Both the position numbers and the translations under genes were made by a program. Shown one piece after another: positions 1-53,865 of a stretch of 53,865 bases of DNA. Where the stretch lies: positions 1 through 53,865 of the forward strand of contig JBGTBX010000415.1 in the NCBI GenBank assembly GCA_041749115.1. The letters are read 5' to 3'. Origin of the DNA: Gemmatimonadaceae bacterium. GTDB lineage: Bacteria > Gemmatimonadota > Gemmatimonadetes > Gemmatimonadales > Gemmatimonadaceae. The notes under the pieces are model-generated. The model saw nothing but the letters and a program-made list of their open reading frames with translations, was not told the origin of the DNA and did not search any database. Position 1 is the stretch's first letter. Each line of letters begins with the position of its first letter.

Positions 1-727
1 TAAACCATGGTGCGATTCCCGTGCTCGTCTTACTGAAGCACGCTTCGTAAGCCTGCATGTAGGCTGGCCACAGTCTTCTCTCTTCGACGTCGGCGACGCT
101 GAGCTTCCAGTTCTTGTCCGGTTCATCGATGCGCTTCAAGAAACGCTTTCTTTGGGTGTCCTTCGACTCGTGAAGGAAGATCTTGATAATCCGCGTGCCG
201 TTGCGGTAAAGATGGTTCTCGAGATCGACGATCGACCGATATCGCTCCATCCAAATGGTTTTCTCGTTCCGCAACTCGTCCGGAAGTCCTTGACCAGCAA
301 GAAGCTCTGGATGCACGCGCACGATGAGCACCTCCTCGTAGTAGGAGCGATTGAAGATCCCGATGCGTCCACGCTCCGGCAGGCGTCGAGTAGTTCGCCA
401 AAGAAAATCGTGTTCGAGCTCCTCGGCGCTCGGCTGCGCAAAGCTGAACACCTGACAGCCTTGTGGATTAACGCCTGACATGACGTGGCGAATGGCGCCG
501 TCCTTGCCGGCAGCGTCCATCCCCTGAAAGATGACCAGCACGGCGTAGCCGTTGGATGCGTAGTGAAGCCGCTGCAGGGACGCCAGCTCGTCCACCTGTG
601 CGCGGAGAAGTTTGTGGTATTCCTTCTTCGACTTATAAGCGCGTTTCACGTGCGTGGGCCACTTCGCAAGGTCGACCCTCGTTCCCTCGGGAACACAGAA
701 ATCACGCGGATGGATTGTCAGCGTCAT
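1..727 (-). CDS. ppk2: Polyphosphate kinase 2 (PPK2) family protein, 3'-partial (runs off left edge)
   Basis: Reverse-strand translation from ATG at about 727 reads [10 protein letters not shown]...[22 protein letters not shown]...[47 protein letters not shown]. It carries the PPK2 Walker A (GMDAAGKDG) and lid motifs. Missing from the ORF track because it has no stop inside the window. Its ATG overlaps the phosphoketolase TGA (ATGA). Confidence 0.8.
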
Positions 728-3081
728 GACCGCCACCTCCAGTCGCGAATTTCCGGCAGGTCTCGACCGTTCGTGTTGATGTACCGCTTGTGCTCGATCA
801 GCTTGTCCTGAAGGTGTTTCTTGAGCGCGATGCCTTTGTCACGCGCTTGCGGCACCCGGTCGATGGTGTCAATTACGAGGTGGAACCGGTCCAGATCGTT
901 GAGCACAGTCATGTCGAACGGCGTGGTGATCGTGCCCTCCTCCTTGTAACCACGCACGTGAATGTTCACGTGGTTCGTGCGGCGATACGTGAGCCGGTGA
1001 ATCAACCACGGGTATGCATGGAATGCGAAGATGACGGGCTTGTCTTTCGTAAAGAGTTGATCGAACTCCGTGTCGCTGAGCCCGTGCGGATGCTCGGACT
1101 CCGGTTGCAGTCTCATAAGGTCGACGACGTTGACCACGCGGACTTTCAGGGCGGGCAGGTGCTCGCGCATGATGGAGACGGCGGCGAGCGTTTCCAGCGT
1201 GGGCACATCGCCGCAGCAGACCATGACCACGTCGGGCTGCGTGCCCTGGTCGTTCGACGCCCATTGCCATATTCCGATGCCAGCGGTGCAATGCTTGACG
1301 GCGGCGTCCATCGTCAGCCATTGCGGCGCCGGATGTTTGCCAGCGATCACCAGATTCACGTAATGGCGGCTGCGCAGGCAGTGGTCCATCACCGAGAGCA
1401 GACAGTTCGCATCGGGAGGAAAGTATGCGCGCACAACCTCCGCCTTCTTGTTCACGACGAGGTCGACGAAGCCGGGATCCTGGTGCGTAAAGCCGTTGTG
1501 GTCCTGGCGCCATACGTGGGACGCCAGCAGGTAATTCAATGAAGCGATCTTGCGTCGCCACGGGAGTTCTGCCGTCACCTTCAACCACTTGGCGTGCTGA
1601 TTAAACATCGAATCGACGATGTGGATGAATGCCTCGTACGAGTTGAAGACTCCGTGCCGTCCGGTGAGCAAGTAGCCCTCAAGCCAGCCCTCGCATTGGT
1701 GCTCGCTGAGCATCGAGTCGAGCACCCGTCCGCTCGGTGCGAGAAATTCGTCGTTCGGCTGGATCGCGGCGTCCCATTGGCGATTGGTCACCTCGAAGAC
1801 AGCTTCGAGGCCGTTGGAGACCGTCTCGTCGGGTCCGAAGATCCGGAAATTCCGCTGCTCACTATTGAAGCTCGCCACATCGCGCAGGAAAGGACCGAGC
1901 ACTCGTGTATCACCGATGCCGTGCACCCCGGGAGCCGGCACGTCGGCCGCGTACTCGCGGAAGTCCGGCATCCGCAGATCCTGCAGCAACAAGCCGCCGT
2001 TGGCATGCGGATTAGCGCCCATCCGTCGATGCCCCTTGGGTGCGAGTTCGGCCAGCTCCGGCATTAAGCAGCCTTGCTCATCGAACAGCTCCTCGGGCCG
2101 GTAGCTCCTCAGCCAGGCATCGAGCAACGAAAGGTGCTCGGAGTGGGCTCGTGGGTGGAGCGGAACCTGATGCGACCGAAAGGTGCCTTCCACTCGTAAG
2201 CCATCAACTACCCTGGGGCCGGTCCAGCCCTTGGGCGACTTGAGGACGATCATTGGCCAGCGCGGGCGGGTGAGATGTCCATCAATCCGCGCCTGCTGCT
2301 GAATGCTTTTGATCTCCTCAACCGCCTTGTCGAGCGCCGCGGCCATCGCCTCGTGCATCGGCGCGGGCTCGTGACCTTCGACGAAAATAGGTGCCCACCC
2401 GTAGCCGCGAAGCAACTGCTCCAATTCCTCATGCGTGATGCGGGCGAGGATCGTCGGGTTGGCGATCTTGTATCCGTTGAGATGCAGGATCGGCAGCACG
2501 GCACCGTCAGCTGCGGGATTGAGAAACTTGTTGGAATGCCACGCGGTGGCGAGTGGCCCGGTCTCGGCCTCACCATCGCCCACAACGCAGGCGACAACGA
2601 GCTCCGGGTTGTCGAAAACCGCTCCAAACGAATGGCTTAGCGAATAGCCCAGCTCGCCACCCTCGTGGATAGACCCCGGGCACTCCGGTGATGCGTGGCT
2701 GGGAATGCCCCCTGGAAAGGAGAACTGGAGAAAGAGCTTCTGCAGCCCGATCTCATCCCGGCTTATCTCAGGATAGATCTCGCTGTACGTGCCCTCGAGG
2801 TAGGTGTTGGCCACCACGGCCGGACCGCCGTGACCTGGTCCGGAGACGTAGATCATGTCGAGGTCGTACTTCGTGATGACCCTATTCAAGTGCACGTAGA
2901 TGAAGTTTTGCCCGGGGGTGGTGCCCCAGTGCCCCAACAGCATGTGCTTCACGTCAACAAGCTTCAGCGGTCTCCGGAGCAGCGGATTATCGAAGAGGTA
3001 CATCTGGCCGACCGACAGATAGTTGGCAGCGCGCCAGTACGCGTCCATCCGTTTCAATAGCTCTGGCGTCAGGGTGCTCAT
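724..3081 (-). CDS. xfp: Xylulose-5-phosphate/fructose-6-phosphate phosphoketolase
   Basis: 785 aa ORF. N-terminus [29 protein letters not shown], with [43 protein letters not shown] (TPP-binding). Length and motifs are typical of Xfp. Confidence 0.9.
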
Positions 3082-3266
3082 GATTTCCTGCCGCCGGGAC
3101 GAAGCAAGTTTACTAACTGGCAGCCTTGCCCAGGGTCGACCGTTGTCGCAGGGCGCACGCGAAAGTGATTCACATCCGGTTTCATCCTATCGCTCGCTCA
3201 ATACCTGCTCGCTTCATCCGTAGGTGCAGGACTTCCGCAGGGGCATGCGAAATAGCGCAGCTACAC

Positions 3267-3455
3267 TTATCCACAGCAGCCTCCAGGATTTCCCTCCGGT
3301 TTTGCACCGACCGGAGTGGACAGGAATTTTGCCCGACAGTGATCGCCGCAGAAGTAGAACGTTTTTCCGTCGCGCTCGGCGTGTATCGCGGTTGCTTCGT
3401 CCACGGTCATCCCGCAGACAGGGTCGATTGTTTTGGCTATCGTCGTTTGTGTCAT
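3267..3455 (-). CDS. YHS-domain metal-binding protein (62 aa)
   Basis: MTQTTIAKTIDPVCGMTVDE...GKTFYFCGDHCRAKF is the YHS/TRASH-type Cys motif (CGM...YFCS.HC). C-terminal GGCCG. Confidence 0.7.
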   Translation of the reverse strand: MTQTTIAKTIDPVCGMTVDEATAIHAERDGKTFYFCGDHCRAKFLSTPVGAKPEGNPGGCCG

Positions 3456-3585
3456 GGTTTTTCAATCCTGTTTGTTGTTGGGGAAATTTCGACGGCGGCG
3501 TTCCGTGGTCGTTGAGAATTCTCGTCGCGAGGCTATCACGACCACGATCAGGGCAATGCCCCAAGCTCCGGAATGGGCAATGTGA

Positions 3586-3996
3586 TTATCCATCCTGGCG
3601 TTCCTTCGCGTTGAGCTGGCGAGGGGCAAGCCCCAGGTTGTAAAATCCCCCGATCAACACCCCGGCAAACCAGCCAAGAATAAAGGTGGTGGCCAATCCC
3701 AGCATGGCTTCGCTGAGGGGAATGCTGGCCTTTAGAATCGGCTCGACATTCAGGCCATGCAACAGGCTGTTGAAGAACACCACGGCCTTTTCGCGTGAGA
3801 CGGTGGCCATCGTGATCACGCAGCCAAGGTAGAACACCACCCCTGTCACGCCGAATGCCCATCCCAGGCGTATTGGGTTCAGTGGCGCCAACACGCGCGC
3901 GCCTTTGCGAGCGGAACCCGGCGAGGTAAACTCAATCTCGGGATCGGAGCCTTGTTTAATGCTGGTGCGCATGTTTCTGGTCTCCCTTTTTTCCAT
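3586..3996 (-). CDS. Hypothetical integral membrane protein (about 3 TM helices)
   Basis: The ORF has hydrophobic stretches GVTGVVFYLGCVITMATV, LGLATTFILGWFAGVLIGGFY. No recognisable catalytic motif. Start may be the internal Met (MRTSIKQ). Confidence 0.45.
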   Translation of the reverse strand: MEKRETRNMRTSIKQGSDPEIEFTSPGSARKGARVLAPLNPIRLGWAFGVTGVVFYLGCVITMATVSREKAVVFFNSLLHGLNVEPILKASIPLSEAMLGLATTFILGWFAGVLIGGFYNLGLAPRQLNAKERQDG

Positions 3997-4150
3997 GCGT
4001 GTGATCGCTGAAATGCATTAGGTGTCCCACGAGCATCGCGCCGAATGCCACTGTCAGTACCCAACCACTCCCCATGCCCATGGCGGGAAGCAGAAAGATC
4101 AGGAGCAGCGGCACTCCGCAGCTTAGTATCATTAGGATGTTGTGTTTCAT
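3956..4150 (-). CDS. Small membrane protein, DUF2933-like, His-rich C-terminus (64 aa)
   Basis: MKHNILMILSCGVPLLLIFLLPAMGMGSGWVLTVAFGAMLVGHLMHFSDHTHGKKGDQKHAHQH. One or two TM helices with a conserved Cys-x-x-Pro and a His-rich tail. Such proteins typically sit in metal-resistance loci. Confidence 0.5.
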   Translation of the reverse strand: MKHNILMILSCGVPLLLIFLLPAMGMGSGWVLTVAFGAMLVGHLMHFSDHTHGKKGDQKHAHQH

Positions 4151-4531
4151 GCGCGCGTCCTCTCACCTCGGTCAGGACCTGCGATCTCCAGAACGGCTCC
4201 AGGAATGACCACCGCCATTTTGCGCGTGATCCCCTGCGTCAGCCGCATGCCGGAAGCCCGTGTCGCAGCACGCCACGGTCTGCCCCCGCCTTGTTGGCCG
4301 GGCCTGCCTCGACCTGACCCGGTATTCCTACTGCGAGTGTCCAGCTATCACGCCATAGGTGCCGCCGTCGGTGACATCCTCGTTCAGGTCGAGGCGCTCG
4401 TTAGGCAGACGCATGCAATGGCTTCGCTGTCGATGCGTAAAGCTACCGGACGTGCGGTACGAGCGCTGCTGGCCGTAAGAGGTAGGAGCGGGCGGCCGCA
4501 ACTCCGTTCATCGCGCCTCCAGCGACCTGGC

Positions 4532-5971
4532 TCAGGCCGGAGGTCCGCCGCTCACGAATCCAGCGACGACATAAAGCACGGCCGCGATGCCAGCAGCGGC
4601 GACGTTATACGGGGCGGCGTAGCGCAGATATTTCGCGTGGTCCGCTCGCGCAATGTTGGACGCCATGTTGGTCATTCCCGCGACGGGGGACGTCACGTCA
4701 CCGAATGTGCCTCCGGTGATGACAGCGGCGACGCAAAGAGGAATGCTGGCACCAGCAGAAACCGCTAAAGGAATTGCGAAGGGCATGATGAGCGACGCGG
4801 ACCCCCAACCCGACCCAATGAAGTACGTGACGGAGGCCGAGAGAACAAAGAGTGTTGCCGCCACGCTCCAGCCCGGCATAGCACTCCCCACCAAATCCTT
4901 GATGAACGCGTTCATCCCCAGTTCCTGCGAAACGGCGGCCAATGGCCACGCGATAGTCAGGATCACCAGAGTCGGCATGATTTCGTTTCCACCGGAGATA
5001 ACGTCGGGCACCATCTCACTGGTTCGGTACCCTTGCAACGCATACAAGGCGGCCGTCACGAAGATCGAGATGAACAGCGCGACGAGCATCGCTCTGTTCG
5101 GTTCACTGTTCGCAATCGCCGCACGCATTGAGGCGTCGCCCGACTGTTGTACCCCGAAGTACCAGAAGAAAAAAATGCTCAGTGCAATGACGGTCAGCAT
5201 CGGAAGGACAAGATTCACGAGTCGAGCTGTGATCACTGGCGCTTCAGCATCCATGGTCATGCCTGTCTGCGCAGGCGGCCCGTTAGGCGCGCGTGCTGCT
5301 GAGCCGGATTCACCACTGCGGGGTGCGCGGAACATCGAGAGAAACGTGATTGCGATTGCGACGAGACCGAAGAACTCGAGCGGTATGGCTTTCAACCAGA
5401 TGGAGTAGGCACTGGCCTGATCGCTGATTCCGGCGCTCTTCAGGCCGAGGGAAATGATCGCCACGTTGAATCCCACGTAGGTAGTCGCGATCGGGATGAG
5501 TTCGACAACCGGGCTCGCCGTATTGTTCAGCATGAACGCAAGGCGTTCACTGGCGATCCCGTGCTTCTCCGCAAGCGGTCGCGTGATGGACCCTGCGCCA
5601 ACGATCCGGAAGCCGCAGTCGATGAAGGTCACCGGAATGAGCGCCCATAGCACGTAGAACACACCTCTCTCGCTTGAGACGTGGTCGCCGGTTAACGCAG
5701 AGAACGCCTGGATCCCGCCCGACTTCTTAATGATGCCCATCAGGCCACTGAACAGATACAGGAAAAGCAGCACCTGAAGACTGTCCGTGTCTGTGAGCGT
5801 GACGACGATCTGATCTACAGCCGTTTCAACTCCGCCGGTGACGCGCCGGTCGAGCAGATACCCTCCCGTAAGCAAGCCAGCAAGCAAGGAGGGGATGATG
5901 CGCTTCGACCAGATCGCGAGCCCGATCGTGACAAGCGGAGGCAGGGTCGAGAGCCACGTCATGGTGGTCAT
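4532..5971 (-). CDS. nhaC: Na+/H+ antiporter NhaC family
   Basis: 479 aa polytopic membrane protein. Motifs typical of the NhaC family (FIDCGFRIVGAGSITRPLAEKHGI, GSGWGSASLIMPFAIP). Confidence 0.75.
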   Translation of the reverse strand: MTTMTWLSTLPPLVTIGLAIWSKRIIPSLLAGLLTGGYLLDRRVTGGVETAVDQIVVTLTDTDSLQVLLFLYLFSGLMGIIKKSGGIQAFSALTGDHVSSERGVFYVLWALIPVTFIDCGFRIVGAGSITRPLAEKHGIASERLAFMLNNTASPVVELIPIATTYVGFNVAIISLGLKSAGISDQASAYSIWLKAIPLEFFGLVAIAITFLSMFRAPRSGESGSAARAPNGPPAQTGMTMDAEAPVITARLVNLVLPMLTVIALSIFFFWYFGVQQSGDASMRAAIANSEPNRAMLVALFISIFVTAALYALQGYRTSEMVPDVISGGNEIMPTLVILTIAWPLAAVSQELGMNAFIKDLVGSAMPGWSVAATLFVLSASVTYFIGSGWGSASLIMPFAIPLAVSAGASIPLCVAAVITGGTFGDVTSPVAGMTNMASNIARADHAKYLRYAAPYNVAAAGIAAVLYVVAGFVSGGPPA

Positions 5972-6179
5972 AAGAATCGTCGCATTGTGGCTGACAGATC
6001 AATGATCTCGACCCCGTAGAGAGGATACCGCGCTGCCGAACAGAGCTGAGCGTCGTAGCCGACTGGCGACCGGTAGCTAAGCTGCAGCCCGAATCGGCGC
6101 GGCGGACCGGCAGCTTCAGCCATCTGCCGGGCTCCGGATTCACTCAGGGACATGGCCGTTTACCATTCCTGACCGTGCG

Positions 6180-6377
6180 CTATTTCTTCTTCCTGAGATA
6201 GCCAGCGCCGAGGACGACAAGGACCAGGAGAATAATCCAGGTACCCCAACCGAAGCCCATTCCCCATCGGCTGTGCGAGCCCGTCATACCACCAACTTGA
6301 CCGTTGCCCATCTGGGCAAGCACCACACCTGGTGTCAGCAGAAGCACTGTCGTCGCGGCTAATCGTACCTTTCCCAT
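6180..6377 (-). CDS. Small secreted/membrane-anchored Gly/Met-rich protein (65 aa), hypothetical
   Basis: This is the C-terminal part of the long 6180..6956 antisense ORF. Internal ATG preceded by a strong SD (GGAGGGGG-N5-ATG). The product MGKVRLAATTVLLLTPGVVLAQ|MGNGQVGGMTGSHSRWGMGFGWGTWIILLVLVVLGAGYLRKKK has a signal peptide, a Gly/Met/His-rich segment, a TM anchor and a KKK stop-transfer. Confidence 0.5.
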   Translation of the reverse strand: MGKVRLAATTVLLLTPGVVLAQMGNGQVGGMTGSHSRWGMGFGWGTWIILLVLVVLGAGYLRKKK

Positions 6378-6518
6378 TGTCGCCCCCTCCTGCGGAAATA
6401 AGGACAGCAACCAGCAGTGGAACGGCGTTCCATCGTGGCTTCGAGCAGGATAATCATTTAATCCTACGTCTCCGCGGCGCATTACGCGAGACGTGCAAAC
6501 AACCTCAGCGAGAGCGTC

Positions 6519-7342
6519 TTGACGCGAGCTGACATTTTCGTTCTGCCGATGATCGAGGACAATCCCGAGCGCCCCATGTATTTCTCGCGCTCTGCCGGGA
6601 GCTACGGACGCGAGCTGGGCCTCGAGGCCTTGGTCTCTCTCGACGACGCGCGCATTCAGCAGGAGCACATTGAATACCCGTCTCCCAAGGGGTACGGCAC
6701 CATGCGGGGCTACATGGCGCGCCCCAGTGGTGCAACCGGTCGGCGCCCCGGCGTCCTCGTGATTCACGAAAATCGCGGACTCAACCCGCACATCGAAGAC
6801 ATCACTCGGCGCCTCGCTGTCGACGGTTTTCTCGCCTTTGCGCCTGACGCGCTCTTCCCACTCGGCGGGGACCCCGGTGATGAGGAGAAGGCACGCGAGG
6901 TGTTCCCCAAGCTCGAGCAAGCCAAAACGCGCGAAGATTTTATCGCGGGCTCGCACTTCCTTAAGGCTCGGCCCGAATGTACGGGCAACATCGGCGCCGT
7001 TGGATTTTGCTACGGTGGCGGCATGGTCAACTTCCTTGCCACGCAGCTTGGCAGCGACCTCTCAGCCGGCGTTGCATTTATGGTTCGTCGCCAGATTTAG
7101 CTGAGGTACCGAAGATTAAGGCGCCGTTGATTATTCAGTCCGCGGAGACCGACGAGCGGATTAACGCCAGCTGGCCGGCGTACGAAGCCGCGTTAAAGGC
7201 TGCTGGTGTGAAACATGAGCGGCACGTGTACCCGGGAACGCAGCATGGATTCAACAACAACACCACGCCACGTTACGACGCCGCTGCTGCCAAGCTCGCG
7301 TGGGACCGCACGGTGGCGCATTTCAGGCAGCACGTGAAGTAG
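6519..7342 (+). pseudogene. Dienelactone hydrolase family protein, interrupted by a -1 frameshift near 7080-7100
   Basis: Two ORFs in different frames (6519..7100 and 6977..7342) together span a complete DLH: ...GFCYGGGMVNFLATQLGSDLSAGVAF | YGSSPDLAEVPKIKAPLIIQSAETDERI...YPGTQHGFNN. The shift lies at a T-run (gcattta tgg; TTTT would restore GVAFYG). Confidence 0.7.
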
Positions 7343-7503
7343 TCGGGGGCAACGCTCCTGTTCCGGCATGCCATTGGAGCATTTGCGCCAGCGCCGTACC
7401 CTTCGCCTAACGAATAGGCGTGCGATAGCAACCGGCGCTAAATTGCGCTTGCTACCGGGGACACACCTGATTTGCCCGTGGGCCCCCGGCGGTTGCGGAG
7501 GCT

Positions 7504-8532
7504 CTAGGGAAATGCCTGACGAATCCCCAAGGTTTCGTCCGTTCGCCGCATAGACTGGGCGGCGTTAGGCTCCTTTCCCGTAAGGGCGCGGATAGCGTCG
7601 ATCGTCTCGGGCACCACAATCGCCTGATTGTCCACCTGGTATGCGTAAAGGAGCTCCCGGCCCTCCAAAGAGAGTATGTCCTCCCAGATCGCCACCTCCC
7701 ACATGTCCCCGCGAGGTCGCCCGATCTCTTTCATGATCTCGGCAGTGACGTTAAGTGCCTCGATCCCGGCATCAACGCGGATAAACGCGATCCTTGGTAC
7801 CGCCCGGAACGCTTCGAGTACTTCGTCACGGCTGGCCGCGCGAGTCAAATCGACCATCCAATGGTGCAGGTGCGCGACGTTCTGTGGTGACTTCGAAGCC
7901 ATGGTGATGACATCAAGCTCAGGTATGACAGTTTTCGCATCGGGCCCCTGATGGCTGGGAATGCTCGGCTCCGGCACCATTGTGTTCAGGATGCCTCCTC
8001 GATGGCTTTCCCATGGGTCGGTTGCCCTTCGCACCAGCACGCCACGCGCTCGGAGTAGGAGCCCCGCCTGGCGAAGCGCGAATAACGTGCGCACTGTGGC
8101 CGTCGTGTTGCACGAGACTACGCGGGTCATTCGGCGATTGAGCGCGGACGCGTAGTTTGCGCTGGCCACGAAGCTGTGGCCGGCAAGCTCGTGTTTCGAA
8201 CCACCTTGAAACACGGCTCGGATTCCCGCCTTCTCGTAGCGCGGTCGGTTGCTGGCATCGATGCCCTTCGGCGTACAATCGACCACGACGTCGGCATCGT
8301 GAAGCAGTGACTCAATGTCTCCACGGGGTTCCAGTCCCGCAGCGAGCATCGCTGCGCGACCGTCACTTGTGGCAGCAAAGATTGGGAAGCCCCGCTGCTC
8401 AGCGATGCGCATTCGCCAGTCCGCTACCAGATCGGCGACGCCGACCAACTCCATGTCCTCCTGTATAGCCACTGCGTCTGCTACGCGACGTCCAATGACG
8501 CCGTATCCATTCACTGCGACTTTGATGCTCAT
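7504..8532 (-). CDS. gap: Type II (archaeal-type) glyceraldehyde-3-phosphate dehydrogenase
   Basis: MSIKVAVNGYGVIGRRVADAV...DVVVDCTPKGIDASNRPRYEKAGIRAVFQGGSKHE...TRVVSCNTT...VLVRRATDP. Co-linear with archaeal phosphorylating GAPDH (e.g. MKAVAINGYGTVGKRVADAI...VVSCNTTGL...RRGADP), not bacterial GapA. Confidence 0.75.
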   Translation of the reverse strand: MSIKVAVNGYGVIGRRVADAVAIQEDMELVGVADLVADWRMRIAEQRGFPIFAATSDGRAAMLAAGLEPRGDIESLLHDADVVVDCTPKGIDASNRPRYEKAGIRAVFQGGSKHELAGHSFVASANYASALNRRMTRVVSCNTTATVRTLFALRQAGLLLRARGVLVRRATDPWESHRGGILNTMVPEPSIPSHQGPDAKTVIPELDVITMASKSPQNVAHLHHWMVDLTRAASRDEVLEAFRAVPRIAFIRVDAGIEALNVTAEIMKEIGRPRGDMWEVAIWEDILSLEGRELLYAYQVDNQAIVVPETIDAIRALTGKEPNAAQSMRRTDETLGIRQAFP

Positions 8533-8581
8533 TCTACGTCCTCGTGTCGTGTGGATTAAAGGCTTGCTTCAGGGCGTGATC

Positions 8582-9532
8582 TCAGGCCTCCAACAGCGCG
8601 CGAATGGTCTTTCGTTCGAGGCGGACGCTCCTGATGCCTGCCGCGACGCACTCCCTCCGCGCGCTGAACTCCAGCGTATCTATGCTGCGTTTGAAGATTG
8701 GGCGGAGTACGTGATCCGCCGCCGCAAAACGGGCGTGCGCATGTTGACGGTGGCAGATGTCTACCGCGCGAAACAGGGCTTGGAAGCCGTTACGGATCTC
8801 GCCGGCATGGTCAAGACGCCCCGCGTCGACCGCAATAACCGGCGAAGACTGGAGTTCGCGGGCAACATCCACTGGCGCCAAATCGGAATATGCTCCGTCT
8901 GCCAGAAGATATTGTCCCATCTCCAATGGGGGGAGTACGCCAGCCAGTGCCGCGCTTGCGTAAACTGCGTCATCCGACGGCGCGGTTTGCAGAACCACTC
9001 GTTCTCCACTCCGCAGGTCGGTAGCCGTGACGACGACAGGAACGCGCCCGCTGTCCAGACGCCCGTGGCCCACGAGTCGCCTCAATTCCAACAAGCCAGT
9101 TTTCCGGCTTCGGGCACCGACTCCCCAATCAACGAACATGCTCCAGAGCATTCGAACTTTTGCAAATGTGTTCAGGACGGCGCGAGTCCGAAGTCGAGTA
9201 TCTTGCTCAACGCTTCCGACCGGACCCGGGAAGTCGCTAAGCTTCAAATTCAAGACGGCCTCATACCAGTCATCGCGCTGGGCATACGCCACCCCCACAA
9301 CCGCGCCCATCGACACGCCGACCACAAGGTCTGGGCGGTAGCCCTCGTGCTCCAGAGCGCGAAGGACCCCAAGGTGGGCGAATCCTCTCGCCCCTCCGCC
9401 GCCCAGAACAAGTGTGAATTTTCGATGGGGACGCATTCCTGCACTTGTCGCAGCTAAAATGTCCGGCGGCCAGCGATCTCGCTCCTTATTCATGCTTCGC
9501 CTCCACGCGTGCGGCAAAGTATGGCGTGCCAA
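8582..9532 (-). CDS. Patatin-like phospholipase
   Basis: FTLVLGGGGARGFAHLGVLRALE (oxyanion Gly-rich loop), GVSMGA (GxSxG nucleophile) and the DGA motif (YLLADGAYSD). Start may be an internal Met (MNKERD or MRPHRK). Confidence 0.8.
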   Translation of the reverse strand: MARHTLPHAWRRSMNKERDRWPPDILAATSAGMRPHRKFTLVLGGGGARGFAHLGVLRALEHEGYRPDLVVGVSMGAVVGVAYAQRDDWYEAVLNLKLSDFPGPVGSVEQDTRLRTRAVLNTFAKVRMLWSMFVDWGVGARSRKTGLLELRRLVGHGRLDSGRVPVVVTATDLRSGERVVLQTAPSDDAVYASAALAGVLPPLEMGQYLLADGAYSDLAPVDVARELQSSPVIAVDAGRLDHAGEIRNGFQALFRAVDICHRQHAHARFAAADHVLRPIFKRSIDTLEFSARRECVAAGIRSVRLERKTIRALLEA

Positions 9533-9667
9533 TCCTGAAGATTCGAACCATCTCGGCCGGGTCGTCCGCCATCGTCATTGGACGCAGTGCATCCTCCGAA
9601 AGCGTTCCCGACCCAACGCGAGCGGCTCGAAGCCACGCCTTCCCGGAGCGCAGTCGACACGCCGCGA

Positions 9668-9979
9668 TTATGCCCGCGACAGTTCACGCGCCTTCCACAA
9701 AGAGTACACCGCAGGGATTACGACCAATGTGAGCACGGTGCTGGAAATCATCCCTCCCACCATCGGGGCAGCAATTCGTTTCATCACGCTGGCGCCCGCG
9801 CCATCACCGTACAAAATGGGAACAAGACCGGCCATGATCGCAGTGACGATCATGAGCTTCGGCCGTACCCGCTCGACGGCACCTTCCATCACGGCGTCGT
9901 ACAGATCACGCGTTGTGGGCGTGCCCCAACAACCAGCCATGCAACCAGCGTAACCGTAGCTGAACCCAGCGCGATCCAC
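9668..9979 (-). pseudogene. C-terminal fragment of a CusA/CzcA-family heavy-metal RND efflux pump
   Basis: ...DLYDAVMEGAVERVRPKLMIVTAIMAGLVPILYGDGAGASVMKRIAAPMVGGMISSTVLTLVVIPAVYSLWK matches the last roughly 90 residues of CusA/CzcA. About 950 aa of upstream pump sequence is absent. Confidence 0.7.
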
Positions 9980-10908
9980 GTGAGCCAGAACGCGGCACGA
10001 TCGGCAAGAATCTGTGCGCGAGAGCGGGACTTCTGAGCCTCGGCGACCAGGCGCATGATACCTGCGAGTGCGGTTTGTTCACCTGTCGCCGTCACTTCGA
10101 CGCGGAGGACACCAGCACCATTGACCGTGCCGCCAATGACTTGTGCGTCGGCAGCTTTTTTCACCGGTCGGGATTCGCCGGTGATCATCGCTTCATCGAC
10201 GTCGCTTGTGCCTTCGCGCACGATGCCATCAGCGGGCACGCTTGACCCCGGGCGCACTAGCACGAGATCCCCTTCGCGCAGCGTCGCGGCAGGCACTTCC
10301 TCGGTGCTGCCGTCCTCCGCAACCCGTGTCGCCATGTCGGGCAACAGCTTAGCAAGCTCCTGCAGCGCACCCTGAGCCTGAGTGATCGAACGCATCTCGA
10401 GCCAGTGACCCAGCAACATGATCGTGACCAGCGACGCCAGCTCTTCCCACAGCGGCATGCCGGGAAAGCCGAGTGTGACCGCGGCGCTGAAGAGGAACGC
10501 CACCAGGATGGCGAGCGAAATCAGCGTCATCATGCCAGGCGCTCGGTCGCGCAGTTCCCGGGCAGCGCCTTGGAGGAACACCCAGCCCCCGTAGACGAAG
10601 ACCAGCGTTCCAAAGACGGCCGGGATCATGTGGCTGCCGGTGAACGTGGGGGCGGTGTAGCCCAGCGCGTTCTGCAGCATGTGGCCCCAGATCAGGGGCG
10701 GAATCGTCAGGACGAGGCTCAGCCAGAATTTCTTGCGGAAGCCGTCGACGCTGTGTCCCGCGTGTTTGTCGTGGTCCTGGTGAGGCGAGTCGGCATGCAT
10801 TGCATGGGAGGCGCTCGTCGAGGGGGCGTCAGCCTTGTGACCATGATGACCGTGATGATTGGTCTGGTCCTCTTTTGGGTGATGCCCCTGTGCGTGCGGG
10901 TCCGACAT
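9889..10908 (-). pseudogene. N-terminal about 340 aa of a heavy-metal P1B-type ATPase (His-rich N-terminus), truncated
   Basis: Probable start MSDPHAQGHH at about 10908 (SD GAAGAGGG upstream). His-rich metal-binding tail, TM helices, actuator domain with ITGESRPV (TGES motif) and one further TM. The ORF then ends (WLVVGA RPQRVICTTP*) before the CPC/CPH, DKTGT and ATP-binding domains. Its 3' end overlaps the CusA fragment in another frame. Confidence 0.7.
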
Positions 10909-11456
10909 GGTTGCCCTCTTCTGGCTAGTGGGTGCTCGCGCTGGTCGCAGGAATCCTAAACGGCGTGCGAGGGATAGGTGTTGAATCTCATGCGCCAATT
11001 CGGTCCACGCGCGGCGACCGGGTTCCGACGGGCCGGCTACGGAATGGGTTGGTTGGCGACTTTCGCTCCGCGGCCTCATCTATATCGACGGTGCGTTTAT
11101 CCCCATCGACGGCGATGGCCCATCTTCGTTGACAATAGATGATTTTATTGCCCGTGACGATGTTGCCGCCGTCGAGGTGTATCAGCGGCCCAGCCTGGTG
11201 CCGCCGGAATTCAGTGGCGGGCTCCGGGGGTGTGGTGCCATCCTGGTGTGGAGCAAACAGGGGACGAATTACGTGCCCGTCCGCGCGCCCAGAAAACCAG
11301 GCGGGTCGAATCGCTGACTGGCTGCGTTGAGTGGCTGATAATCATCGATGCCAAGTTTCAAGAGGATGCACTTGAGCTCCGTCACGTTGCTTCGAGCTCA
11401 GCGGCGTCAATTAGCGTTATATCGGGTTGTCACAAAAGTGCTCTAATTCAGCGAAA

Positions 11457-11494
11457 TGACTTGTATGGTCACGCAAAGATGACTAGTATGGTCA
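11457..11494 (+). promoter_or_regulatory. Two tandem palindromic operator-like repeats (TGAC-N7-GTCA) immediately upstream of the phd/yefM antitoxin start
   Basis: aaTGACttgtatgGTCAcgcaaagaTGACtagtatgGTCAtATG. Two 15-bp dyads 23 bp apart, centre to centre, ending 1-2 nt before the antitoxin ATG. This geometry is typical of autoregulated type II TA operators. Confidence 0.5.
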
Positions 11495-11495
11495 T

Positions 11496-11786
11496 ATGAG
11501 ACAAGTCTCCATTTCCGAGCTCAAGGCGCAACTCAGCGCATACCTCGCGATTGTACGAGGAGGGGATGCGGTGCTTGTCACCGATCGTGGGCGCGTGGTC
11601 GCCCAGCTCGCCCCCGCTCCGGTGGCTGACGCTGCGGTTGGGCGACGCGAACAGCTGCTGCAGGAAGGGCGCATGCGCGCTCCCCAAAGCAAGCTCTCAA
11701 AGGAGTTTGCACGCGCGGATATTCCAACGGACTCAGAAGGGCGTTCACTGGCCGCCATTATCGAAGAGCGCGGCGAGGGCTGGTGA
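11496..11786 (+). CDS. Type II antitoxin, Phd/YefM family
   Basis: MRQVSISELKAQLSAYLAIVRGGDAVLVTDRGRVVAQLAP has the Phd/YefM N-terminal fold signature. 4-nt overlap (GTGA) with the downstream PIN toxin. Confidence 0.8.
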   Translation: MRQVSISELKAQLSAYLAIVRGGDAVLVTDRGRVVAQLAPAPVADAAVGRREQLLQEGRMRAPQSKLSKEFARADIPTDSEGRSLAAIIEERGEGW

Positions 11787-12199
11787 AGTTCTGGGATTCG
11801 TCGGCGCTGGTGCCATTACTGCTGAACCAACCCCGCACAGCGTTGGCTCGAGAGCTCCTGCGTGAAGACGGCGAACAGGTGGTGTGGTGGGGATCGGTCG
11901 TGGAATGTGCGTCCGCGATTGCACGATTGCATCGCGACGGCCACTTAACATCTGCAGATGAACGCCGTGCACGCGAGCTGTTGCAGACGCTGAGCGGCAG
12001 TTGGTTCGAGATGCAGCCGGGCGCGGCTATTCGCGAGCATGCGCTCCGACTGCTCCGACTACACCCTCTGCGCGCCGCTGATGCGATGCAGCTCGCTGCT
12101 GCAATCGAATGGGCCGGTGCGCCGTCCAATGGTTCGTTCGTCACTTTCGATGATCGCCTCGCCGCGGCGGCGCAGCGTGAAGGTTTCGCTACCCCGTAG
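11783..12199 (+). CDS. vapC: PIN-domain toxin (VapC-like)
   Basis: VKFWDSSALVPLL (first acidic PIN residue), 138 aa, GTG start overlapping the antitoxin stop. Confidence 0.75.
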   Translation: MKFWDSSALVPLLLNQPRTALARELLREDGEQVVWWGSVVECASAIARLHRDGHLTSADERRARELLQTLSGSWFEMQPGAAIREHALRLLRLHPLRAADAMQLAAAIEWAGAPSNGSFVTFDDRLAAAAQREGFATP

Positions 12200-12259
12200 C
12201 GGAGCACGATCCTCGGCGAGCAACTCCGCGAGCATCACCGACGCGTCCAGATAAATCAT
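12059..12259 (-). pseudogene. Truncated PIN-domain toxin remnant (66 aa)
   Basis: MIYLDASVMLAELLAEDRAP is a canonical VapC N-terminus (catalytic Asp at position 5). The ORF then runs antisense through the 3' end of the convergent vapC and stops after 66 codons, so about 70 C-terminal residues of a normal PIN toxin are missing. It immediately follows its antitoxin (12260..12547) with no gap. Confidence 0.55.
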
Positions 12260-12547
12260 CTAGTGACCGCGGTCGTCGTCCAGTTCAGCAAGGATCTCCG
12301 CCAGGGGGGCCACGGGAACCCGTTTGGGCTTCGGCGTTCGGGCTCGCATCACGGGAGGACTGACAACTCCTTCGCGAACGGCCTGCGCGAGGAGGGCATC
12401 GTTGACGTACAGTGAGCGCCCTTGCGGAGGTACCAGCTCAGCAACCACACGGTCGCGGTCGGTCACGAGGATCACTTCGCCGCTCGCGGCCAGGCGCACG
12501 TACTCAGCGAGCTTGTTCTTGAGGACCTTGAGGCCGACGGCGATCAT
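12260..12547 (-). CDS. Type II antitoxin, Phd/YefM family
   Basis: MIAVGLKVLKNKLAEYVRLAASGEVILVTDRDRVVAELVPP, 95 aa. Confidence 0.75.
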   Translation of the reverse strand: MIAVGLKVLKNKLAEYVRLAASGEVILVTDRDRVVAELVPPQGRSLYVNDALLAQAVREGVVSPPVMRARTPKPKRVPVAPLAEILAELDDDRGH

Positions 12548-12553
12548 ACTCTA

Positions 12554-12571
12554 ATGTAGCTTCTGGAAGCT
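12554..12571 (+). promoter_or_regulatory. Perfect 8-2-8 palindrome GTAGCTTC-tg-GAAGCTAC just upstream of the minus-strand antitoxin start (candidate TA operator)
   Basis: ctaatGTAGCTTCtgGAAGCTACttcag lies within 10 nt of the antitoxin start codon at 12547. Confidence 0.45.
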
Positions 12572-12853
12572 ACTTCAGAAAAGTCGCGATTCTGGCGCCC
12601 GTTGGCAGAGGATAGGGCGACTGCTGTTCTGTGTCGCCTACGCCGGGGGTGCTCGTCGCAGCTCAGGGAAGGACAACGGCAAGGATGCTGGGAATCTGGA
12701 ACAGTGGATCACCATCAGCAGTGGTTCGAGCGGCGGCGTCGTGGGTCGCCGACGTAGGTGCAAACGCTCCTTGCCACTCAGGCCAGGTCGGTACCGGGAA
12801 CGCGATAGGGATCCGAAAGAGTGGTTCCCCTTATCCCCGTGTAGATTCGGAGT

Positions 12854-14425
12854 ATGGTTAGCATGACGCCCCCGCCCAAATCCGTCCTCTGGGTCGACGA
12901 TGAAGTCGACCTCCTCGAGGCGCATCGCCTCTTCCTCGCCGGCAAGGGCATCGACGTCACGGTCGCCAGCAATGCCGACGACGCCATCGAATTGGTCAGG
13001 AGACAGCCGTTCGACCTGATGCTGCTCGACGAACAGATGCCAGGCACACGCGGCCTCGATGCGGTACGCTCGGTGCGCGAACTCGCCCCGACGTTGCCGG
13101 TGGTGATGATCACCAAGTCCGAAGATGACGCGACACTGCGCGAGGCATTGGGAGCGGATGTCCGTGACTATTTGGTTAAGCCGGTGTCGCCACGTCAGGT
13201 TCTTTCGCTGATTACCAAAATCCTTGATGGCGCCCGCATCAGGCAGCAGGCGGTCGCGCGGGCGTTCGTTGAGCGTTTCCGCGAGATGGAGCAGGAGGCG
13301 AGCAAAGACCTCGACTGGCGCGGCTGGGTTGATCGGTTCGATGAACTGATGCGCTGGGATATTGATCTGGCCGAGGCGAGCGAGGGTGGGTTGCACGAAT
13401 CGCTGCGTGGATTGTATCCGCACATGCAGCGCGACTTCGCACACTTCATCGCCACGAACTACCCGGCGTGGCTTCGCGACCTGGAAGGTGATCGGCCTCC
13501 TCTTTCGGTCGACGTCGTCAGTGAATTTGTTCTGCCGGTGCTCAAGCGCGACTCCCGCGTCGTGTTCATCGTGGTCGACTGTATGCGCCTTGATCAATGG
13601 CGTGCGCTCGAACCCGGCCTTGCGACACTCTTTGACGTCGAAACAACGCACTATTTCTCCATCCTTCCCACGGCGACACCATACGCGCGCAACGCCATCT
13701 TTGCGGGGCTCTTTCCGGGCGAGATTGCGGCGCGCTTTCCGGATTGGTGGGGGAGCGATCGCGATGACGAGTCACTGAATAAACACGAAGCGGAACTGCT
13801 CGAGGCGCAACTGAAAGAGGCGAAGGTCAACGCCGCGGTGCGCTACCACAAGATCTCCACGCCGCACGATTCGGATGAGCTTGAGCGCCATATGGCCACT
13901 GCGATCGCCCCCGAAGGTGTGTCGGCGTTCGTGTTCAATTTTGTTGATCTGCTCACACATGGCAGATCCGAGTCCGCGATTCTCTTTGAAGTCGCGCGCG
14001 ACGAAGTGGCATTGCGCCAACTCACGTCGCAGTGGTTCCAGCGCTCCTCGCTGCTGAGCCTCCTCCAGGAGGCCGCACGAAAGAAGATCCGCGTCGTACT
14101 CACCAGCGACCACGGTTCAATCCACTGCACGACTCCCGCCACAGTCTTCGCCAAGCGCGACGCGACCCATAACCTGCGCTACAAGTTCGGCGAAGATATC
14201 CGCGCCGAGCGCCACGATCAGGCGCTGAGCTTCCGGAACTCGGACGACCTGCGCCTCCCGCGACGTGGTTCAGGTGCGGGAACGCTCATGGCCGTCGGCA
14301 ATACGTTCTTTGTATATCCCACGAAGTTGCGGGAATACCAGAGTCGCTATCGCGGATCATTCCTGCACGGGGGAGTCACACCGGAGGAGTGCATTGTTCC
14401 GCTGGCACTTCTGACACCCAGGTAA
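12854..14425 (+). CDS. Response regulator receiver domain fused to a PglZ (alkaline-phosphatase superfamily) domain; PorX-like
   Basis: N-terminal CheY-like REC (VLWVDDEVDLLEAH...DLMLLDEQMPGTRGLD...VVMITKSEDD...VRDYLVKP). The C-terminal 400 aa carries PglZ/AP-superfamily motifs (FIVVDCMRLDQW, VVLTSDHGSIHCT). Same architecture as Porphyromonas PorX. Confidence 0.75.
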   Translation: MVSMTPPPKSVLWVDDEVDLLEAHRLFLAGKGIDVTVASNADDAIELVRRQPFDLMLLDEQMPGTRGLDAVRSVRELAPTLPVVMITKSEDDATLREALGADVRDYLVKPVSPRQVLSLITKILDGARIRQQAVARAFVERFREMEQEASKDLDWRGWVDRFDELMRWDIDLAEASEGGLHESLRGLYPHMQRDFAHFIATNYPAWLRDLEGDRPPLSVDVVSEFVLPVLKRDSRVVFIVVDCMRLDQWRALEPGLATLFDVETTHYFSILPTATPYARNAIFAGLFPGEIAARFPDWWGSDRDDESLNKHEAELLEAQLKEAKVNAAVRYHKISTPHDSDELERHMATAIAPEGVSAFVFNFVDLLTHGRSESAILFEVARDEVALRQLTSQWFQRSSLLSLLQEAARKKIRVVLTSDHGSIHCTTPATVFAKRDATHNLRYKFGEDIRAERHDQALSFRNSDDLRLPRRGSGAGTLMAVGNTFFVYPTKLREYQSRYRGSFLHGGVTPEECIVPLALLTPR

Positions 14426-14456
14426 TGTTCACAGCACATCGCTGTCGCTCGGCCCC

Positions 14457-16268
14457 GTGACTACGACCTCCACCTGGCGGCGTGTTGTCGTCTTTCTGCG
14501 TCCGCACTATTGGAGGCTGGGCGCCACCATTGCGTGTAACATCGGTGCGGCTGCGCTGGACGTGTTTTCGTTCACGCTGCTTATCCCATTCCTCGACCGA
14601 CTCTTTGGCACCACGTCACCGGGCGGGATCTCGGATTTGCAACGGAGATTACTCGGCGACTGGATGGTTACGCAGGATCCGCAAACGGCACTGCGGAACA
14701 TCATCCTCGTCATTCTGGTCGCAATTACTCTGAAGAATGCCCTGGTGTGGCTCAGTGGACAGCTGTCGGCCACGCTGCAGGAGTACGTTACGCGCGATCT
14801 TCGGAACGCGCTCTACGCGCACATTCAGAGGCTGCCCCTCGCTTATTTCACCACCACCAGGGCGGGACAGATCCTGAGCCGGGTGCTCACCGACACGCAG
14901 CAAACCAAACAGGTAATCACCGAGGCTGTTGCCAGGTCGATGATGAGCGCGGCGACGGTCATCATCGCGCTCGTGGCGATGTTCGTGATCTCGGTGCGCC
15001 TCTCGCTTGTGTCACTGATTGTCGCGCCGCTGCTTATTGCTTTGCTGCAACCCATCCTGCGGAAGTTGCGCAAGGGCCATCGCCGGCTCGGGAATCAATA
15101 CGGAGACCTGACCAGCCTTGTGCAGGAGGGTGTGACCGGGGTAAGGCTCGTAAAATCATTTCGCGGCGAGCCCTACGAAACAGACCGATTTCGCGAAGCG
15201 AGTGGCCGGTACGCCATGGGGATGGCGCGGGTTACGCGTCTGTCGCATCTCGCGCAGCCACTTACCGAAACCGTCGCAACGGCGATCGCCATGCTCATCC
15301 TGTGGATGGGGGCGAATGGCGTTGCACGAGGCGATTCGCTCACCGGCTCCGAGCTTATCGCGTTCCTGAGTATTGTGATGAAGATGCTGCAGCCCCTCAA
15401 ACAATTGTCACAGGTCCCGACCGCGGCGCAACAATCTCTGGCCGCTGCCGACCGCGTGCTTGAGGTGCTGGACACGCCGGCCGAGTCGGTGCGTGACACG
15501 GGTACGCGTGAGGTCCATGGTATTGAGAGGGACGTTGTCTTCGATCGTGTGTCGTTCAGCTATGCCGAAGCACCAGTGCTGCGCGACGTGTCGCTCACGG
15601 CGCGGCGTGGCGATATTGTCGCGCTCGTCGGGCCCAGTGGATCGGGCAAGAGCACCCTGGTCGATCTTATTCCGCGCTTTCACGAAGTCACGGCCGGCAC
15701 CATACGCATCGACGACGTGGACATTCGTGAGTTCTCGATGGTGTCCTTGCGTCGATTGACCGGCATTGTGAGTCAGGATACCGTGCTGTTCAACGACACC
15801 GTGCGCAACAATCGTGCGTACGGCCGCCCCGATGCGTTCAGCAACGAGCAGATTGAATCGGCAGCGCGCGCCGCAAACGCGCACGACTTCATCGTTGCAC
15901 TTCCTCAGGGATACGACTCTGTGCTGGGTGAGCGCGGTGGGCTGTTATCAGGCGGCCAGCGTCAGCGCCTTGCGATCGCCCGCGCGCTGTTGATTGATCC
16001 ACCGATTCTCATCCTGGATGAAGCGACCTCAGCGCTCGATACCGAGTCGGAACGTCTGGTGCAGGAGGCGCTTGATCGGCTGTTTGAGGGCCGCACCGTG
16101 TTCGTTATTGCGCATCGGCTTAGCACCATCCAGCATGCCACGCAGATTCTGGTCCTCGATACGGGAGTGGTCGTGGAGCGCGGTACACACACGGAACTTC
16201 TGGCCAAAGGTGGTGCCTATTCCCGTCTGCATGCGCTGCAATTCAACGACTCGCCGGCACGGGTGTAA
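14457..16268 (+). CDS. msbA: ABC transporter, fused permease/ATPase, MsbA-like lipid exporter
   Basis: 603 aa. Six-TM N-terminal domain, then Walker A GPSGSGKST, signature LSGGQRQRLAIARAL and Walker B ILILDEATSALD. Confidence 0.8.
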   Translation: MTTTSTWRRVVVFLRPHYWRLGATIACNIGAAALDVFSFTLLIPFLDRLFGTTSPGGISDLQRRLLGDWMVTQDPQTALRNIILVILVAITLKNALVWLSGQLSATLQEYVTRDLRNALYAHIQRLPLAYFTTTRAGQILSRVLTDTQQTKQVITEAVARSMMSAATVIIALVAMFVISVRLSLVSLIVAPLLIALLQPILRKLRKGHRRLGNQYGDLTSLVQEGVTGVRLVKSFRGEPYETDRFREASGRYAMGMARVTRLSHLAQPLTETVATAIAMLILWMGANGVARGDSLTGSELIAFLSIVMKMLQPLKQLSQVPTAAQQSLAAADRVLEVLDTPAESVRDTGTREVHGIERDVVFDRVSFSYAEAPVLRDVSLTARRGDIVALVGPSGSGKSTLVDLIPRFHEVTAGTIRIDDVDIREFSMVSLRRLTGIVSQDTVLFNDTVRNNRAYGRPDAFSNEQIESAARAANAHDFIVALPQGYDSVLGERGGLLSGGQRQRLAIARALLIDPPILILDEATSALDTESERLVQEALDRLFEGRTVFVIAHRLSTIQHATQILVLDTGVVVERGTHTELLAKGGAYSRLHALQFNDSPARV

Positions 16269-16270
16269 GC

Positions 16271-17350
16271 GTGCGGCTTATTTTTCTGCAGACTGATCAG
16301 GAGTGGACGGGATCCACGTCGGTGATGGCGACGGTGGCGAAGGGGCTGACTGCTGGTGAACACGAGGCACAGCTGCTTCTCCCGTTGGGTTCAGCAGCCA
16401 TTCAGGTGGCGGAGTCCGCGTCGGTGCCCTTCGCGGCACTTCCTGAGCGTCGCACGACGCTGGGATTGTCCGCCGAACTGGCCCGACAGTTTAAGAAGCG
16501 TGCTCCGGATGCCGTCTTCGTGAATTCATCGCGTGATCATTTGCTCGCCGCCCTGGTGTTGCGCCGCGTCGGACGAGGGGCACTCGTTCGCCGGCTCGCA
16601 GCAGGGGGAGACCCTCCCGACGACTGGCGGTCTCGCCGAGCCGACGCCATGGTGCCAACACGCCTGATGTACACCAGCGAGACCCCGCCTTCTGGTAAAG
16701 CTGCGCCGAGTGGCGCGCTGGTCCCTGTGCGCGTGGAGCTTGGGGCCGATATAAACGACGGGGAGGCCGCGCCAGGGATGGAGGCTCGCGTGGAATCTGA
16801 CCCACCGGTCACGCGCATTGTGTGCGTGGCACCAAGTTCGGCCATCCGTCGTGCGACAAATGTGGTGCGCGCGGTTGCGTACCTGGCACAGCGTCACGAG
16901 ACGCTGAAACTTCGTGTTGTTGGTTCAGCTGCCGCTGATCCGGACCTGCGGGTGTTGGCGTCGGCGCTTCGCATTGGTGATCGCGTGGAGTGGGAGCCGA
17001 ATCCGTTTTTTGAGGCTCACACTGTTGCCGATGCGGCGGCAGGGTGGGTGATCGGAGACCACGACGACGCCGGGCTGGGCGCGCTGGCACTTATGGCTCA
17101 CGGAGTCCCTGTGCTCGCGATGCGCACCTCGGTGTCTGCGCACTACGTCTCCGATGGTATCCACGGGCTCTTGTTTACTCATCTGGAACCGCCGGCAATG
17201 GCTGCGGCGACGTCGGTGCTGCTTGCAGATGCCGATCGACGCCGGGCGATGGGCGAAGCGGGGCGCTCACGTGTTGAACGGGAGTTCCCGTTAACGGACA
17301 TGCTTGCCGGGTTTGAGCAGGCCGCTCGGCATGGTCGACGAGCCACATAG
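16271..17350 (+). CDS. Glycosyltransferase (GT-B fold, family 1/4-like), translationally coupled to the ABC exporter
   Basis: GTG start 2 nt after the msbA-like stop. The C-terminal half has a GT-B donor-binding signature (RIGDRVEW...GWVIGDHDDAGLGALALMAHGVPVLAMRTSVSAHYVSDGIHGLLF). Divergent, so low confidence on family. Confidence 0.5.
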   Translation: MRLIFLQTDQEWTGSTSVMATVAKGLTAGEHEAQLLLPLGSAAIQVAESASVPFAALPERRTTLGLSAELARQFKKRAPDAVFVNSSRDHLLAALVLRRVGRGALVRRLAAGGDPPDDWRSRRADAMVPTRLMYTSETPPSGKAAPSGALVPVRVELGADINDGEAAPGMEARVESDPPVTRIVCVAPSSAIRRATNVVRAVAYLAQRHETLKLRVVGSAAADPDLRVLASALRIGDRVEWEPNPFFEAHTVADAAAGWVIGDHDDAGLGALALMAHGVPVLAMRTSVSAHYVSDGIHGLLFTHLEPPAMAAATSVLLADADRRRAMGEAGRSRVEREFPLTDMLAGFEQAARHGRRAT

Positions 17351-17439
17351 CGATCGATAGTTTACTTAGGTGCAAAGATCGGCCTTCCGGTGAGCAATGA
17401 GTCGCCGGATGGCAAACGGCGGCGCCCGCTCAGCAATCT

Positions 17440-18930
17440 TCACGCAGCCGGAGCGCTCGATGGATCGGCCACGCGCCAGTCCTGACGAGCCACGACGCGC
17501 GCGCGTTCAGCAGCAACCGAGCTCTCTGACCATCCCAGAAGCTGCTGCATCGTGTTGGCGGCCTCATCGACCACCTCAGGTGCAGGAGGACCCATGAGCC
17601 CCAACGAGGTTCGGCGTTCGAGCACGTCGGTGAGCGCCAGCGCCATCTCTTCGGTGACGGCGAAGTGCGTTGCAGCACGCACATCGGTGGCCACCGGTTC
17701 AATCGGTAACGGCGAATCGGCGGTGTCGCACGTCCGGACCCGCTCGTCCAATACATCAGCTACCTGATTCACGGCAAGTTCGGCGGTATGTCTCGACGTG
17801 GTCCACTTTCCGCCCAGCGCCGACACAAGGTTCCGCGGACCACCGAATCGATCATGGCGCACGACTTCAGCGCGGCGGCTGGCTTTATACGTGTTCTTAC
17901 CGCTCGCAAGCAATGGCCGGAGCCCCGCATACGCATCGCGGACGTCGATATCACCTGCTGCCAATGAGGGAAGTCCCTGTCTTAATGTATCCACAAGCAG
18001 ATCCACTTCATCGGACTTCACGCGGAGTGCGTCCGGATCATCATTAAAAGGAGTGTCCGTCGTGCCGATGAGCGATTGACCTTGCCACGGCACGACGAAG
18101 AGATGCGATCCGGGCATCGGGAGCGTGAGCGCGTGCATGCCGACGACAGATCGTATCACAATATGTATTCCCTTGGAGCGCTGCAGTCGGTGAGACGGCT
18201 CGCCGTCCATTGCAGCATCAAGCAGCACATCAGACCACGGACCAGCCGCGTTCACAAAGGTTCTTCCCCGCACATCAAACGTGTCGCCACTGATTGCACA
18301 CCGAACCATCGCTGAGTGAAGAGCGCCGTCTGCGACATTAAACGACGTCACTTCGGCGTAGTTTGCGACCTGTGCGCCGTGCGCCGCCGCGTCCTGGAGA
18401 CACGCGATCGCCAGACGTTCGGGAGACAACATCTGTGCGTCTGAATAGACCAGCGCACCATACATCGCCCGCCCCTTAAGCACCGGCTCAAGCTCTCTGG
18501 CCTCGTCAGAAGAGACCCGTCGGTGTCCGTGCATGTGTTCGCTGTCGGGCATTCCGCGGTTGCGGTCGAAGGAGAGGCCGTCGTACAGTGACAGTCCCGC
18601 ACGAAGGTACAGTTCCTCGCGCAGGCTCCGTGTGGGCAGTACGAAGGACAAAGGCCTCACCAGCTGCGGCGCAATGCGCAGCCACGCACGTCGTTCGCGC
18701 AGCGACTCCCGGACCAGCGTGTATTGACCTGTTGCGAGGTAGCGCAGGCCCCCGTGAACGAGTCGGGTGGTGCCACTACTGGTCCCGCTCGAAAAATCGC
18801 GTCGTTCGACAAGCGCGACGGACAGGCCACGGCGGGCGGCGTCGCGTGCGATGCACACACCGGTGATACCGCCGCCGATCACAACAACGTCGAATGTGGT
18901 CTGCGCCAGAGCCGTCAAATCCCTTTTCAT
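17440..18930 (-). CDS. glpD: FAD-dependent glycerol-3-phosphate dehydrogenase
   Basis: FDVVVIGGGITGVCIARDAARRGLSVALVERRDFSSGTSSGTTRLVHGGLRYL is the GlpD/GlpA N-terminal FAD motif. 496 aa. Confidence 0.85.
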   Translation of the reverse strand: MKRDLTALAQTTFDVVVIGGGITGVCIARDAARRGLSVALVERRDFSSGTSSGTTRLVHGGLRYLATGQYTLVRESLRERRAWLRIAPQLVRPLSFVLPTRSLREELYLRAGLSLYDGLSFDRNRGMPDSEHMHGHRRVSSDEARELEPVLKGRAMYGALVYSDAQMLSPERLAIACLQDAAAHGAQVANYAEVTSFNVADGALHSAMVRCAISGDTFDVRGRTFVNAAGPWSDVLLDAAMDGEPSHRLQRSKGIHIVIRSVVGMHALTLPMPGSHLFVVPWQGQSLIGTTDTPFNDDPDALRVKSDEVDLLVDTLRQGLPSLAAGDIDVRDAYAGLRPLLASGKNTYKASRRAEVVRHDRFGGPRNLVSALGGKWTTSRHTAELAVNQVADVLDERVRTCDTADSPLPIEPVATDVRAATHFAVTEEMALALTDVLERRTSLGLMGPPAPEVVDEAANTMQQLLGWSESSVAAERARVVARQDWRVADPSSAPAA

Positions 18931-19031
18931 GTCTGAATTGAGGGCAAGGTTCGGCCCGCTGTCAATCGTAGATTCGCCCGATCGTCGCTACCTTTCGTCG
19001 TGCAGGTTGTTGTCATTCAACTCCGGAAGGT

Positions 19032-20219
19032 GTGCGCCACCTCTTTGTTACGCAGGATTTCGGACCCGATCTCGGTGGGATGGCTCGTCGACATGTTGAA
19101 CTGTGTCGGCGCATGGAGCCGGAGCAGATGACGGTGTCGACCGTCGCGCACGCCGCCGCGAAAACCTTCGATGCGGGGGAACGCTACGCCATTGAACGGC
19201 AGTCGTTCGCTTTTGCGGGTGCCAAGGTGTTCCGCAATCAGCTCAAGTGGGCCGGAGATCTGAGGCGGCTCTGCCGTCAGGGCGTCGATGTCATTCATCT
19301 GGGAAACATCCGTCCCTGCGGTTACGCGGTTGCCATGACGTCCCGCCGAGTGCGCGTTCCGTACCTTGTCTACGTCAATGGCGGCGACCTCCTTCATGAA
19401 CGACGGAAGATCGCAAATCCGGCGAAACGGCTCGTCGCGCGCGACATCATGGGCCGGGCCGTCGGAATCGTTTCCAATTCCAAGGCAACGTCGGCCATGA
19501 CGGTCGACTATCTCCGGGAGCTGGGAGTGTCGGGAGTGCCAATCGCACATATCGATCTCGGCACTGACCCGCTGCACTTTCGTCCGGATCGTGATTCGGG
19601 AAAACTGCGCGCCCGGCTGGGCCTTGTTGGAGTGCCGCTGTTGCTTACTGTAGCCCGACTCGTGCCGCACAAGGGTCAGGACATTGCCATCCAGGCGCTC
19701 GCTCGGCTCAAGCGTGAAGGGCACGCACGGGAAGCCCGATACCTGGTCGTTGGTGAAGGGCCTGACCGCGCGCGGCTTCGTGCACTTGCAGAATCGTCTG
19801 GCGTTTCCGACCGGGTGGTGTTTGCCGGTGTGCTGTCAGACGACGACATCGCTGAGGCGTATGCGACAGCGGACCTGTACGTCGGATTGTCGCGAATGAA
19901 TGACGGGCTGCAAATCGAGGGTTTCGGGATTTCGTTTGTTGAGGCTGGCGCAAGCGGCACTGCGGTGCTCGCCGGCGACTCAGGCGGAGTGCGTTCGGCG
20001 GTGCGTGACGGTGAGACCGGCATTGTTGTTCCGCCACAGGATGTTGAGGCCGTCGCCGCAGCGATGAACCTGCTGCTTAACGGTGAGTCGATACGCAACG
20101 TGATGGGGGCCGCAGGTCGTGCTGCAGTGGAATCTCACTACAATTGGGACAGGGTTGCTCAGGAGACGTTACAGTTCACCAGAGATGCGGTGGCGCAAGT
20201 AAAGGGAACAGCGGTATGA
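19032..20219 (+). CDS. Glycosyltransferase family 4
   Basis: MRHLFVTQDFGPDLGGM... and a C-terminal EGFGISFVEAGASGTAVLAGDSGGVRSAVRDGETGIVV (GT4 E-x7-E-like region). Confidence 0.75.
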   Translation: MRHLFVTQDFGPDLGGMARRHVELCRRMEPEQMTVSTVAHAAAKTFDAGERYAIERQSFAFAGAKVFRNQLKWAGDLRRLCRQGVDVIHLGNIRPCGYAVAMTSRRVRVPYLVYVNGGDLLHERRKIANPAKRLVARDIMGRAVGIVSNSKATSAMTVDYLRELGVSGVPIAHIDLGTDPLHFRPDRDSGKLRARLGLVGVPLLLTVARLVPHKGQDIAIQALARLKREGHAREARYLVVGEGPDRARLRALAESSGVSDRVVFAGVLSDDDIAEAYATADLYVGLSRMNDGLQIEGFGISFVEAGASGTAVLAGDSGGVRSAVRDGETGIVVPPQDVEAVAAAMNLLLNGESIRNVMGAAGRAAVESHYNWDRVAQETLQFTRDAVAQVKGTAV

Positions 20220-21151
20220 GCGCCGTTCGACATTGGGTGCAGTACGCTGCCCTGCGCACCGTTCTCTCGACGCTGCGCATTCTGCCGCTCGCGGCCGCAC
20301 GGCGCTTTGGCGAATGGTTCGGTGAACGGGGGTATTCGCCACTGGGAATTCGGCGGCACGTAGTGGAAAGGCAAATAGCGGCGGCGTTCCCGGGGGCAAG
20401 CGAAACAGACGTCCAGACTCTGGCGCGAGGGTCGTACAGGCACTTGGGACGTGTCACGATAGAAACTGCTTTGCTGTCGCGGATGGGTACGTCGGATGTG
20501 CTCAACATGTTTGATGGTGATGGGGACATTGAGCTGCTCCGCGAAGTACACACCCGCGGCAAGGGAATTGTCGCGTGCACCGGGCACGTCGGCAGTTGGG
20601 AACTGGCCGCGGCCTTTATCGCTGCCAAAGGGCTACCGATTGATGTAGTCGCACGGCGGATGGAGAACCTGCTGTTCGACGGGTATCTGAATCGCACGCG
20701 CACACGGCTCGGCATGGTCGTCATGTACGATCAGGAGGCCGTGCGGCGCGTGCCGCGCAGCTTAAGGGACGGACGGATTATTGGTCTGGTTGCCGACCAG
20801 GGTGTGAAGGGATTGGCATCGACGTACGTGAAGTTTTTCGGACGGCCGGCCAAAACACCCCGAGGGCCCGCGGTGTTCGCGATGCGTTTTGATGCCCCGG
20901 TGGTTTTCTGTTCCGCGCTGCTGCAGCCTGATGGGCGTTATCGTTTTGTTGCAAAGGAATTGTCAATTGTTCCCACGGGCGACAGAGAGAAGGACTCGGA
21001 CGCTATAGTTCAACGATTCACCACGGAACTGGAGCGCGCGGTACGACGGCATCCGGAGCAGTACTTCTGGCACCACAAGCGGTGGAAACGGCAGCCGCCG
21101 GATACACCGCTGGAGCTGCGGGACCCTGTGGAAAATCCGCCGCTCGCATAG
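20216..21151 (+). CDS. Lysophospholipid/lipid A biosynthesis acyltransferase (LpxL/HtrB family)
   Basis: Start MSAVRHWVQ overlaps the GT4 stop (ATGA). ...CTGHVGSWEL (HX4E-like acyltransferase motif region), ...HPEQYFWHHKRWK is the typical C-terminus of lauroyl/myristoyl acyltransferases. Confidence 0.65.
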   Translation: MSAVRHWVQYAALRTVLSTLRILPLAAARRFGEWFGERGYSPLGIRRHVVERQIAAAFPGASETDVQTLARGSYRHLGRVTIETALLSRMGTSDVLNMFDGDGDIELLREVHTRGKGIVACTGHVGSWELAAAFIAAKGLPIDVVARRMENLLFDGYLNRTRTRLGMVVMYDQEAVRRVPRSLRDGRIIGLVADQGVKGLASTYVKFFGRPAKTPRGPAVFAMRFDAPVVFCSALLQPDGRYRFVAKELSIVPTGDREKDSDAIVQRFTTELERAVRRHPEQYFWHHKRWKRQPPDTPLELRDPVENPPLA

Positions 21152-21164
21152 ATTGGTCGCCACA

Positions 21165-22340
21165 ATGACCACTGCGCCCTCGCTTCATACGACCGACTCC
21201 CTTGAACAGATCGTCGCAAGGGAGTTCCCCAGGCTGCACGATGACCGAGCCGTTTATCTGAACAGCGCCTCGACCGGTCCGCTACCTGAGAGCACTCTGA
21301 CGGCGCTGCATGACTTCAACGAACTCCGCAGTGTGCCATGGCGCATTTCGCAGGAGTATCAGTTTGGCGTCGTAGAGGCGTCGCGTGATCTCCTGGCTCG
21401 GTTGATCGGCGCCGAGTCAAGTGAAATCGCGCTGATGACCAACACATCATACGGTCTGAACTTTGCGGCGACCTCGCTGCCACTGAATGCCGGCGATGTG
21501 ATCGTGTACAGCGACCGCGATTTTCCGGCGAATGTATTTCCCTGGATGGCCGCGGAACAAACGCGCGGTGTCACATGCCATCGTGTTCCCTGTGCGGGAA
21601 GGCTCTTCGACGAAGAGGCGCTGCTCGCGGCGATCGAAGCGCCGAACGTAAAGATGCTCGCGGTTTCGTGGGTTTCGTTCGAATCAGGCGTTGCGCTCAA
21701 TCTCACCAGACTGGGGAAAGCATGCCGCGACCGCGGAATCTACTTTGTGGTCGACGCGATTCAGGGGCTCGGCCCGCTCACCATCGACGTGAAAACATCA
21801 CCCATCGACATCCTGTCGTGTGGTGCCCAGAAGTGGCTTCTGTCCCCATGGGGAACGGGCTTCATGTACGTGAGAAGGGAACTCGTTCAGCAGCTGACCC
21901 CTTCGCAAGTCGGATGGATGTCTGTCGCCGATTCGGATGACTTCTCCCAGCTGCTTAACTACAATCTCACCTACCGTGACACCGCGAGACGTTTCGAAGT
22001 TGTCACGTTGCCGTTCCAGGATTTCGCCGGGATGAACGCGTCACTGGAACTGTTCCACGCGATCGGTCCGGACGTAGTTGCAACGCGCATCCGTGCGCTC
22101 ACGGAACGTATTATTCAGTGGGCGGAGGCACGACGCGATGTTACGCTGGTCACTCCGTCGGCCGATAGCCGGCGTGCGGGGATCGTTGCCTTTATTCCCC
22201 CTGATCCGGCCAAGGCAACACAATTGCTCACCGGCGCCGGCGTCGCACATTCACTGCGCGAGGGAGCCATTCGACTCTCGCCGCATGTGTTCACGCCGAC
22301 TCACCACATTGATCTGGCGCTCGCCGTGCTCGATCGCTGA
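21165..22340 (+). CDS. Aminotransferase class V (cysteine desulfurase / selenocysteine lyase-like PLP enzyme)
   Basis: AVYLNSASTGPLPEST..., ...DILSCGAQKWLLSPWGTGFMYVR (PLP-Lys region). The start could also be the TTG at 21153. Confidence 0.7.
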   Translation: MTTAPSLHTTDSLEQIVAREFPRLHDDRAVYLNSASTGPLPESTLTALHDFNELRSVPWRISQEYQFGVVEASRDLLARLIGAESSEIALMTNTSYGLNFAATSLPLNAGDVIVYSDRDFPANVFPWMAAEQTRGVTCHRVPCAGRLFDEEALLAAIEAPNVKMLAVSWVSFESGVALNLTRLGKACRDRGIYFVVDAIQGLGPLTIDVKTSPIDILSCGAQKWLLSPWGTGFMYVRRELVQQLTPSQVGWMSVADSDDFSQLLNYNLTYRDTARRFEVVTLPFQDFAGMNASLELFHAIGPDVVATRIRALTERIIQWAEARRDVTLVTPSADSRRAGIVAFIPPDPAKATQLLTGAGVAHSLREGAIRLSPHVFTPTHHIDLALAVLDR

Positions 22341-22506
22341 GGCGGTGGAGCGCTCAGGGTGGCAGAACTGCAGCGACTCTGTTCTTGGCGCACCGGCCGG
22401 CCAGCACCTCGGCGTGGCCTCTCCGTCCCTGATCAATCCCGGATATGCCAACCGTAAACTGGTGATCGCAGCTGGCGATTCAAGCACTGACCAGAGCAAC
22501 AAGCTT

Positions 22507-23781
22507 CTATTTGTCGAGTTCCACCAATGCAACGTCGCGGCTCCCTTTGCGAATCAGGAAGAACCGATCGTGCACAGCTTCACCAGCACCCACGTCCAGT
22601 TCCTCGGCGCCGAGTTTGCGTCCATTGACTGAGACAGCGCCCTGCTGGAGTTGACGCCGGGCGTCACCCTTTGATTTTGCGAGGCCGGTGTTAACCAGCG
22701 CGTCGAGGATCGACACCGTGGCGTCCGTCGATACCACGACGCGTGTGTACGGCACCTCGTCGGCGAGCATCTGAAACACGTCAACCGCAATGCCGCGCGG
22801 GTCCAGGCGTTTGTCGAACACGATCCGCGAGGCATCCTGCGCAGCCGTGGCAGCGGCAGTTCCGTGTACGCGAGTCGTCACTTCGGTGGCAAGCTGCAGC
22901 TGCGATGAACGCTGTTCGGGGTGGGCAGTGCGCGTCGCATCGAGCGCTTCGATCTCTTCGCGCGAGAGAAGCGTCAGCAACCGCAGGTATGATCCCACCG
23001 TCTCGTCATCGCAGTTGAACAGATACTGAAAGAACTTGTACGGAGAGGTGCGTTCCGCATCGAGCCACACGCTTGTGCCCTCGGCCGTTTTGCCGAACTT
23101 CTTGCCATCGGCTGTCGTGACGAGTGGCAGAGTGACGCCATGTACCTCGACGCCCAGTGCGCGGCGAACGAGCTCCGTGCCGGCCGTAATGTTGCCCCAC
23201 TGATCCGATCCACCCATCTGCAGTGTAACGCCATCGCGTTCGTACAGCTGCATGAAGTCATACGCCTGCAGCAGCATGTACGAAAACTCCGTGAACGAAA
23301 TCCCGGTGTCCAGACGCGATTTCACAGAGTCCTTGGCCAGCATGTAGTTGATGCCAAGATGTTTGCCCACATCGCGCAGGAAATCGACAAGACGAATCGA
23401 CAACAGCCAGTCTGCGTTGTTCCGCAGAAGCGCTCCCGACGGCCCACTGAAATCGAGAAAGCGTGAGAGCTGATCGCGAATACGATCGGCGTGGTCCGCC
23501 ACTTGATCAAGAGTCAGCAGATTGCGCTCAGCGCTCTTGCCACTCGGATCACCGATCATGCCGGTGCCGCCGCCCACCAGCGCTACCGGTCGATGGCCGC
23601 AGCGTTGCAGATGTACGAGACCCATTACCTGCACGAGGTGGCCCAGATGGAGCGACGGGCCCGTGGGGTCAAAACCCACGTAGCCCATCAGCGGTCCGGC
23701 GCTGAGGGCCGCATCGGCGCCATGGGTGTCCTGATGTCGGAGGCCGCGCCACTCCAGTTCGGCAAGCAGTTGCGATGTCAT
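22507..23781 (-). CDS. tyrS: Tyrosine--tRNA ligase
   Basis: GFDPTGPSLHLGHL (HIGH), KFGKT (KMSKS) and a C-terminal S4 domain. 424 aa. Confidence 0.9.
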   Translation of the reverse strand: MTSQLLAELEWRGLRHQDTHGADAALSAGPLMGYVGFDPTGPSLHLGHLVQVMGLVHLQRCGHRPVALVGGGTGMIGDPSGKSAERNLLTLDQVADHADRIRDQLSRFLDFSGPSGALLRNNADWLLSIRLVDFLRDVGKHLGINYMLAKDSVKSRLDTGISFTEFSYMLLQAYDFMQLYERDGVTLQMGGSDQWGNITAGTELVRRALGVEVHGVTLPLVTTADGKKFGKTAEGTSVWLDAERTSPYKFFQYLFNCDDETVGSYLRLLTLLSREEIEALDATRTAHPEQRSSQLQLATEVTTRVHGTAAATAAQDASRIVFDKRLDPRGIAVDVFQMLADEVPYTRVVVSTDATVSILDALVNTGLAKSKGDARRQLQQGAVSVNGRKLGAEELDVGAGEAVHDRFFLIRKGSRDVALVELDK

Positions 23782-23811
23782 CCCACAAACATATGCGGTC
23801 GCTGAATGCAG

Positions 23812-25095
23812 TTACATGGTGCGCGTATCGATCACGCGAACGGCTTTGCCCTGCGATCGCGGAACCGAGCCGCACCCCAGCAATCGTACCTTGGCCGAAA
23901 TGCCGATCAGTTGCTTCACCTGTCGTGCGAGCGCGGTGCTGGCCTCCGCGGCGGCATTCTCCGACGCTGTGTCGCGCGGCTCAACCTTGATGTGCAGCTC
24001 ATCGAGCCGCTCAGGTCGCGACACTTCGAGCTGAAAGTGCGGCGACAGGGCGCGATGGCCGAGCAGCAATTCCTCGACTTGCGTGGGAAACACGTTGACG
24101 CCGCGAATGATGATCATGTCGTCGCTGCGACCAGTGATCTTCGCCATGCGCCGCATCGATCGCGCAGTGCCGGGAAGAAGGCGCGTCAGGTCCCGCGTGC
24201 GATAGCGCACCACCGGCATCGCAACCTTGGTCAGCGACGTAAACACGAGTTCTCCGTCCGAACCGTCGGGCAGGACTTCCCCCGACACCGGATCAATAAT
24301 TTCCGGATAGAAGTGATCTTCCCAGATGGTGGGGCCGTCCTTGGATTCCACGCACTCCTGTGCCACGCCCGGTCCAATTACTTCCGACAATCCGTAGATA
24401 TCAACCGCATCAAAATTGAACGCCTTTTCGATTTCCAGTCGCATGGCGTGGGTCCACGGTTCCGCGCCGAAGATCCCGGTGCGTAACCCGCTGCCAGTGG
24501 CATCGAGGTTCTGTCGTTGGAACTCATCGAAGAGCGCCAGCATATAGCTGGGCGTCACCATGATGATCTGCGGCTGAAAATCGCAGATCAACTCCACTTG
24601 TTTAGCTGTCTGGCCACCGGACATCGGAATGACGGTACAGCCCAGTCGCTCCGCACCGTAGTGTGCGCCCAGCCCGCCTGTGAAGAGGCCGTACCCGTAC
24701 GCCACGTGCACCTTCATGCCGGGGCGACCACCGGCTGCAAAAATCGACCGAGCCACCACCGTGCTCCACACGTCGATATCGCCTGCCGTGTAACCAACAA
24801 CGGTCGGTTTACCCGTGGTGCCTGACGATGCATGCACCCTGACAACCTGCTCCATGGGCACAGCAAAAAACCCGAAGGGGTAACCGGCTCGCAGGTCGTG
24901 TTTGGTGGTGAACGGAAATCGGCTGAGGTCCGTAAGCGTTTTGAGATCGTCGGGGTGCACCCCAGCGGCGTCGAATTTCGCCTTGTACAGCGGGTTGCCT
25001 TCGTATGCATGGGCCAGAGACCACCGCATGCGAGTGAGCTGCAGCGCGGCCAGCTCATCGCGCGATGCGGTTTCGATTGCTTCGAGCCCGATCAT
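23812..25095 (-). CDS. Phenylacetate-CoA ligase family adenylate-forming enzyme (PaaK-like)
   Basis: ...HASSGTTGKPTVVGYT (AMP-binding P-loop), YGLSEVIGPGVA, and a C-terminal ...ITGRSDDMIIIRGVNVFP typical of PaaK / F390 synthetase. The likely start is the internal MIGLEAIETASRDE (ORF track starts at 25179). Confidence 0.75.
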   Translation of the reverse strand: MIGLEAIETASRDELAALQLTRMRWSLAHAYEGNPLYKAKFDAAGVHPDDLKTLTDLSRFPFTTKHDLRAGYPFGFFAVPMEQVVRVHASSGTTGKPTVVGYTAGDIDVWSTVVARSIFAAGGRPGMKVHVAYGYGLFTGGLGAHYGAERLGCTVIPMSGGQTAKQVELICDFQPQIIMVTPSYMLALFDEFQRQNLDATGSGLRTGIFGAEPWTHAMRLEIEKAFNFDAVDIYGLSEVIGPGVAQECVESKDGPTIWEDHFYPEIIDPVSGEVLPDGSDGELVFTSLTKVAMPVVRYRTRDLTRLLPGTARSMRRMAKITGRSDDMIIIRGVNVFPTQVEELLLGHRALSPHFQLEVSRPERLDELHIKVEPRDTASENAAAEASTALARQVKQLIGISAKVRLLGCGSVPRSQGKAVRVIDTRTM

Positions 25096-25336
25096 AGAGG
25101 ACGTCATGAGAAGTGCGGTGGCCGCGAGGAAGAACCTTCCAACGACGACCGAAAGGTATCCTTTCGTGGGCTGGATCACGGCCGGTCGCGAGCCTCCGTG
25201 TGAGACTCCGTGAATTCATTGCCGCCCACAAGCGACTCTGGTACCTTCCGAGACTCAGGGCGTATAAGTCCCGTGAGCCCGCTGTAGCCACCCGCACAGG
25301 AGTGGCAGGCGAGTATTCCCCAGACATCCGCAACTG

Positions 25337-27502
25337 ATGGCGCGAAAAATCACTCGTCCTGCCTGGCTGACCTGGAAATCGCGCTCTGTGCGCCTGTTGA
25401 CGTACGCGAGCTGCTTCGCTGGTGCCGCCGTCGCGGGGGCGCTGTATTCACTCTGGACCCTGTCCTGCAGCGGAAATCGCTGTCCCGCGGTGACCGTCCT
25501 CGATTCGTATCAGCCGAGTCAGACTTCCAAGCTTTACGCGGTGGACGGACGCTTCGTGGCAGAGCTCGGCATCGAGCGACGCACCCTGATAACCATTGAG
25601 GAAATCCCCGAAGTTGTGAAGCAGGCGTTCGTGATTACGGAAGACAAGCGCTTCTACGATCACGGTGGCATCGATTGGTTCCGGATCCCTGGATCGGCAA
25701 TTCGCAATGTGATGGCGGGAGCGTTTGCGCAGGGTTTCTCCACTATCACCATGCAGTTGGCGCGCAACGTCTTCCCTGAGCACATCTCGCGGGACAAATC
25801 GGTGATCCGCAAGGTTCGCGAGGGACGTGTGGCGCGCGCGATCGAGGATCGGTATCCCAAGGACAAGATTCTCGAGTTGTATCTGAATCAGATTAATCTG
25901 GGAGCCGGAGCTCACGGCGTTGAGACCGCGTCTCAACGGTATTTCGGCAAGTCGGTGCGTGAGGTAAATGTCGCTGAAGCGGCAACGCTGGCGGCGATTC
26001 CCAAGGCGCCGACCCGATACAATCCGCGACGCTATCCGGATCGCGCGATTCAACGCCGCAATACGATCATTGAACTGATGCGCCGTAATGGCGCGGTGAC
26101 TGACCAGGACGCTTCACTCGCCAAGGCCTTTCCGCTTCAACTGGCGCAGGGAGTAGAGTCGGGAGACGTGGCGCCCTATTTTGTTGAATGGGTCCGCCAG
26201 CAGCTTGAAGAGAAGTTCGGCGAGCGCCTGTATGACGAAGGCATGCGGGTATTCACGTCGCTGGATCTGGATCTCCAGACTGCCGCTGACCGCGCCATGG
26301 AAGCGCAGCTGCGCACCATTGAAGGCGGGAAATTCGGAAAGTACACGCACACGACGTTCGAACAGTATGTCGCGCGTTCCGAGACGTCGACCAACGGCGA
26401 ATCACCGTACCTGCAGGGCGCGTTCATCGCGCTCGATCCGCGCGACGGCTCTGTGCGCGTGATGGTCGGCGGCCGCGATTTCAACGACTCCAAGTTCAAT
26501 CGTGCCTCGCAGGCGATGCGTCAGCCCGGATCGACGTTCAAGCCAATCGTCTACGCGACAGCTATACAAAGTGGCATGGGACCGGGTAGCCAGGTCGAAG
26601 ACAGTCCGATCTCCATGCCGCAGGTGGACGGGTCGACGTGGACCCCCGGCAACTTCGACGGAAAGTTCGAGGGGACCATCACTATGCGGAGGGCGCTTGC
26701 CCAGTCGCGCAATCTGGTCGCAATTCGTCTGGGTATGCAGCTCGGCGAGGATGCCGTGATTCGCACCGCGCGTCAGTTTGGCATTACGACACCAATCCCG
26801 GCAGTGCCCTCAATACACATCGGGTCCGCCGACGTGTACCCGTTGCAGATGGTGGCGGCGTACAGCGTGTTTGCTAATCTGGGGAAACGCGTTGAACCAC
26901 ACGGTATTCTGCGCGTCGAAAATTCGCAGGGCGAAGTGATATGGGAGCCGCGCACCAGAACATCCGAGGCGCTCAGCCCTGCCGAAGCCTGGTTGGTGGT
27001 CAGCATGATGAAGGATGTCGTGCAACAGGGGACCGCCGCGGGCAGTGTGTGGGGCGCCGGTTTCCGCGTCCCCAGTGGTGGCAAGACAGGTACGACCAAC
27101 GATGGCGCCGACGTCTGGTTCATCGGTTATACCGCGGATCTTGTCGCCGGCGTATGGATGGGCTTCGATCGCCCTCGCAAGATCATGTCGAATGCACAGG
27201 GCGGTCGGCTCGCGGCTCCCGCGTACACGCAGTTCATGCTTGAGGCGTACCGACGTAAACCTGAGCCCCCCGATTGGCCGCGGCCCGCCGGAGTTGTCGT
27301 CGCACAAGGATGTGCGGGGACCGACTATTTTCTCGCCGGTACCGAAATGAACGGGTGCGGACCTGAAACCTCCAATCCCTTTGCAATCCCGCTTCGCGTG
27401 GACAGCGGCGCCATCGCCGCGCGGCCCGGTGGCGCGGATAAGGGGAAAGGCGCCGTCAAGGCGAAGGCGGATACGGCCAATCCGTTCAAGATCCCGCAAT
27501 AG
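25337..27502 (+). CDS. mrcA: Penicillin-binding protein 1A (bifunctional glycosyltransferase/transpeptidase)
   Basis: GT51 motifs EDKRFYDHGGID, RKVREGRVA. Transpeptidase motifs STFKP, SRN, KTGTT. 721 aa with an N-terminal TM. Confidence 0.9.
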   Translation: MARKITRPAWLTWKSRSVRLLTYASCFAGAAVAGALYSLWTLSCSGNRCPAVTVLDSYQPSQTSKLYAVDGRFVAELGIERRTLITIEEIPEVVKQAFVITEDKRFYDHGGIDWFRIPGSAIRNVMAGAFAQGFSTITMQLARNVFPEHISRDKSVIRKVREGRVARAIEDRYPKDKILELYLNQINLGAGAHGVETASQRYFGKSVREVNVAEAATLAAIPKAPTRYNPRRYPDRAIQRRNTIIELMRRNGAVTDQDASLAKAFPLQLAQGVESGDVAPYFVEWVRQQLEEKFGERLYDEGMRVFTSLDLDLQTAADRAMEAQLRTIEGGKFGKYTHTTFEQYVARSETSTNGESPYLQGAFIALDPRDGSVRVMVGGRDFNDSKFNRASQAMRQPGSTFKPIVYATAIQSGMGPGSQVEDSPISMPQVDGSTWTPGNFDGKFEGTITMRRALAQSRNLVAIRLGMQLGEDAVIRTARQFGITTPIPAVPSIHIGSADVYPLQMVAAYSVFANLGKRVEPHGILRVENSQGEVIWEPRTRTSEALSPAEAWLVVSMMKDVVQQGTAAGSVWGAGFRVPSGGKTGTTNDGADVWFIGYTADLVAGVWMGFDRPRKIMSNAQGGRLAAPAYTQFMLEAYRRKPEPPDWPRPAGVVVAQGCAGTDYFLAGTEMNGCGPETSNPFAIPLRVDSGAIAARPGGADKGKGAVKAKADTANPFKIPQ

Positions 27503-27556
27503 GTCGCATACAGATGGCGTTCGCGCGGTGTCGTTAGGCTTCGTCGCGACCGGCAC

Positions 27557-28906
27557 GTGACACCCCCGCGCATTTACCGGGCACGTTGGGTGCTGCCGAT
27601 CGCATCGGCGCCCATCTCACATGGGGCCGTCTCGGTCGTCGATGGTCGAATCGCGTGGATAGGTTCTGCGAACGATGCCCCGGACGGACCCACCGTGGAT
27701 CTCGGAGCCGCCGTGCTGCTCCCCGGCTTGGTGAACGTGCACACACACCTCGAGCTCACCGCGTTCCGCGGCTACCTCGAGCACCTCGGTTTTCGCCACT
27801 GGTTGCAGAAATTGATGCGCGCACGCGATGCGGTCATGACCGAGGAGAGGAGACTTGCCAGTGCACGCGTCGGCATCGCCGAAGGTTTGTTGCATGGCAT
27901 CACGACCTATGGAGATGTGTCAGACTCGGGACTGTCGGCGATTTCCCTCGATGAGATGCATGCGCGCGGCGTCGTGTACGCTGAGGTCTTCGGTCCGGAC
28001 CCCAGGCAGAGCACCGATGCGCTGAGCGCGGTGAAGGCGACCATCCAGAAGTTTTCGGCGTCTGCCTCTGAACGAATTCGCATTGGACTGTCACCGCACG
28101 CGCCGTACAGCGTGAGCGATGCACTCTTTCAAGGGGCAGCGGAGCTGTCGCGAACGATGGACTGGCCGTTGACAGTGCATATTGCCGAAAGCGAACTCGA
28201 ACGGGCGCTCGTTTGTGAAGGGCAGGGTGAGATGGCCGATGCATTGCGTGCTCGCGGTATTGCGGTGGAGCGGCGAGCGCGATCTCCCATCGTACTGCTT
28301 GATGCATGTGGGTTGTTGACCCCGCGAACTCTTCTGATTCATGCCGTGCGCATCGATAATGCCGATCTGGCGCTGATCGCGGCGGGAGGGTGCGCTGTCG
28401 CACATTGTCCGGCCTCGAACGCTAAGCTGGGTCATGGTATTGCTCCGGTGTCGCGCATGACTGCTGCCGGGGTCACGGTGGGCCTCGGGACTGACAGTGT
28501 GGCGAGCAACAATCGCATGGATATTCTCGACGAAGCACGCCTCGCGGTTCTGATGAGTGGCGCCGGAAACGGTGCAGAAAGCCCCATCGACGCACACACC
28601 GCGTTGTCTATGGCGACCGCGGGAGGTGCTGCTGCGCTAGGGCTGGAGCGTGAGATCGGGACGCTGGAGGTCGGGAAGGCTGCCGACCTTTGCGCCTTTC
28701 GCCTGAACGATCTCTCTGACTTGCCGGTGCATGACGTGGAGGCGGCGCTGGTTTTTGGCGCTGGTGGACGGCACGCAGTGCTCACTGTGGTGGCAGGCAA
28801 GGAGCTTGTGCGAGACGGCGTGTTGATTGCGGATACAGCCAAAGACCTTGAGCTGGTCATACAGTCCGCCGAGGAAATGGCGAAGTTGGCCTCTTTGGCG
28901 GAGTAG
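27557..28906 (+). CDS. Amidohydrolase family protein (MTA/SAH deaminase or chlorohydrolase-like)
   Basis: IYRARWVLPIASAP...LPGLVNVHTHLELT (HxH metal site), ...AHCPASNAKLG. 449 aa. GTG start. Confidence 0.7.
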   Translation: MTPPRIYRARWVLPIASAPISHGAVSVVDGRIAWIGSANDAPDGPTVDLGAAVLLPGLVNVHTHLELTAFRGYLEHLGFRHWLQKLMRARDAVMTEERRLASARVGIAEGLLHGITTYGDVSDSGLSAISLDEMHARGVVYAEVFGPDPRQSTDALSAVKATIQKFSASASERIRIGLSPHAPYSVSDALFQGAAELSRTMDWPLTVHIAESELERALVCEGQGEMADALRARGIAVERRARSPIVLLDACGLLTPRTLLIHAVRIDNADLALIAAGGCAVAHCPASNAKLGHGIAPVSRMTAAGVTVGLGTDSVASNNRMDILDEARLAVLMSGAGNGAESPIDAHTALSMATAGGAAALGLEREIGTLEVGKAADLCAFRLNDLSDLPVHDVEAALVFGAGGRHAVLTVVAGKELVRDGVLIADTAKDLELVIQSAEEMAKLASLAE

Positions 28907-28979
28907 CCCGTTCGGGCACCGTGTCCGTCGGAGCCTCCCCGACCCGGAGACGCCTTATTAGTTTGGTGGATCTCTCACG

Positions 28980-29942
28980 ATGACGAACATGCCGACAGCG
29001 GACACGGGGAAAACAGAATTCATCTGGCGCGACGGAAAGATCATTCCGTGGGCCGATGCGACGATCCACGTGCTGTCGCATGTCGCTCACTACGGATCGA
29101 GTGTCTTCGAAGGAATGCGGAGCTACAAGACACCGACAGGTGGGGCGGTATTCCGGCTGCAGGACCACATGAGGAGGCTGATCGACTCCGCCAAGATCTA
29201 CCGCTTCGAGATGAATTTCTCGGCCAGCGACCTCTGCCAGGCGACGTTGGACATTCTCGCCGCAAACGACCTGAAGGGTTGCTACCTGCGTCCGGTTGCG
29301 ATGCGAACGGGTGAACAAATGGCGTTCTATCCGAAGGGTGTGCCGGTAGAAACGTTCATCATTTGCTGGAACATGGGTGCGTACCTCGGTGCCGACGCGC
29401 TGGCGAACGGCGCGGACGTCTGCGTGTCCACATGGCGTCGTGCAGCGCCGGACACGTTTCCCGCCATGGCGAAGGCAGGCGGCAACTATCTCAACTCGCA
29501 GCTGAGCAAATTCGAAGCAAAGATGAATGATTATAGCGAAGGCATCATGCTGGATTCGTTCGGCTACATCGCGGAAGGCAGTGGCGAGAACCTGTTTCTG
29601 GTACGCGACGGAATCCTCTACACGTCCAACCTGGGCTCGGGAATTCTCCACGGCATCACCAGGGATACGGTGATGACTATCGCAGCGGATCTGGGGTACG
29701 AAGTGAGACAGGAACAATTGCCAAGGGAGTTCCTGTATCTGGCTGATGAAGCATTTTTCACGGGAACTGCGGCGGAGATCACACCAATTCGTTCGATCGA
29801 TCGTCTGCCCGTTGGCGAAGGAAAGCCCGGTCCGATCACCAAGGCGATTCAGCAGCGTTTTATGGGAGTCGCAAAGGGTGTTCTCGAGGACACACACGGT
29901 TGGTTGACCGCCGTACCAAGCCACGCTGGAGCCGCTCGGTGA
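28980..29942 (+). CDS. ilvE: Branched-chain amino acid aminotransferase
   Basis: 320 aa, ...VFEGMRSYKTPTGGAVFRLQDHMRRLIDSAKIY...EAFFTGTAAEITPI is the IlvE class IV signature. Confidence 0.85.
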   Translation: MTNMPTADTGKTEFIWRDGKIIPWADATIHVLSHVAHYGSSVFEGMRSYKTPTGGAVFRLQDHMRRLIDSAKIYRFEMNFSASDLCQATLDILAANDLKGCYLRPVAMRTGEQMAFYPKGVPVETFIICWNMGAYLGADALANGADVCVSTWRRAAPDTFPAMAKAGGNYLNSQLSKFEAKMNDYSEGIMLDSFGYIAEGSGENLFLVRDGILYTSNLGSGILHGITRDTVMTIAADLGYEVRQEQLPREFLYLADEAFFTGTAAEITPIRSIDRLPVGEGKPGPITKAIQQRFMGVAKGVLEDTHGWLTAVPSHAGAAR

Positions 29943-30076
29943 AGCAAAGGGATTGGAGTGGGGCACGCAGCAGCAGTGGGGGGGGGCCGCGCAGCGAAGC
30001 TGCGTGGTCCACGACGGACGCTATGGCCAGAGGAACCTGGATGAGTAGCAGTCCGTTGGGCTGAGGAATTGCGTGT

Positions 30077-30107
30077 CCCGTCCGGAGGTCCGGGCGGGAT
30101 TTTTCTT
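30077..30107 (+). terminator. Rho-independent terminator-like hairpin downstream of ilvE
   Basis: CCCGTCCGGA-gg-TCCGGGCGGG (10-bp stem, 1 mismatch) followed by ATTTTTCTT. Confidence 0.45.
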
Positions 30108-30176
30108 GGGTGTCGGATCTGGTATAGATGGGGCAACGGAGGTCGCGAACTTCACCAACAGCGGAGGAACTGCACG

Positions 30177-30791
30177 GTGATGGTTGGTTGTCTGGCGTTG
30201 AATGCATCGTTCGAACCACTCACAATGGTTCCGCTGAAGCGCGCCCTGCGGCTGGTCATCGACGGCAAGGCGGAAATCGTTGAAGCCGACGCCGGACGCG
30301 ACATTCATTCGGAGCGGCTCACGATCCCGCGCCCAACGGTCATCCGTCTCACGAAGTTCATTCAGGTGCCTCGCAAATTCCGCCGCCAGGTGACGAACAC
30401 GTTCCTGTTCGCTCGCGACGGTTACAAGTGTATGTATTGCGGACGTGCGTCCATCGAACTGAAGCCGAGGGAGGCCTTGACGCGCGATCACTTGATACCG
30501 CTCTCGCGGGGCGGTGCCAATGAATGGACGAACGTGGTTACCGCGTGTTCGACCTGCAACGCCCGCAAGTCGAACCGCCTGCCACACGAGATCGGGATGG
30601 TACCGCTCCGCGCGCCCATGGAACCCCATTTCGTCCACTTGAGTTGGGCCGTGCGGCGACTCACCGAAATTCAGTCGCGCTACATCAGAATGTTCTACGG
30701 CGAAGAGACGCTGGATCAACTGGCGTCGCTCGGCGCGCGATCGGGTCGCGGCCCCGAGCACGAACTGCTGGTCGGCCGGCCCATACGCTGA
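30177..30791 (+). CDS. HNH endonuclease (standalone, McrA-like HNH family)
   Basis: LALNASFEPL N-terminal motif common to this HNH subfamily. YKCMYCGRAS...LTRDHLIPLSRGGANEWTNVVTACSTCNARK is the HNH core with Zn-binding Cys pairs. SD GGAGGAA upstream. Confidence 0.75.
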   Translation: MMVGCLALNASFEPLTMVPLKRALRLVIDGKAEIVEADAGRDIHSERLTIPRPTVIRLTKFIQVPRKFRRQVTNTFLFARDGYKCMYCGRASIELKPREALTRDHLIPLSRGGANEWTNVVTACSTCNARKSNRLPHEIGMVPLRAPMEPHFVHLSWAVRRLTEIQSRYIRMFYGEETLDQLASLGARSGRGPEHELLVGRPIR

Positions 30792-30819
30792 TTCCGTCAT
30801 CCGGCTCCGAGCGGGATGC

Positions 30820-31497
30820 CTAACGCGCGTCGAACACCGCGCTGTTGCCTTCGAGGGTGCGCCGCTCGCCCCCCAGCAGCCTGGACAAAAGTGTTCTCGC
30901 TCCTCGGCTTAATGCAGTGCCCGGATTGCGCTGCCCGCGCACCGCGGAAGACAGATCTCCGCTCACCCACCGGCGGAGTTCGTCCAGGTCCGACACCGAG
31001 AGCATCTCCAACTCAAGCACGACATGGTAGTACTGTCGCGTTGCCGGAACGGCCACGATACCGACGCGGAACGGTAGTTCGATCTGCGTTGTGACTTCGT
31101 TGATGGTACGGTATCGTGTCCCGGGAGCAGCTGCCGCAAACGGCACGATCGTGTCGCGCACAACACGCACCATCTCGTAGTTGCCTTCGAACGCATCGAA
31201 TCGCACAACGACGTCCCATTCCACCGTCCGCAGCAGACGGTCGAAGCCGCGTCGCGCCTGCCAGAGTTCCGTGCGGAAGTGGAGTCGTGCGGGGAACCCC
31301 GCGTGGAGCAGCTCACGAACATCCTTATCTGCCAGCACGCCCACCACTCGCACGCTTGGACCAACATACGCCACCGAATCGGTGACGGGTGCTCGCACAA
31401 AGATCGCAGGCTGCGGTTGCGCCAGCAGTTGCCGAGCACCAGCGACGCCAAGCAGCAAAGCAAAGAGTGGCACGCACCAGATACGCCGCACGCCCAT
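30820..31497 (-). CDS. DUF4390 domain protein (secreted)
   Basis: Signal peptide MGVRRIWCVPLFALLLGVAGA. Family membership assigned by similarity of length and composition to NtrYX-associated DUF4390 proteins. Last gene of the eight-gene operon (4-nt overlap with the upstream OMP gene). Confidence 0.5.
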   Translation of the reverse strand: MGVRRIWCVPLFALLLGVAGARQLLAQPQPAIFVRAPVTDSVAYVGPSVRVVGVLADKDVRELLHAGFPARLHFRTELWQARRGFDRLLRTVEWDVVVRFDAFEGNYEMVRVVRDTIVPFAAAAPGTRYRTINEVTTQIELPFRVGIVAVPATRQYYHVVLELEMLSVSDLDELRRWVSGDLSSAVRGQRNPGTALSRGARTLLSRLLGGERRTLEGNSAVFDAR

Positions 31498-31499
31498 GA

Positions 31500-33266
31500 T
31501 CAGAATCGTGGCCGAAGCCGGACGACAAAGTTCACTGGCGAGTGTGATTGTGACAGTCCCTTGGCCACGTAGAGCCCGACATTGTCGAGCACCACACCGA
31601 TGCCGATGTCCGTCTGAAAGGTTGAAAGGGGTGGCAGTACACCCTTCCGAAACGTGACGCGACCGTCAGGTTGTCCGACCTGCCAGCCGCGACCGGCGTC
31701 GGCGAACAGAACGAACTGCGTACCACGTCCCCAGCCGCGTCTGCGAAACGAGCGGTCGCCGCTGAATAATCCAAACGGATCCACGTTGAGCCGACCACGA
31801 AACTCCACCTGAACAAACGCGATGCGATCGCATTCAGCCGGCGTGCCGTTGGCCTGTGTGCCACCCGTGAGCTGACGACTGCACTGCCAGTAATCGATTG
31901 GTGCGCCCCCGACTTCTCCCACCACGTCGCGAAAATCGTATCCGGGGAGTGTACCGGGGCCGCCGACCGAGAGTCGCCGTTCCATCGGCAGCTGATCACC
32001 GCTCAGCCAGCCTCCAAGCAACACTCTGGCATTGAATTGACTGCCCGGCGAAATGCGGCTGTACCGACGTGCGTCGATCAGAACGCGGTCATACGAAGTG
32101 GCGCCCCCCACAGTTTGCACTCGCGGGCTCGTCGGCGCCGTGCTGTATCGAGAGATCGTTCCGGTACCGTATTCATACTCGCCGGACAGGTACCAGCCGT
32201 CATCAGGGAGGCGCGTATTCGAGCGCGTATCGTACGTAACGCGCACGCTTCCCAACGTGAATCTGCCATCGTCGACATCCGGATTTTCGCGCCACCCCTC
32301 GGCGTCGCGCGTCAGAGTCCACGGATCCCGCACACTGCGCGCACCCCACCGCTCCCTGGACCACCCGACCGTGACATCAAGATCATTGCCTACGAACGCG
32401 GAAGCAGAGACCGAACCTCCCTTGCGATCGAAGTAGTCGCGAAAGTCCCGATGAAGAAGGAAGGACGCAAGCCCGACTTCACTGTCGCTCAGCTTCCATG
32501 GTTCAACGGCATCCACAACATCAAAATGCCGCGCTCCGATTCGCCAACCGTATTGCTTGCCGACGCTTACTTCAACTTCTGCCGAGTGACCCACGTTCTC
32601 CGGCGTGAGTTCAAAGGACCTGACGCTACGCAGCACGCTGAGTGCCTCGACGGTGACGCGCCCCCAGTCGAACTCGCGTCCGATCACCGGGCCGAGGAGC
32701 ACGGGAAGACCTTCGACGCGATTGTACGTGCGTGCCGAGGCAAGCCGCAGTTCAGTCCAACCCTGTTCGCGCCACCGGTCGCGTTGCCGCCACCAGCGTG
32801 TCGCCAGGTTCGCCGACGGTGTGACAATGGAATACACACCGTCAACGACATTCAGCTGCAGACGTTCGCGATACACGACCACACGTCCCGCGTCCGTCAG
32901 CCGATCAACGTCCGGCAACGATCCTCCGAAGACGAAGACCGTGTCTTCAAGCACAGCGGAGGGCGCGAATCGAACGGTGCCATTTACTACGAAGAGTCGT
33001 CCTCGGAGGCGTCCTTCGGCGCGCACGTCTCCGCCGATGACAACGACCTGGCTGCCCGACTCGAGGCCAGGCACAGTCACCGACGCGGTCTGGATCACGC
33101 GCGTTGAAGAATCGTTCAGCGCGTTCAGCAACACCTGCTGCGCGGCCGTGGGAACCTGGGCCGACGCAGGAGCCTGGGCGCCTCCCGCCGCAGAAGCGGC
33201 GAACGTGGCGACGATGCTGCCGGCGCAGAACGCCGCACGACGAGCTCCTGATCGTGGCGTGAACAT
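31500..33266 (-). CDS. Outer-membrane beta-barrel protein with an N-terminal beta-helical (bactofilin/polymer-forming-like) passenger region
   Basis: Signal peptide with AxA site. VVVIGGDVRAEGRLRGRLFVVNGTVRFAPSAVLEDTVFVFGGSL resembles repeated beta-helix rungs. The C-terminal half is rich in alternating aromatic/Gly and ends ...VVRLRPRF (terminal Phe typical of OMP barrels). Confidence 0.55.
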   Translation of the reverse strand: MFTPRSGARRAAFCAGSIVATFAASAAGGAQAPASAQVPTAAQQVLLNALNDSSTRVIQTASVTVPGLESGSQVVVIGGDVRAEGRLRGRLFVVNGTVRFAPSAVLEDTVFVFGGSLPDVDRLTDAGRVVVYRERLQLNVVDGVYSIVTPSANLATRWWRQRDRWREQGWTELRLASARTYNRVEGLPVLLGPVIGREFDWGRVTVEALSVLRSVRSFELTPENVGHSAEVEVSVGKQYGWRIGARHFDVVDAVEPWKLSDSEVGLASFLLHRDFRDYFDRKGGSVSASAFVGNDLDVTVGWSRERWGARSVRDPWTLTRDAEGWRENPDVDDGRFTLGSVRVTYDTRSNTRLPDDGWYLSGEYEYGTGTISRYSTAPTSPRVQTVGGATSYDRVLIDARRYSRISPGSQFNARVLLGGWLSGDQLPMERRLSVGGPGTLPGYDFRDVVGEVGGAPIDYWQCSRQLTGGTQANGTPAECDRIAFVQVEFRGRLNVDPFGLFSGDRSFRRRGWGRGTQFVLFADAGRGWQVGQPDGRVTFRKGVLPPLSTFQTDIGIGVVLDNVGLYVAKGLSQSHSPVNFVVRLRPRF

Positions 33267-33275
33267 GATGTGTAG

Positions 33276-34679
33276 CTAATCTATGGCGCCGTCCGCAGCC
33301 GTGGGTGTGGCTGCGTCCGGTGCGATGTCGAGCCGTTTCATCCGGCGATACAGGTTGGGTCGATCTGTCTGAAGTCGCCGAGCCGCCTCAGCGACGTTTC
33401 CGCCGGCCGCGCTGAGCGCGCGCGCGATCAATTCGCGCTCATAGTCGTCAAGCATCCGGTTCAGCGGCACATCCGACGTGTCTGCCGTCACTGTACGGGC
33501 AAATTCCGGTGTGTCGTGCAACGCGATGACTTCCTGCACGTCGGCAACACCGATGCGCTGCCCGGGGTGAAGGATCATCAGGCGCTCTACGACGTTGGCC
33601 AGTTCGCGCACGTTGCCCGGCCAGCGGTAGCGCATGAGGCACTGCAGCGCTCCCTCTGACCATTCGGGCAGCGAGCGTCCGGATCGCAGTCTCAGAAGCG
33701 ATGCGAAGTGACTGACGAGCAACGAGATGTCGGACGTGCGATCCCGCAGCGGCGGTAGCGGGACGGGAATAACATTCAGCCGGAAGAGCAGGTCGTCGCG
33801 GAACGCCCCTCCGCGCACGGCGCGTTCGAGATTCTTGTTGGTTGCCGCGATCACGCGTGTATCGACCGGGATGGGTTTCGTGCCTCCAACGCGCTCGATC
33901 TCGCCCGCCTCAAGTGCGCGCAGAAGTTTTGCCTGAGCTTCGGCGCCCAGATCTCCCACTTCATCGAGGAAGAGCGTACCTCTGTGAGCCAGTTCGAACT
34001 TGCCCAGTCGTCGTTCAGTGGCACCTGTGAACGATCCGCGCTCATGGCCGAACATCTCGCTTTCCACGAGGTCGCGCGGGATTGCGGCGCAGTTCACACG
34101 AATGAATGACAGGTCACGCCGAACGCTGGCCTCGTGAATGCCGCTCGCGACCAGCTCCTTGCCCGTCCCGGATTCACCGGTGATGAGTACACGTGAATTG
34201 GTGGGGCCGATGCGTTGAATCAGATCCCGCACCCGCTGCATCGGTTCGCTCTCGCCGATGAGTGCTCCTCCACCGGTGATCTCTGCACGCAGGACCGCCG
34301 CTTCGCGTCGCGCGCGGCGCAGCTCCAGCGCCGAGCCGAGCGCAAGCAACACGCCCTCCGGTGTCAGTGGCTTCTCGAGGAACGTGAACGCTCCGAGTCT
34401 GGTGGCGCGCACCGCGTCGCTCAACCCGGCTCGACCACTCATCATGACGACCGGGAGCTGGGGCACCTGGTCGTGCAGCGCCTTGAGCACGCCCATCCCA
34501 TCGAGGTCGCCCGGCATCATGAGGTCCACCAAAACGACGTCTGGTTCCTGATCAAGCGCAGCGGCTATTCCGGCATGAGCATTTGCGGCCTCCCGAACAT
34601 CGTATCCTTCGCTGGCCAGCAGCGCGCCGACCATGCGGCGGATGTTGGGTTCGTCGTCGATGATCAGGACGGAGGGCAT
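33276..34679 (-). CDS. Sigma-54-dependent response regulator (NtrC/NtrX family: REC + AAA+ + Fis HTH)
   Basis: REC (VLIIDDEPNIRRM...DLMMPGDLDG), AAA+ Walker A GESGTGKE, GAFTGA-type sigma-54 contact motif (ERGSFTGA), and a C-terminal Fis-type HTH (GNVAEAARRLQTDRPNLYRRMKRL). Confidence 0.85.
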   Translation of the reverse strand: MPSVLIIDDEPNIRRMVGALLASEGYDVREAANAHAGIAAALDQEPDVVLVDLMMPGDLDGMGVLKALHDQVPQLPVVMMSGRAGLSDAVRATRLGAFTFLEKPLTPEGVLLALGSALELRRARREAAVLRAEITGGGALIGESEPMQRVRDLIQRIGPTNSRVLITGESGTGKELVASGIHEASVRRDLSFIRVNCAAIPRDLVESEMFGHERGSFTGATERRLGKFELAHRGTLFLDEVGDLGAEAQAKLLRALEAGEIERVGGTKPIPVDTRVIAATNKNLERAVRGGAFRDDLLFRLNVIPVPLPPLRDRTSDISLLVSHFASLLRLRSGRSLPEWSEGALQCLMRYRWPGNVRELANVVERLMILHPGQRIGVADVQEVIALHDTPEFARTVTADTSDVPLNRMLDDYERELIARALSAAGGNVAEAARRLQTDRPNLYRRMKRLDIAPDAATPTAADGAID

Positions 34680-34691
34680 GTGCGAGCCAGA

Positions 34692-35336
34692 TTAACGCGA
34701 TGTTTCCTGGCGTACACTCTCACGCTGGGGTATCTCAATCGGTTGTGCTTCAACAGGAGAAAGCGCCCGCATCTCACTCATGAGTTTGGTGCTGTATCGC
34801 TGATTCTCGGAGATACGTTCCACTTCGATGGCGATAGCATCCACGGCTTGTTCCATACGGTCAAATCGTTGACCGTCTCCATCCGAAGGGGACGTTTTGC
34901 CACGACCCTCAAGCCGTCTGGCGATGGCGCGCACGAGTGGTCCGCCCAGAAAGATCGCCGCCGCGAGAAACATGGCGCCAAAAATTACTTCCTGAACATC
35001 CGGCGGAATAGCGTTGGTGTCCCTGGGGCTCTCCACGGTCGCGGCTTCGTACGTGCGGCCGGACGCCGCGGCATCCAGTTGTTGTTCGACCGATTCGAGG
35101 CGATCCTGCGCTGCATTAATCTGATCGCGAATCACCGAGACGGCGCTGTTGGACTGCCCGGGCACGAGTCGGTCGGTCAGATCCTGTACCTCTTTCTTGG
35201 TGCCGGCGATCTGCGCCTGCAGGATTTCAATCGCCCGATTGGGATCGCGCGCTGTCAACGGCCCTTCGAGGAGCTGTGGAAGCGGCGGTGGTGGCGGTGG
35301 CGCTGTCACGCCGGCTTGCTGATCGAAAATATGCAT
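34692..35336 (-). CDS. Paralog 4 of a tandem family of small single-TM proteins (214 aa: N-terminal coiled-coil, TM, conserved C-terminal motif)
   Basis: N-terminal Pro-rich and coiled-coil segment (ILQAQIAGTKKEVQDLTDRL...), TM (VIFGAMFLAAAIFLGGPLV), then RFDRMEQAVDAIAIEVERISENQRYSTKLMSEMRAL. Start ATG overlaps the stop of paralog 3 (TAATG). Confidence 0.6.
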   Translation of the reverse strand: MHIFDQQAGVTAPPPPPPLPQLLEGPLTARDPNRAIEILQAQIAGTKKEVQDLTDRLVPGQSNSAVSVIRDQINAAQDRLESVEQQLDAAASGRTYEAATVESPRDTNAIPPDVQEVIFGAMFLAAAIFLGGPLVRAIARRLEGRGKTSPSDGDGQRFDRMEQAVDAIAIEVERISENQRYSTKLMSEMRALSPVEAQPIEIPQRESVRQETSR

Positions 35337-35935
35337 TATGCAGGAGTGTCAGCGGTCCGACGGACCGGTGTAGGCTCACGCGCCGCCTGACTGAATGATT
35401 CGGCAGGTGGTGCCGGGAGTGCTCGCATTTCATTCAGGAGCATTGCGCTGTAGCGCTGTCCTTCAGACACCCGCTCCATCTCCACAGCAAGCGCATCGAT
35501 CGCCTGTTCAATGCGATCGAGTCGATCGTCGTCGGCTGCGGCAGCGGGGCGAACGCGCAACTCCGACCGGCGCGCCCATGAACGAATGACAGGCAGCAAC
35601 AGCACGGTTACGGCGATCGTGGAAAAGAGCCAGGCGCCGATGTCGGTGAAGTTGATGGGATCCATCGGTGGCGGCTCCGGGAACTGCGTCACAGTGATAG
35701 GTTCGTCGCCACGAATTCTCTGATCGAGCGACTCCTGCAGAGATTGCATCCGCTCCGTGGCACGTTCAATCTGAGCCACCACGGCCTCTTCACGCGCATC
35801 GGAGGTGCCATTGGTGAGCTGTGATGTGAGATCACCAATCTCCTGCCTGATGCCTGCGATTTCTGCGCGCAGCAGACCGATGGTCTGGACCTGAGTGATC
35901 TGCTCGGGCGTCGGAGGCGGTAGCTGAGGTTGCAT
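35336..35935 (-). CDS. Paralog 3 (199 aa: N-terminal coiled-coil, TM, conserved C-terminal motif)
   Basis: N-terminus MQPQLPPPTPEQ...LLRAEIAGIRQEIGDLTSQL aligns to the paralog 4 N-terminus. TM IGAWLFSTIAVTVLLLPVI, then DRLDRIEQAIDALAVEMERVSEGQRYSAMLLNEMRAL. TAATG overlap with paralog 2. Confidence 0.6.
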   Translation of the reverse strand: MQPQLPPPTPEQITQVQTIGLLRAEIAGIRQEIGDLTSQLTNGTSDAREEAVVAQIERATERMQSLQESLDQRIRGDEPITVTQFPEPPPMDPINFTDIGAWLFSTIAVTVLLLPVIRSWARRSELRVRPAAAADDDRLDRIEQAIDALAVEMERVSEGQRYSAMLLNEMRALPAPPAESFSQAAREPTPVRRTADTPA

Positions 35936-36231
35936 TATGACGACCTCCGCGACGCGGACTCGCGCGCAGCGGCTGGCAGTGCAACAGGCTCCGGCCCTCT
36001 CTCCGCCATAAGCCGTGTGACAAAACGCTGGCCTTCGGAGATGCGTTCCACCTCGACTGCCATGGCATCAATCGCGTGTTCGATGCGATCCAATCGCATG
36101 ACGACCTCCGGCTGTGCAGGACTTGGCTTCGAGTCGAGGCGGCGAATCCACGCCCGCATGAGCGGAATGCCGAAGGAAAGAACAATGATGGTGCCGAAAG
36201 TTGCAATAATCGCAACGATGTCTTCATCCAT
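35935..36231 (-). CDS. Paralog 2 (98 aa: N-terminal TM + conserved C-terminal motif)
   Basis: MDEDIVAIIATFGTIIVLSFGIPLMRAWIRRL...MRLDRIEHAIDAMAVEVERISEGQRFVTRLMAER. SD GAGGG upstream. Confidence 0.6.
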   Translation of the reverse strand: MDEDIVAIIATFGTIIVLSFGIPLMRAWIRRLDSKPSPAQPEVVMRLDRIEHAIDAMAVEVERISEGQRFVTRLMAERGPEPVALPAAARESASRRSS

Positions 36232-36246
36232 TTGGTTGCCCTCAGA

Positions 36247-36531
36247 TTAATCAGAAGATGCAGGCGAGTGATGCGGAGCGTCCTGTTGCGTGCGCTCCGC
36301 CAGGAGACGGGTGTTCATGCGTTGAGCTTCGGACAGTCGTTCCACTTCGCCGGCAATCGCGTCGATTGCATGCTCAATACGGTCGAGCCGATCCTCACCC
36401 GGGCCCACGCTTCCTCCACCATACTGGCGTGTCTGCAATTCAGCCATACGCTCTCTGTAGCCCAGCACGGATCGGATGATCGTCGCGATGCTGATGAATA
36501 AAACGATCGGAATAAGGAATTGAAGCCCCAC
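36247..36531 (-). CDS. Paralog 1 (94 aa: N-terminal TM + conserved C-terminal motif)
   Basis: MGLQFLIPIVLFISIATIIRSVLGYRERMAEL...DRLDRIEHAIDAIAGEVERLSEAQRMNTRLLAER. GTG start overlaps the kinase stop (TAGTG). Confidence 0.6.
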   Translation of the reverse strand: MGLQFLIPIVLFISIATIIRSVLGYRERMAELQTRQYGGGSVGPGEDRLDRIEHAIDAIAGEVERLSEAQRMNTRLLAERTQQDAPHHSPASSD

Positions 36532-37784
36532 TAGACACCACCTTGTTTGAGTACCACCGGGAGAATAATGCGAATGAGGGTTCCGCGCGCGACTTCGCTG
36601 GACGCACTGACCTCACCGTTGTGCTCGACGACTGCCTGCCTCGCAATCGCAAGCCCGAGCCCCGTGCCGGCCGGCTTGGTCGTGACGTACGGATGCCAGA
36701 TGTCTGCAATGCGATCCGGAGGGATTCCGCTCCCCGAATCGGCAATGCTGAATTGCACGGCGGGCTCTCCATTCAGCGACGCGCTCTCCACGTGCATGGT
36801 GATGGTCCCTCCATGAGTCGTTGCGTCGACGGCGTTGAGCACCACGTTGGACAAGGCCCGATGAATCGATTCAAAACGAGCGGTGAATGAACCAACACCC
36901 CGGCCGACTTCCACAGAGCCGGTGTGCGTGGCCGGGACACACGCGCGCATCACTGCGTGCGCCAACTCGACGGCGTCGACATCAGACGGCGGCCCATCGG
37001 GCAATCGGCCGAACTGTGCAAAGCTGCGCGCCAATCGATCCAGCCGCGCGGTTTCTTCGCGGATGACTTTCACGGGCTCTGCGAATGCCTCGGGAGCCTT
37101 CGCGAGTTGTGCGAGCGCGAACTGAATGGGCGTCAACGGGTTTTTGAGTTCATGTGCGACACGGCGCGCCGATTCGCGAAAGGCAATCGAGCGTTCGAGA
37201 TCCACGGCGCGCTGGCGTCCCAGCTGGAGTTCGTGTGACATGCTGCGCATCCTGTCCCGGAGCACCCCGAATTCCGGTGCGCCTCTCACCTGAGTTTCCT
37301 CTGGCAGCGCTTCTCCGCGTGCGATGTGCCCGGTCCAGCCAACGAGTTCCTGAATGGGCCGACTGAGCTGTCGTGCGAGGTGGCCTGCAACTCTCGAAGC
37401 GGCCACCGCAAAGACGAGCAGCATGAGCAGCGCGCCGAGTATGGCTGCGGGAACAATCTGCCTGACAACAAAGCCGAGTCTCCTAGCTTGTGTGAGCGAC
37501 GACTCGAGTTCGCGTTCATGTGATCGCAGTGCCTCTCGTTCGGTAGGAGTAAGATTCGCGTTGTCGAGGACGGATGTGGCTGTCCTGCCTGAGGTTGCGA
37601 CTCGTTCCCATGCAGCATCCGCAGTCAGAGACGGGAGCGTTCGCCAGGCGGCGATCCCCCAGACTGCTGTAAGGACAAACGCGGGCACGAGCGCGAAAAG
37701 GGCAAGGCTCAGGAGGAGTCTTTGGCGGAAGCCAAGCCTCTTCATAGAGGCACTACGACGAGAAAAATGAGCGGTTTCGGGCAC
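36531..37784 (-). CDS. Sensor histidine kinase (2 TM, periplasmic loop, HAMP, HisKA, HATPase), NtrY-like
   Basis: TM1 LLLSLALFALVPAFVLTAVWGIAAW, an 80-90 aa loop, TM2 IVPAAILGALLMLLVFAVAA, then HAMP (ARQLSRPIQELVGWTGHIARGE), H-box VAHELKNPLTPI and the ATPase G-boxes (IADSGSGIP, GTGLGLAI). Start is either the GTG at 37784 or the internal MKRLGF. Confidence 0.8.
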   Translation of the reverse strand: MPETAHFSRRSASMKRLGFRQRLLLSLALFALVPAFVLTAVWGIAAWRTLPSLTADAAWERVATSGRTATSVLDNANLTPTEREALRSHERELESSLTQARRLGFVVRQIVPAAILGALLMLLVFAVAASRVAGHLARQLSRPIQELVGWTGHIARGEALPEETQVRGAPEFGVLRDRMRSMSHELQLGRQRAVDLERSIAFRESARRVAHELKNPLTPIQFALAQLAKAPEAFAEPVKVIREETARLDRLARSFAQFGRLPDGPPSDVDAVELAHAVMRACVPATHTGSVEVGRGVGSFTARFESIHRALSNVVLNAVDATTHGGTITMHVESASLNGEPAVQFSIADSGSGIPPDRIADIWHPYVTTKPAGTGLGLAIARQAVVEHNGEVSASSEVARGTLIRIILPVVLKQGGV

Positions 37785-38167
37785 AGGAGTAGACTGGGGC
37801 CGTCGGCGCAGGAGCGCGAGGGGCTGTGGCCCTCAAGCAGCTCCTCGCTGATGCAGGGGTAACTCTTTCCGCGGTCGATCGTTACATTCATGTTGTCTGT
37901 CGTGCGCGCGGGGTGCTTCAATAGGAAGCCGCCCGGTTCGGGCCCGCGCCGGCCAGCCATACGCCATCGTCGTCTCCGCGCCAACCGCTGGGAGACGGTG
38001 TGCGTGTGACTGACCGTCGACAGACGAAGCAAGGGGAAGGTGCCGCGTTCGTGTGAGCGACGCGCACGCCCAACCGTCCAGAGAGCGTTAAGACGTGTGC
38101 CGCGTTCTCTCGGAAGGCGTTCATTCATTCGCGCGATCACGCGCACAGGCACAACACACAACTGAAC

Positions 38168-40078
38168 ATGCATGCTCGTAACACTCGGCCCGCCCCAACG
38201 CGCGCGCCGATCGCCCCCATTCACAGGGGGCCCCAGGCCCAAGGGCCAGGCACCTATGGTGCCCCGGTGCCCAACGCATCGAACGCCGCTCTCTTGATCG
38301 ACTTTGACAATGTCACCATGGGCATCCGCTCGGGGTTCGCAAATGAACTCCGCAGTCTGCTCGGGTCGGAGATCATCAAAGGAAAGGTGGCAGTCAAACG
38401 TGCCTACGCCGATTGGCGAAGGTACCCGCAGTACATCGTGCCGCTTGCCGAGTCGTCGATCGATATGATCATGGCGCCGGCCTACGGGTCGTCCAAGAAG
38501 AACGCCACGGATATTCGACTCGCTGTCGATGCCATGGAACTCGTCTTCACGCGCCCCGAAATCGGTACCTACATTCTGTTGTCCGGTGATTCCGACTTTG
38601 CATCGTTGGTCACCAAGATCAAGGAGTACGGCAAGTACGTCATCGGTATCGGCATCCGGGAGTCATCGAGCGACCTGCTCGTGATGAACTGTGACGAGTA
38701 CTACAGCTACAACGCGCTGGCCGGATTGGTTAAGTCGAGCGACGAAGAAGTGACCAAGTGGGATGCGTGGGAACTGGTGGTCGAAGCCATCACCCGCATG
38801 CAGAAGAATGGCGATGTAATGCGTTCGGACCGTCTCAAGCAGGTCATGCAGGACATCGATGCCACTTTCGACGAGAAAAACGTCGGGCATGGCTACTCCA
38901 AGTTTTCACGCTTCGTGTCGGATGCGGCAGATAAAGGTCTGCTGACAACCACTAAGCTGGAGAACGGTCAGCTGGAAGTGACGCCGGGAACAGGCCAGGC
39001 TGTGGTTGCCGCACAGGCTTCACTGGCAGCATCACCGCCGAGTGAAACGGAACAGCGCCGCGAAGAACGGAGTGGTCGCCGCCGACGTGGCGGGCGCGGT
39101 CGTGGTGGACGGGATGGTGAGCGAACGGCAAGTCCTGCTGCGGCCACACCGGCTGCTGCTGACAGCACGACGGCCAAACCAGCGGTTGCTGCCGCGACTG
39201 AACAAAAGGCAGCTCCGGCGGCTGAACAGAAAACAGCTGCTGCAGCACCTGCAGCGGCTGAACAGAAAGCAGCTCCTGCCACGGCGTCAACCACGTCGGC
39301 CAGGCCGGCTGCAGCGGCTCCCAGTACCGGCGCAACCGCTCGCGCGGCAACGCCGGCTGCGGCTGCGAAACCTGATACCATTGGGTTAAGTGGCGAGCGA
39401 CTGTCGCGCGCAGAAGCATTCGATCTCGTGCGCAAGGCCGTCGAGGCAACGACGAAGGATGTCGATGATTCGGCGTTGTCATATGTGGTTCGCCACAAGG
39501 CACACGAGTTGCTGGGTCGGGACAGTGAATCACTGAGTGAACGTAACTTTCACCGGATACTTCGGGACGCACACGATGTCGAAACGATTGACCTGCGGCG
39601 TCGAGGTGATGACTACGAAGTGTCGCGTCCAGCCAAGGCTCCGAGCGTCGCTGAACAGGTAAGCAAAGCCGAGGCTGCGGCAACACCCGCACCGAAGGTG
39701 AGTGCACCAGGACCGAGAGGCATGGGTCCACGCGGTATTCCGGGTCGCGGCCGTGGTCGCGCCAGTGAAATGCCACCAGAATTGCTGATGGTGGGTGTGG
39801 TGGGTCCGTCGAGTGGTGCAGTAGCGAAGGCCGTGCCGGCCAGTGACAACGGCGCTGAGGCGGAGGTCGCAAAAGCCGACGTCGCAAAGGCCGATGCCGC
39901 AAAAGCCGAGGCCGCTCCGGTGAAAAAGAAGCCAACGCGCACACCGCGAAAGCGTGCTGCGAAGAAAGCGACGGCCAAGGCAACTGTCGCGCCTGACGAT
40001 GCCGAAGTTGCGGATAAAAAGCCGAAGGCGAAAACTGCACGGAAGCGTGCTGCCAAAAAGAAGACGGCGGCCGTTTGA
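38168..40078 (+). CDS. NYN-domain (LabA/PIN-like) protein with two OST-HTH/LOTUS domains and a Lys/Ala-rich histone-H1-like C-terminal tail
   Basis: NAALLIDFDNV...KRAYADW...TDIRLAVDAMEL...ILLSGDSDFASLV is the NYN nuclease-fold signature. ...WELVVEAITRMQKNGDVMRSDRLKQVM is a LOTUS-like helix-turn-helix. A long Ala/Pro/Glu/Lys low-complexity linker carries AEQKAAPA repeats. A second LOTUS-like region (AEAFDLVRKAVEATTKDVDDSALSYVV) follows. C-terminal tail PVKKKPTRTPRKRAAKKATAKA...KPKAKTARKRAAKKKTAAV. Confidence 0.65.
   Translation: MHARNTRPAPTRAPIAPIHRGPQAQGPGTYGAPVPNASNAALLIDFDNVTMGIRSGFANELRSLLGSEIIKGKVAVKRAYADWRRYPQYIVPLAESSIDMIMAPAYGSSKKNATDIRLAVDAMELVFTRPEIGTYILLSGDSDFASLVTKIKEYGKYVIGIGIRESSSDLLVMNCDEYYSYNALAGLVKSSDEEVTKWDAWELVVEAITRMQKNGDVMRSDRLKQVMQDIDATFDEKNVGHGYSKFSRFVSDAADKGLLTTTKLENGQLEVTPGTGQAVVAAQASLAASPPSETEQRREERSGRRRRGGRGRGGRDGERTASPAAATPAAADSTTAKPAVAAATEQKAAPAAEQKTAAAAPAAAEQKAAPATASTTSARPAAAAPSTGATARAATPAAAAKPDTIGLSGERLSRAEAFDLVRKAVEATTKDVDDSALSYVVRHKAHELLGRDSESLSERNFHRILRDAHDVETIDLRRRGDDYEVSRPAKAPSVAEQVSKAEAAATPAPKVSAPGPRGMGPRGIPGRGRGRASEMPPELLMVGVVGPSSGAVAKAVPASDNGAEAEVAKADVAKADAAKAEAAPVKKKPTRTPRKRAAKKATAKATVAPDDAEVADKKPKAKTARKRAAKKKTAAV
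39197..39281 (+). repeat. Imperfect in-frame tandem repeats (about 27-36 nt) encoding AEQKAAPA units within the NYN/LOTUS gene linker
   Basis: gctgaacaaaaggcagctccggcg / gctgaacagaaaacagctgctgcagcacctgcagcg / gctgaacagaaagcagctcctgcc. Confidence 0.5.
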
Positions 40079-40083
40079 TCTGA

Positions 40084-40692
40084 GTGATTGACGCCGTGCC
40101 CCCTCAACGGGCACGGCGTTTTTCTTTCGGACGTCCGTTGCCGACGTCCTTCTACGATCGCGCCACCGAGTTGGTGGCGCGCGATCTGCTTGGTGCCGTA
40201 CTCGACCATCGGTCTCCCCAAGGACGTACTGTCGGGAGAATCGTCGAGGTGGAGGCGTACCTTGGCCCCCATGACCCCGCCTGCCACAGCGCCGTGGGGC
40301 GCACTAAAAGAAATGATGCACTGCACGGGTCGCCGGGCACCGCATACGTGTACTTCATCTATGGCGTGCACTGGTGTGTGAACGCAGTGACTCGCGAAGC
40401 GGGCCACGGGAGCGCCGTGCTCATTCGTGCTGTTGAACCGTTGGTCGGCGTGGACCTGATGCGTCGTCGACGCGGCACCGTTGGGGAGCGCCTGTTGGCC
40501 AACGGCCCCGGTAAGCTATGTCAGGCCTTTGGTATCAACGGCGCAGCTGACGGCATTTCGCTGCAGCGGGGACCGCTCCGGATATTCGAGGGGCAGCGCG
40601 TTTCCGACGATATGGTCGCGATTGGCCCAAGAATTGGGATAAGCAAGGCTGTGGACTGGCCGCTCCGTTTTGTGGTCAGAGCGAGGGAATAG
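40084..40692 (+). CDS. mpg: DNA-3-methyladenine glycosylase (Mpg/AAG family)
   Basis: FYDRATELVARDLLGAVL...EVEAYLGPHDPACHSAVGRTKRNDALHGSPGTAYVYFIYGVHWCVNAV...GPGKLCQAFGI are MPG-family signatures. Starts 6 nt after the NYN gene stop. Confidence 0.85.
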   Translation: MIDAVPPQRARRFSFGRPLPTSFYDRATELVARDLLGAVLDHRSPQGRTVGRIVEVEAYLGPHDPACHSAVGRTKRNDALHGSPGTAYVYFIYGVHWCVNAVTREAGHGSAVLIRAVEPLVGVDLMRRRRGTVGERLLANGPGKLCQAFGINGAADGISLQRGPLRIFEGQRVSDDMVAIGPRIGISKAVDWPLRFVVRARE

Positions 40693-40748
40693 CTGTCGCC
40701 TTCGCTCCAAGCACTCGTCGTGTCCCAGCGAATGCAGGAAAACGAAAA

Positions 40749-40772
40749 GGGCCGTGTCCAGAGACACGGCCC
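40749..40772. terminator. Bidirectional hairpin between convergent mpg and porin genes
   Basis: GGGCCGTGTC-caga-GACACGGCCC, a perfect 10-bp GC-rich stem flanked by aaaag / tctt. Confidence 0.55.
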
Positions 40773-40798
40773 TCTTAATCACTACCGCTGGGGAGCGG

Positions 40799-41464
40799 TT
40801 ACGGCCAGATGTTTTCGATTGCGTTGACCAGATTGTAGCGCAGGCCACCCTCGAACGCGTAGGTGTAGTTCGAACCGTTAATCAGGAACCGTTCGCGGGT
40901 CGACATGGCCGACGCCTGACCGAATACAGCGACCCGACCAAGGTTGATCTGCAGGCCACCGGTAAAGATGGCTGCGGCACGTGACGACTGATCGTTCACT
41001 CGTGTGAACACATCGTCCTGCGACTCCGTGCTCACGAAGTTGCCGACCGGGGAAGCGTTCTGGATAACATTCAACGCGATACCGGCGCCGACGTACGGGC
41101 GAATCTGATCAAAGGCGATCGGGAAGGCCAACAGCGTGGCGCTGTATCGGCGCATGTCCTTGATGTTGACGGGGCGAACCGACCCGGCAAGCGAAGGATC
41201 ATAGATGCCGGCGCTTTCTTCGAACATCGACTGATCGACGGCGATGGACAGTGCGCCGTGTTTTCTGGTGATGAGCCACTCGCCACCAACCGTGGGGGCC
41301 GAGACGCGGCTCAGACCACCGGTGTTGAACGACGTGACACCTCCGCGCACTCCCCAATACCAGGAGTTCTCGAAGTCGGTACGTGGGCCGGATCCCTGAG
41401 CGCTAAGCAGCGCGGGAACTGCGGCCGCAAAAGCGGCAAGACCAAACAGGCGAACCATTCGCAT
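40799..41464 (-). CDS. Outer-membrane beta-barrel protein (OmpW/OmpA-like small porin family)
   Basis: Signal peptide MRMVRLFGLAAFAAAVPALLSAQ. Alternating hydrophobic pattern ending ...AIENIWP. 221 aa. Confidence 0.6.
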   Translation of the reverse strand: MRMVRLFGLAAFAAAVPALLSAQGSGPRTDFENSWYWGVRGGVTSFNTGGLSRVSAPTVGGEWLITRKHGALSIAVDQSMFEESAGIYDPSLAGSVRPVNIKDMRRYSATLLAFPIAFDQIRPYVGAGIALNVIQNASPVGNFVSTESQDDVFTRVNDQSSRAAAIFTGGLQINLGRVAVFGQASAMSTRERFLINGSNYTYAFEGGLRYNLVNAIENIWP

Positions 41465-41737
41465 ACGCGAGACCTCGGGAAAACGCGCGGTGAGGAAGAA
41501 CCCTTGGGTGGGAAAGGACCGGCCCGCACGGGGGTGCGAAACGGTCCTCGATCTCAGGGAATGGACGAGGGGATCAGCGGGAGAGTCACGGGTTGGCGCA
41601 AAGGTGTTCGCCCTGTGAGATGGGTCACACGATCGTCCCCTGAAATTCGGGCTCGTGGTGGGAAAACTGCCATCGCCGCACGTGGCATCGGTCCCGAATC
41701 GCCCGGGTTGGCCCGATTCGGCGATGGCGCCCGGGAA

Positions 41738-43339
41738 CTATGTCGCCTTCTTGCCGTCGGGGGGTGGTCCGCCGGGTAGTGACGGCTCTTCCTTGGACAT
41801 TGATCCCATATAACCGGGCAGTTCTACTCCTGCGATGTCACGCAGGACCTGCATCATTGGCGGCATCGTGCGGGCCATGTTCTGCAGAAATCCTGCGGCG
41901 CCACCGTCGGCTTTGCCACTGTCCCACACCACAACTTTATCAAATTTGATATTCGAGATGGCCTTTGCCGACGTCTCAGCCAACGTATCAAGGTGGTCAA
42001 CCATCATGAGTTGGAACGCTTCCTTGGCGCCACCGGCAGCTGCGACGAGCTCCTTCATCGCATCGGCACGCTTGGACATGATCTCATACTGCCCGCGCGC
42101 CTCGGCCTCCAGCTTAAGAAAGATGGCCTGCGCCTCGGCCTGCGCCTGAATCAACTGACTCTCTGCTGACGCCTGCGCTTCAACAATAGTGCGCGCCTTC
42201 TCGGCGCGGGCCGGGGCTTCGAGCTCCGCACGCCGCTCCGCTTCAACACGTTCGAGCAGCGCCATTGCTGCCCGCGCCATCGCCCGATTCTGTGATTCCT
42301 GTACCGAGGCTTCGGCCTCTCGTTTACTTGTTTCGGAAAGCTGATATGCTTCGGATTCGCGCACCTGCAGTGTGGCGCGACTGGCGGCGACGAGCGCCAT
42401 GGATGCCGCCTCGCCCTCGATCGCCTTGGCCTCGTTGTCTGCGATGCTGACGCGCCGCACACGATCGGCGTCCTTGATTGCCGCGTCGCGTTCAAAGGCT
42501 GCTGTTTGTTCACCAACGGTTTGCTCGCGCTCGACTTCGGCAACGCGCACCAGCGTGTCACGCTCGGCTTCGCGCATGCCGATTTCCTTGATCTTGGTCG
42601 CATTGGCGACGAGCACCGCGCGATCACGCTCTGCGTCAGCGACGCGTACTTCACCCAGCTTCTCCTGATCAGCGACATCACCACGTGCCTGTTGCACCGC
42701 CATGGCGGCGGCCTTTTTCCCAATGGCTTCGATATATCCCGAATCGTCCTTGAGGTCGGTGATATTTACGTTAATCAGCACAAGTCCGATCTTGCGGAGT
42801 TCCGGTTCCAGCGACGTCTGAATGCGGTGGAGAAAACCCTCGCGGTCGCGATTGATTTCTTCGATGCTCATCGACGCGATCACCTGTCGCAGCTGACCGA
42901 AGATGATGTCCTGTGCTTGTCTCTTAATGAGCTCGTGATTGAGACCGAGCAACCGGATCGCTGCATTCTGCCGTACCACCTCTTCGGTGCCGATGGCGAC
43001 AGTGAATACACTCGGCACCGCGACGCGGATGTTCTCGAGTGAGAGGGCATCCTTGAGCGGAATGTCGATCTGAATCGGTTCCAGCGACAGATATGCGAAT
43101 TCCTGGATCACCGGCCACACGAAAGTGCCGCCACCCGAAATGCAGCGGGCCGCGCCCTCGCCGCCTACCCGACCGGAGATCACAAGCACCCGATTGGCTG
43201 GACAACGCTTGTATCGTGTGACGAACAGCGCTGCCATGCTCGCGAGAATCAGCAGTCCCAGCCCCGACGCGACAATGGTGATCGGGAAATTGCTTAGCAG
43301 ATCACCAACAGGAGCAGCTTGAAGAAACATACTAGGCAT
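41738..43339 (-). CDS. Flotillin / SPFH (band 7) domain protein
   Basis: N-terminal TM, SPFH domain, and a long Ala/Glu-rich coiled-coil (EAERRAELEAPARAEKARTIVEAQ). The likely start is the internal MPSMFLQ, which avoids a 113-bp overlap with nfeD. Confidence 0.8.
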   Translation of the reverse strand: MPSMFLQAAPVGDLLSNFPITIVASGLGLLILASMAALFVTRYKRCPANRVLVISGRVGGEGAARCISGGGTFVWPVIQEFAYLSLEPIQIDIPLKDALSLENIRVAVPSVFTVAIGTEEVVRQNAAIRLLGLNHELIKRQAQDIIFGQLRQVIASMSIEEINRDREGFLHRIQTSLEPELRKIGLVLINVNITDLKDDSGYIEAIGKKAAAMAVQQARGDVADQEKLGEVRVADAERDRAVLVANATKIKEIGMREAERDTLVRVAEVEREQTVGEQTAAFERDAAIKDADRVRRVSIADNEAKAIEGEAASMALVAASRATLQVRESEAYQLSETSKREAEASVQESQNRAMARAAMALLERVEAERRAELEAPARAEKARTIVEAQASAESQLIQAQAEAQAIFLKLEAEARGQYEIMSKRADAMKELVAAAGGAKEAFQLMMVDHLDTLAETSAKAISNIKFDKVVVWDSGKADGGAAGFLQNMARTMPPMMQVLRDIAGVELPGYMGSMSKEEPSLPGGPPPDGKKAT

Positions 43340-43895
43340 TCTCCTCTCCGTCGTCGAGAAGTCGGGGTTGTGGAACAACAATAACCGTGGATGGCGGAAC
43401 AGCGTCGATGACCAGAACGCGCGTTCCCGTCGCCAGTTCATCACCCGGTGTCATCGCATCGATTTCAGTAAAGCGTTGCTTCGCTGTTATATGAACCTTG
43501 CCAAGGCCGCCACGCGCGGCTGGAATGCTGAGGTACACGTCACCGGTCTGTCCGATGGCATCCTCGAGTCGGAGCGTACGATCACTTTCGAGCCGTCGCA
43601 TCGCCCGCATAATGAACGAAACGCCAGTCGCCGCGGCAGCGCCGGAAACGATACCGATTGCCGCGGCGAGGACTCCAGGCAGGCCCACACGCATTCCCGC
43701 GATGCCGCCGAGGCCGAAGAACGCGACGCCAGCAGACATGGTACGAACACTCAGAAACTGCAGTCCTTCGCTAAGCTGCGTGCCATGCAGTTCACTATCC
43801 AGCCCGTCCTGATCGAGACCGAGGAGGGACGCGCCGAGCTGCAGCAGCGCGATGCCGCCGCCAAGAAGCAAACAGGTCCAGAAGAACGCTGACAT
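43332..43895 (-). CDS. NfeD-like membrane protein (flotillin-associated, YqiJ-like)
   Basis: TM helices (FFWTCLLLGGGIALLQLGASLLGL; VAFFGLGGIAGMRVGLPGVLAAAIGIVSGAAAATGVSFIM), then a C-terminal OB-fold-like segment (GDVYLSIPAARGGLGKVHITAKQRFTEIDAM...GTRVLVIDAV). Lies directly upstream of flotillin. Confidence 0.65.
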   Translation of the reverse strand: MSAFFWTCLLLGGGIALLQLGASLLGLDQDGLDSELHGTQLSEGLQFLSVRTMSAGVAFFGLGGIAGMRVGLPGVLAAAIGIVSGAAAATGVSFIMRAMRRLESDRTLRLEDAIGQTGDVYLSIPAARGGLGKVHITAKQRFTEIDAMTPGDELATGTRVLVIDAVPPSTVIVVPQPRLLDDGEENA

Positions 43896-44191
43896 CGGAA
43901 GTAAGTGTTTCCTGCGGTTTTCCGCCCATATTCGTGAGCAGTCCGAACGGTGAGCCCACAAAGCGGTAGTGTCGGGCGGGCGAGGTCAAGGTGCACTACG
44001 GACGAGCAGGCATCGCCGTTTCGGGCCTGGACGGGCCTTGCATGTCGTCAGGGGGCCCGCTGGACGAGGGATCGTCCTGTCAGCTGATAGGACGGTCTCG
44101 TCACAGCCCGCACGCCACGTGTTGAATGCCGTGGTACGATAAGAAGTTGTCGCTGCACCACATGCCCCTCGCTCAAACTTTCAGGTTCTCC

Positions 44192-45385
44192 ATGATGAAT
44201 CGACCATTCTTTTTTCTGCTTGCTGCGTGTGCCGACAGCGGTCCCACGGAGCAGTATGGTTTCGTTACTCTGCTGGGCAGGGACACGGTCTCCGTCGAAC
44301 GGGTGTCACGGTCACCCGGTCGTATGGTCAGCGACATTGTCGACCGATTCCCGTTTGTAAGGCAGCGGCACAGTGAATTCGAGCTGACTGCGGATGGCAG
44401 GATCAAAAGAATGGTCATGGATGTGCGCACGCCGAGCGGCGCCACGCCGGCGGCACGGGGGCGTCGCGTCATCGCCGATGTTTCCGACGACGGTGTGCGC
44501 ATTTCTGTGCGGGACAGCGCCGGCGTGCGTGACACTGCGTTCACGGCGACGAACGCGATTATCGTCCCCCACGTATCGATGATGTACAGTGTTATAGAGT
44601 TGGAGGTAGCTGCGGCCTTGAGGCGAGCGGCCGCGCAGGGACTCAAGGCGGGGGAAGGGGTGCAGTTCCGGCAGTTTTATCCCGACCGGGATGTGGGGCC
44701 GAGCTTCACCTTGCATCAGGGCGTGGTAAAGCCGCTCGATAACACGCGGGTGGAACTTCGCCACGATTGGTTGGCGGGGGCCGGCGACATCACCGTTGAC
44801 AGTGCCGGCAGAATGCTCACCTATGCGGGAGCACGCAGCACGTATCTGGTTGTGGTAACCCGTACAGCTGAACTCCCGGACGTGGAAGCGATTGGGGCGC
44901 AGTTCGCGCAGGCCGAACAGCGGGCAGGTGCGAATCAACTGAGCGTGCGGGATACGGCCAGAGCCAGTATCGGTATCGCAACATTGTCTGTGGACTACAG
45001 TCGGCCGCTCGCGCGCGGACGTGCGCTCCTCGGCGCGGTCATACCGTTCAATTCTGTATGGCGCACGGGGGCAAACGCAGCGACACATTTCACTACATCT
45101 GCACCGATCACCGTGGCCGGATTAAAACTCGCAGCTGGTACCTACACACTCTGGACGATCCCGCGACCGGACGGTGTGGACCTCGTGGTGAACACTCAGA
45201 CCGGCCAGTGGGGAACTGGGTATAACCAGACACGCGACCTCGGACGCGCCCCGCTTCAAACACAGGTCCTGACGGATACAGTCGAGAAATTCACAGTCGA
45301 TATCACTTCCCGCGATTCCAAACGCGGTGAGCTGTCCCTGTCATGGGGCACCTTCCGCTGGACGGCGCCGATCCAGGTGCAGTAG
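44192..45385 (+). CDS. Lipoprotein with C-terminal DUF2911 domain
   Basis: Lipobox MMNRPFFFLLAAC|ADSG. C-terminal WRTGANAATHFTTSAPITVAGLKLAAGTYTLWTIP...LSWGTFRWTAPIQV matches the DUF2911 family pattern. Confidence 0.55.
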   Translation: MMNRPFFFLLAACADSGPTEQYGFVTLLGRDTVSVERVSRSPGRMVSDIVDRFPFVRQRHSEFELTADGRIKRMVMDVRTPSGATPAARGRRVIADVSDDGVRISVRDSAGVRDTAFTATNAIIVPHVSMMYSVIELEVAAALRRAAAQGLKAGEGVQFRQFYPDRDVGPSFTLHQGVVKPLDNTRVELRHDWLAGAGDITVDSAGRMLTYAGARSTYLVVVTRTAELPDVEAIGAQFAQAEQRAGANQLSVRDTARASIGIATLSVDYSRPLARGRALLGAVIPFNSVWRTGANAATHFTTSAPITVAGLKLAAGTYTLWTIPRPDGVDLVVNTQTGQWGTGYNQTRDLGRAPLQTQVLTDTVEKFTVDITSRDSKRGELSLSWGTFRWTAPIQVQ

Positions 45386-45482
45386 CCCGGGCGAACCGCT
45401 CGGATTACCATGACGAGCACGGGGCCAGTTGTCGCGAAGCGACCGGCAATCGCAGCACTGCTCCCATTGGCCGAGGAATATC

Positions 45483-45875
45483 ATGACGACTGTATCAGAG
45501 CAGAACCGTCAGAACGCGATGGCATTTTACGAAATGATGTTCAACGAATGTAAGCCGGGAGAAGCGCTTGAACGTTATGTCGGCGGGCAGTACACGCAGC
45601 ACAATCCGCACGTGGGAGACGGAAAGGAATTGTTCGTGGAATACTTCGAACGTATGGCACGCGAGTATCCGGGCAAAAAGGTGTACTTCAAACGCACTGT
45701 TGCCGCAGGGGACCTGGTTGTGTTGCACTGCCATCAGGTGTGGCCGACGGACGCGAACGAGGACTGGGCCGGCATCGACATCTTTCGCTTTGACAACGCG
45801 GGCAAAATCGTCGAACATTGGGACGTTCTTCAGGTTGTCCCGGCTCAAGCTAAGCACACTAACGGAATGTTCTGA
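45483..45875 (+). CDS. SnoaL-like / NTF2-fold protein
   Basis: [49 protein letters not shown]...IVEHWDVLQ is the typical SnoaL-like pattern. SD GAGGAA upstream. Confidence 0.6.
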
Positions 45876-46101
45876 CGTCGCCAGCGGCACGGCCAGCGGG
45901 GAACGTCGTGACGGTGTGCCGACGTGTGTCGGCCGCCACTCGTTAGGTCGGGAGATAAAGAATCACCACATGGGCGATCAGAGACCGTGATGGCGCCCGG
46001 AATAGCCAGTGCTCGCGTACGGCTTCTACACAATCTCCGCTCTGCGTTGCAGATTAAGTGAGATCAACCGCGCTCGCTCTCCACTTCGACCGCCTCACGC
46101 C

Positions 46102-48657
46102 ATGACACCGCCCAGACTTTCCGCGATCTCCTGCGCCCTCACGATCGCTGTCCTCGTTTCCGTTGCGCCGCGTCCGGCCGCAGCTCAGACCACGATCGAC
46201 CGCTGGCTTGTACTCGGACCGACCCCAGTGCTGCAGCCCTTCGGCAGCGCCGCGTCCGACTCATCGGTCCTGGGAAATTGGCGCCTCCGCGTCGACGGCT
46301 CGTGGCCGCGTGAGGGAGGCACGGTGCCCGCGCCGTCCGGGGCTGCCCTGCGATGGAGCAGGGGGGACGGCTCTGCCGCTTCGGCGACGATGGTGTATGC
46401 GGCTGCCTATATATCCAGCGAGCGATGGCAGCGGCTGACGTTGGAGTCCGAGCTCGCTGCGGACGAGGCACGTCGCGTGTGGGTCGATGGCGCGCGTGTC
46501 ACCGGTACCAGCGTCACACTGACGCGCGGGAAACATATGGTCCTCGTGCAACGTGCCGCGCGTGGCAGTGCTGCGTTAGGCGCTCTGAGTCTGCGGTTTA
46601 ATCCTGCCGAGTCGGGAGCAGTCCTCGTCGCGTCGCTTGATCCGCTGCATGCGCCCACATGGCGCGAACTCCACAGCGTTCGTTCCGTCAACACCATCGC
46701 CACCAATCCGACAGGGACGCGGGTCGCTGTGGTCCTACGCGCACGTGACGCCTCGGCTGATCGTACCGACACATGGCTTGAGGTACGTGAAGTCACAGGC
46801 GGAAAGCTGCTGAACGAATGGCGGAATGGTGCCCCGGCCTCGCCGCGTTGGTCACCCGATGGTTCGCGGTTGGCCCTGGCGGTCGCATCCGATAAGCCGG
46901 GCAGCGTGGGACGTGACGTGATGATATGGAATGCCGCGACGAACAGCAGCGCGCGCGTACTGCGCTCGGAATCCGTCGCGAGCATCGTGGGCTGGTCGCC
47001 AGACGGCGCCCGTATCTACTACCTCGGCGTGGAGCGCGCGTCGCGCGATTCGGCAGCGAAACCGGGCGCGATGACACGACTGACGGAAGTCTGGCAGCGC
47101 TTCGGGGATTCGCCCGACAAAATGCACCTGTTCGCCGTGAATGTTGCTGAGGGTACACGCACAACGGTCGTTGGCGACTCCGCCGTTGGGCTTGCCGGAG
47201 CGTCCCTGTCGCCGGACGGCAAAACGATCGTGTTTTCACGGTCGGTGAATCATGGCGAAGGTCCGCCGTGGTTGCGAGCTGAGCTGTGGACGCTGGATGT
47301 GGCGACCCTGGCGACGAAGCGACTCCTGAACCTGACCAATCAGGCGTTCAGCGCGCCGACGACCTTTGCGTGGGCGCCCGACTCGCGCGCTATTGCATTT
47401 TGTGGCAGTGCCAAGGAAGTGCAGGCGCGTGCCGATTCGACGTTCAGTGTCTACGAAAACGAGTTGTATGCCACGTCGATCGAACGTCCGGCGCTGGTGC
47501 ATCTCAGCGAAGGGTATGTGCCGTCGGTTGGCGCCGGACTTGGCTGTTCGCAGTTGGTCTGGAACGCGAAGGATGGACGTATCTATGCGCCGGTTGACGC
47601 CGGAGCGCGGTCGATGATCGCACGGACGGTACGGGCCGTGACGTCTGCGGTCGACCGCACCACGCTCGAAACCATGGCTCTGCCCGCGGAGACCATGTCG
47701 GCATTCGACATCGCAGGTGACGCCATACTTGCCGCGGTGGAAGGACCGACCACACCGCCCTCTATCCAGCGGATTGATCTGGCGACCGGCCGCGCGTCGA
47801 TCGTGTCGTCGCCTAACGCGGGCGCACTCGAGTCGCTTGCCATGCCGACGTGGAGCGCGTGGTCGTTCCGCAATTCGCGAGGTGAGAACATCGAGTCGTG
47901 GTATTGGCTGCCTCCGGCATTCGACTCCACCGCCAAACACCCGATGATTGTGCACTACTACGGTGGCACGCTCCCCATGAAGAAGGAATTTGAAGAGCGG
48001 CTGCTGTGGTTTGCATCAAACGGCTACGTCGTGCTGATGATGAATCCTGCTGGTGCCCCCGGGTATGGGCAGAAGTTTTCCGATTACCATGCCAATGATT
48101 GGGGCTATCCCGCCGCGAGTGACATTATCGAAGGCACACAGCAATTCACGGCAACACACGCGTACGTTGACGCGTCGCGGGTCGGCAATTTCGGGCACTC
48201 GTATGGCGGCTTCATGACGATGCACCTGCTGACGCGCACGAAAATCTTCCGCACGGGAATTTCGCTGGCGGGTATCTCCAACATCGCCGACTACTGGGGA
48301 GCCGGCGCTTCCGGTTACAGCTATACGGATGGCACCTGTCCGGGATGTTATCCCTGGAACAGGAAGGACGTGTATGTCGATCGCTCTCCGCTGTTCCAGG
48401 CCGATAATATCACTACACCGTTGCTGCTTATTCACGGTGACGGTGATACGAACGTGGTTCCCACGGAATCGGAGCAGATGTTCACGGCGCTGCGGATGCT
48501 GGGTCGCGAAGTGGAACTGATTCGGGTGGCGGGTGAGAATCACGGGATCAACTCGCGGCCGGCGGTGGAGGAGGGCCGCGACGGCGCCATGCTGGACTGG
48601 TTCGACAAATATCTGCGCGATCGTCCGGAGGCATGGACGGCCCGGTGGGCGCGCTGA
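46102..48657 (+). CDS. Secreted S9-family serine peptidase (prolyl oligopeptidase/acylaminoacyl-peptidase type) with N-terminal beta-propeller domains
   Basis: Signal peptide MTPPRLSAISCALTIAVLVSVAPRPAAAQ. WSPDG repeats (propeller). C-terminal alpha/beta hydrolase with GHSYGGFMT (nucleophile Ser), ...IHGDGDTNV, ...GENHGIN. Confidence 0.8.
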   Translation: MTPPRLSAISCALTIAVLVSVAPRPAAAQTTIDRWLVLGPTPVLQPFGSAASDSSVLGNWRLRVDGSWPREGGTVPAPSGAALRWSRGDGSAASATMVYAAAYISSERWQRLTLESELAADEARRVWVDGARVTGTSVTLTRGKHMVLVQRAARGSAALGALSLRFNPAESGAVLVASLDPLHAPTWRELHSVRSVNTIATNPTGTRVAVVLRARDASADRTDTWLEVREVTGGKLLNEWRNGAPASPRWSPDGSRLALAVASDKPGSVGRDVMIWNAATNSSARVLRSESVASIVGWSPDGARIYYLGVERASRDSAAKPGAMTRLTEVWQRFGDSPDKMHLFAVNVAEGTRTTVVGDSAVGLAGASLSPDGKTIVFSRSVNHGEGPPWLRAELWTLDVATLATKRLLNLTNQAFSAPTTFAWAPDSRAIAFCGSAKEVQARADSTFSVYENELYATSIERPALVHLSEGYVPSVGAGLGCSQLVWNAKDGRIYAPVDAGARSMIARTVRAVTSAVDRTTLETMALPAETMSAFDIAGDAILAAVEGPTTPPSIQRIDLATGRASIVSSPNAGALESLAMPTWSAWSFRNSRGENIESWYWLPPAFDSTAKHPMIVHYYGGTLPMKKEFEERLLWFASNGYVVLMMNPAGAPGYGQKFSDYHANDWGYPAASDIIEGTQQFTATHAYVDASRVGNFGHSYGGFMTMHLLTRTKIFRTGISLAGISNIADYWGAGASGYSYTDGTCPGCYPWNRKDVYVDRSPLFQADNITTPLLLIHGDGDTNVVPTESEQMFTALRMLGREVELIRVAGENHGINSRPAVEEGRDGAMLDWFDKYLRDRPEAWTARWAR

Positions 48658-48723
48658 TTTTGACAATAAGTATCTGCGCGATCGTCCGGAGGCGTGGACG
48701 GCCGGGAGGTCGCGCCGGTACTG
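48601..48723 (+). repeat. Imperfect tandem direct duplication (about 55-60 bp) of the S9 peptidase 3' end
   Basis: ttcGACAAaTATCTGCGCGATCGTCCGGAGGCaTGGACGGCCcGGtGGgCGCGCtga then ttTGACAAtaagTATCTGCGCGATCGTCCGGAGGCgTGGACGGCCGGGaGGtCGCGCcggtactga. The second copy encodes FDNKYLRDRPEAWTAGRSRRY*. Confidence 0.7.
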
Positions 48724-48790
48724 ACATTTGTTCTCAACACGTGTGCGGCGGGCCTTCCATCTCAGATTAATTAAGGTGCCTTCTCTGCGG

Positions 48791-50104
48791 ATGCCTCATC
48801 CGGTGGTGCTCATGCTTGGTGGTGTGGCCGTCGCGGCCGCGCTCACCTGGCTGATACCGGCCGGCGAATACCAACGCGTCGCGGATGTTGCGACGGGACG
48901 GACGATCGCGGTCGCCGGCACCTACCACACCGTTGCCAGCGCTCCCGTCGGGCCGTTCGCGGCATTCATGGCGGTGCCGCGGGGCATTGCCGCCGGGATC
49001 GACGTCGTCCTCACGATCATCCTCCTGGGCGGCGCATGGTATCTCGTAGACAAGCTTGGCACGCTCGGCCGCGCTGTTAACGCTCTGGCGTCTCGCTTTC
49101 GAAAAGGAAGTCTGCTCGCCCTGCCTGTGCTGATTCTTTTCTTCGCCGCGATGGGTGCTGCCGAAAACATGCAGGAAGAGATCGTCGCGCTGATTCCGGC
49201 GCTGCTGATACTTGGCAGTCGCCTTGGAGTGAATGCAGTGACCATGGTAGGCGCCAGCGCCGGCGCTGCTGCTGTGGGCGCGGCGTTCGGACCCACCAAC
49301 CCGTTTCAGGCCGGGCTCGCGCTCAAGCTGGCCGAGCTGCCGTTGCTGTCGGGCTTTGGCCTTCGTGCGGGGATGTGGACCGTGGGGGTGGCATTGTGGA
49401 CGATGTGGACGATGCGCTGGGCGACACGCCATCGTGGCCCGATTCAGAACACCGGCGTAGACCACGCGCCACTTACTGCGCGCGATGGTCTGCTGCTCGC
49501 CTGTGTGCTGGTGCCGCTCGCGGCGTACGTGTACGGGGCGCTGCGCCTGGACTGGGGCTACGATCATTTGTCAGCGGGGTACGTCATCGGCGCCATCGCC
49601 GCGGGGCTGATCGGCGGGCTGACACTTGATAAAACTATCGCTATGTATATTGAGGGGATGCAGGTCCTCCTTCCGGCGGGACTGATTGTTGGCGTGGCGC
49701 GAAGCATTTCATTGGTTCTGCAGGATGGTCGCATCATCGACACCATCCTTCATGGCATGGTGACGCCGCTGACCAACGTGTCGGCGACAGCTGCGGCCCT
49801 GCTGATGGTGCCACTGCAGGCGCTGCTCCATGTGCCGGTAGCCAGCGTAAGCGGTCAGGCGGTTCTCAGCATGCCGATTATGGTCCCGCTGTCGGACCTC
49901 CTCAGCGTGTCACGCCAGGCGACCGTGCTGGCGTTTCAGGTGGGCGCGGGGCTCTGTGACTTGCTGACGCCTACCAATGGCGCGCTGATGGCTGTGCTAC
50001 TGGCGGCGAAGGTGCCATACGGTGAGTGGCTCCGATTTGTGGTGCGAGGCTACCTTCTGATGCTGGTGGTGGGAATTGGTGGGATATTGATTGTTATGAT
50101 GTAG
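48791..50104 (+). CDS. YfcC-family membrane transporter (putative basic amino-acid antiporter; DcuC/AbgT-like fold)
   Basis: Start MPHPVVLMLGGVAVAAALTWLIPAGEY (YfcC N-terminal consensus ...LTWIIPAGEY). About 12 TM helices. Confidence 0.6.
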   Translation: MPHPVVLMLGGVAVAAALTWLIPAGEYQRVADVATGRTIAVAGTYHTVASAPVGPFAAFMAVPRGIAAGIDVVLTIILLGGAWYLVDKLGTLGRAVNALASRFRKGSLLALPVLILFFAAMGAAENMQEEIVALIPALLILGSRLGVNAVTMVGASAGAAAVGAAFGPTNPFQAGLALKLAELPLLSGFGLRAGMWTVGVALWTMWTMRWATRHRGPIQNTGVDHAPLTARDGLLLACVLVPLAAYVYGALRLDWGYDHLSAGYVIGAIAAGLIGGLTLDKTIAMYIEGMQVLLPAGLIVGVARSISLVLQDGRIIDTILHGMVTPLTNVSATAAALLMVPLQALLHVPVASVSGQAVLSMPIMVPLSDLLSVSRQATVLAFQVGAGLCDLLTPTNGALMAVLLAAKVPYGEWLRFVVRGYLLMLVVGIGGILIVMM

Positions 50105-50147
50105 TGGTGAAGCACATTGATCGTTGCCCCCGTTCAACTTTCCACGG

Positions 50148-51218
50148 ATGACCTTTTCATTCAACCGCGATATCCGATTTGCGCAGACACTCCCGTCGCG
50201 GCTTTATGTGGACCCGACGTATCTCGCGCTCGAGGAAGAGAAAATCTTCGGACGGACCTGGCAGTTGGTGGGCAAGGTGGCAGAGCTTTCGGAGACCGGC
50301 AGCTATATCACGGCCCAAATCGGTAACGAAGCGATCGTTGTTGTGCGCGACCACGGCGTGCTGCGCGGCTTCCACAACATCTGTCTGCACCGCGCCGGAC
50401 CGGTGGCGTCTGGGTGTGGTCTGCGGCAAACCCTGCAGTGTCGTTATCACGGGTGGACGTACCGGTTGGATGGGACGTTGTTGCGTGCCCCCGAAATGGA
50501 AGGATCAGAAGGATTCGATCCGGAGTCGATGCACCTTCTGCCCGTTCAGGTCGCTGAGTGGGGACCGCTGGTATTCGCTAATCTGGACCTGAAGGCACCG
50601 GGGTTGGAGTATTTTATGGAGGGCATCCCGGAGCGGGCGGCCGCGTTTCGTCCCGAAATAATGCAATACGTGATGCGGAAGTCGTGGACCGTGGAGTGCA
50701 ACTGGAAAGTGTATATTGACAACTATCTGGAAGGGTATCACCTCCCGATGGTACATCCCGGCCTCACGCGAGAGCTCGACTACGACGCGTATCGCGTTGA
50801 ACCACATCGTTACTGGTCCCTGCAACACGCCCCGCTACGCGAGGGTCATGGTCCGGAGCGCAAGTATGTCGCGAGCGGCGAGGGGGATAATGCGCAGTAT
50901 TTCTGGCTCTTTCCCAACATCATGCTCAATGTGTATCAGGGGCAGATGCAGACCAATGTGGTGATTCCTCGCGGACACGACCGGTGTGAAGTGGTGTTCG
51001 ACTGGTACGCTGCTGAGCCGCCCGTTGATGCGGCGGTGGATTCGCGGTGGACATCGCTGGTCGCATTCAGCGATGAGATACAGGACGAAGACATTGCGAT
51101 CTGCGAACGGGTGCAGAAGAACCTTCGCTCGCGTGTGTACGATCGTGGTCGCTACTCCGCCTTACGCGAGAATGGCGTTCATCATTTCCATGGTCTGCTC
51201 CACGAGTTCCTGACATGA
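50148..51218 (+). CDS. Rieske [2Fe-2S] non-heme iron oxygenase alpha subunit
   Basis: CLHRAG...CRYHGW (Rieske CxH...CxxH), a mononuclear iron site region (NYLEGYHLPMVHPG), and the Rieske-oxygenase catalytic-domain pattern. Confidence 0.75.
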   Translation: MTFSFNRDIRFAQTLPSRLYVDPTYLALEEEKIFGRTWQLVGKVAELSETGSYITAQIGNEAIVVVRDHGVLRGFHNICLHRAGPVASGCGLRQTLQCRYHGWTYRLDGTLLRAPEMEGSEGFDPESMHLLPVQVAEWGPLVFANLDLKAPGLEYFMEGIPERAAAFRPEIMQYVMRKSWTVECNWKVYIDNYLEGYHLPMVHPGLTRELDYDAYRVEPHRYWSLQHAPLREGHGPERKYVASGEGDNAQYFWLFPNIMLNVYQGQMQTNVVIPRGHDRCEVVFDWYAAEPPVDAAVDSRWTSLVAFSDEIQDEDIAICERVQKNLRSRVYDRGRYSALRENGVHHFHGLLHEFLT

Positions 51219-51437
51219 AGTTGTGCTCGCTGTGGCCGATGTCCACACGTCAGACGGAGTGCCTGATTTCCTTCGGCGTGATCGCGTCCATCGTGTTGCG
51301 GTAAGCTCGACAGGGTGGACAGAGAGATCTTTTCGGCTCGCGTGTCTGGACGGGAGGGTTGCCATACCGCCAAGTTCAAGGACCGGTGGACCGCCGCAGG
51401 CGACGAGCGGTTCAAATCCTATTTCCCTGGAGGCTCG

Positions 51438-52826
51438 ATGCGGACGTCACTTGCCGTTGCATTACTTATCCTGCCGACAACGTTCCTGGCCCAGGATGCG
51501 GGCAAGAGCGTCATCGATTTTGACAAGAAGAAAGGTGGCAGTGAGAAGGTAAAGCTCCTTGATCACGTCGTGACCCACCCAGGCGCGTGGAAGGCCGCCG
51601 ACATCGAACTTGAGCAGGATCCGGGTCGCCCGTATGTGTACGTCTCGGGTTTCGTCAATTACGATCTGCAGATTTATGACATCCGTAACACGGCGACCCC
51701 CAAAAAGATTTTCACATGGGCCATTGAAAACGCCGAGCTGCACAAGGGCGTCGGTGCGATGGACGGCAAATATTTCAAGATTAATGGGCGCTACTACTTC
51801 GCGCAGTCGTTCCAGTTCCAGCAGGGCACGCCAGACGAAGATCTGGGCGCGATAATCTTTGATGTCACCGGATTGCCTGACGCGTCCAAGGTGAAGGAAG
51901 TGGCGCGCATCCGCTATCCGCTGTCTCCGGGAGGGTTTCACAACATGTTCGCCTATAAGCACTCCGACGGGCGCGCACTGTTGTTTACTACAATCAACCT
52001 CTCCAAGGCTCTTGTGTGGGACCTGGATCAGTTGGTTAAGGGGGCAGACGAGAGCAAGTGGTTGATTGGAGAAGTGCCCAACCCCACCCCGATGAAACAA
52101 ACCGGTGCCGGTGGTTACCACGATTTTTACGTCGGCTACGATGTGGCGACGGGGCAGGACAAGTTTTATGGCGCCGGCCTGGGAGGATACTCCGTCTGGG
52201 ACGTCACGAAACCTGAGGCCCCAACGTCGCTCTTCACCATCACCAGCTCAGGCATGGATGTGGCGCACACGTTCACGCCGACTCCCGATGGCAAGTACGC
52301 CGTAACAGAGACGGAATACCAGTATACGCCGCTCCGCATCTGGGACCTCCAACCCGGACAGACGGGTCAGACCGAGAACATCGACACGCCGATTGGCGCC
52401 TGGACGGCGGATTGGCGCGACATGGCCCACAACCATGAAGTGCGCTGGCCGTACGTTTTTGTGTCGGCCTATGAAGATGGTTTGCAGGTCTTTGATATGA
52501 CGGATCCCAAGAATCCGAAAACGGTGGGCCATTGGTTCACCTGCGAGTGTGTGCACGAGCAAGGCTTTGGTGGGTCGGCCGCGAACGGGTGGCAGGGTTC
52601 GGGGAACGTGATGCAGGGAGCCTTTGGCGTCGACGTGCGCAACTACGACGGTCTGGTTGTCATCTCCGACATGCGAACCGGACTCTGGTTGTTCAGGGTC
52701 GACGGCTTCAACGGATGGAATGGCAAGGACTACGGGATGCCTAACGTCTCAAGCGTGCAGGACTGGGATCGCGGTCCGCCGAAGAGTGCGAAAGTCACGT
52801 CTGACGCGGAGAGTCGCGAACCGTGA
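51438..52826 (+). CDS. Secreted LVIVD-repeat beta-propeller protein
   Basis: Signal peptide MRTSLAVALLILPTTFLAQ. Repeated YVYVS/LQIYD, LLFTT, YVFVSAYEDGLQVFD, GLVVISD motifs characteristic of LVIVD repeats. Confidence 0.6.
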   Translation: MRTSLAVALLILPTTFLAQDAGKSVIDFDKKKGGSEKVKLLDHVVTHPGAWKAADIELEQDPGRPYVYVSGFVNYDLQIYDIRNTATPKKIFTWAIENAELHKGVGAMDGKYFKINGRYYFAQSFQFQQGTPDEDLGAIIFDVTGLPDASKVKEVARIRYPLSPGGFHNMFAYKHSDGRALLFTTINLSKALVWDLDQLVKGADESKWLIGEVPNPTPMKQTGAGGYHDFYVGYDVATGQDKFYGAGLGGYSVWDVTKPEAPTSLFTITSSGMDVAHTFTPTPDGKYAVTETEYQYTPLRIWDLQPGQTGQTENIDTPIGAWTADWRDMAHNHEVRWPYVFVSAYEDGLQVFDMTDPKNPKTVGHWFTCECVHEQGFGGSAANGWQGSGNVMQGAFGVDVRNYDGLVVISDMRTGLWLFRVDGFNGWNGKDYGMPNVSSVQDWDRGPPKSAKVTSDAESREP

Positions 52827-53347
52827 ACCAAAGTGACCTGCGCGGGCCCGCCGACGCAGGAAGGTGGCGGGCACCACGGTGGCGCCGATACACTTTCGCG
52901 TCGGTGGGGCTCGCACTCGCGTGGACGGGACCTTTTGATATCCCGTTGGAGAACACGTCCAGGGTGCCCACTGCAAGCGGAAGTGCTCGGCTCGTGTACG
53001 CTCCATCACCATTTGGAGTGGCGGTGACAAGCGATGGGCGTTCGAGTTACAACGTGCAGATTACTGCCGCCGGCCTGCCAGACCCCGCCAGCCTTGGCGC
53101 CTTTACACGGTATGTCGCCTGGCAAGTCACGACCGACCTCAAGACATGGTCGAGATTGGGCACCGTGGAGAATGGCATCGTCACGTTGGGTAAACTGGAA
53201 CTGAACAAATTTCTCCTCGTGGTAACTGCAGAGACGAGCGACCGTGACACGACCCGTCGAGGCCCGACTGTGCTCCACGGAAACTCTCCCAGCAGCTGGC
53301 TGCAGTCGTTCCTCGGGCATCCCCTCTTCCGCGGGATGGGGCAATGA
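52823..53347 (+). CDS. Hypothetical protein (174 aa), translationally coupled to both neighbours
   Basis: GTG start overlaps the LVIVD stop (GTGA). Its stop overlaps the multicopper oxidase ATG (ATGA). No recognisable motif. Confidence 0.4.
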   Translation: MNQSDLRGPADAGRWRAPRWRRYTFASVGLALAWTGPFDIPLENTSRVPTASGSARLVYAPSPFGVAVTSDGRSSYNVQITAAGLPDPASLGAFTRYVAWQVTTDLKTWSRLGTVENGIVTLGKLELNKFLLVVTAETSDRDTTRRGPTVLHGNSPSSWLQSFLGHPLFRGMGQ

Positions 53348-53865
53348 ATGTACGCACTCTCGCACGGGTACTTGCGGGCCTCGGATTCATGATGGCCTCC
53401 TCAGCGGAGGCGCAGGCGCGCAGAGATTCCACACGCCGTGACACCGTTGTTCGCAAGCCGCCGGCAAAGGATTCATTGGGGGACATGCATAAGCACGGTG
53501 CGTCGGGTGACACGATCGACAAAAAGGCCGGAGGCGGTAAGATGCCAGGTATGGCCGGCATGAATCACGACAGTATGTCGATGCCAATTCCAATGCCGGC
53601 TGGCATGCCAATGCTGCCGGGGTTAATGGGACTCAGGCCGCCAGTGACACCGTTTCTGCCGAACGCCGGTACCGATCCCATGCGCCTTCCGCTGGCCAGC
53701 AAAACGGAAATTGTCCGCCTTGCAGATGGCGACACGTTGGAGCTTCGAGCCGGATTTGTTCGACGGATGATCGGGCGCCGTGCATTTGCCATGTATGCGT
53801 TCAATGGCCAGGTACCAGGGCCGATGATTCGCGTCATGAAAGGCGCCACCGTGATCGTTCGATTC
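53344..53865 (+). CDS. Multicopper oxidase (CopA/CueO-like) with Met-rich N-terminal region, 3' partial (runs off right edge)
   Basis: My translation: MNVRTLARVLAGLGFMMASSAEAQA (signal peptide)...GKMPGMAGMNHDSMSMPIPMPAGMPMLPGLMG (Met-rich Cu-binding)...AFNGQVPGPMIRVMKGATVIVRF (cupredoxin domain 1 start). Not in the ORF track because it has no stop in the window. Confidence 0.7.
   Translation, partial: MNVRTLARVLAGLGFMMASSAEAQARRDSTRRDTVVRKPPAKDSLGDMHKHGASGDTIDKKAGGGKMPGMAGMNHDSMSMPIPMPAGMPMLPGLMGLRPPVTPFLPNAGTDPMRLPLASKTEIVRLADGDTLELRAGFVRRMIGRRAFAMYAFNGQVPGPMIRVMKGATVIVRF

Follow-up and report, generated by a model that had tools for sequence, protein, structure and literature searches.

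The window (the whole 53,865-nucleotide stretch of DNA analysed here) contains eight consecutive minus-strand open reading frames at positions 30820–37784, as established from the ORF list and the junction analysis. From the kinase side to the DUF4390 side, the features are:

37785–38167, no strand: divergent intergenic region separating the genes for the kinase and the NYN-domain protein
36531–37784, minus strand: sensor histidine kinase, HK (Pfam, hydropathy, ortholog alignment, tblastn)
36247–36531, minus strand: paralog P2, 94 aa (paralog alignment, family profile HMM)
35935–36231, minus strand: paralog P3, 98 aa, short core type (paralog alignment, profile HMM)
35336–35935, minus strand: paralog P4, 199 aa (paralog alignment, profile HMM)
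34692–35336, minus strand: paralog P5, 214 aa (paralog alignment, profile HMM)
33276–34679, minus strand: response regulator and sigma-54 enhancer-binding protein, EBP, 467 aa (Pfam, NCBIfam, BLASTP)
31500–33266, minus strand: Omp85-family outer-membrane protein, OMP, 588 aa (Pfam, AF2, Foldseek)
30820–31497, minus strand: putative exported PlrP-like protein of a divergent DUF4390 clade, G8, 225 aa

The tightly packed eight-gene cluster is real. The stop-to-start spacings along it, from the kinase gene to the DUF4390-like gene, are -1, 15, -1, -1, 12, 9, and 2 nt, which agrees with the initial annotation that the genes overlap or are separated by no more than 15 nt. The ATGA overlap that the annotation placed between the OMP and DUF4390 genes was not found: this junction is TGATCATG (TGA-TC-ATG), with a 2-nt gap, and the true overlaps are the 1-nt TAGTG/TAATG junctions of HK/P2, P3/P4, and P4/P5. 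The cluster is flanked on the kinase side by a divergent plus-strand gene encoding an NYN-domain protein (38168–40078) and on the DUF4390 side by a convergent plus-strand HNH gene (30069–30791). The eight genes may be transcribed as one unit, although Bordetella plrSR, a cluster of operon-like appearance, has internal promoters (PMC13001219).

The comparative synteny check proposed with the initial annotation was run on those related Gemmatimonadota loci (55) in which the sequence reaches 6.5 kb or more beyond the G8 homolog on its upstream side. The order kinase, 1 to 4 small proteins, activator, Omp85 protein, and DUF4390 protein, all on one strand, was kept in 55/55 loci; therefore, the arrangement is not a matter of chance. 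All genes are intact in 53 of these loci, and the EBP and OMP reading frames are fragmented in the other 2. A PADLOC search gave no defence-model match for the accessory proteins; a weak coiled-coil hit and the activator's generic AAA+ domain were all that matched.

The intergenic region at 37785–38167, presumed to be the promoter region, contains two exact copies of GAACGCGGCAC, and neither a sigma-54 nor a sigma-70 consensus was detected in it. The search for sigma-54 (-24 GG/-12 GC) promoters suggested earlier was performed on the window and on 62 orthologous upstream regions. The matches in the window did not exceed chance (57 versus 65.6 expected, with up to 2 mismatches), none was found ahead of the Omp85 gene, and no conserved sigma-54 promoter was present upstream of the kinase gene across the 62 regions. 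The sigma-54 targets may lie elsewhere.

The kinase and the activator

The likely true start of the kinase is the ATG at 37745, according to the N-terminal alignment of orthologs, which yields a protein of 404 aa. In this numbering, hydropathy analysis placed TM1 at approximately residues 7–34 and TM2 at approximately residues 90–124, with a conserved periplasmic loop of 55 aa (approximately residues 35–89) between them. TM2 is followed by HAMP, HisKA, and HATPase_c domains (Pfam), and HisKA begins approximately 20 residues past HAMP. The H-box ARRVAHELKNPLTPIQ, whose counterpart in Sinorhizobium meliloti NtrY is ARRIAHEIKNPLTPIQ, is intact and includes the H+4 Asn phosphatase motif (HELKN); the N and G boxes are also present.

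The initial annotation called the kinase NtrY-like, which holds only in part. The DHp/H-box is specifically of the NtrY type (AHEIKNPLTPIQ), nearly identical to that of alpha-proteobacterial NtrY, and the protein is most similar to NtrY among kinases (30% identity to S. meliloti NtrY over DHp and CA). When the 67-aa DHp alone was searched by tblastn in plasmid and chromid sequences totalling 7.3 Gb, no more than 18 records matched, every one of them from alpha-proteobacteria; the two loci that were inspected are canonical dusB-ntrBC-ntrYX-trkA clusters, and one carries the annotation ntrY. By contrast, alpha-proteobacterial NtrY is about 750–770 aa long and carries HAMP and PAS domains behind a multi-TM N-domain, whereas the present kinase has two TM helices and the short loop. 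It lacks the multi-TM NtrY_N sensor domain and the PAS domain between HAMP and HisKA, since Pfam at E ≤ 0.1 gave only HAMP, HisKA, and HATPase_c.

The activator consists of a receiver domain (Response_reg, E = 1e-25), an AAA+ domain (Sigma54_activat, PF00158, E = 8e-67) with the Walker A motif GESGTGKE and a GSFTGA loop, an AAA lid, and a Fis-type HTH (HTH_8, E = 3e-10). Its GHERGSFTGA aligns with GHEKGAFTGA of NtrC, and the GAFTGA-type loop is intact. The protein is thus an NtrC-family sigma-54 enhancer-binding protein, as the sigma-54 assignment of the initial annotation had it. The more specific term NtrX-like stood only in part. The activator has the same receiver-AAA+-HTH layout as alpha-proteobacterial NtrX and shares 38% identity with S. 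meliloti NtrX (291 bits), but it is equally close to S. meliloti NtrC (301 bits, 38% identity), and S. meliloti NtrX does not have the GAFTGA loop. The NCBIfam scores were 390.8 bits for NtrX (NF051870, cutoff 600), 412 for NtrC, and 401 for AtoC; the activator stayed under all NCBIfam equivalog cutoffs. These comparisons do not allow NtrX to be chosen over NtrC as its assignment.

The membrane and envelope components

Alignment confirmed that the four small proteins between the kinase and the activator are true paralogs. P2–P5 share a common cytoplasmic helix, RLDRIEQAIDAIAVEVERISEGQRF. In P2, an N-terminal TM helix precedes this conserved helix (RLDRIEHAIDAIAGEVERLSEAQR); P3 represents the short core type, which is the type left in single-copy genomes; P4 comprises a periplasmic N-terminal coiled coil, a Pro-rich linker, a TM helix (residues 99–117), and the conserved cytoplasmic helix; and P5 has the same layout as P4, with the TM helix at residues 117–135. 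Within 12 residues of the TM helices, the N-sides together carry 6 Lys and Arg residues and the C-sides 108. By this positive-inside count, the small proteins are predicted to be single-pass inner-membrane proteins of N-out/C-in orientation with a strongly conserved amphipathic cytoplasmic helix. None of P2–P5 matched a Pfam or NCBIfam family. The family profile HMM matched only the four cluster genes within the window and, across 61 loci, only genes between HK and EBP, with 1 copy in 25 loci, 2 in 14, 3 in 19, and 4 in 3.

The protein OMP begins with a signal peptide, followed by a bactofilin-like β-helix (approximately residues 56–148), a basic/aromatic linker helix, and a barrel of 16 strands, and it ends in Phe; the signal peptide and the Phe were read from the sequence itself. 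OMP matched Pfam Omp85 (PF01103, E = 3e-10), as did 47/47 homologs, and its AF2 model (pLDDT 79) had 16 strands in the barrel and a β-helix as the N-domain; the barrel/β-helix architecture proposed initially is supported by Pfam, AF2, and Foldseek. The top Foldseek matches of the model were BamA and TamA (E of approximately 1e-9 to 1e-10), and weak ShlB/TpsB matches were also present. The predicted 16-strand barrel and the C-terminal aromatic residue are shared with BamA, TamA, and TpsB, from which OMP differs in three aspects: (i) no POTRA family was matched in any of the 47 family members at E ≤ 0.01, and a bactofilin-like β-helix is found instead (Bactofilin matched in 12/47 homologs); (ii) the L6 motif is LPGY rather than VRGY/F; and (iii) its gene belongs to a cluster that encodes a two-component system. 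The β-helix appears to replace the POTRA domains, presumably in the periplasm.

The protein G8 has a Sec-type signal peptide with a conserved A-x-A-Q site and a β-sandwich core; its C-terminal segment (RGQRNPGTALSRGARTLLSRLLGGERR) is basic and very well conserved. The DUF4390 assignment stood at the level of the family and not of the single protein. G8 itself scored 12 bits against PF14334 (E = 0.14), below the cutoff of 27; of seven orthologs, three (50%–56% identical) scored 27–35 bits, three scored 13–22 bits, and one had no match; and 26 of 30 aligned homologs matched at E ≤ 0.01 (best 1.4e-9). Judged from these matches, G8, with its export signal, probably belongs to a divergent clade of DUF4390 (PlrP). 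Its gene lies in the same cluster as the kinase gene, approximately 5 kb from the end and 6.3 kb from the start of the latter, which is borderline for a 5-kb distance criterion.

Relation to known systems and interpretation

The idea that DUF4390 proteins accompany NtrYX-family systems is upheld by the literature on PlrP. PlrP, the periplasmic third component of PlrSR, is co-localised with ntrY homologs in approximately 99% of genomes, and genetic work from 2026 revealed that it modulates the NtrY-family kinase PlrS (PMC13001219). Comparison with the PlrP-PlrS-PlrR system of Bordetella and other beta- and gamma-proteobacteria revealed that the gene for an exported protein of the DUF4390 family (a probable member in the present case) is clustered with those for a kinase and a regulator in both cases, and that the kinases have in common a DHp of the NtrY type, with Asn at H+4 as the phosphatase motif. 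The differences are that (i) the DUF4390 gene is the last of the present cluster and lies 5′ of the kinase gene in Bordetella; (ii) the present kinase has no PDC, PAS, or NtrY_N domain, and the PlrP effect in Bordetella depends on the PlrS PDC domain (PMC13001219), in place of which only the 55-aa loop is available here; (iii) beta-proteobacterial NtrX lacks the AAA+ domain (PMC13001219), whereas the present regulator has the full AAA+ sigma-54 module; (iv) the present cluster belongs to another phylum, and its DUF4390 clade is divergent, with the distinct basic C-terminal segment; and (v) the Omp85 protein and the small bitopic proteins are two extra conserved components. The latter two are new relative to the described NtrYX/PlrP systems, and the PlrP literature and the inspected ntrYX loci bear out the earlier statement that they fall outside described NtrYX loci. 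Unlike in the alpha-proteobacterial clusters, ntrBC, dusB, and trkA do not neighbour the cluster.

The QseE-QseG-QseF (GlrK-YfhG-GlrR) system of Enterobacteriaceae has the order kinase, accessory envelope protein, and sigma-54 response regulator; its accessory protein controls the phosphorylation state of the kinase, and its output is envelope homeostasis (PMC6075780). By analogy, we count this mode of kinase control and this output as likenesses. However, QseG is an outer-membrane lipoprotein unrelated in sequence to the proteins described here, the activator scored far under the GlrR equivalog cutoff (306 versus 763), and QseE-QseG-QseF has neither an Omp85 nor a DUF4390 partner.

The cluster seems to be a hitherto undescribed relative of the recently reported PlrP-NtrYX three-component systems. 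Because PlrP has been shown genetically to modulate the NtrY-family PlrS, the cluster most likely encodes an envelope-sensing system of the NtrYX/PlrP type to which two new conserved components have been added. We give a probability of roughly 0.55 to this explanation as a whole, namely a phylum-wide, five-component envelope-signalling module of Gemmatimonadota built on an NtrY-type kinase and an NtrC-family sigma-54 activator. The localisations of the components are supported by sequence features, and we infer the signalling function. As PlrP does with PlrS in Bordetella, the DUF4390-like protein would act from the periplasm to set the balance between the kinase and phosphatase activities of its kinase. 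The Omp85 protein may be its partner, because the two genes are adjacent and in some loci overlapping, with contact probably made through the conserved basic C-terminal segment, and the pair would report the state of the outer membrane. The small bitopic proteins would serve as accessory subunits of the kinase or the regulator, the long forms probably extending into the periplasm by the Pro-rich linker and coiled coil, and the output would be sigma-54-dependent transcription of targets elsewhere in the genome.

A somewhat unlikely alternative is that the kinase and the activator are an ordinary pair, whereas the Omp85 and DUF4390-like proteins, possibly together with the small proteins, are structural products of the envelope (an outer-membrane assembly or secretion module, for instance) that are only co-transcribed with the pair or regulated in cis and give no feedback to the kinase. 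Target genes are commonly located within two-component operons, the best-known proteins with an Omp85 fold are insertases and translocases such as BamA and TamA (with the weak ShlB/TpsB matches in line), and the regulator gene is followed downstream by the Omp85 and DUF4390 genes, which could have their own promoter. However, no sigma-54 promoter precedes the cluster or the Omp85 gene, and the small-protein genes always lie between those of the kinase and the regulator. Moreover, a functional link is favoured because DUF4390 proteins elsewhere occur almost only beside NtrY-type kinases, on which they act (PMC13001219), and the DHp of the present kinase is of the NtrY type.

A trans-envelope relay resembling FecA-FecR-FecI, in which the Omp85 β-helix and the DUF4390-like protein would contact the periplasmic arms of the long small proteins, whose cytoplasmic helix would act directly on the DHp/HAMP region of the kinase or on the activator, is decidedly unlikely. 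The N-terminal non-POTRA domain of the barrel, the N-out/C-in orientation of the small proteins, their periplasmic extensions (Pro-rich and coiled-coil), their invariant helix in the cytoplasm, and the strict co-conservation of all components are consistent with such a relay. On the other hand, the small-protein topology is opposite to that of FecR, and 25/61 loci have a single short paralog with essentially no periplasmic part, so that the periplasmic arm is not essential to the core mechanism. A Psp-like membrane-stress circuit, with the small proteins sequestering and releasing the activator at the membrane as PspA/B/C do with PspF, is highly improbable: a sigma-54 activator gene does lie beside genes for small single-pass membrane proteins with coiled-coil helices, one faint PspA-like coiled-coil match was found (E = 0.009, 15.8 bits versus a cutoff of 243), but PspB and PspC gave no match at E ≤ 0.1, no Psp family scored meaningfully, and a receiver domain and a cognate kinase set the activator apart from PspF; membership in the Psp system was therefore rejected.

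Beyond the NtrYX/PlrP-type reading preferred here, the Omp85 β-helix barrel, the PlrP-like protein, and the bitopic proteins might form a physical trans-envelope complex that relays the state of the outer membrane to the NtrY-type kinase or the sigma-54 activator, which we consider unlikely. If true, this complex would constitute a previously unknown signalling class with an Omp85-family protein as a sensor rather than an insertase, and the small-protein family of approximately 4,000 clusters would represent adaptors of a new type, acting on the kinase or the activator.

Organization and conservation of the gene cluster

The ORF listing of the window revealed eight successive genes on the minus strand, which encode a histidine kinase, four small bitopic membrane proteins (P2–P5), an NtrC-family activator, an Omp85-family protein, and an exported PlrP-like protein (G8). 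The seven stop-to-start distances are, in order, −1, 15, −1, −1, 12, 9, and 2 nt, in agreement with the initial annotation, which had described spacings of at most 15 nt or overlaps; the 1-nt overlap at three junctions reads TAGTG or TAATG. The ATGA overlap that it had placed between the outer membrane protein and DUF4390 genes is absent: the junction of the Omp85 and G8 genes reads TGATCATG, that is to say, a gap of 2 nt. Judged from spacing and order, the eight genes form a putative single operon; the Bordetella plr cluster has internal promoters despite operon-like spacing (PMC13001219). The cluster and the genes that delimit it are as follows.

38168–40078, plus strand: NYN-domain gene, divergent, delimits the cluster on the kinase side
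30820–37784, minus strand: the eight-gene cluster
33276–34679, minus strand: activator gene, sixth in the cluster
30820–31497, minus strand: G8 gene, last in the cluster (225 residues)
30069–30791, plus strand: HNH-endonuclease gene, convergent, delimits the cluster on the G8 side

The neighboring genes are ordinary chromosomal genes (PBP1, amidohydrolase, class IV aminotransferase, and methylpurine glycosylase), and an Rfam scan of the window returned 0 RNA families. The NYN protein ends in a low-complexity, Ala/Lys/Pro-rich tail of approximately 400 residues; the same divergent position beside the operon is occupied by an NYN-domain gene in one related locus (L001) and by a 521-residue gene without a Pfam match in another (L002). 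Genes for an SPFH/Band 7 membrane protein (41738–43444, minus strand) and a DUF2911 protein (44126–45385, plus strand) are found upstream of the operon at a distance of a few kb, and no link of either to it was seen.

A scan with one genome per species revealed a G8 relative in at least 444 genomes; the best 80 of these loci all belong to Gemmatimonadota, as do all named homologs. Comparative synteny, which the initial annotation had proposed as a check, revealed the kinase, small proteins, activator, Omp85, and G8 in the same order on one strand in all 55 loci whose upstream flank reached at least 6.5 kb. Fifty-three of these loci are intact, and the other two, from long-read assemblies, carry frameshifted ORFs. 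On these two MAG contigs (L042 and L065), the activator and Omp85 genes appear to be broken into several ORFs, which is probably a frameshift assembly error and not gene decay. The small-protein profile matches solely between the kinase and activator genes, with 1 (25 loci), 2 (14), 3 (19), or 4 (3) copies per locus after correction for four interval artefacts. Because the gene order is constant while the small-protein copies range from 1 to 4, the conserved core is five genes. The window, with four paralogs, is at the high end, and its nearest relatives hold orthologs of each of the four. In L002, the orthologous operon is followed at a distance of approximately 7 kb by a PspA/IM30 gene (17562–18311); this gene has no counterpart in the window, and its position is probably coincidental.

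The kinase and the sigma-54 activator

The longest kinase ORF begins with GTG at 37784; alignment with two orthologs indicates that ATG at 37745 is the likely start, which gives a protein of 404 residues (MKRLGFRQR...). Two TM helices surround a conserved periplasmic loop of approximately 55 residues, at positions 35–89 of the 404-residue form, and are followed by HAMP, HisKA, and HATPase_c domains. Domain searches of the kinase revealed neither a PAS nor an NtrY_N domain; when the sensor and HAMP-DHp fragments were scanned against NCBIfam, no NtrY model surfaced and the sensor region had no match. A full-length tblastn search of plasmids was uninformative, being swamped by generic HATPase matches, and a DHp-only query was used instead. 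Across 7.3 Gb of plasmid and chromid sequence, this 67-residue segment matched only 18 records, every one of them from alpha-proteobacteria; both of the loci that were inspected are canonical dusB-ntrB-ntrC-ntrY-ntrX-trkA clusters. The H-box is ARRVAHELKNPLTPIQ, compared with ARRIAHEIKNPLTPIQ in Sinorhizobium meliloti NtrY, and the DHp and CA domains are 30% identical; a literature search on the H-box peptide returned nothing relevant. The kinase also has the Asn at H+4, the equivalent of which is altered in the phosphatase-defective PlrS allele N525A (PMC13001219). On the DHp-only matches, the H-box alignment, and this Asn, the kinase core is NtrY-type at the sequence level, whereas the sensor architecture is not; the NtrY-like designation thus stands for the core only.

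The activator contains receiver, sigma-54 AAA+, lid, and Fis-type HTH domains (Pfam). It scores under the NCBIfam equivalog cutoffs of NtrC, AtoC, NtrX, and all others, and it is 38% identical to S. meliloti NtrX and 38% to NtrC. The previous designation as a sigma-54 NtrX-like regulator was therefore correct in its sigma-54 part and over-specific as to NtrX. The GAFTGA-type loop, missing in S. meliloti NtrX, is kept in the activator as GSFTGA.

Sigma-54 promoter matches ahead of the kinase gene and in the window as a whole were no more frequent than in shuffles, and a conserved one was not found in 62 orthologous upstream regions. Consensus scans detected no promoter-like sigma-70 site, and terminator-like sites were rarer than chance. 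The sole recurring part in k-mer and repeat footprinting of the upstream regions was sequence that codes for the divergent NYN protein. In the kinase/NYN intergenic region, GAACGCGGCAC occurs in two exact copies 57 nt apart (38040–38050 and 38097–38107, minus strand), with a further copy at 9988–9998 (plus strand). Both intergenic copies run into a −24-like GGCAC, with wrong spacing or without the −12 GC. The repeat is not kept in orthologous upstream regions, and thus it may be a chance occurrence or a strain-specific binding site. A sigma-54-like element with 1 mismatch, TGGCACCTCCGATGC (35796–35810, minus strand), lies inside the P4 coding sequence approximately 460 nt upstream of P5; such near-consensus matches are not above chance window-wide.

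The envelope components

The seventh gene product is an exported protein that matches Pfam Omp85, as do 47 of 47 homologs. Its AF2 model (pLDDT 79) consists of a beta-helix followed by 16 barrel strands, as anticipated by the earlier call of an outer membrane beta-barrel/beta-helix protein, and its closest structures are BamA and TamA. Among the 47 homologs, 0 Omp85-family members have a POTRA domain and 12 match Bactofilin.

The G8 of the window alone scores 12 bits on DUF4390; several orthologs reach the gathering threshold of Pfam, and a match at E ≤ 0.01 is obtained for 26 of 30 family members. The DUF4390 assignment thus holds at the family level and not for the window protein by itself. 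The AF2 model of G8 (pLDDT 84) is a beta-sandwich whose PDB neighbors are generic Ig-like folds only. Conservation within the family is highest in a C-terminal basic stretch (RGQRNPGTALSRGxRTLLSRLLGGERR, residues 187–213). Since this segment is highly conserved, lies beyond the Pfam match, and is of low confidence in the model, it is likely a partner-binding motif.

P2–P5 are true paralogs, as the initial annotation had stated, with 36–40% identity to P2. Each has a single TM helix, then a basic stretch, and then a nearly invariant helix (R-L-D-R-I-E-Q-A-I-D-A-I-A-V-E-V-E-R-I-S-E-G-Q-R-F); the two long paralogs (199 and 214 residues) have an extra N-terminal coiled coil and a Pro-rich linker. 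Summed over 27 family members, Lys/Arg residues within 12 residues of the TM helix number 6 on the N-side versus 108 on the C-side. The topology is therefore N-out/C-in, with the conserved helix cytoplasmic and the extensions periplasmic. The family is large (more than 2,100 matches in 90% clusters and approximately 4,000 representatives at 50% identity) and has no relative in Pfam, NCBIfam, or the PDB. The small-protein and G8 profiles gave nothing significant in sequence searches of the PDB, the best match being a polyketide-synthase docking coiled coil (E = 0.03).

A proposed PlrP-type signaling system and its alternatives

DUF4390 proteins (PlrP) are periplasmic, are encoded less than 5 kb from NtrY-family kinase genes in approximately 99% of the genomes that have PlrP, and were surveyed within Proteobacteria; PlrP genetically controls the phosphatase/kinase balance of Bordetella PlrS via its PDC domain (PMC13001219, 2026). 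By analogy, the DUF4390-like protein would act on the kinase from the periplasm; against such a mechanism, the kinase is without the PDC domain, the proposed route of PlrP action. G8 might also pair with the Omp85 protein, given that the two genes adjoin in the window and have a 1-nt overlap in L001. The small bitopic proteins would be accessory subunits that target either the cytoplasmic portion of the kinase or the activator, and the output would be sigma-54-dependent. The initial annotation was largely correct in what it described, but its envelope-spanning route is speculative. What the analysis shows are the identities of the components, their membrane topology and export signals, and their strict co-conservation and gene order.

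Alternatively, the envelope genes may be regulated cargo and not sensors. A relay through the long paralogs, resembling FecA-FecR cell-surface signaling (a more speculative functional analogue), is conceivable, but the 25 loci with one short paralog only weaken this reading. A Psp-like sequestration circuit is also possible, although no Psp family was matched and a receiver domain is present in the activator. The synteny rules out chance juxtaposition, and PADLOC, which found no relation to a defense system, rules out a defense role.

The best description of the locus is an NtrY/PlrP-type system from a new phylum; its regulator is sigma-54-competent, and it includes two further conserved component families. 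The locus shares a DUF4390-like protein and an NtrY-type kinase core with PlrP-NtrYX, to which it adds the Omp85 and small proteins and the sigma-54 competence of the regulator. QseE-QseG-QseF is a functional analogue, with the order kinase, envelope accessory protein, and sigma-54 regulator (PMC6075780). Literature searches on this cluster, Omp85-bactofilin fusions, and Gemmatimonas NtrX yielded no publication.

It was not until 2026, and in Proteobacteria alone, that DUF4390/PlrP was recognized as a third component of NtrYX-family systems; the locus places the partnership of DUF4390 with an NtrY-type kinase in a distant phylum. It also brings in two strictly co-conserved partners, a POTRA-less Omp85 protein with a bactofilin-like domain and an unannotated bitopic family. 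Genetics and biochemistry are feasible because cultured Gemmatimonadota, such as a Roseisolibacter isolate, carry the locus, which is also present in Gemmatimonas MAGs. The locus yields testable ideas on the binding partners of DUF4390 proteins, and a signaling role for an Omp85 protein is possible.

Follow-up and report, generated by a model that had tools for sequence, protein, structure and literature searches.

Several small or single-pass membrane proteins, among them MgrB and SafA (PhoQ), MzrA (EnvZ), and LiaF (LiaS), bind a sensor kinase and shift its kinase/phosphatase balance, and some small membrane regulators of this kind share an operon with the kinase. The functional parts of MgrB, SafA, MzrA, and LiaF are periplasmic or lie in the TM helix. 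Sda and KipI, which inhibit KinA, are small and helical and bind in the cytoplasm to the DHp stalk of the kinase. PspB, which works with a sigma-54 activator, is also small and consists of an N-terminal TM helix and a cytoplasmic helix. The gene for the accessory protein QseG is located between qseE and qseF, and its product binds the kinase directly and sets the kinase activity, with an output that concerns the cell envelope (PMC6075780; PMC12691602). PlrP (DUF4390) with PlrSR, and NtrZ with NtrYX, were proposed as third components of two-component systems that have an NtrC/NtrX-like regulator; their genes strictly accompany that of the kinase, whose phosphatase activity both are presumed to restrain (PMC13001219).

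The locus described here lies in a 53,865-nucleotide stretch of Gemmatimonadaceae DNA (the window). It has the gene order of the enterobacterial QseE(GlrK)-QseG(YfhG)-QseF(GlrR) system, that is kinase, accessory, and sigma-54 regulator (PMC6075780; PMC12691602). The proteins encoded at the accessory position, here called X, are bitopic inner-membrane proteins with a cytoplasmic conserved part and occur in one to four copies, whereas QseG is an outer-membrane lipoprotein contacting the periplasmic domain of the kinase. The identity of X with QseG/YfhG was rejected: although the gene location between sensor kinase and sigma-54 regulator agrees, X has a single TM helix without a lipobox or N-terminal signal, and no sequence similarity was found (no YfhG/QseG Pfam match in X-C and X-D). 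As for PlrP-PlrSR, a DUF4390 protein is itself encoded in the X operon. However, its gene closes the operon after an Omp85-like gene instead of preceding the kinase gene. PlrP is soluble, periplasmic, and acts through a PDC sensor domain, whereas the kinase of the X operon has no PDC and X is unrelated to PlrP. Sda and KipI resemble X in the mode of action proposed below, i.e. docking on the DHp, but they are soluble, unrelated to X in sequence, and not encoded between kinase and regulator.

Four X genes in the window

Four minus-strand genes, X-A to X-D, are flanked in the window by a HAMP histidine kinase and an NtrC-type sigma-54 response regulator (Table 1). An earlier note on this DNA had described four tandem paralogous single-TM genes with a shared motif between such neighbours. 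This description held for the ORFs and their positions, for the paralogy (pairwise blastp E values of 7e-8 to 1e-28), for the flanking genes (Pfam domains), for the four quoted motif sequences, which were found in X-A to X-D, and for the homologous N-terminal segment of the two longer members, which was found in X-C and X-D. The same products of 94, 98, 199, and 214 aa were called by an independent gene caller in another assembly with the same sequence. Over the 33-residue motif, the amino-acid identity among the four paralogs is 0.61-0.79, while the identity at the third codon positions is only 0.27-0.42; X-A to X-D are therefore old duplicates under purifying selection, neither recent copies nor chance ORFs. 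Long antisense ORFs do overlap them (34215-35390, + strand, 391 aa; 36076-36501, + strand, 141 aa), as would be expected if the X ORFs were chance open frames or shadows of opposite-strand genes. This reading, whose probability is negligible, is refuted by the invariant motif common to thousands of homologs, by third codon positions that vary while the amino acids are retained, by an order and position conserved in >100 loci, and by the concurring independent gene calls.

Table 1. Genes of the X operon in the window, in order of transcription.
Feature	Position	Strand	Details
Sensor histidine kinase	36531-37784	-	Pfam HAMP 7e-5, HisKA 2.4e-9, HATPase_c 1.9e-23
X-A, divergent short paralog, 94 aa, GTG start	36247-36531	-	Conserved helix coded by 36292-36390
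X-B, canonical short paralog, 98 aa	35935-36231	-	Conserved helix coded by 35998-36096
X-C, long paralog, 199 aa	35336-35935	-	Conserved helix coded by 35426-35524
X-D, long paralog, 214 aa, layout as X-C	34692-35336	-	Conserved helix coded by 34770-34868
Sigma-54-dependent response regulator	33276-34679	-	Pfam Sigma54_activat 8e-67, Response_reg 1e-25, HTH_8 3e-10
Omp85-superfamily outer-membrane protein	31500-33266	-	Pfam Omp85 2.9e-10, residues 226-463
DUF4390 (PlrP-family) protein with signal peptide, last operon gene	30820-31497	-	Orthologs match PF14334

The reported chain of 1-nt overlaps is present at three junctions, kinase/X-A (TAGTG, where the kinase stop codon shares 1 nt with the X-A start), X-B/X-C, and X-C/X-D (both TAATG), but X-A and X-B are 15 nt apart. 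The gap of 12 nt between the end of X-D and the regulator gene was as described. The basic stretch R-W/A-RR, which had been assigned to all four proteins after the TM helix, does not extend to X-A, which has RSVLGYRER at this place. X-B starts with MDEDI, followed by the TM helix, GxPLMRAWIRR, a linker, and the terminal helix RLDRIEHAIDAMAVEVERISEGQRFVTRLMAER, while X-C begins with a Pro-rich and helical N-domain of ~98 aa, followed by the TM helix and the conserved helix. X-A groups with first-of-four copies from other genomes (loci L009, L010, L018, and L029), X-B clusters with the 1-of-1 type, its core being 66% identical to the single-copy gene of L005, and X-C groups with long last-position copies. 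Judged by sequence grouping, the X paralogs are old, position-specific orthogroups.

The X family and its topology

The homologs of X comprise >5892 database matches, none of which has a Pfam domain, and form 4083 clusters at 50% identity, so the ORFs are conserved well beyond this genome. Every named source belongs to Gemmatimonadota, as do 80/80 of the best genome loci with X. Among the best 150 representatives, the length varies from 84 to 255 aa, the X module is C-terminal in every one, and no fusion proteins with the module were found. The signature reads R-L-x-R-[IM]-E-x-A-[IV]-[DE]-[AS]-x-[AS]-[IV]-E-V-E-R-I-S-E-G-Q-R-[FY]-x-T-[KR]-L-L. Across 427 distinct X sequences, E60, E62, R63, E66, Q68, and R69 are 99-100% conserved, and the conserved residues are spread over all faces of the helix, which fits burial in a protein-protein interface. 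No literature match was obtained for the signature motif or for the signalling system in Gemmatimonadota. The X proteins, which are bitopic and belong to the inner membrane, make up a previously undescribed family that spans Gemmatimonadota.

A single TM helix was predicted in 165 of 167 X sequences. The flank on its C-side is richer in K+R, again in 165/167 (means of 4.28 vs 0.94 on the N-side), and the conserved helix is therefore predicted to be cytoplasmic with the N-terminus outward, in agreement with the earlier note. The TM helix ends with G-x-P-L-V-R-A-x-x-R-R and is followed by a short variable linker and a predicted cytoplasmic helix of ~37 residues. The AF2 model of X-B (pLDDT 91) contains helices 3-34 and 41-77, and that of X-D (pLDDT 80) has a disordered segment 1-31, helices 32-55 and 63-91, the TM helix 112-144, and the conserved helix 154-191. 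The short X, in which the TM helix is N-terminal and only ~5 residues lie outside the membrane, is the universal form. In the long X, the TM helix is internal and follows a Pro-rich, A/Q/E-rich, helical N-domain that is predicted to be periplasmic. The cytoplasmic signature is constant across the paralogs, while the TM and N-terminal parts vary; the N-terminal extensions of the long X consist of variable low-complexity A/Q/E/R-rich and Pro-rich segments with no conserved domain.

Searches for known relatives

When X-A to X-D and 38 further family members were compared with Pfam and NCBIfam, only sub-threshold coiled-coil/TM look-alikes were obtained (DUF2730, PspA, PspM_Rv2743c, flagellin, and Osmo_CC). 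The best match of a PDB profile search was flagellin with E = 0.08, and Foldseek gave no PDB match for the AF2 model of X, so the motif was placed in a characterised family by none of the profile searches. DUF2730 (PF10805) was rejected, being sub-threshold in 10/38 members with a best E of 1e-3 and reaching 14.2 bits for X-C vs a gathering threshold of 24.9. A phosphotransfer (HPt) helix was rejected because the His of RIEHAID is not conserved, this position being Q in 61%, H in 17%, and N in 7% of 427 sequences. That X is a fragment split from its own kinase or regulator was also rejected, since hhalign with the alignments of 80 kinases and of 74 regulators returned a probability of ≤0.3%.

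The earlier note had related the X proteins to PspB/PspC. PspB does share the gross layout (small bitopic protein, N-terminal TM helix, cytoplasmic helix) and the partnership with a sigma-54 activator, and the Psp system is alike in its logic, a membrane signal passing to such an activator; the likeness is one of layout and logic only. PspB (PF06667) and PspC (PF04024) gave no match in any of the 42 proteins (E ≤ 1 for the four paralogs, E ≤ 10 for the 38 members), and hhalign against E. coli PspB returned a probability of 1.3% over 4 aligned columns. The operon lacks pspA and pspC, and its activator, unlike that of the Psp system, carries REC and is paired with a cognate kinase. That X-A to X-D are divergent members of the PspB/PspC families is accordingly very improbable, and kinship with them is not supported. 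PspA/IM30 itself was rejected with an hhalign probability of 0.8% against the E. coli protein (the PspB and PspA sequences were entered by hand). The PspA model TIGR02977 reached 15.8 bits (E = 0.009) in X-D only, with a cut-off of 243, and matched 1/38 family members; the 34% identity between the X helix and PspA residues 161-189 (29 aa) is likewise sub-threshold.

The conserved operon

X is obligate in an operon with the order kinase, one to four X genes, sigma-54 regulator, Omp85-like gene, and DUF4390 (PlrP-like) gene, and the synteny was tested in both directions. The complete order is present at 83/84 loci found with X as the seed. In the reverse direction, 1-4 X genes are located between kinase and regulator in all 25 of the metagenome loci that were found with DUF4390 as the seed and have both of these genes. 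Measured from stop to start, the median spacing is +1 nt between the kinase gene and the first X gene and 10 nt between the last X gene and the regulator gene. The array region is conserved in Gemmatimonadota with a variable copy number; among 85 loci, one X copy was found in 38, two in 20, three in 15, and four in 12. The four-fold multiplication of a sensor module suggested by the earlier note therefore holds for this locus, but one copy is the commonest state and four-copy loci make up about 15-20%. An orphan X copy at L025 adjoins a Ser/Thr kinase-TPR gene, away from any histidine kinase. Within the window, the sigma-54 -24/-12 pattern with ≤2 mismatches occurs 20 times vs 28.8 expected, and nothing consistent as a sigma-54 promoter was found in the NYN-kinase intergenic region of 68 loci.

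The kinase has two TM helices with a ~60 aa periplasmic loop, followed by HAMP, HisKA, and HATPase_c. It had been called NtrY-like, which its architecture does not show because neither a PAS domain nor the NtrY N-terminal domain was found with Pfam and NCBIfam; the top NCBIfam models are AtoS and ZraS. Among 80 orthologs, the HAMP region is conserved as strongly as the DHp (0.75 vs 0.66 for the CA domain). The regulator is an NtrC-type sigma-54 enhancer-binding protein with REC, AAA+ (Sigma54_activat), and HTH_8; its GAFTGA-type loop is intact as GSFTGA and is kept in the orthologs, and its scores against the NCBIfam NtrC, AtoC, and NtrX models are all under cut-off. It exceeds every other protein of the operon in conservation, which is very high across its 74 orthologs.

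The operon is longer than the earlier note saw, as it also includes the Omp85-like and DUF4390 genes, which match the kinase and regulator genes in the tightness of synteny. The Omp85-like gene starts 9 nt past the end of the regulator gene and is syntenic in nearly all loci; its product gave 0 matches in PDB or NCBIfam, and the N-terminal ~225 aa have no domain assignment. PF14334 matched 13/16 orthologs of the last gene (best 6e-11), the copy in the window being sub-threshold (E = 0.14). With this match and its co-localisation with an NtrC/NtrX-type two-component system, the last gene, and not X, is the DUF4390/PlrP member of the operon. The presence of the Omp85-like and DUF4390 genes ties the system to the third-component theme of NtrYX/PlrSR rather than to Psp. 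For the kinase, the connection to NtrYX through the DUF4390 gene is no more than indirect.

Discussion

The link of X to the kinase/sigma-54 regulator pair is very tight, which is explained most economically by a membrane-linked accessory in signalling that has not been described before. The membrane-signal relay module suggested earlier is thus retained as a homologous and uncharacterised family tightly linked to this pair, but separated from Psp. We hypothesize, with a probability of about 0.5, that X is a two-component accessory subunit that docks with its helix on a partner in the cytoplasm, the best candidate being the HAMP/DHp stalk of the kinase, and whose variable parts serve as inputs. 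Stop/start coupling would yield X along with the kinase, and the two would be neighbours in the membrane. The invariant helix may then dock on the helical HAMP/DHp stalk, shift the kinase/phosphatase balance, and thereby set the level of the phosphorylated regulator. The TM helix would serve as an alternative input, joined in the long paralogs by the Pro-rich helical N-domain, so that with every additional paralog further inputs would reach the same output. We infer the physical partner of X, the sign of its effect, and the nature of the signal; to name envelope stress as this signal is speculation.

The strong conservation of the HAMP region counts for the accessory-subunit reading. On the other hand, the regulator is equally conserved and equally close on the chromosome, which counts against the kinase as the partner. 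The best-studied membrane accessories (QseG, PlrP, and MgrB) act in the periplasm, while the conserved part of X is cytoplasmic; the charged N-domain of the long X (70-155 aa) would need to cross the membrane although no signal peptide directs it; and the orphan copy at L025 has no histidine kinase nearby. All three points count against this reading. The mirror-tree partial distance correlations of X, computed to distinguish kinase from regulator as its partner, are small (≤0.17) and non-specific, with similar values for HAMP, the Omp85 barrel, and DUF4390 and ≤0.11 for the regulator; they, too, weigh against this reading.

X might instead act on the sigma-54 regulator, its membrane-anchored helix binding REC, the linker, or AAA+ and either tethering the regulator at the membrane or blocking its ATPase until a membrane or periplasmic cue arrives, in a Psp-like logic (PspA on PspF). 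The top conservation of the regulator in the operon parallels the near-invariant X helix, the regulator gene follows the last X gene at a median distance of 10 nt, and the occurrence of several paralogs that all carry the same signature would fit a hexameric target. The resemblance to PspA would point in the same direction, but it is not significant and appears in a single one of the 38 members. Moreover, the REC domain already gives the regulator its control, translational coupling joins the first X gene to the kinase and not to the regulator, and the correlation with the regulator is low, so we consider this target unlikely.

It is rather improbable that X serves, structurally or as a relay, in an envelope complex with the Omp85-like and DUF4390 proteins, which the two-component system regulates or with which it is merely co-expressed, X not controlling it. 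The equal synteny of these genes, the correlation of X with the Omp85 barrel and DUF4390, as high as that with HAMP, and the predicted periplasmic N-domains of the long X agree with such a complex. However, the universal short form hardly protrudes from the membrane on that side, the selected part of X is cytoplasmic and beyond the reach of Omp85 or DUF4390, and the X genes lie between kinase and regulator, not next to the Omp85 gene. A trans-envelope pathway into sigma-54 is a doubtful further possibility; here, the Omp85-like protein in the outer membrane and the periplasmic DUF4390 protein would report the envelope state to the inner membrane, the X proteins would form a novel class of bitopic transducers whose invariant helix gates HAMP/DHp or AAA+ directly, and the ordered paralog arrays would be modular inputs to one output.

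As an accessory subunit, X probably adds in function to a known kind, the two-component accessory proteins. To our knowledge, none of MgrB, SafA, MzrA, and LiaF carries the X signature, and none is known to be expanded to ordered tandem paralog arrays. Accessory third components are being recognised just now (QseG structure in 2025, PlrP genetics in 2026), and here a kinase/sigma-54 regulator pair is invariably accompanied by such a protein across a whole phylum, with PlrP-family and Omp85-like proteins encoded as well. The X signature is among the most invariant short ones seen in non-enzymatic proteins, and the family is large and unannotated, which makes it a clean target for interaction mapping. 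A Pfam/NCBIfam model for X would name thousands of hypothetical proteins from soil metagenomes. If the helix binds HAMP/DHp, X would provide a natural case of a modulator that is tethered to the membrane and acts on kinase output from the cytoplasmic side, of which few examples are known.

The X Genes and Their Products

Four ORFs stand back to back on the minus strand within 34692-36531, between the genes of a sensor histidine kinase (HK) and a sigma-54 response regulator (RR), and encode small single-TM proteins of one family, here called X. On another assembly of this DNA, an independent gene caller returned the same four products. As read from the sequence, the HK stop and the X-A start share one base (TAGTG), a 15-nt gap lies between X-A and X-B, and the B/C and C/D junctions are one-base overlaps (TAATG each). 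The 1-nt overlaps that an earlier note had described throughout thus hold at kinase/A, B/C and C/D and fail at A/B, and its 12-nt spacing between X-D and the RR gene was read again. The paralogs can be aligned across the TM helix, the basic juxtamembrane stretch and the conserved helix (pairwise blastp E = 7e-8 to 1e-28). In a 33-residue motif, amino-acid identity was 0.61-0.79 vs 0.27-0.42 at third codon positions. Because the amino acids were kept while third codon positions diverged, A-D are old duplicates under purifying selection; neither recent duplication nor gene conversion nor chance frames account for them. ORFs, junctions, blastp and the codon-position test agree that the proposed four paralogous genes with a common helix are real. 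The antisense ORFs overlapping them are shadows of the conserved minus-strand X genes; naive longest-ORF picking took the 141-aa one in place of X-A and X-B.

Features of the window, with coordinates
Feature	Position	Strand	Length	Remark
HK	36531-37784	-		sensor histidine kinase
X-A	36247-36531	-	94 aa	GTG start; ORF call
X-B	35935-36231	-	98 aa	ORF call
X helix (example)	35998-36096	-
X-C	35336-35935	-	199 aa	ORF call
X-D	34692-35336	-	214 aa	ORF call
RR	33276-34679	-		sigma-54 response regulator
Omp85-like	31500-33266	-		Omp85 profile covers residues 226-463 only
NYN-domain protein	38168-40078	+	636 aa	PF01936 E = 1e-25; adjoins HK gene divergently
Antisense ORF	34215-35390	+	391 aa	overlaps X genes
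Antisense ORF	36076-36501	+	141 aa	overlaps X genes
Response regulator	12854-14425	+	523 aa	REC-PglZ (PorX-like)
Toxin/antitoxin pair	11496-12199	+		Phd/YefM antitoxin gene, overlapping PIN-domain toxin gene
ORF beside this pair	12260-12547	-	95 aa	convergent; N-terminus antitoxin-like by appearance

Of the 167 X products in 85 loci, all but two (165) contain a single hydrophobic helix. The mean K+R count is 4.28 in the 15 residues past this helix vs 0.94 ahead of it, with the same direction in 165/167, so the predicted topology is N-out, C-in and the conserved helix would be cytoplasmic. The AF2 model of X-B (pLDDT 91) consists of helix 3-34 (TM and juxtamembrane), a short loop, helix 41-77 and a floppy tail. 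In that of X-D (pLDDT 80), a Pro-rich disordered N-terminal end is followed by helices 32-55 and 63-91, a linker, the TM helix 112-144 and the conserved helix 154-191. Across 427 distinct X sequences (B numbering), R46, R49, E51, E60, E62, R63, E66, Q68 and R69 are 95-100% conserved, and L47, A53, F/Y70, T72, L74, G21, P23 and R26 83-100%. Hydrophobic positions follow a 3-4 heptad spacing (L47, I50, I54, M57, V61, I64, Q68, V71, L/M75), and the remaining faces also hold conserved charged or small residues. We infer from this pattern that a protein interface probably surrounds the helix, which would then not be a free coiled coil. Since the RIEHAID His varies, being Q in 61% of the same sequences, a phosphotransfer role is excluded.

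The long forms carry N-terminal extensions made up of variable helical segments, Pro-rich and A/Q/E/R-rich, with no conserved domain; the AQIAG-K-E-DLT segment of X-C and X-D is common to one subgroup only. In X-C, X-D and the long forms of homologous loci L004-L074, charged N-domains of 70-155 aa lack a signal peptide and are predicted to be periplasmic by the positive-inside rule. Such a domain would have to be exported, or the long forms may have another topology.

Family Searches

X-A to X-D and 38 diverse relatives all remained below threshold in Pfam and NCBIfam. Profile search of PDB sequences gave nothing significant, and Foldseek, a check proposed in the earlier note, returned no match in the PDB for the X model. 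Sub-threshold look-alikes of the X helix recurred, namely a flagellin ND1 helix (PDB 8jmv, E = 0.08, the top PDB match), DUF2730 (10/38 members), PspM_Rv2743c (2/38) and residues 161-189 of PspA from E. coli (29 aa, 34% identical), which may be mere coiled-coil composition. Kinship of X with PspA is not supported, the resemblance being local and sub-threshold.

With 8000 candidates scored, more than 5892 homologues matched at E <= 1e-3, all without a Pfam domain and named hypothetical; the few organism names given were Gemmatimonadaceae. An exhaustive HMMER scan over 1.84 billion representatives yielded 4083 clusters (50% identity) at a cut-off of E <= 1e-3, and 2742 at E <= 1e-10. The best 150 representatives measured 84-255 aa, carried the X module C-terminally in every case and included no fusion proteins. 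At least 450 X stretches were confirmed in species-representative genomes. The survey of conservation and copy number that had been called for found Gemmatimonadota in 80/80 retained and 1-4 copies per locus.

Operon Context and Copy Number

Six-frame ORFs from 84 fetched loci and the window were scored with the X profile and the window's neighbour proteins. A divergent NYN-domain gene and the order HK - X(n) - RR - Omp85-like - a protein of ~220 aa were found in 83/84 X-seeded loci. The last protein is a DUF4390 member (PF14334 in 13/16 orthologs, best 6e-11), the window's own copy reaching only E = 0.14. In the reverse test, a metagenome scan seeded with the DUF4390 protein, X lay between kinase and regulator in 25/25 loci with both. 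The sole exception is an orphan canonical X in locus L025 (~7995-8285, +; motif RLERIEHAIDAMAVEVERISEGQRF), divergent from a 1106-aa Ser/Thr kinase-TM-TPR gene, and its genome also has the operon with three X copies (L020). The kinase/regulator context proposed earlier is thus confirmed as tight synteny, within a larger operon whose Omp85-like and DUF4390 genes had been overlooked. With no match in Pfam, NCBIfam or PDB and no mention of the motif or system in the literature searched, the suggestion of an undescribed membrane-linked signalling module stood.

The four-fold array of the window is not the basic state. One copy is commonest (38/85 genome-derived loci), followed by two (20), three (15) and four (12); of the 25 DUF4390-seeded loci, 17 have a single copy, 1 has two, 2 have three and 5 have four. 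Over the 85 loci, the median distance is +1 nt from kinase stop to first X start and 10 nt from last X to regulator start. Paralogs cluster by position in the array: X-A groups with first-of-four copies, X-B with the universal single-copy type (core identity to locus L005 66%), and X-C and X-D with the long last-position type, whose duplication is peculiar to the window and, likewise, locus L029. The divergent NYN-domain gene stands beside the kinase in 68/85 loci and may therefore be functionally linked to the operon; the C-terminal half of its product is long, low-complexity and Ala/Pro/Lys-rich.

Partners and Proposed Role

HK has two TM helices flanking a ~60-residue loop, followed by HAMP, HisKA and HATPase_c; the domain search found neither PAS nor PDC. 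Mean top-residue frequency in its orthologs is 0.75 for HAMP, 0.79 for DHp, 0.66 for CA, 0.44 for TM2 and 0.68 for TM1, which has an FA-x-VP motif. This pattern (HAMP ~ DHp > CA, TM2 low) is unusual and could mark a binding surface. RR, the operon's most conserved protein, is a full NtrC-type activator and carries a GSFTGA loop. No -24/-12 element was found upstream of the operon (68 loci), nor was it enriched within the window, so the regulator's targets lie elsewhere. The N-terminal ~225 aa of the Omp85-like protein are unassigned, and PDB and NCBIfam gave no match. Genetic evidence has recently led to the proposal that DUF4390 proteins (PlrP) act in the periplasm as a third component in NtrYX-family systems and restrain the phosphatase activity of the kinase (PMC13001219). 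The DUF4390 gene ties the operon to this theme, although the HK architecture is not that of NtrY.

As the best-supported reading, with a probability of about one half, we hypothesize that X serves this two-component system as an accessory subunit, its helix docking on the HAMP/DHp stalk. Counted as established are the obligate bidirectional co-occurrence of X and operon, the translational coupling to the kinase, the membrane anchor, and one invariant cytoplasmic helix in all paralogs while TM and N-terminal parts vary. Docking on the stalk would shift the kinase/phosphatase balance, and the paralogs would feed different membrane or periplasmic inputs into one output. The main rival, by analogy with PspA and PspF, is that the helix might bind the adjacently encoded RR; it is rather unlikely, with the coupling being to the kinase. 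An envelope complex of X with the Omp85-like and DUF4390 proteins, which share its operon, appears improbable, the conserved helix being predicted on the cytoplasmic side. Mirror-tree partial correlations of X with operon partners were small and non-specific. X as a split-off piece of kinase or regulator was rejected (hhalign probability <= 0.3%).

By gene order and logic, QseE-QseG-QseF is closest to the X operon. QseG is encoded between kinase and sigma-54 regulator; it both binds the kinase and activates it (PMC6075780; PMC12691602). However, QseG acts in the periplasm as a lipoprotein of the outer membrane, and its sequence is unrelated to X. In concept PlrP and NtrZ come nearest, and the operon itself encodes a PlrP-family protein. 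Although PspB shares its overall layout with short X, all membership tests run were negative, and the earlier comparison with PspB/PspC is not borne out as kinship. Two-component accessory proteins are not surprising in themselves, and X is an undescribed protein family that would fill such a role of known kind. The family is large, cleanly delimited and open to experiment.
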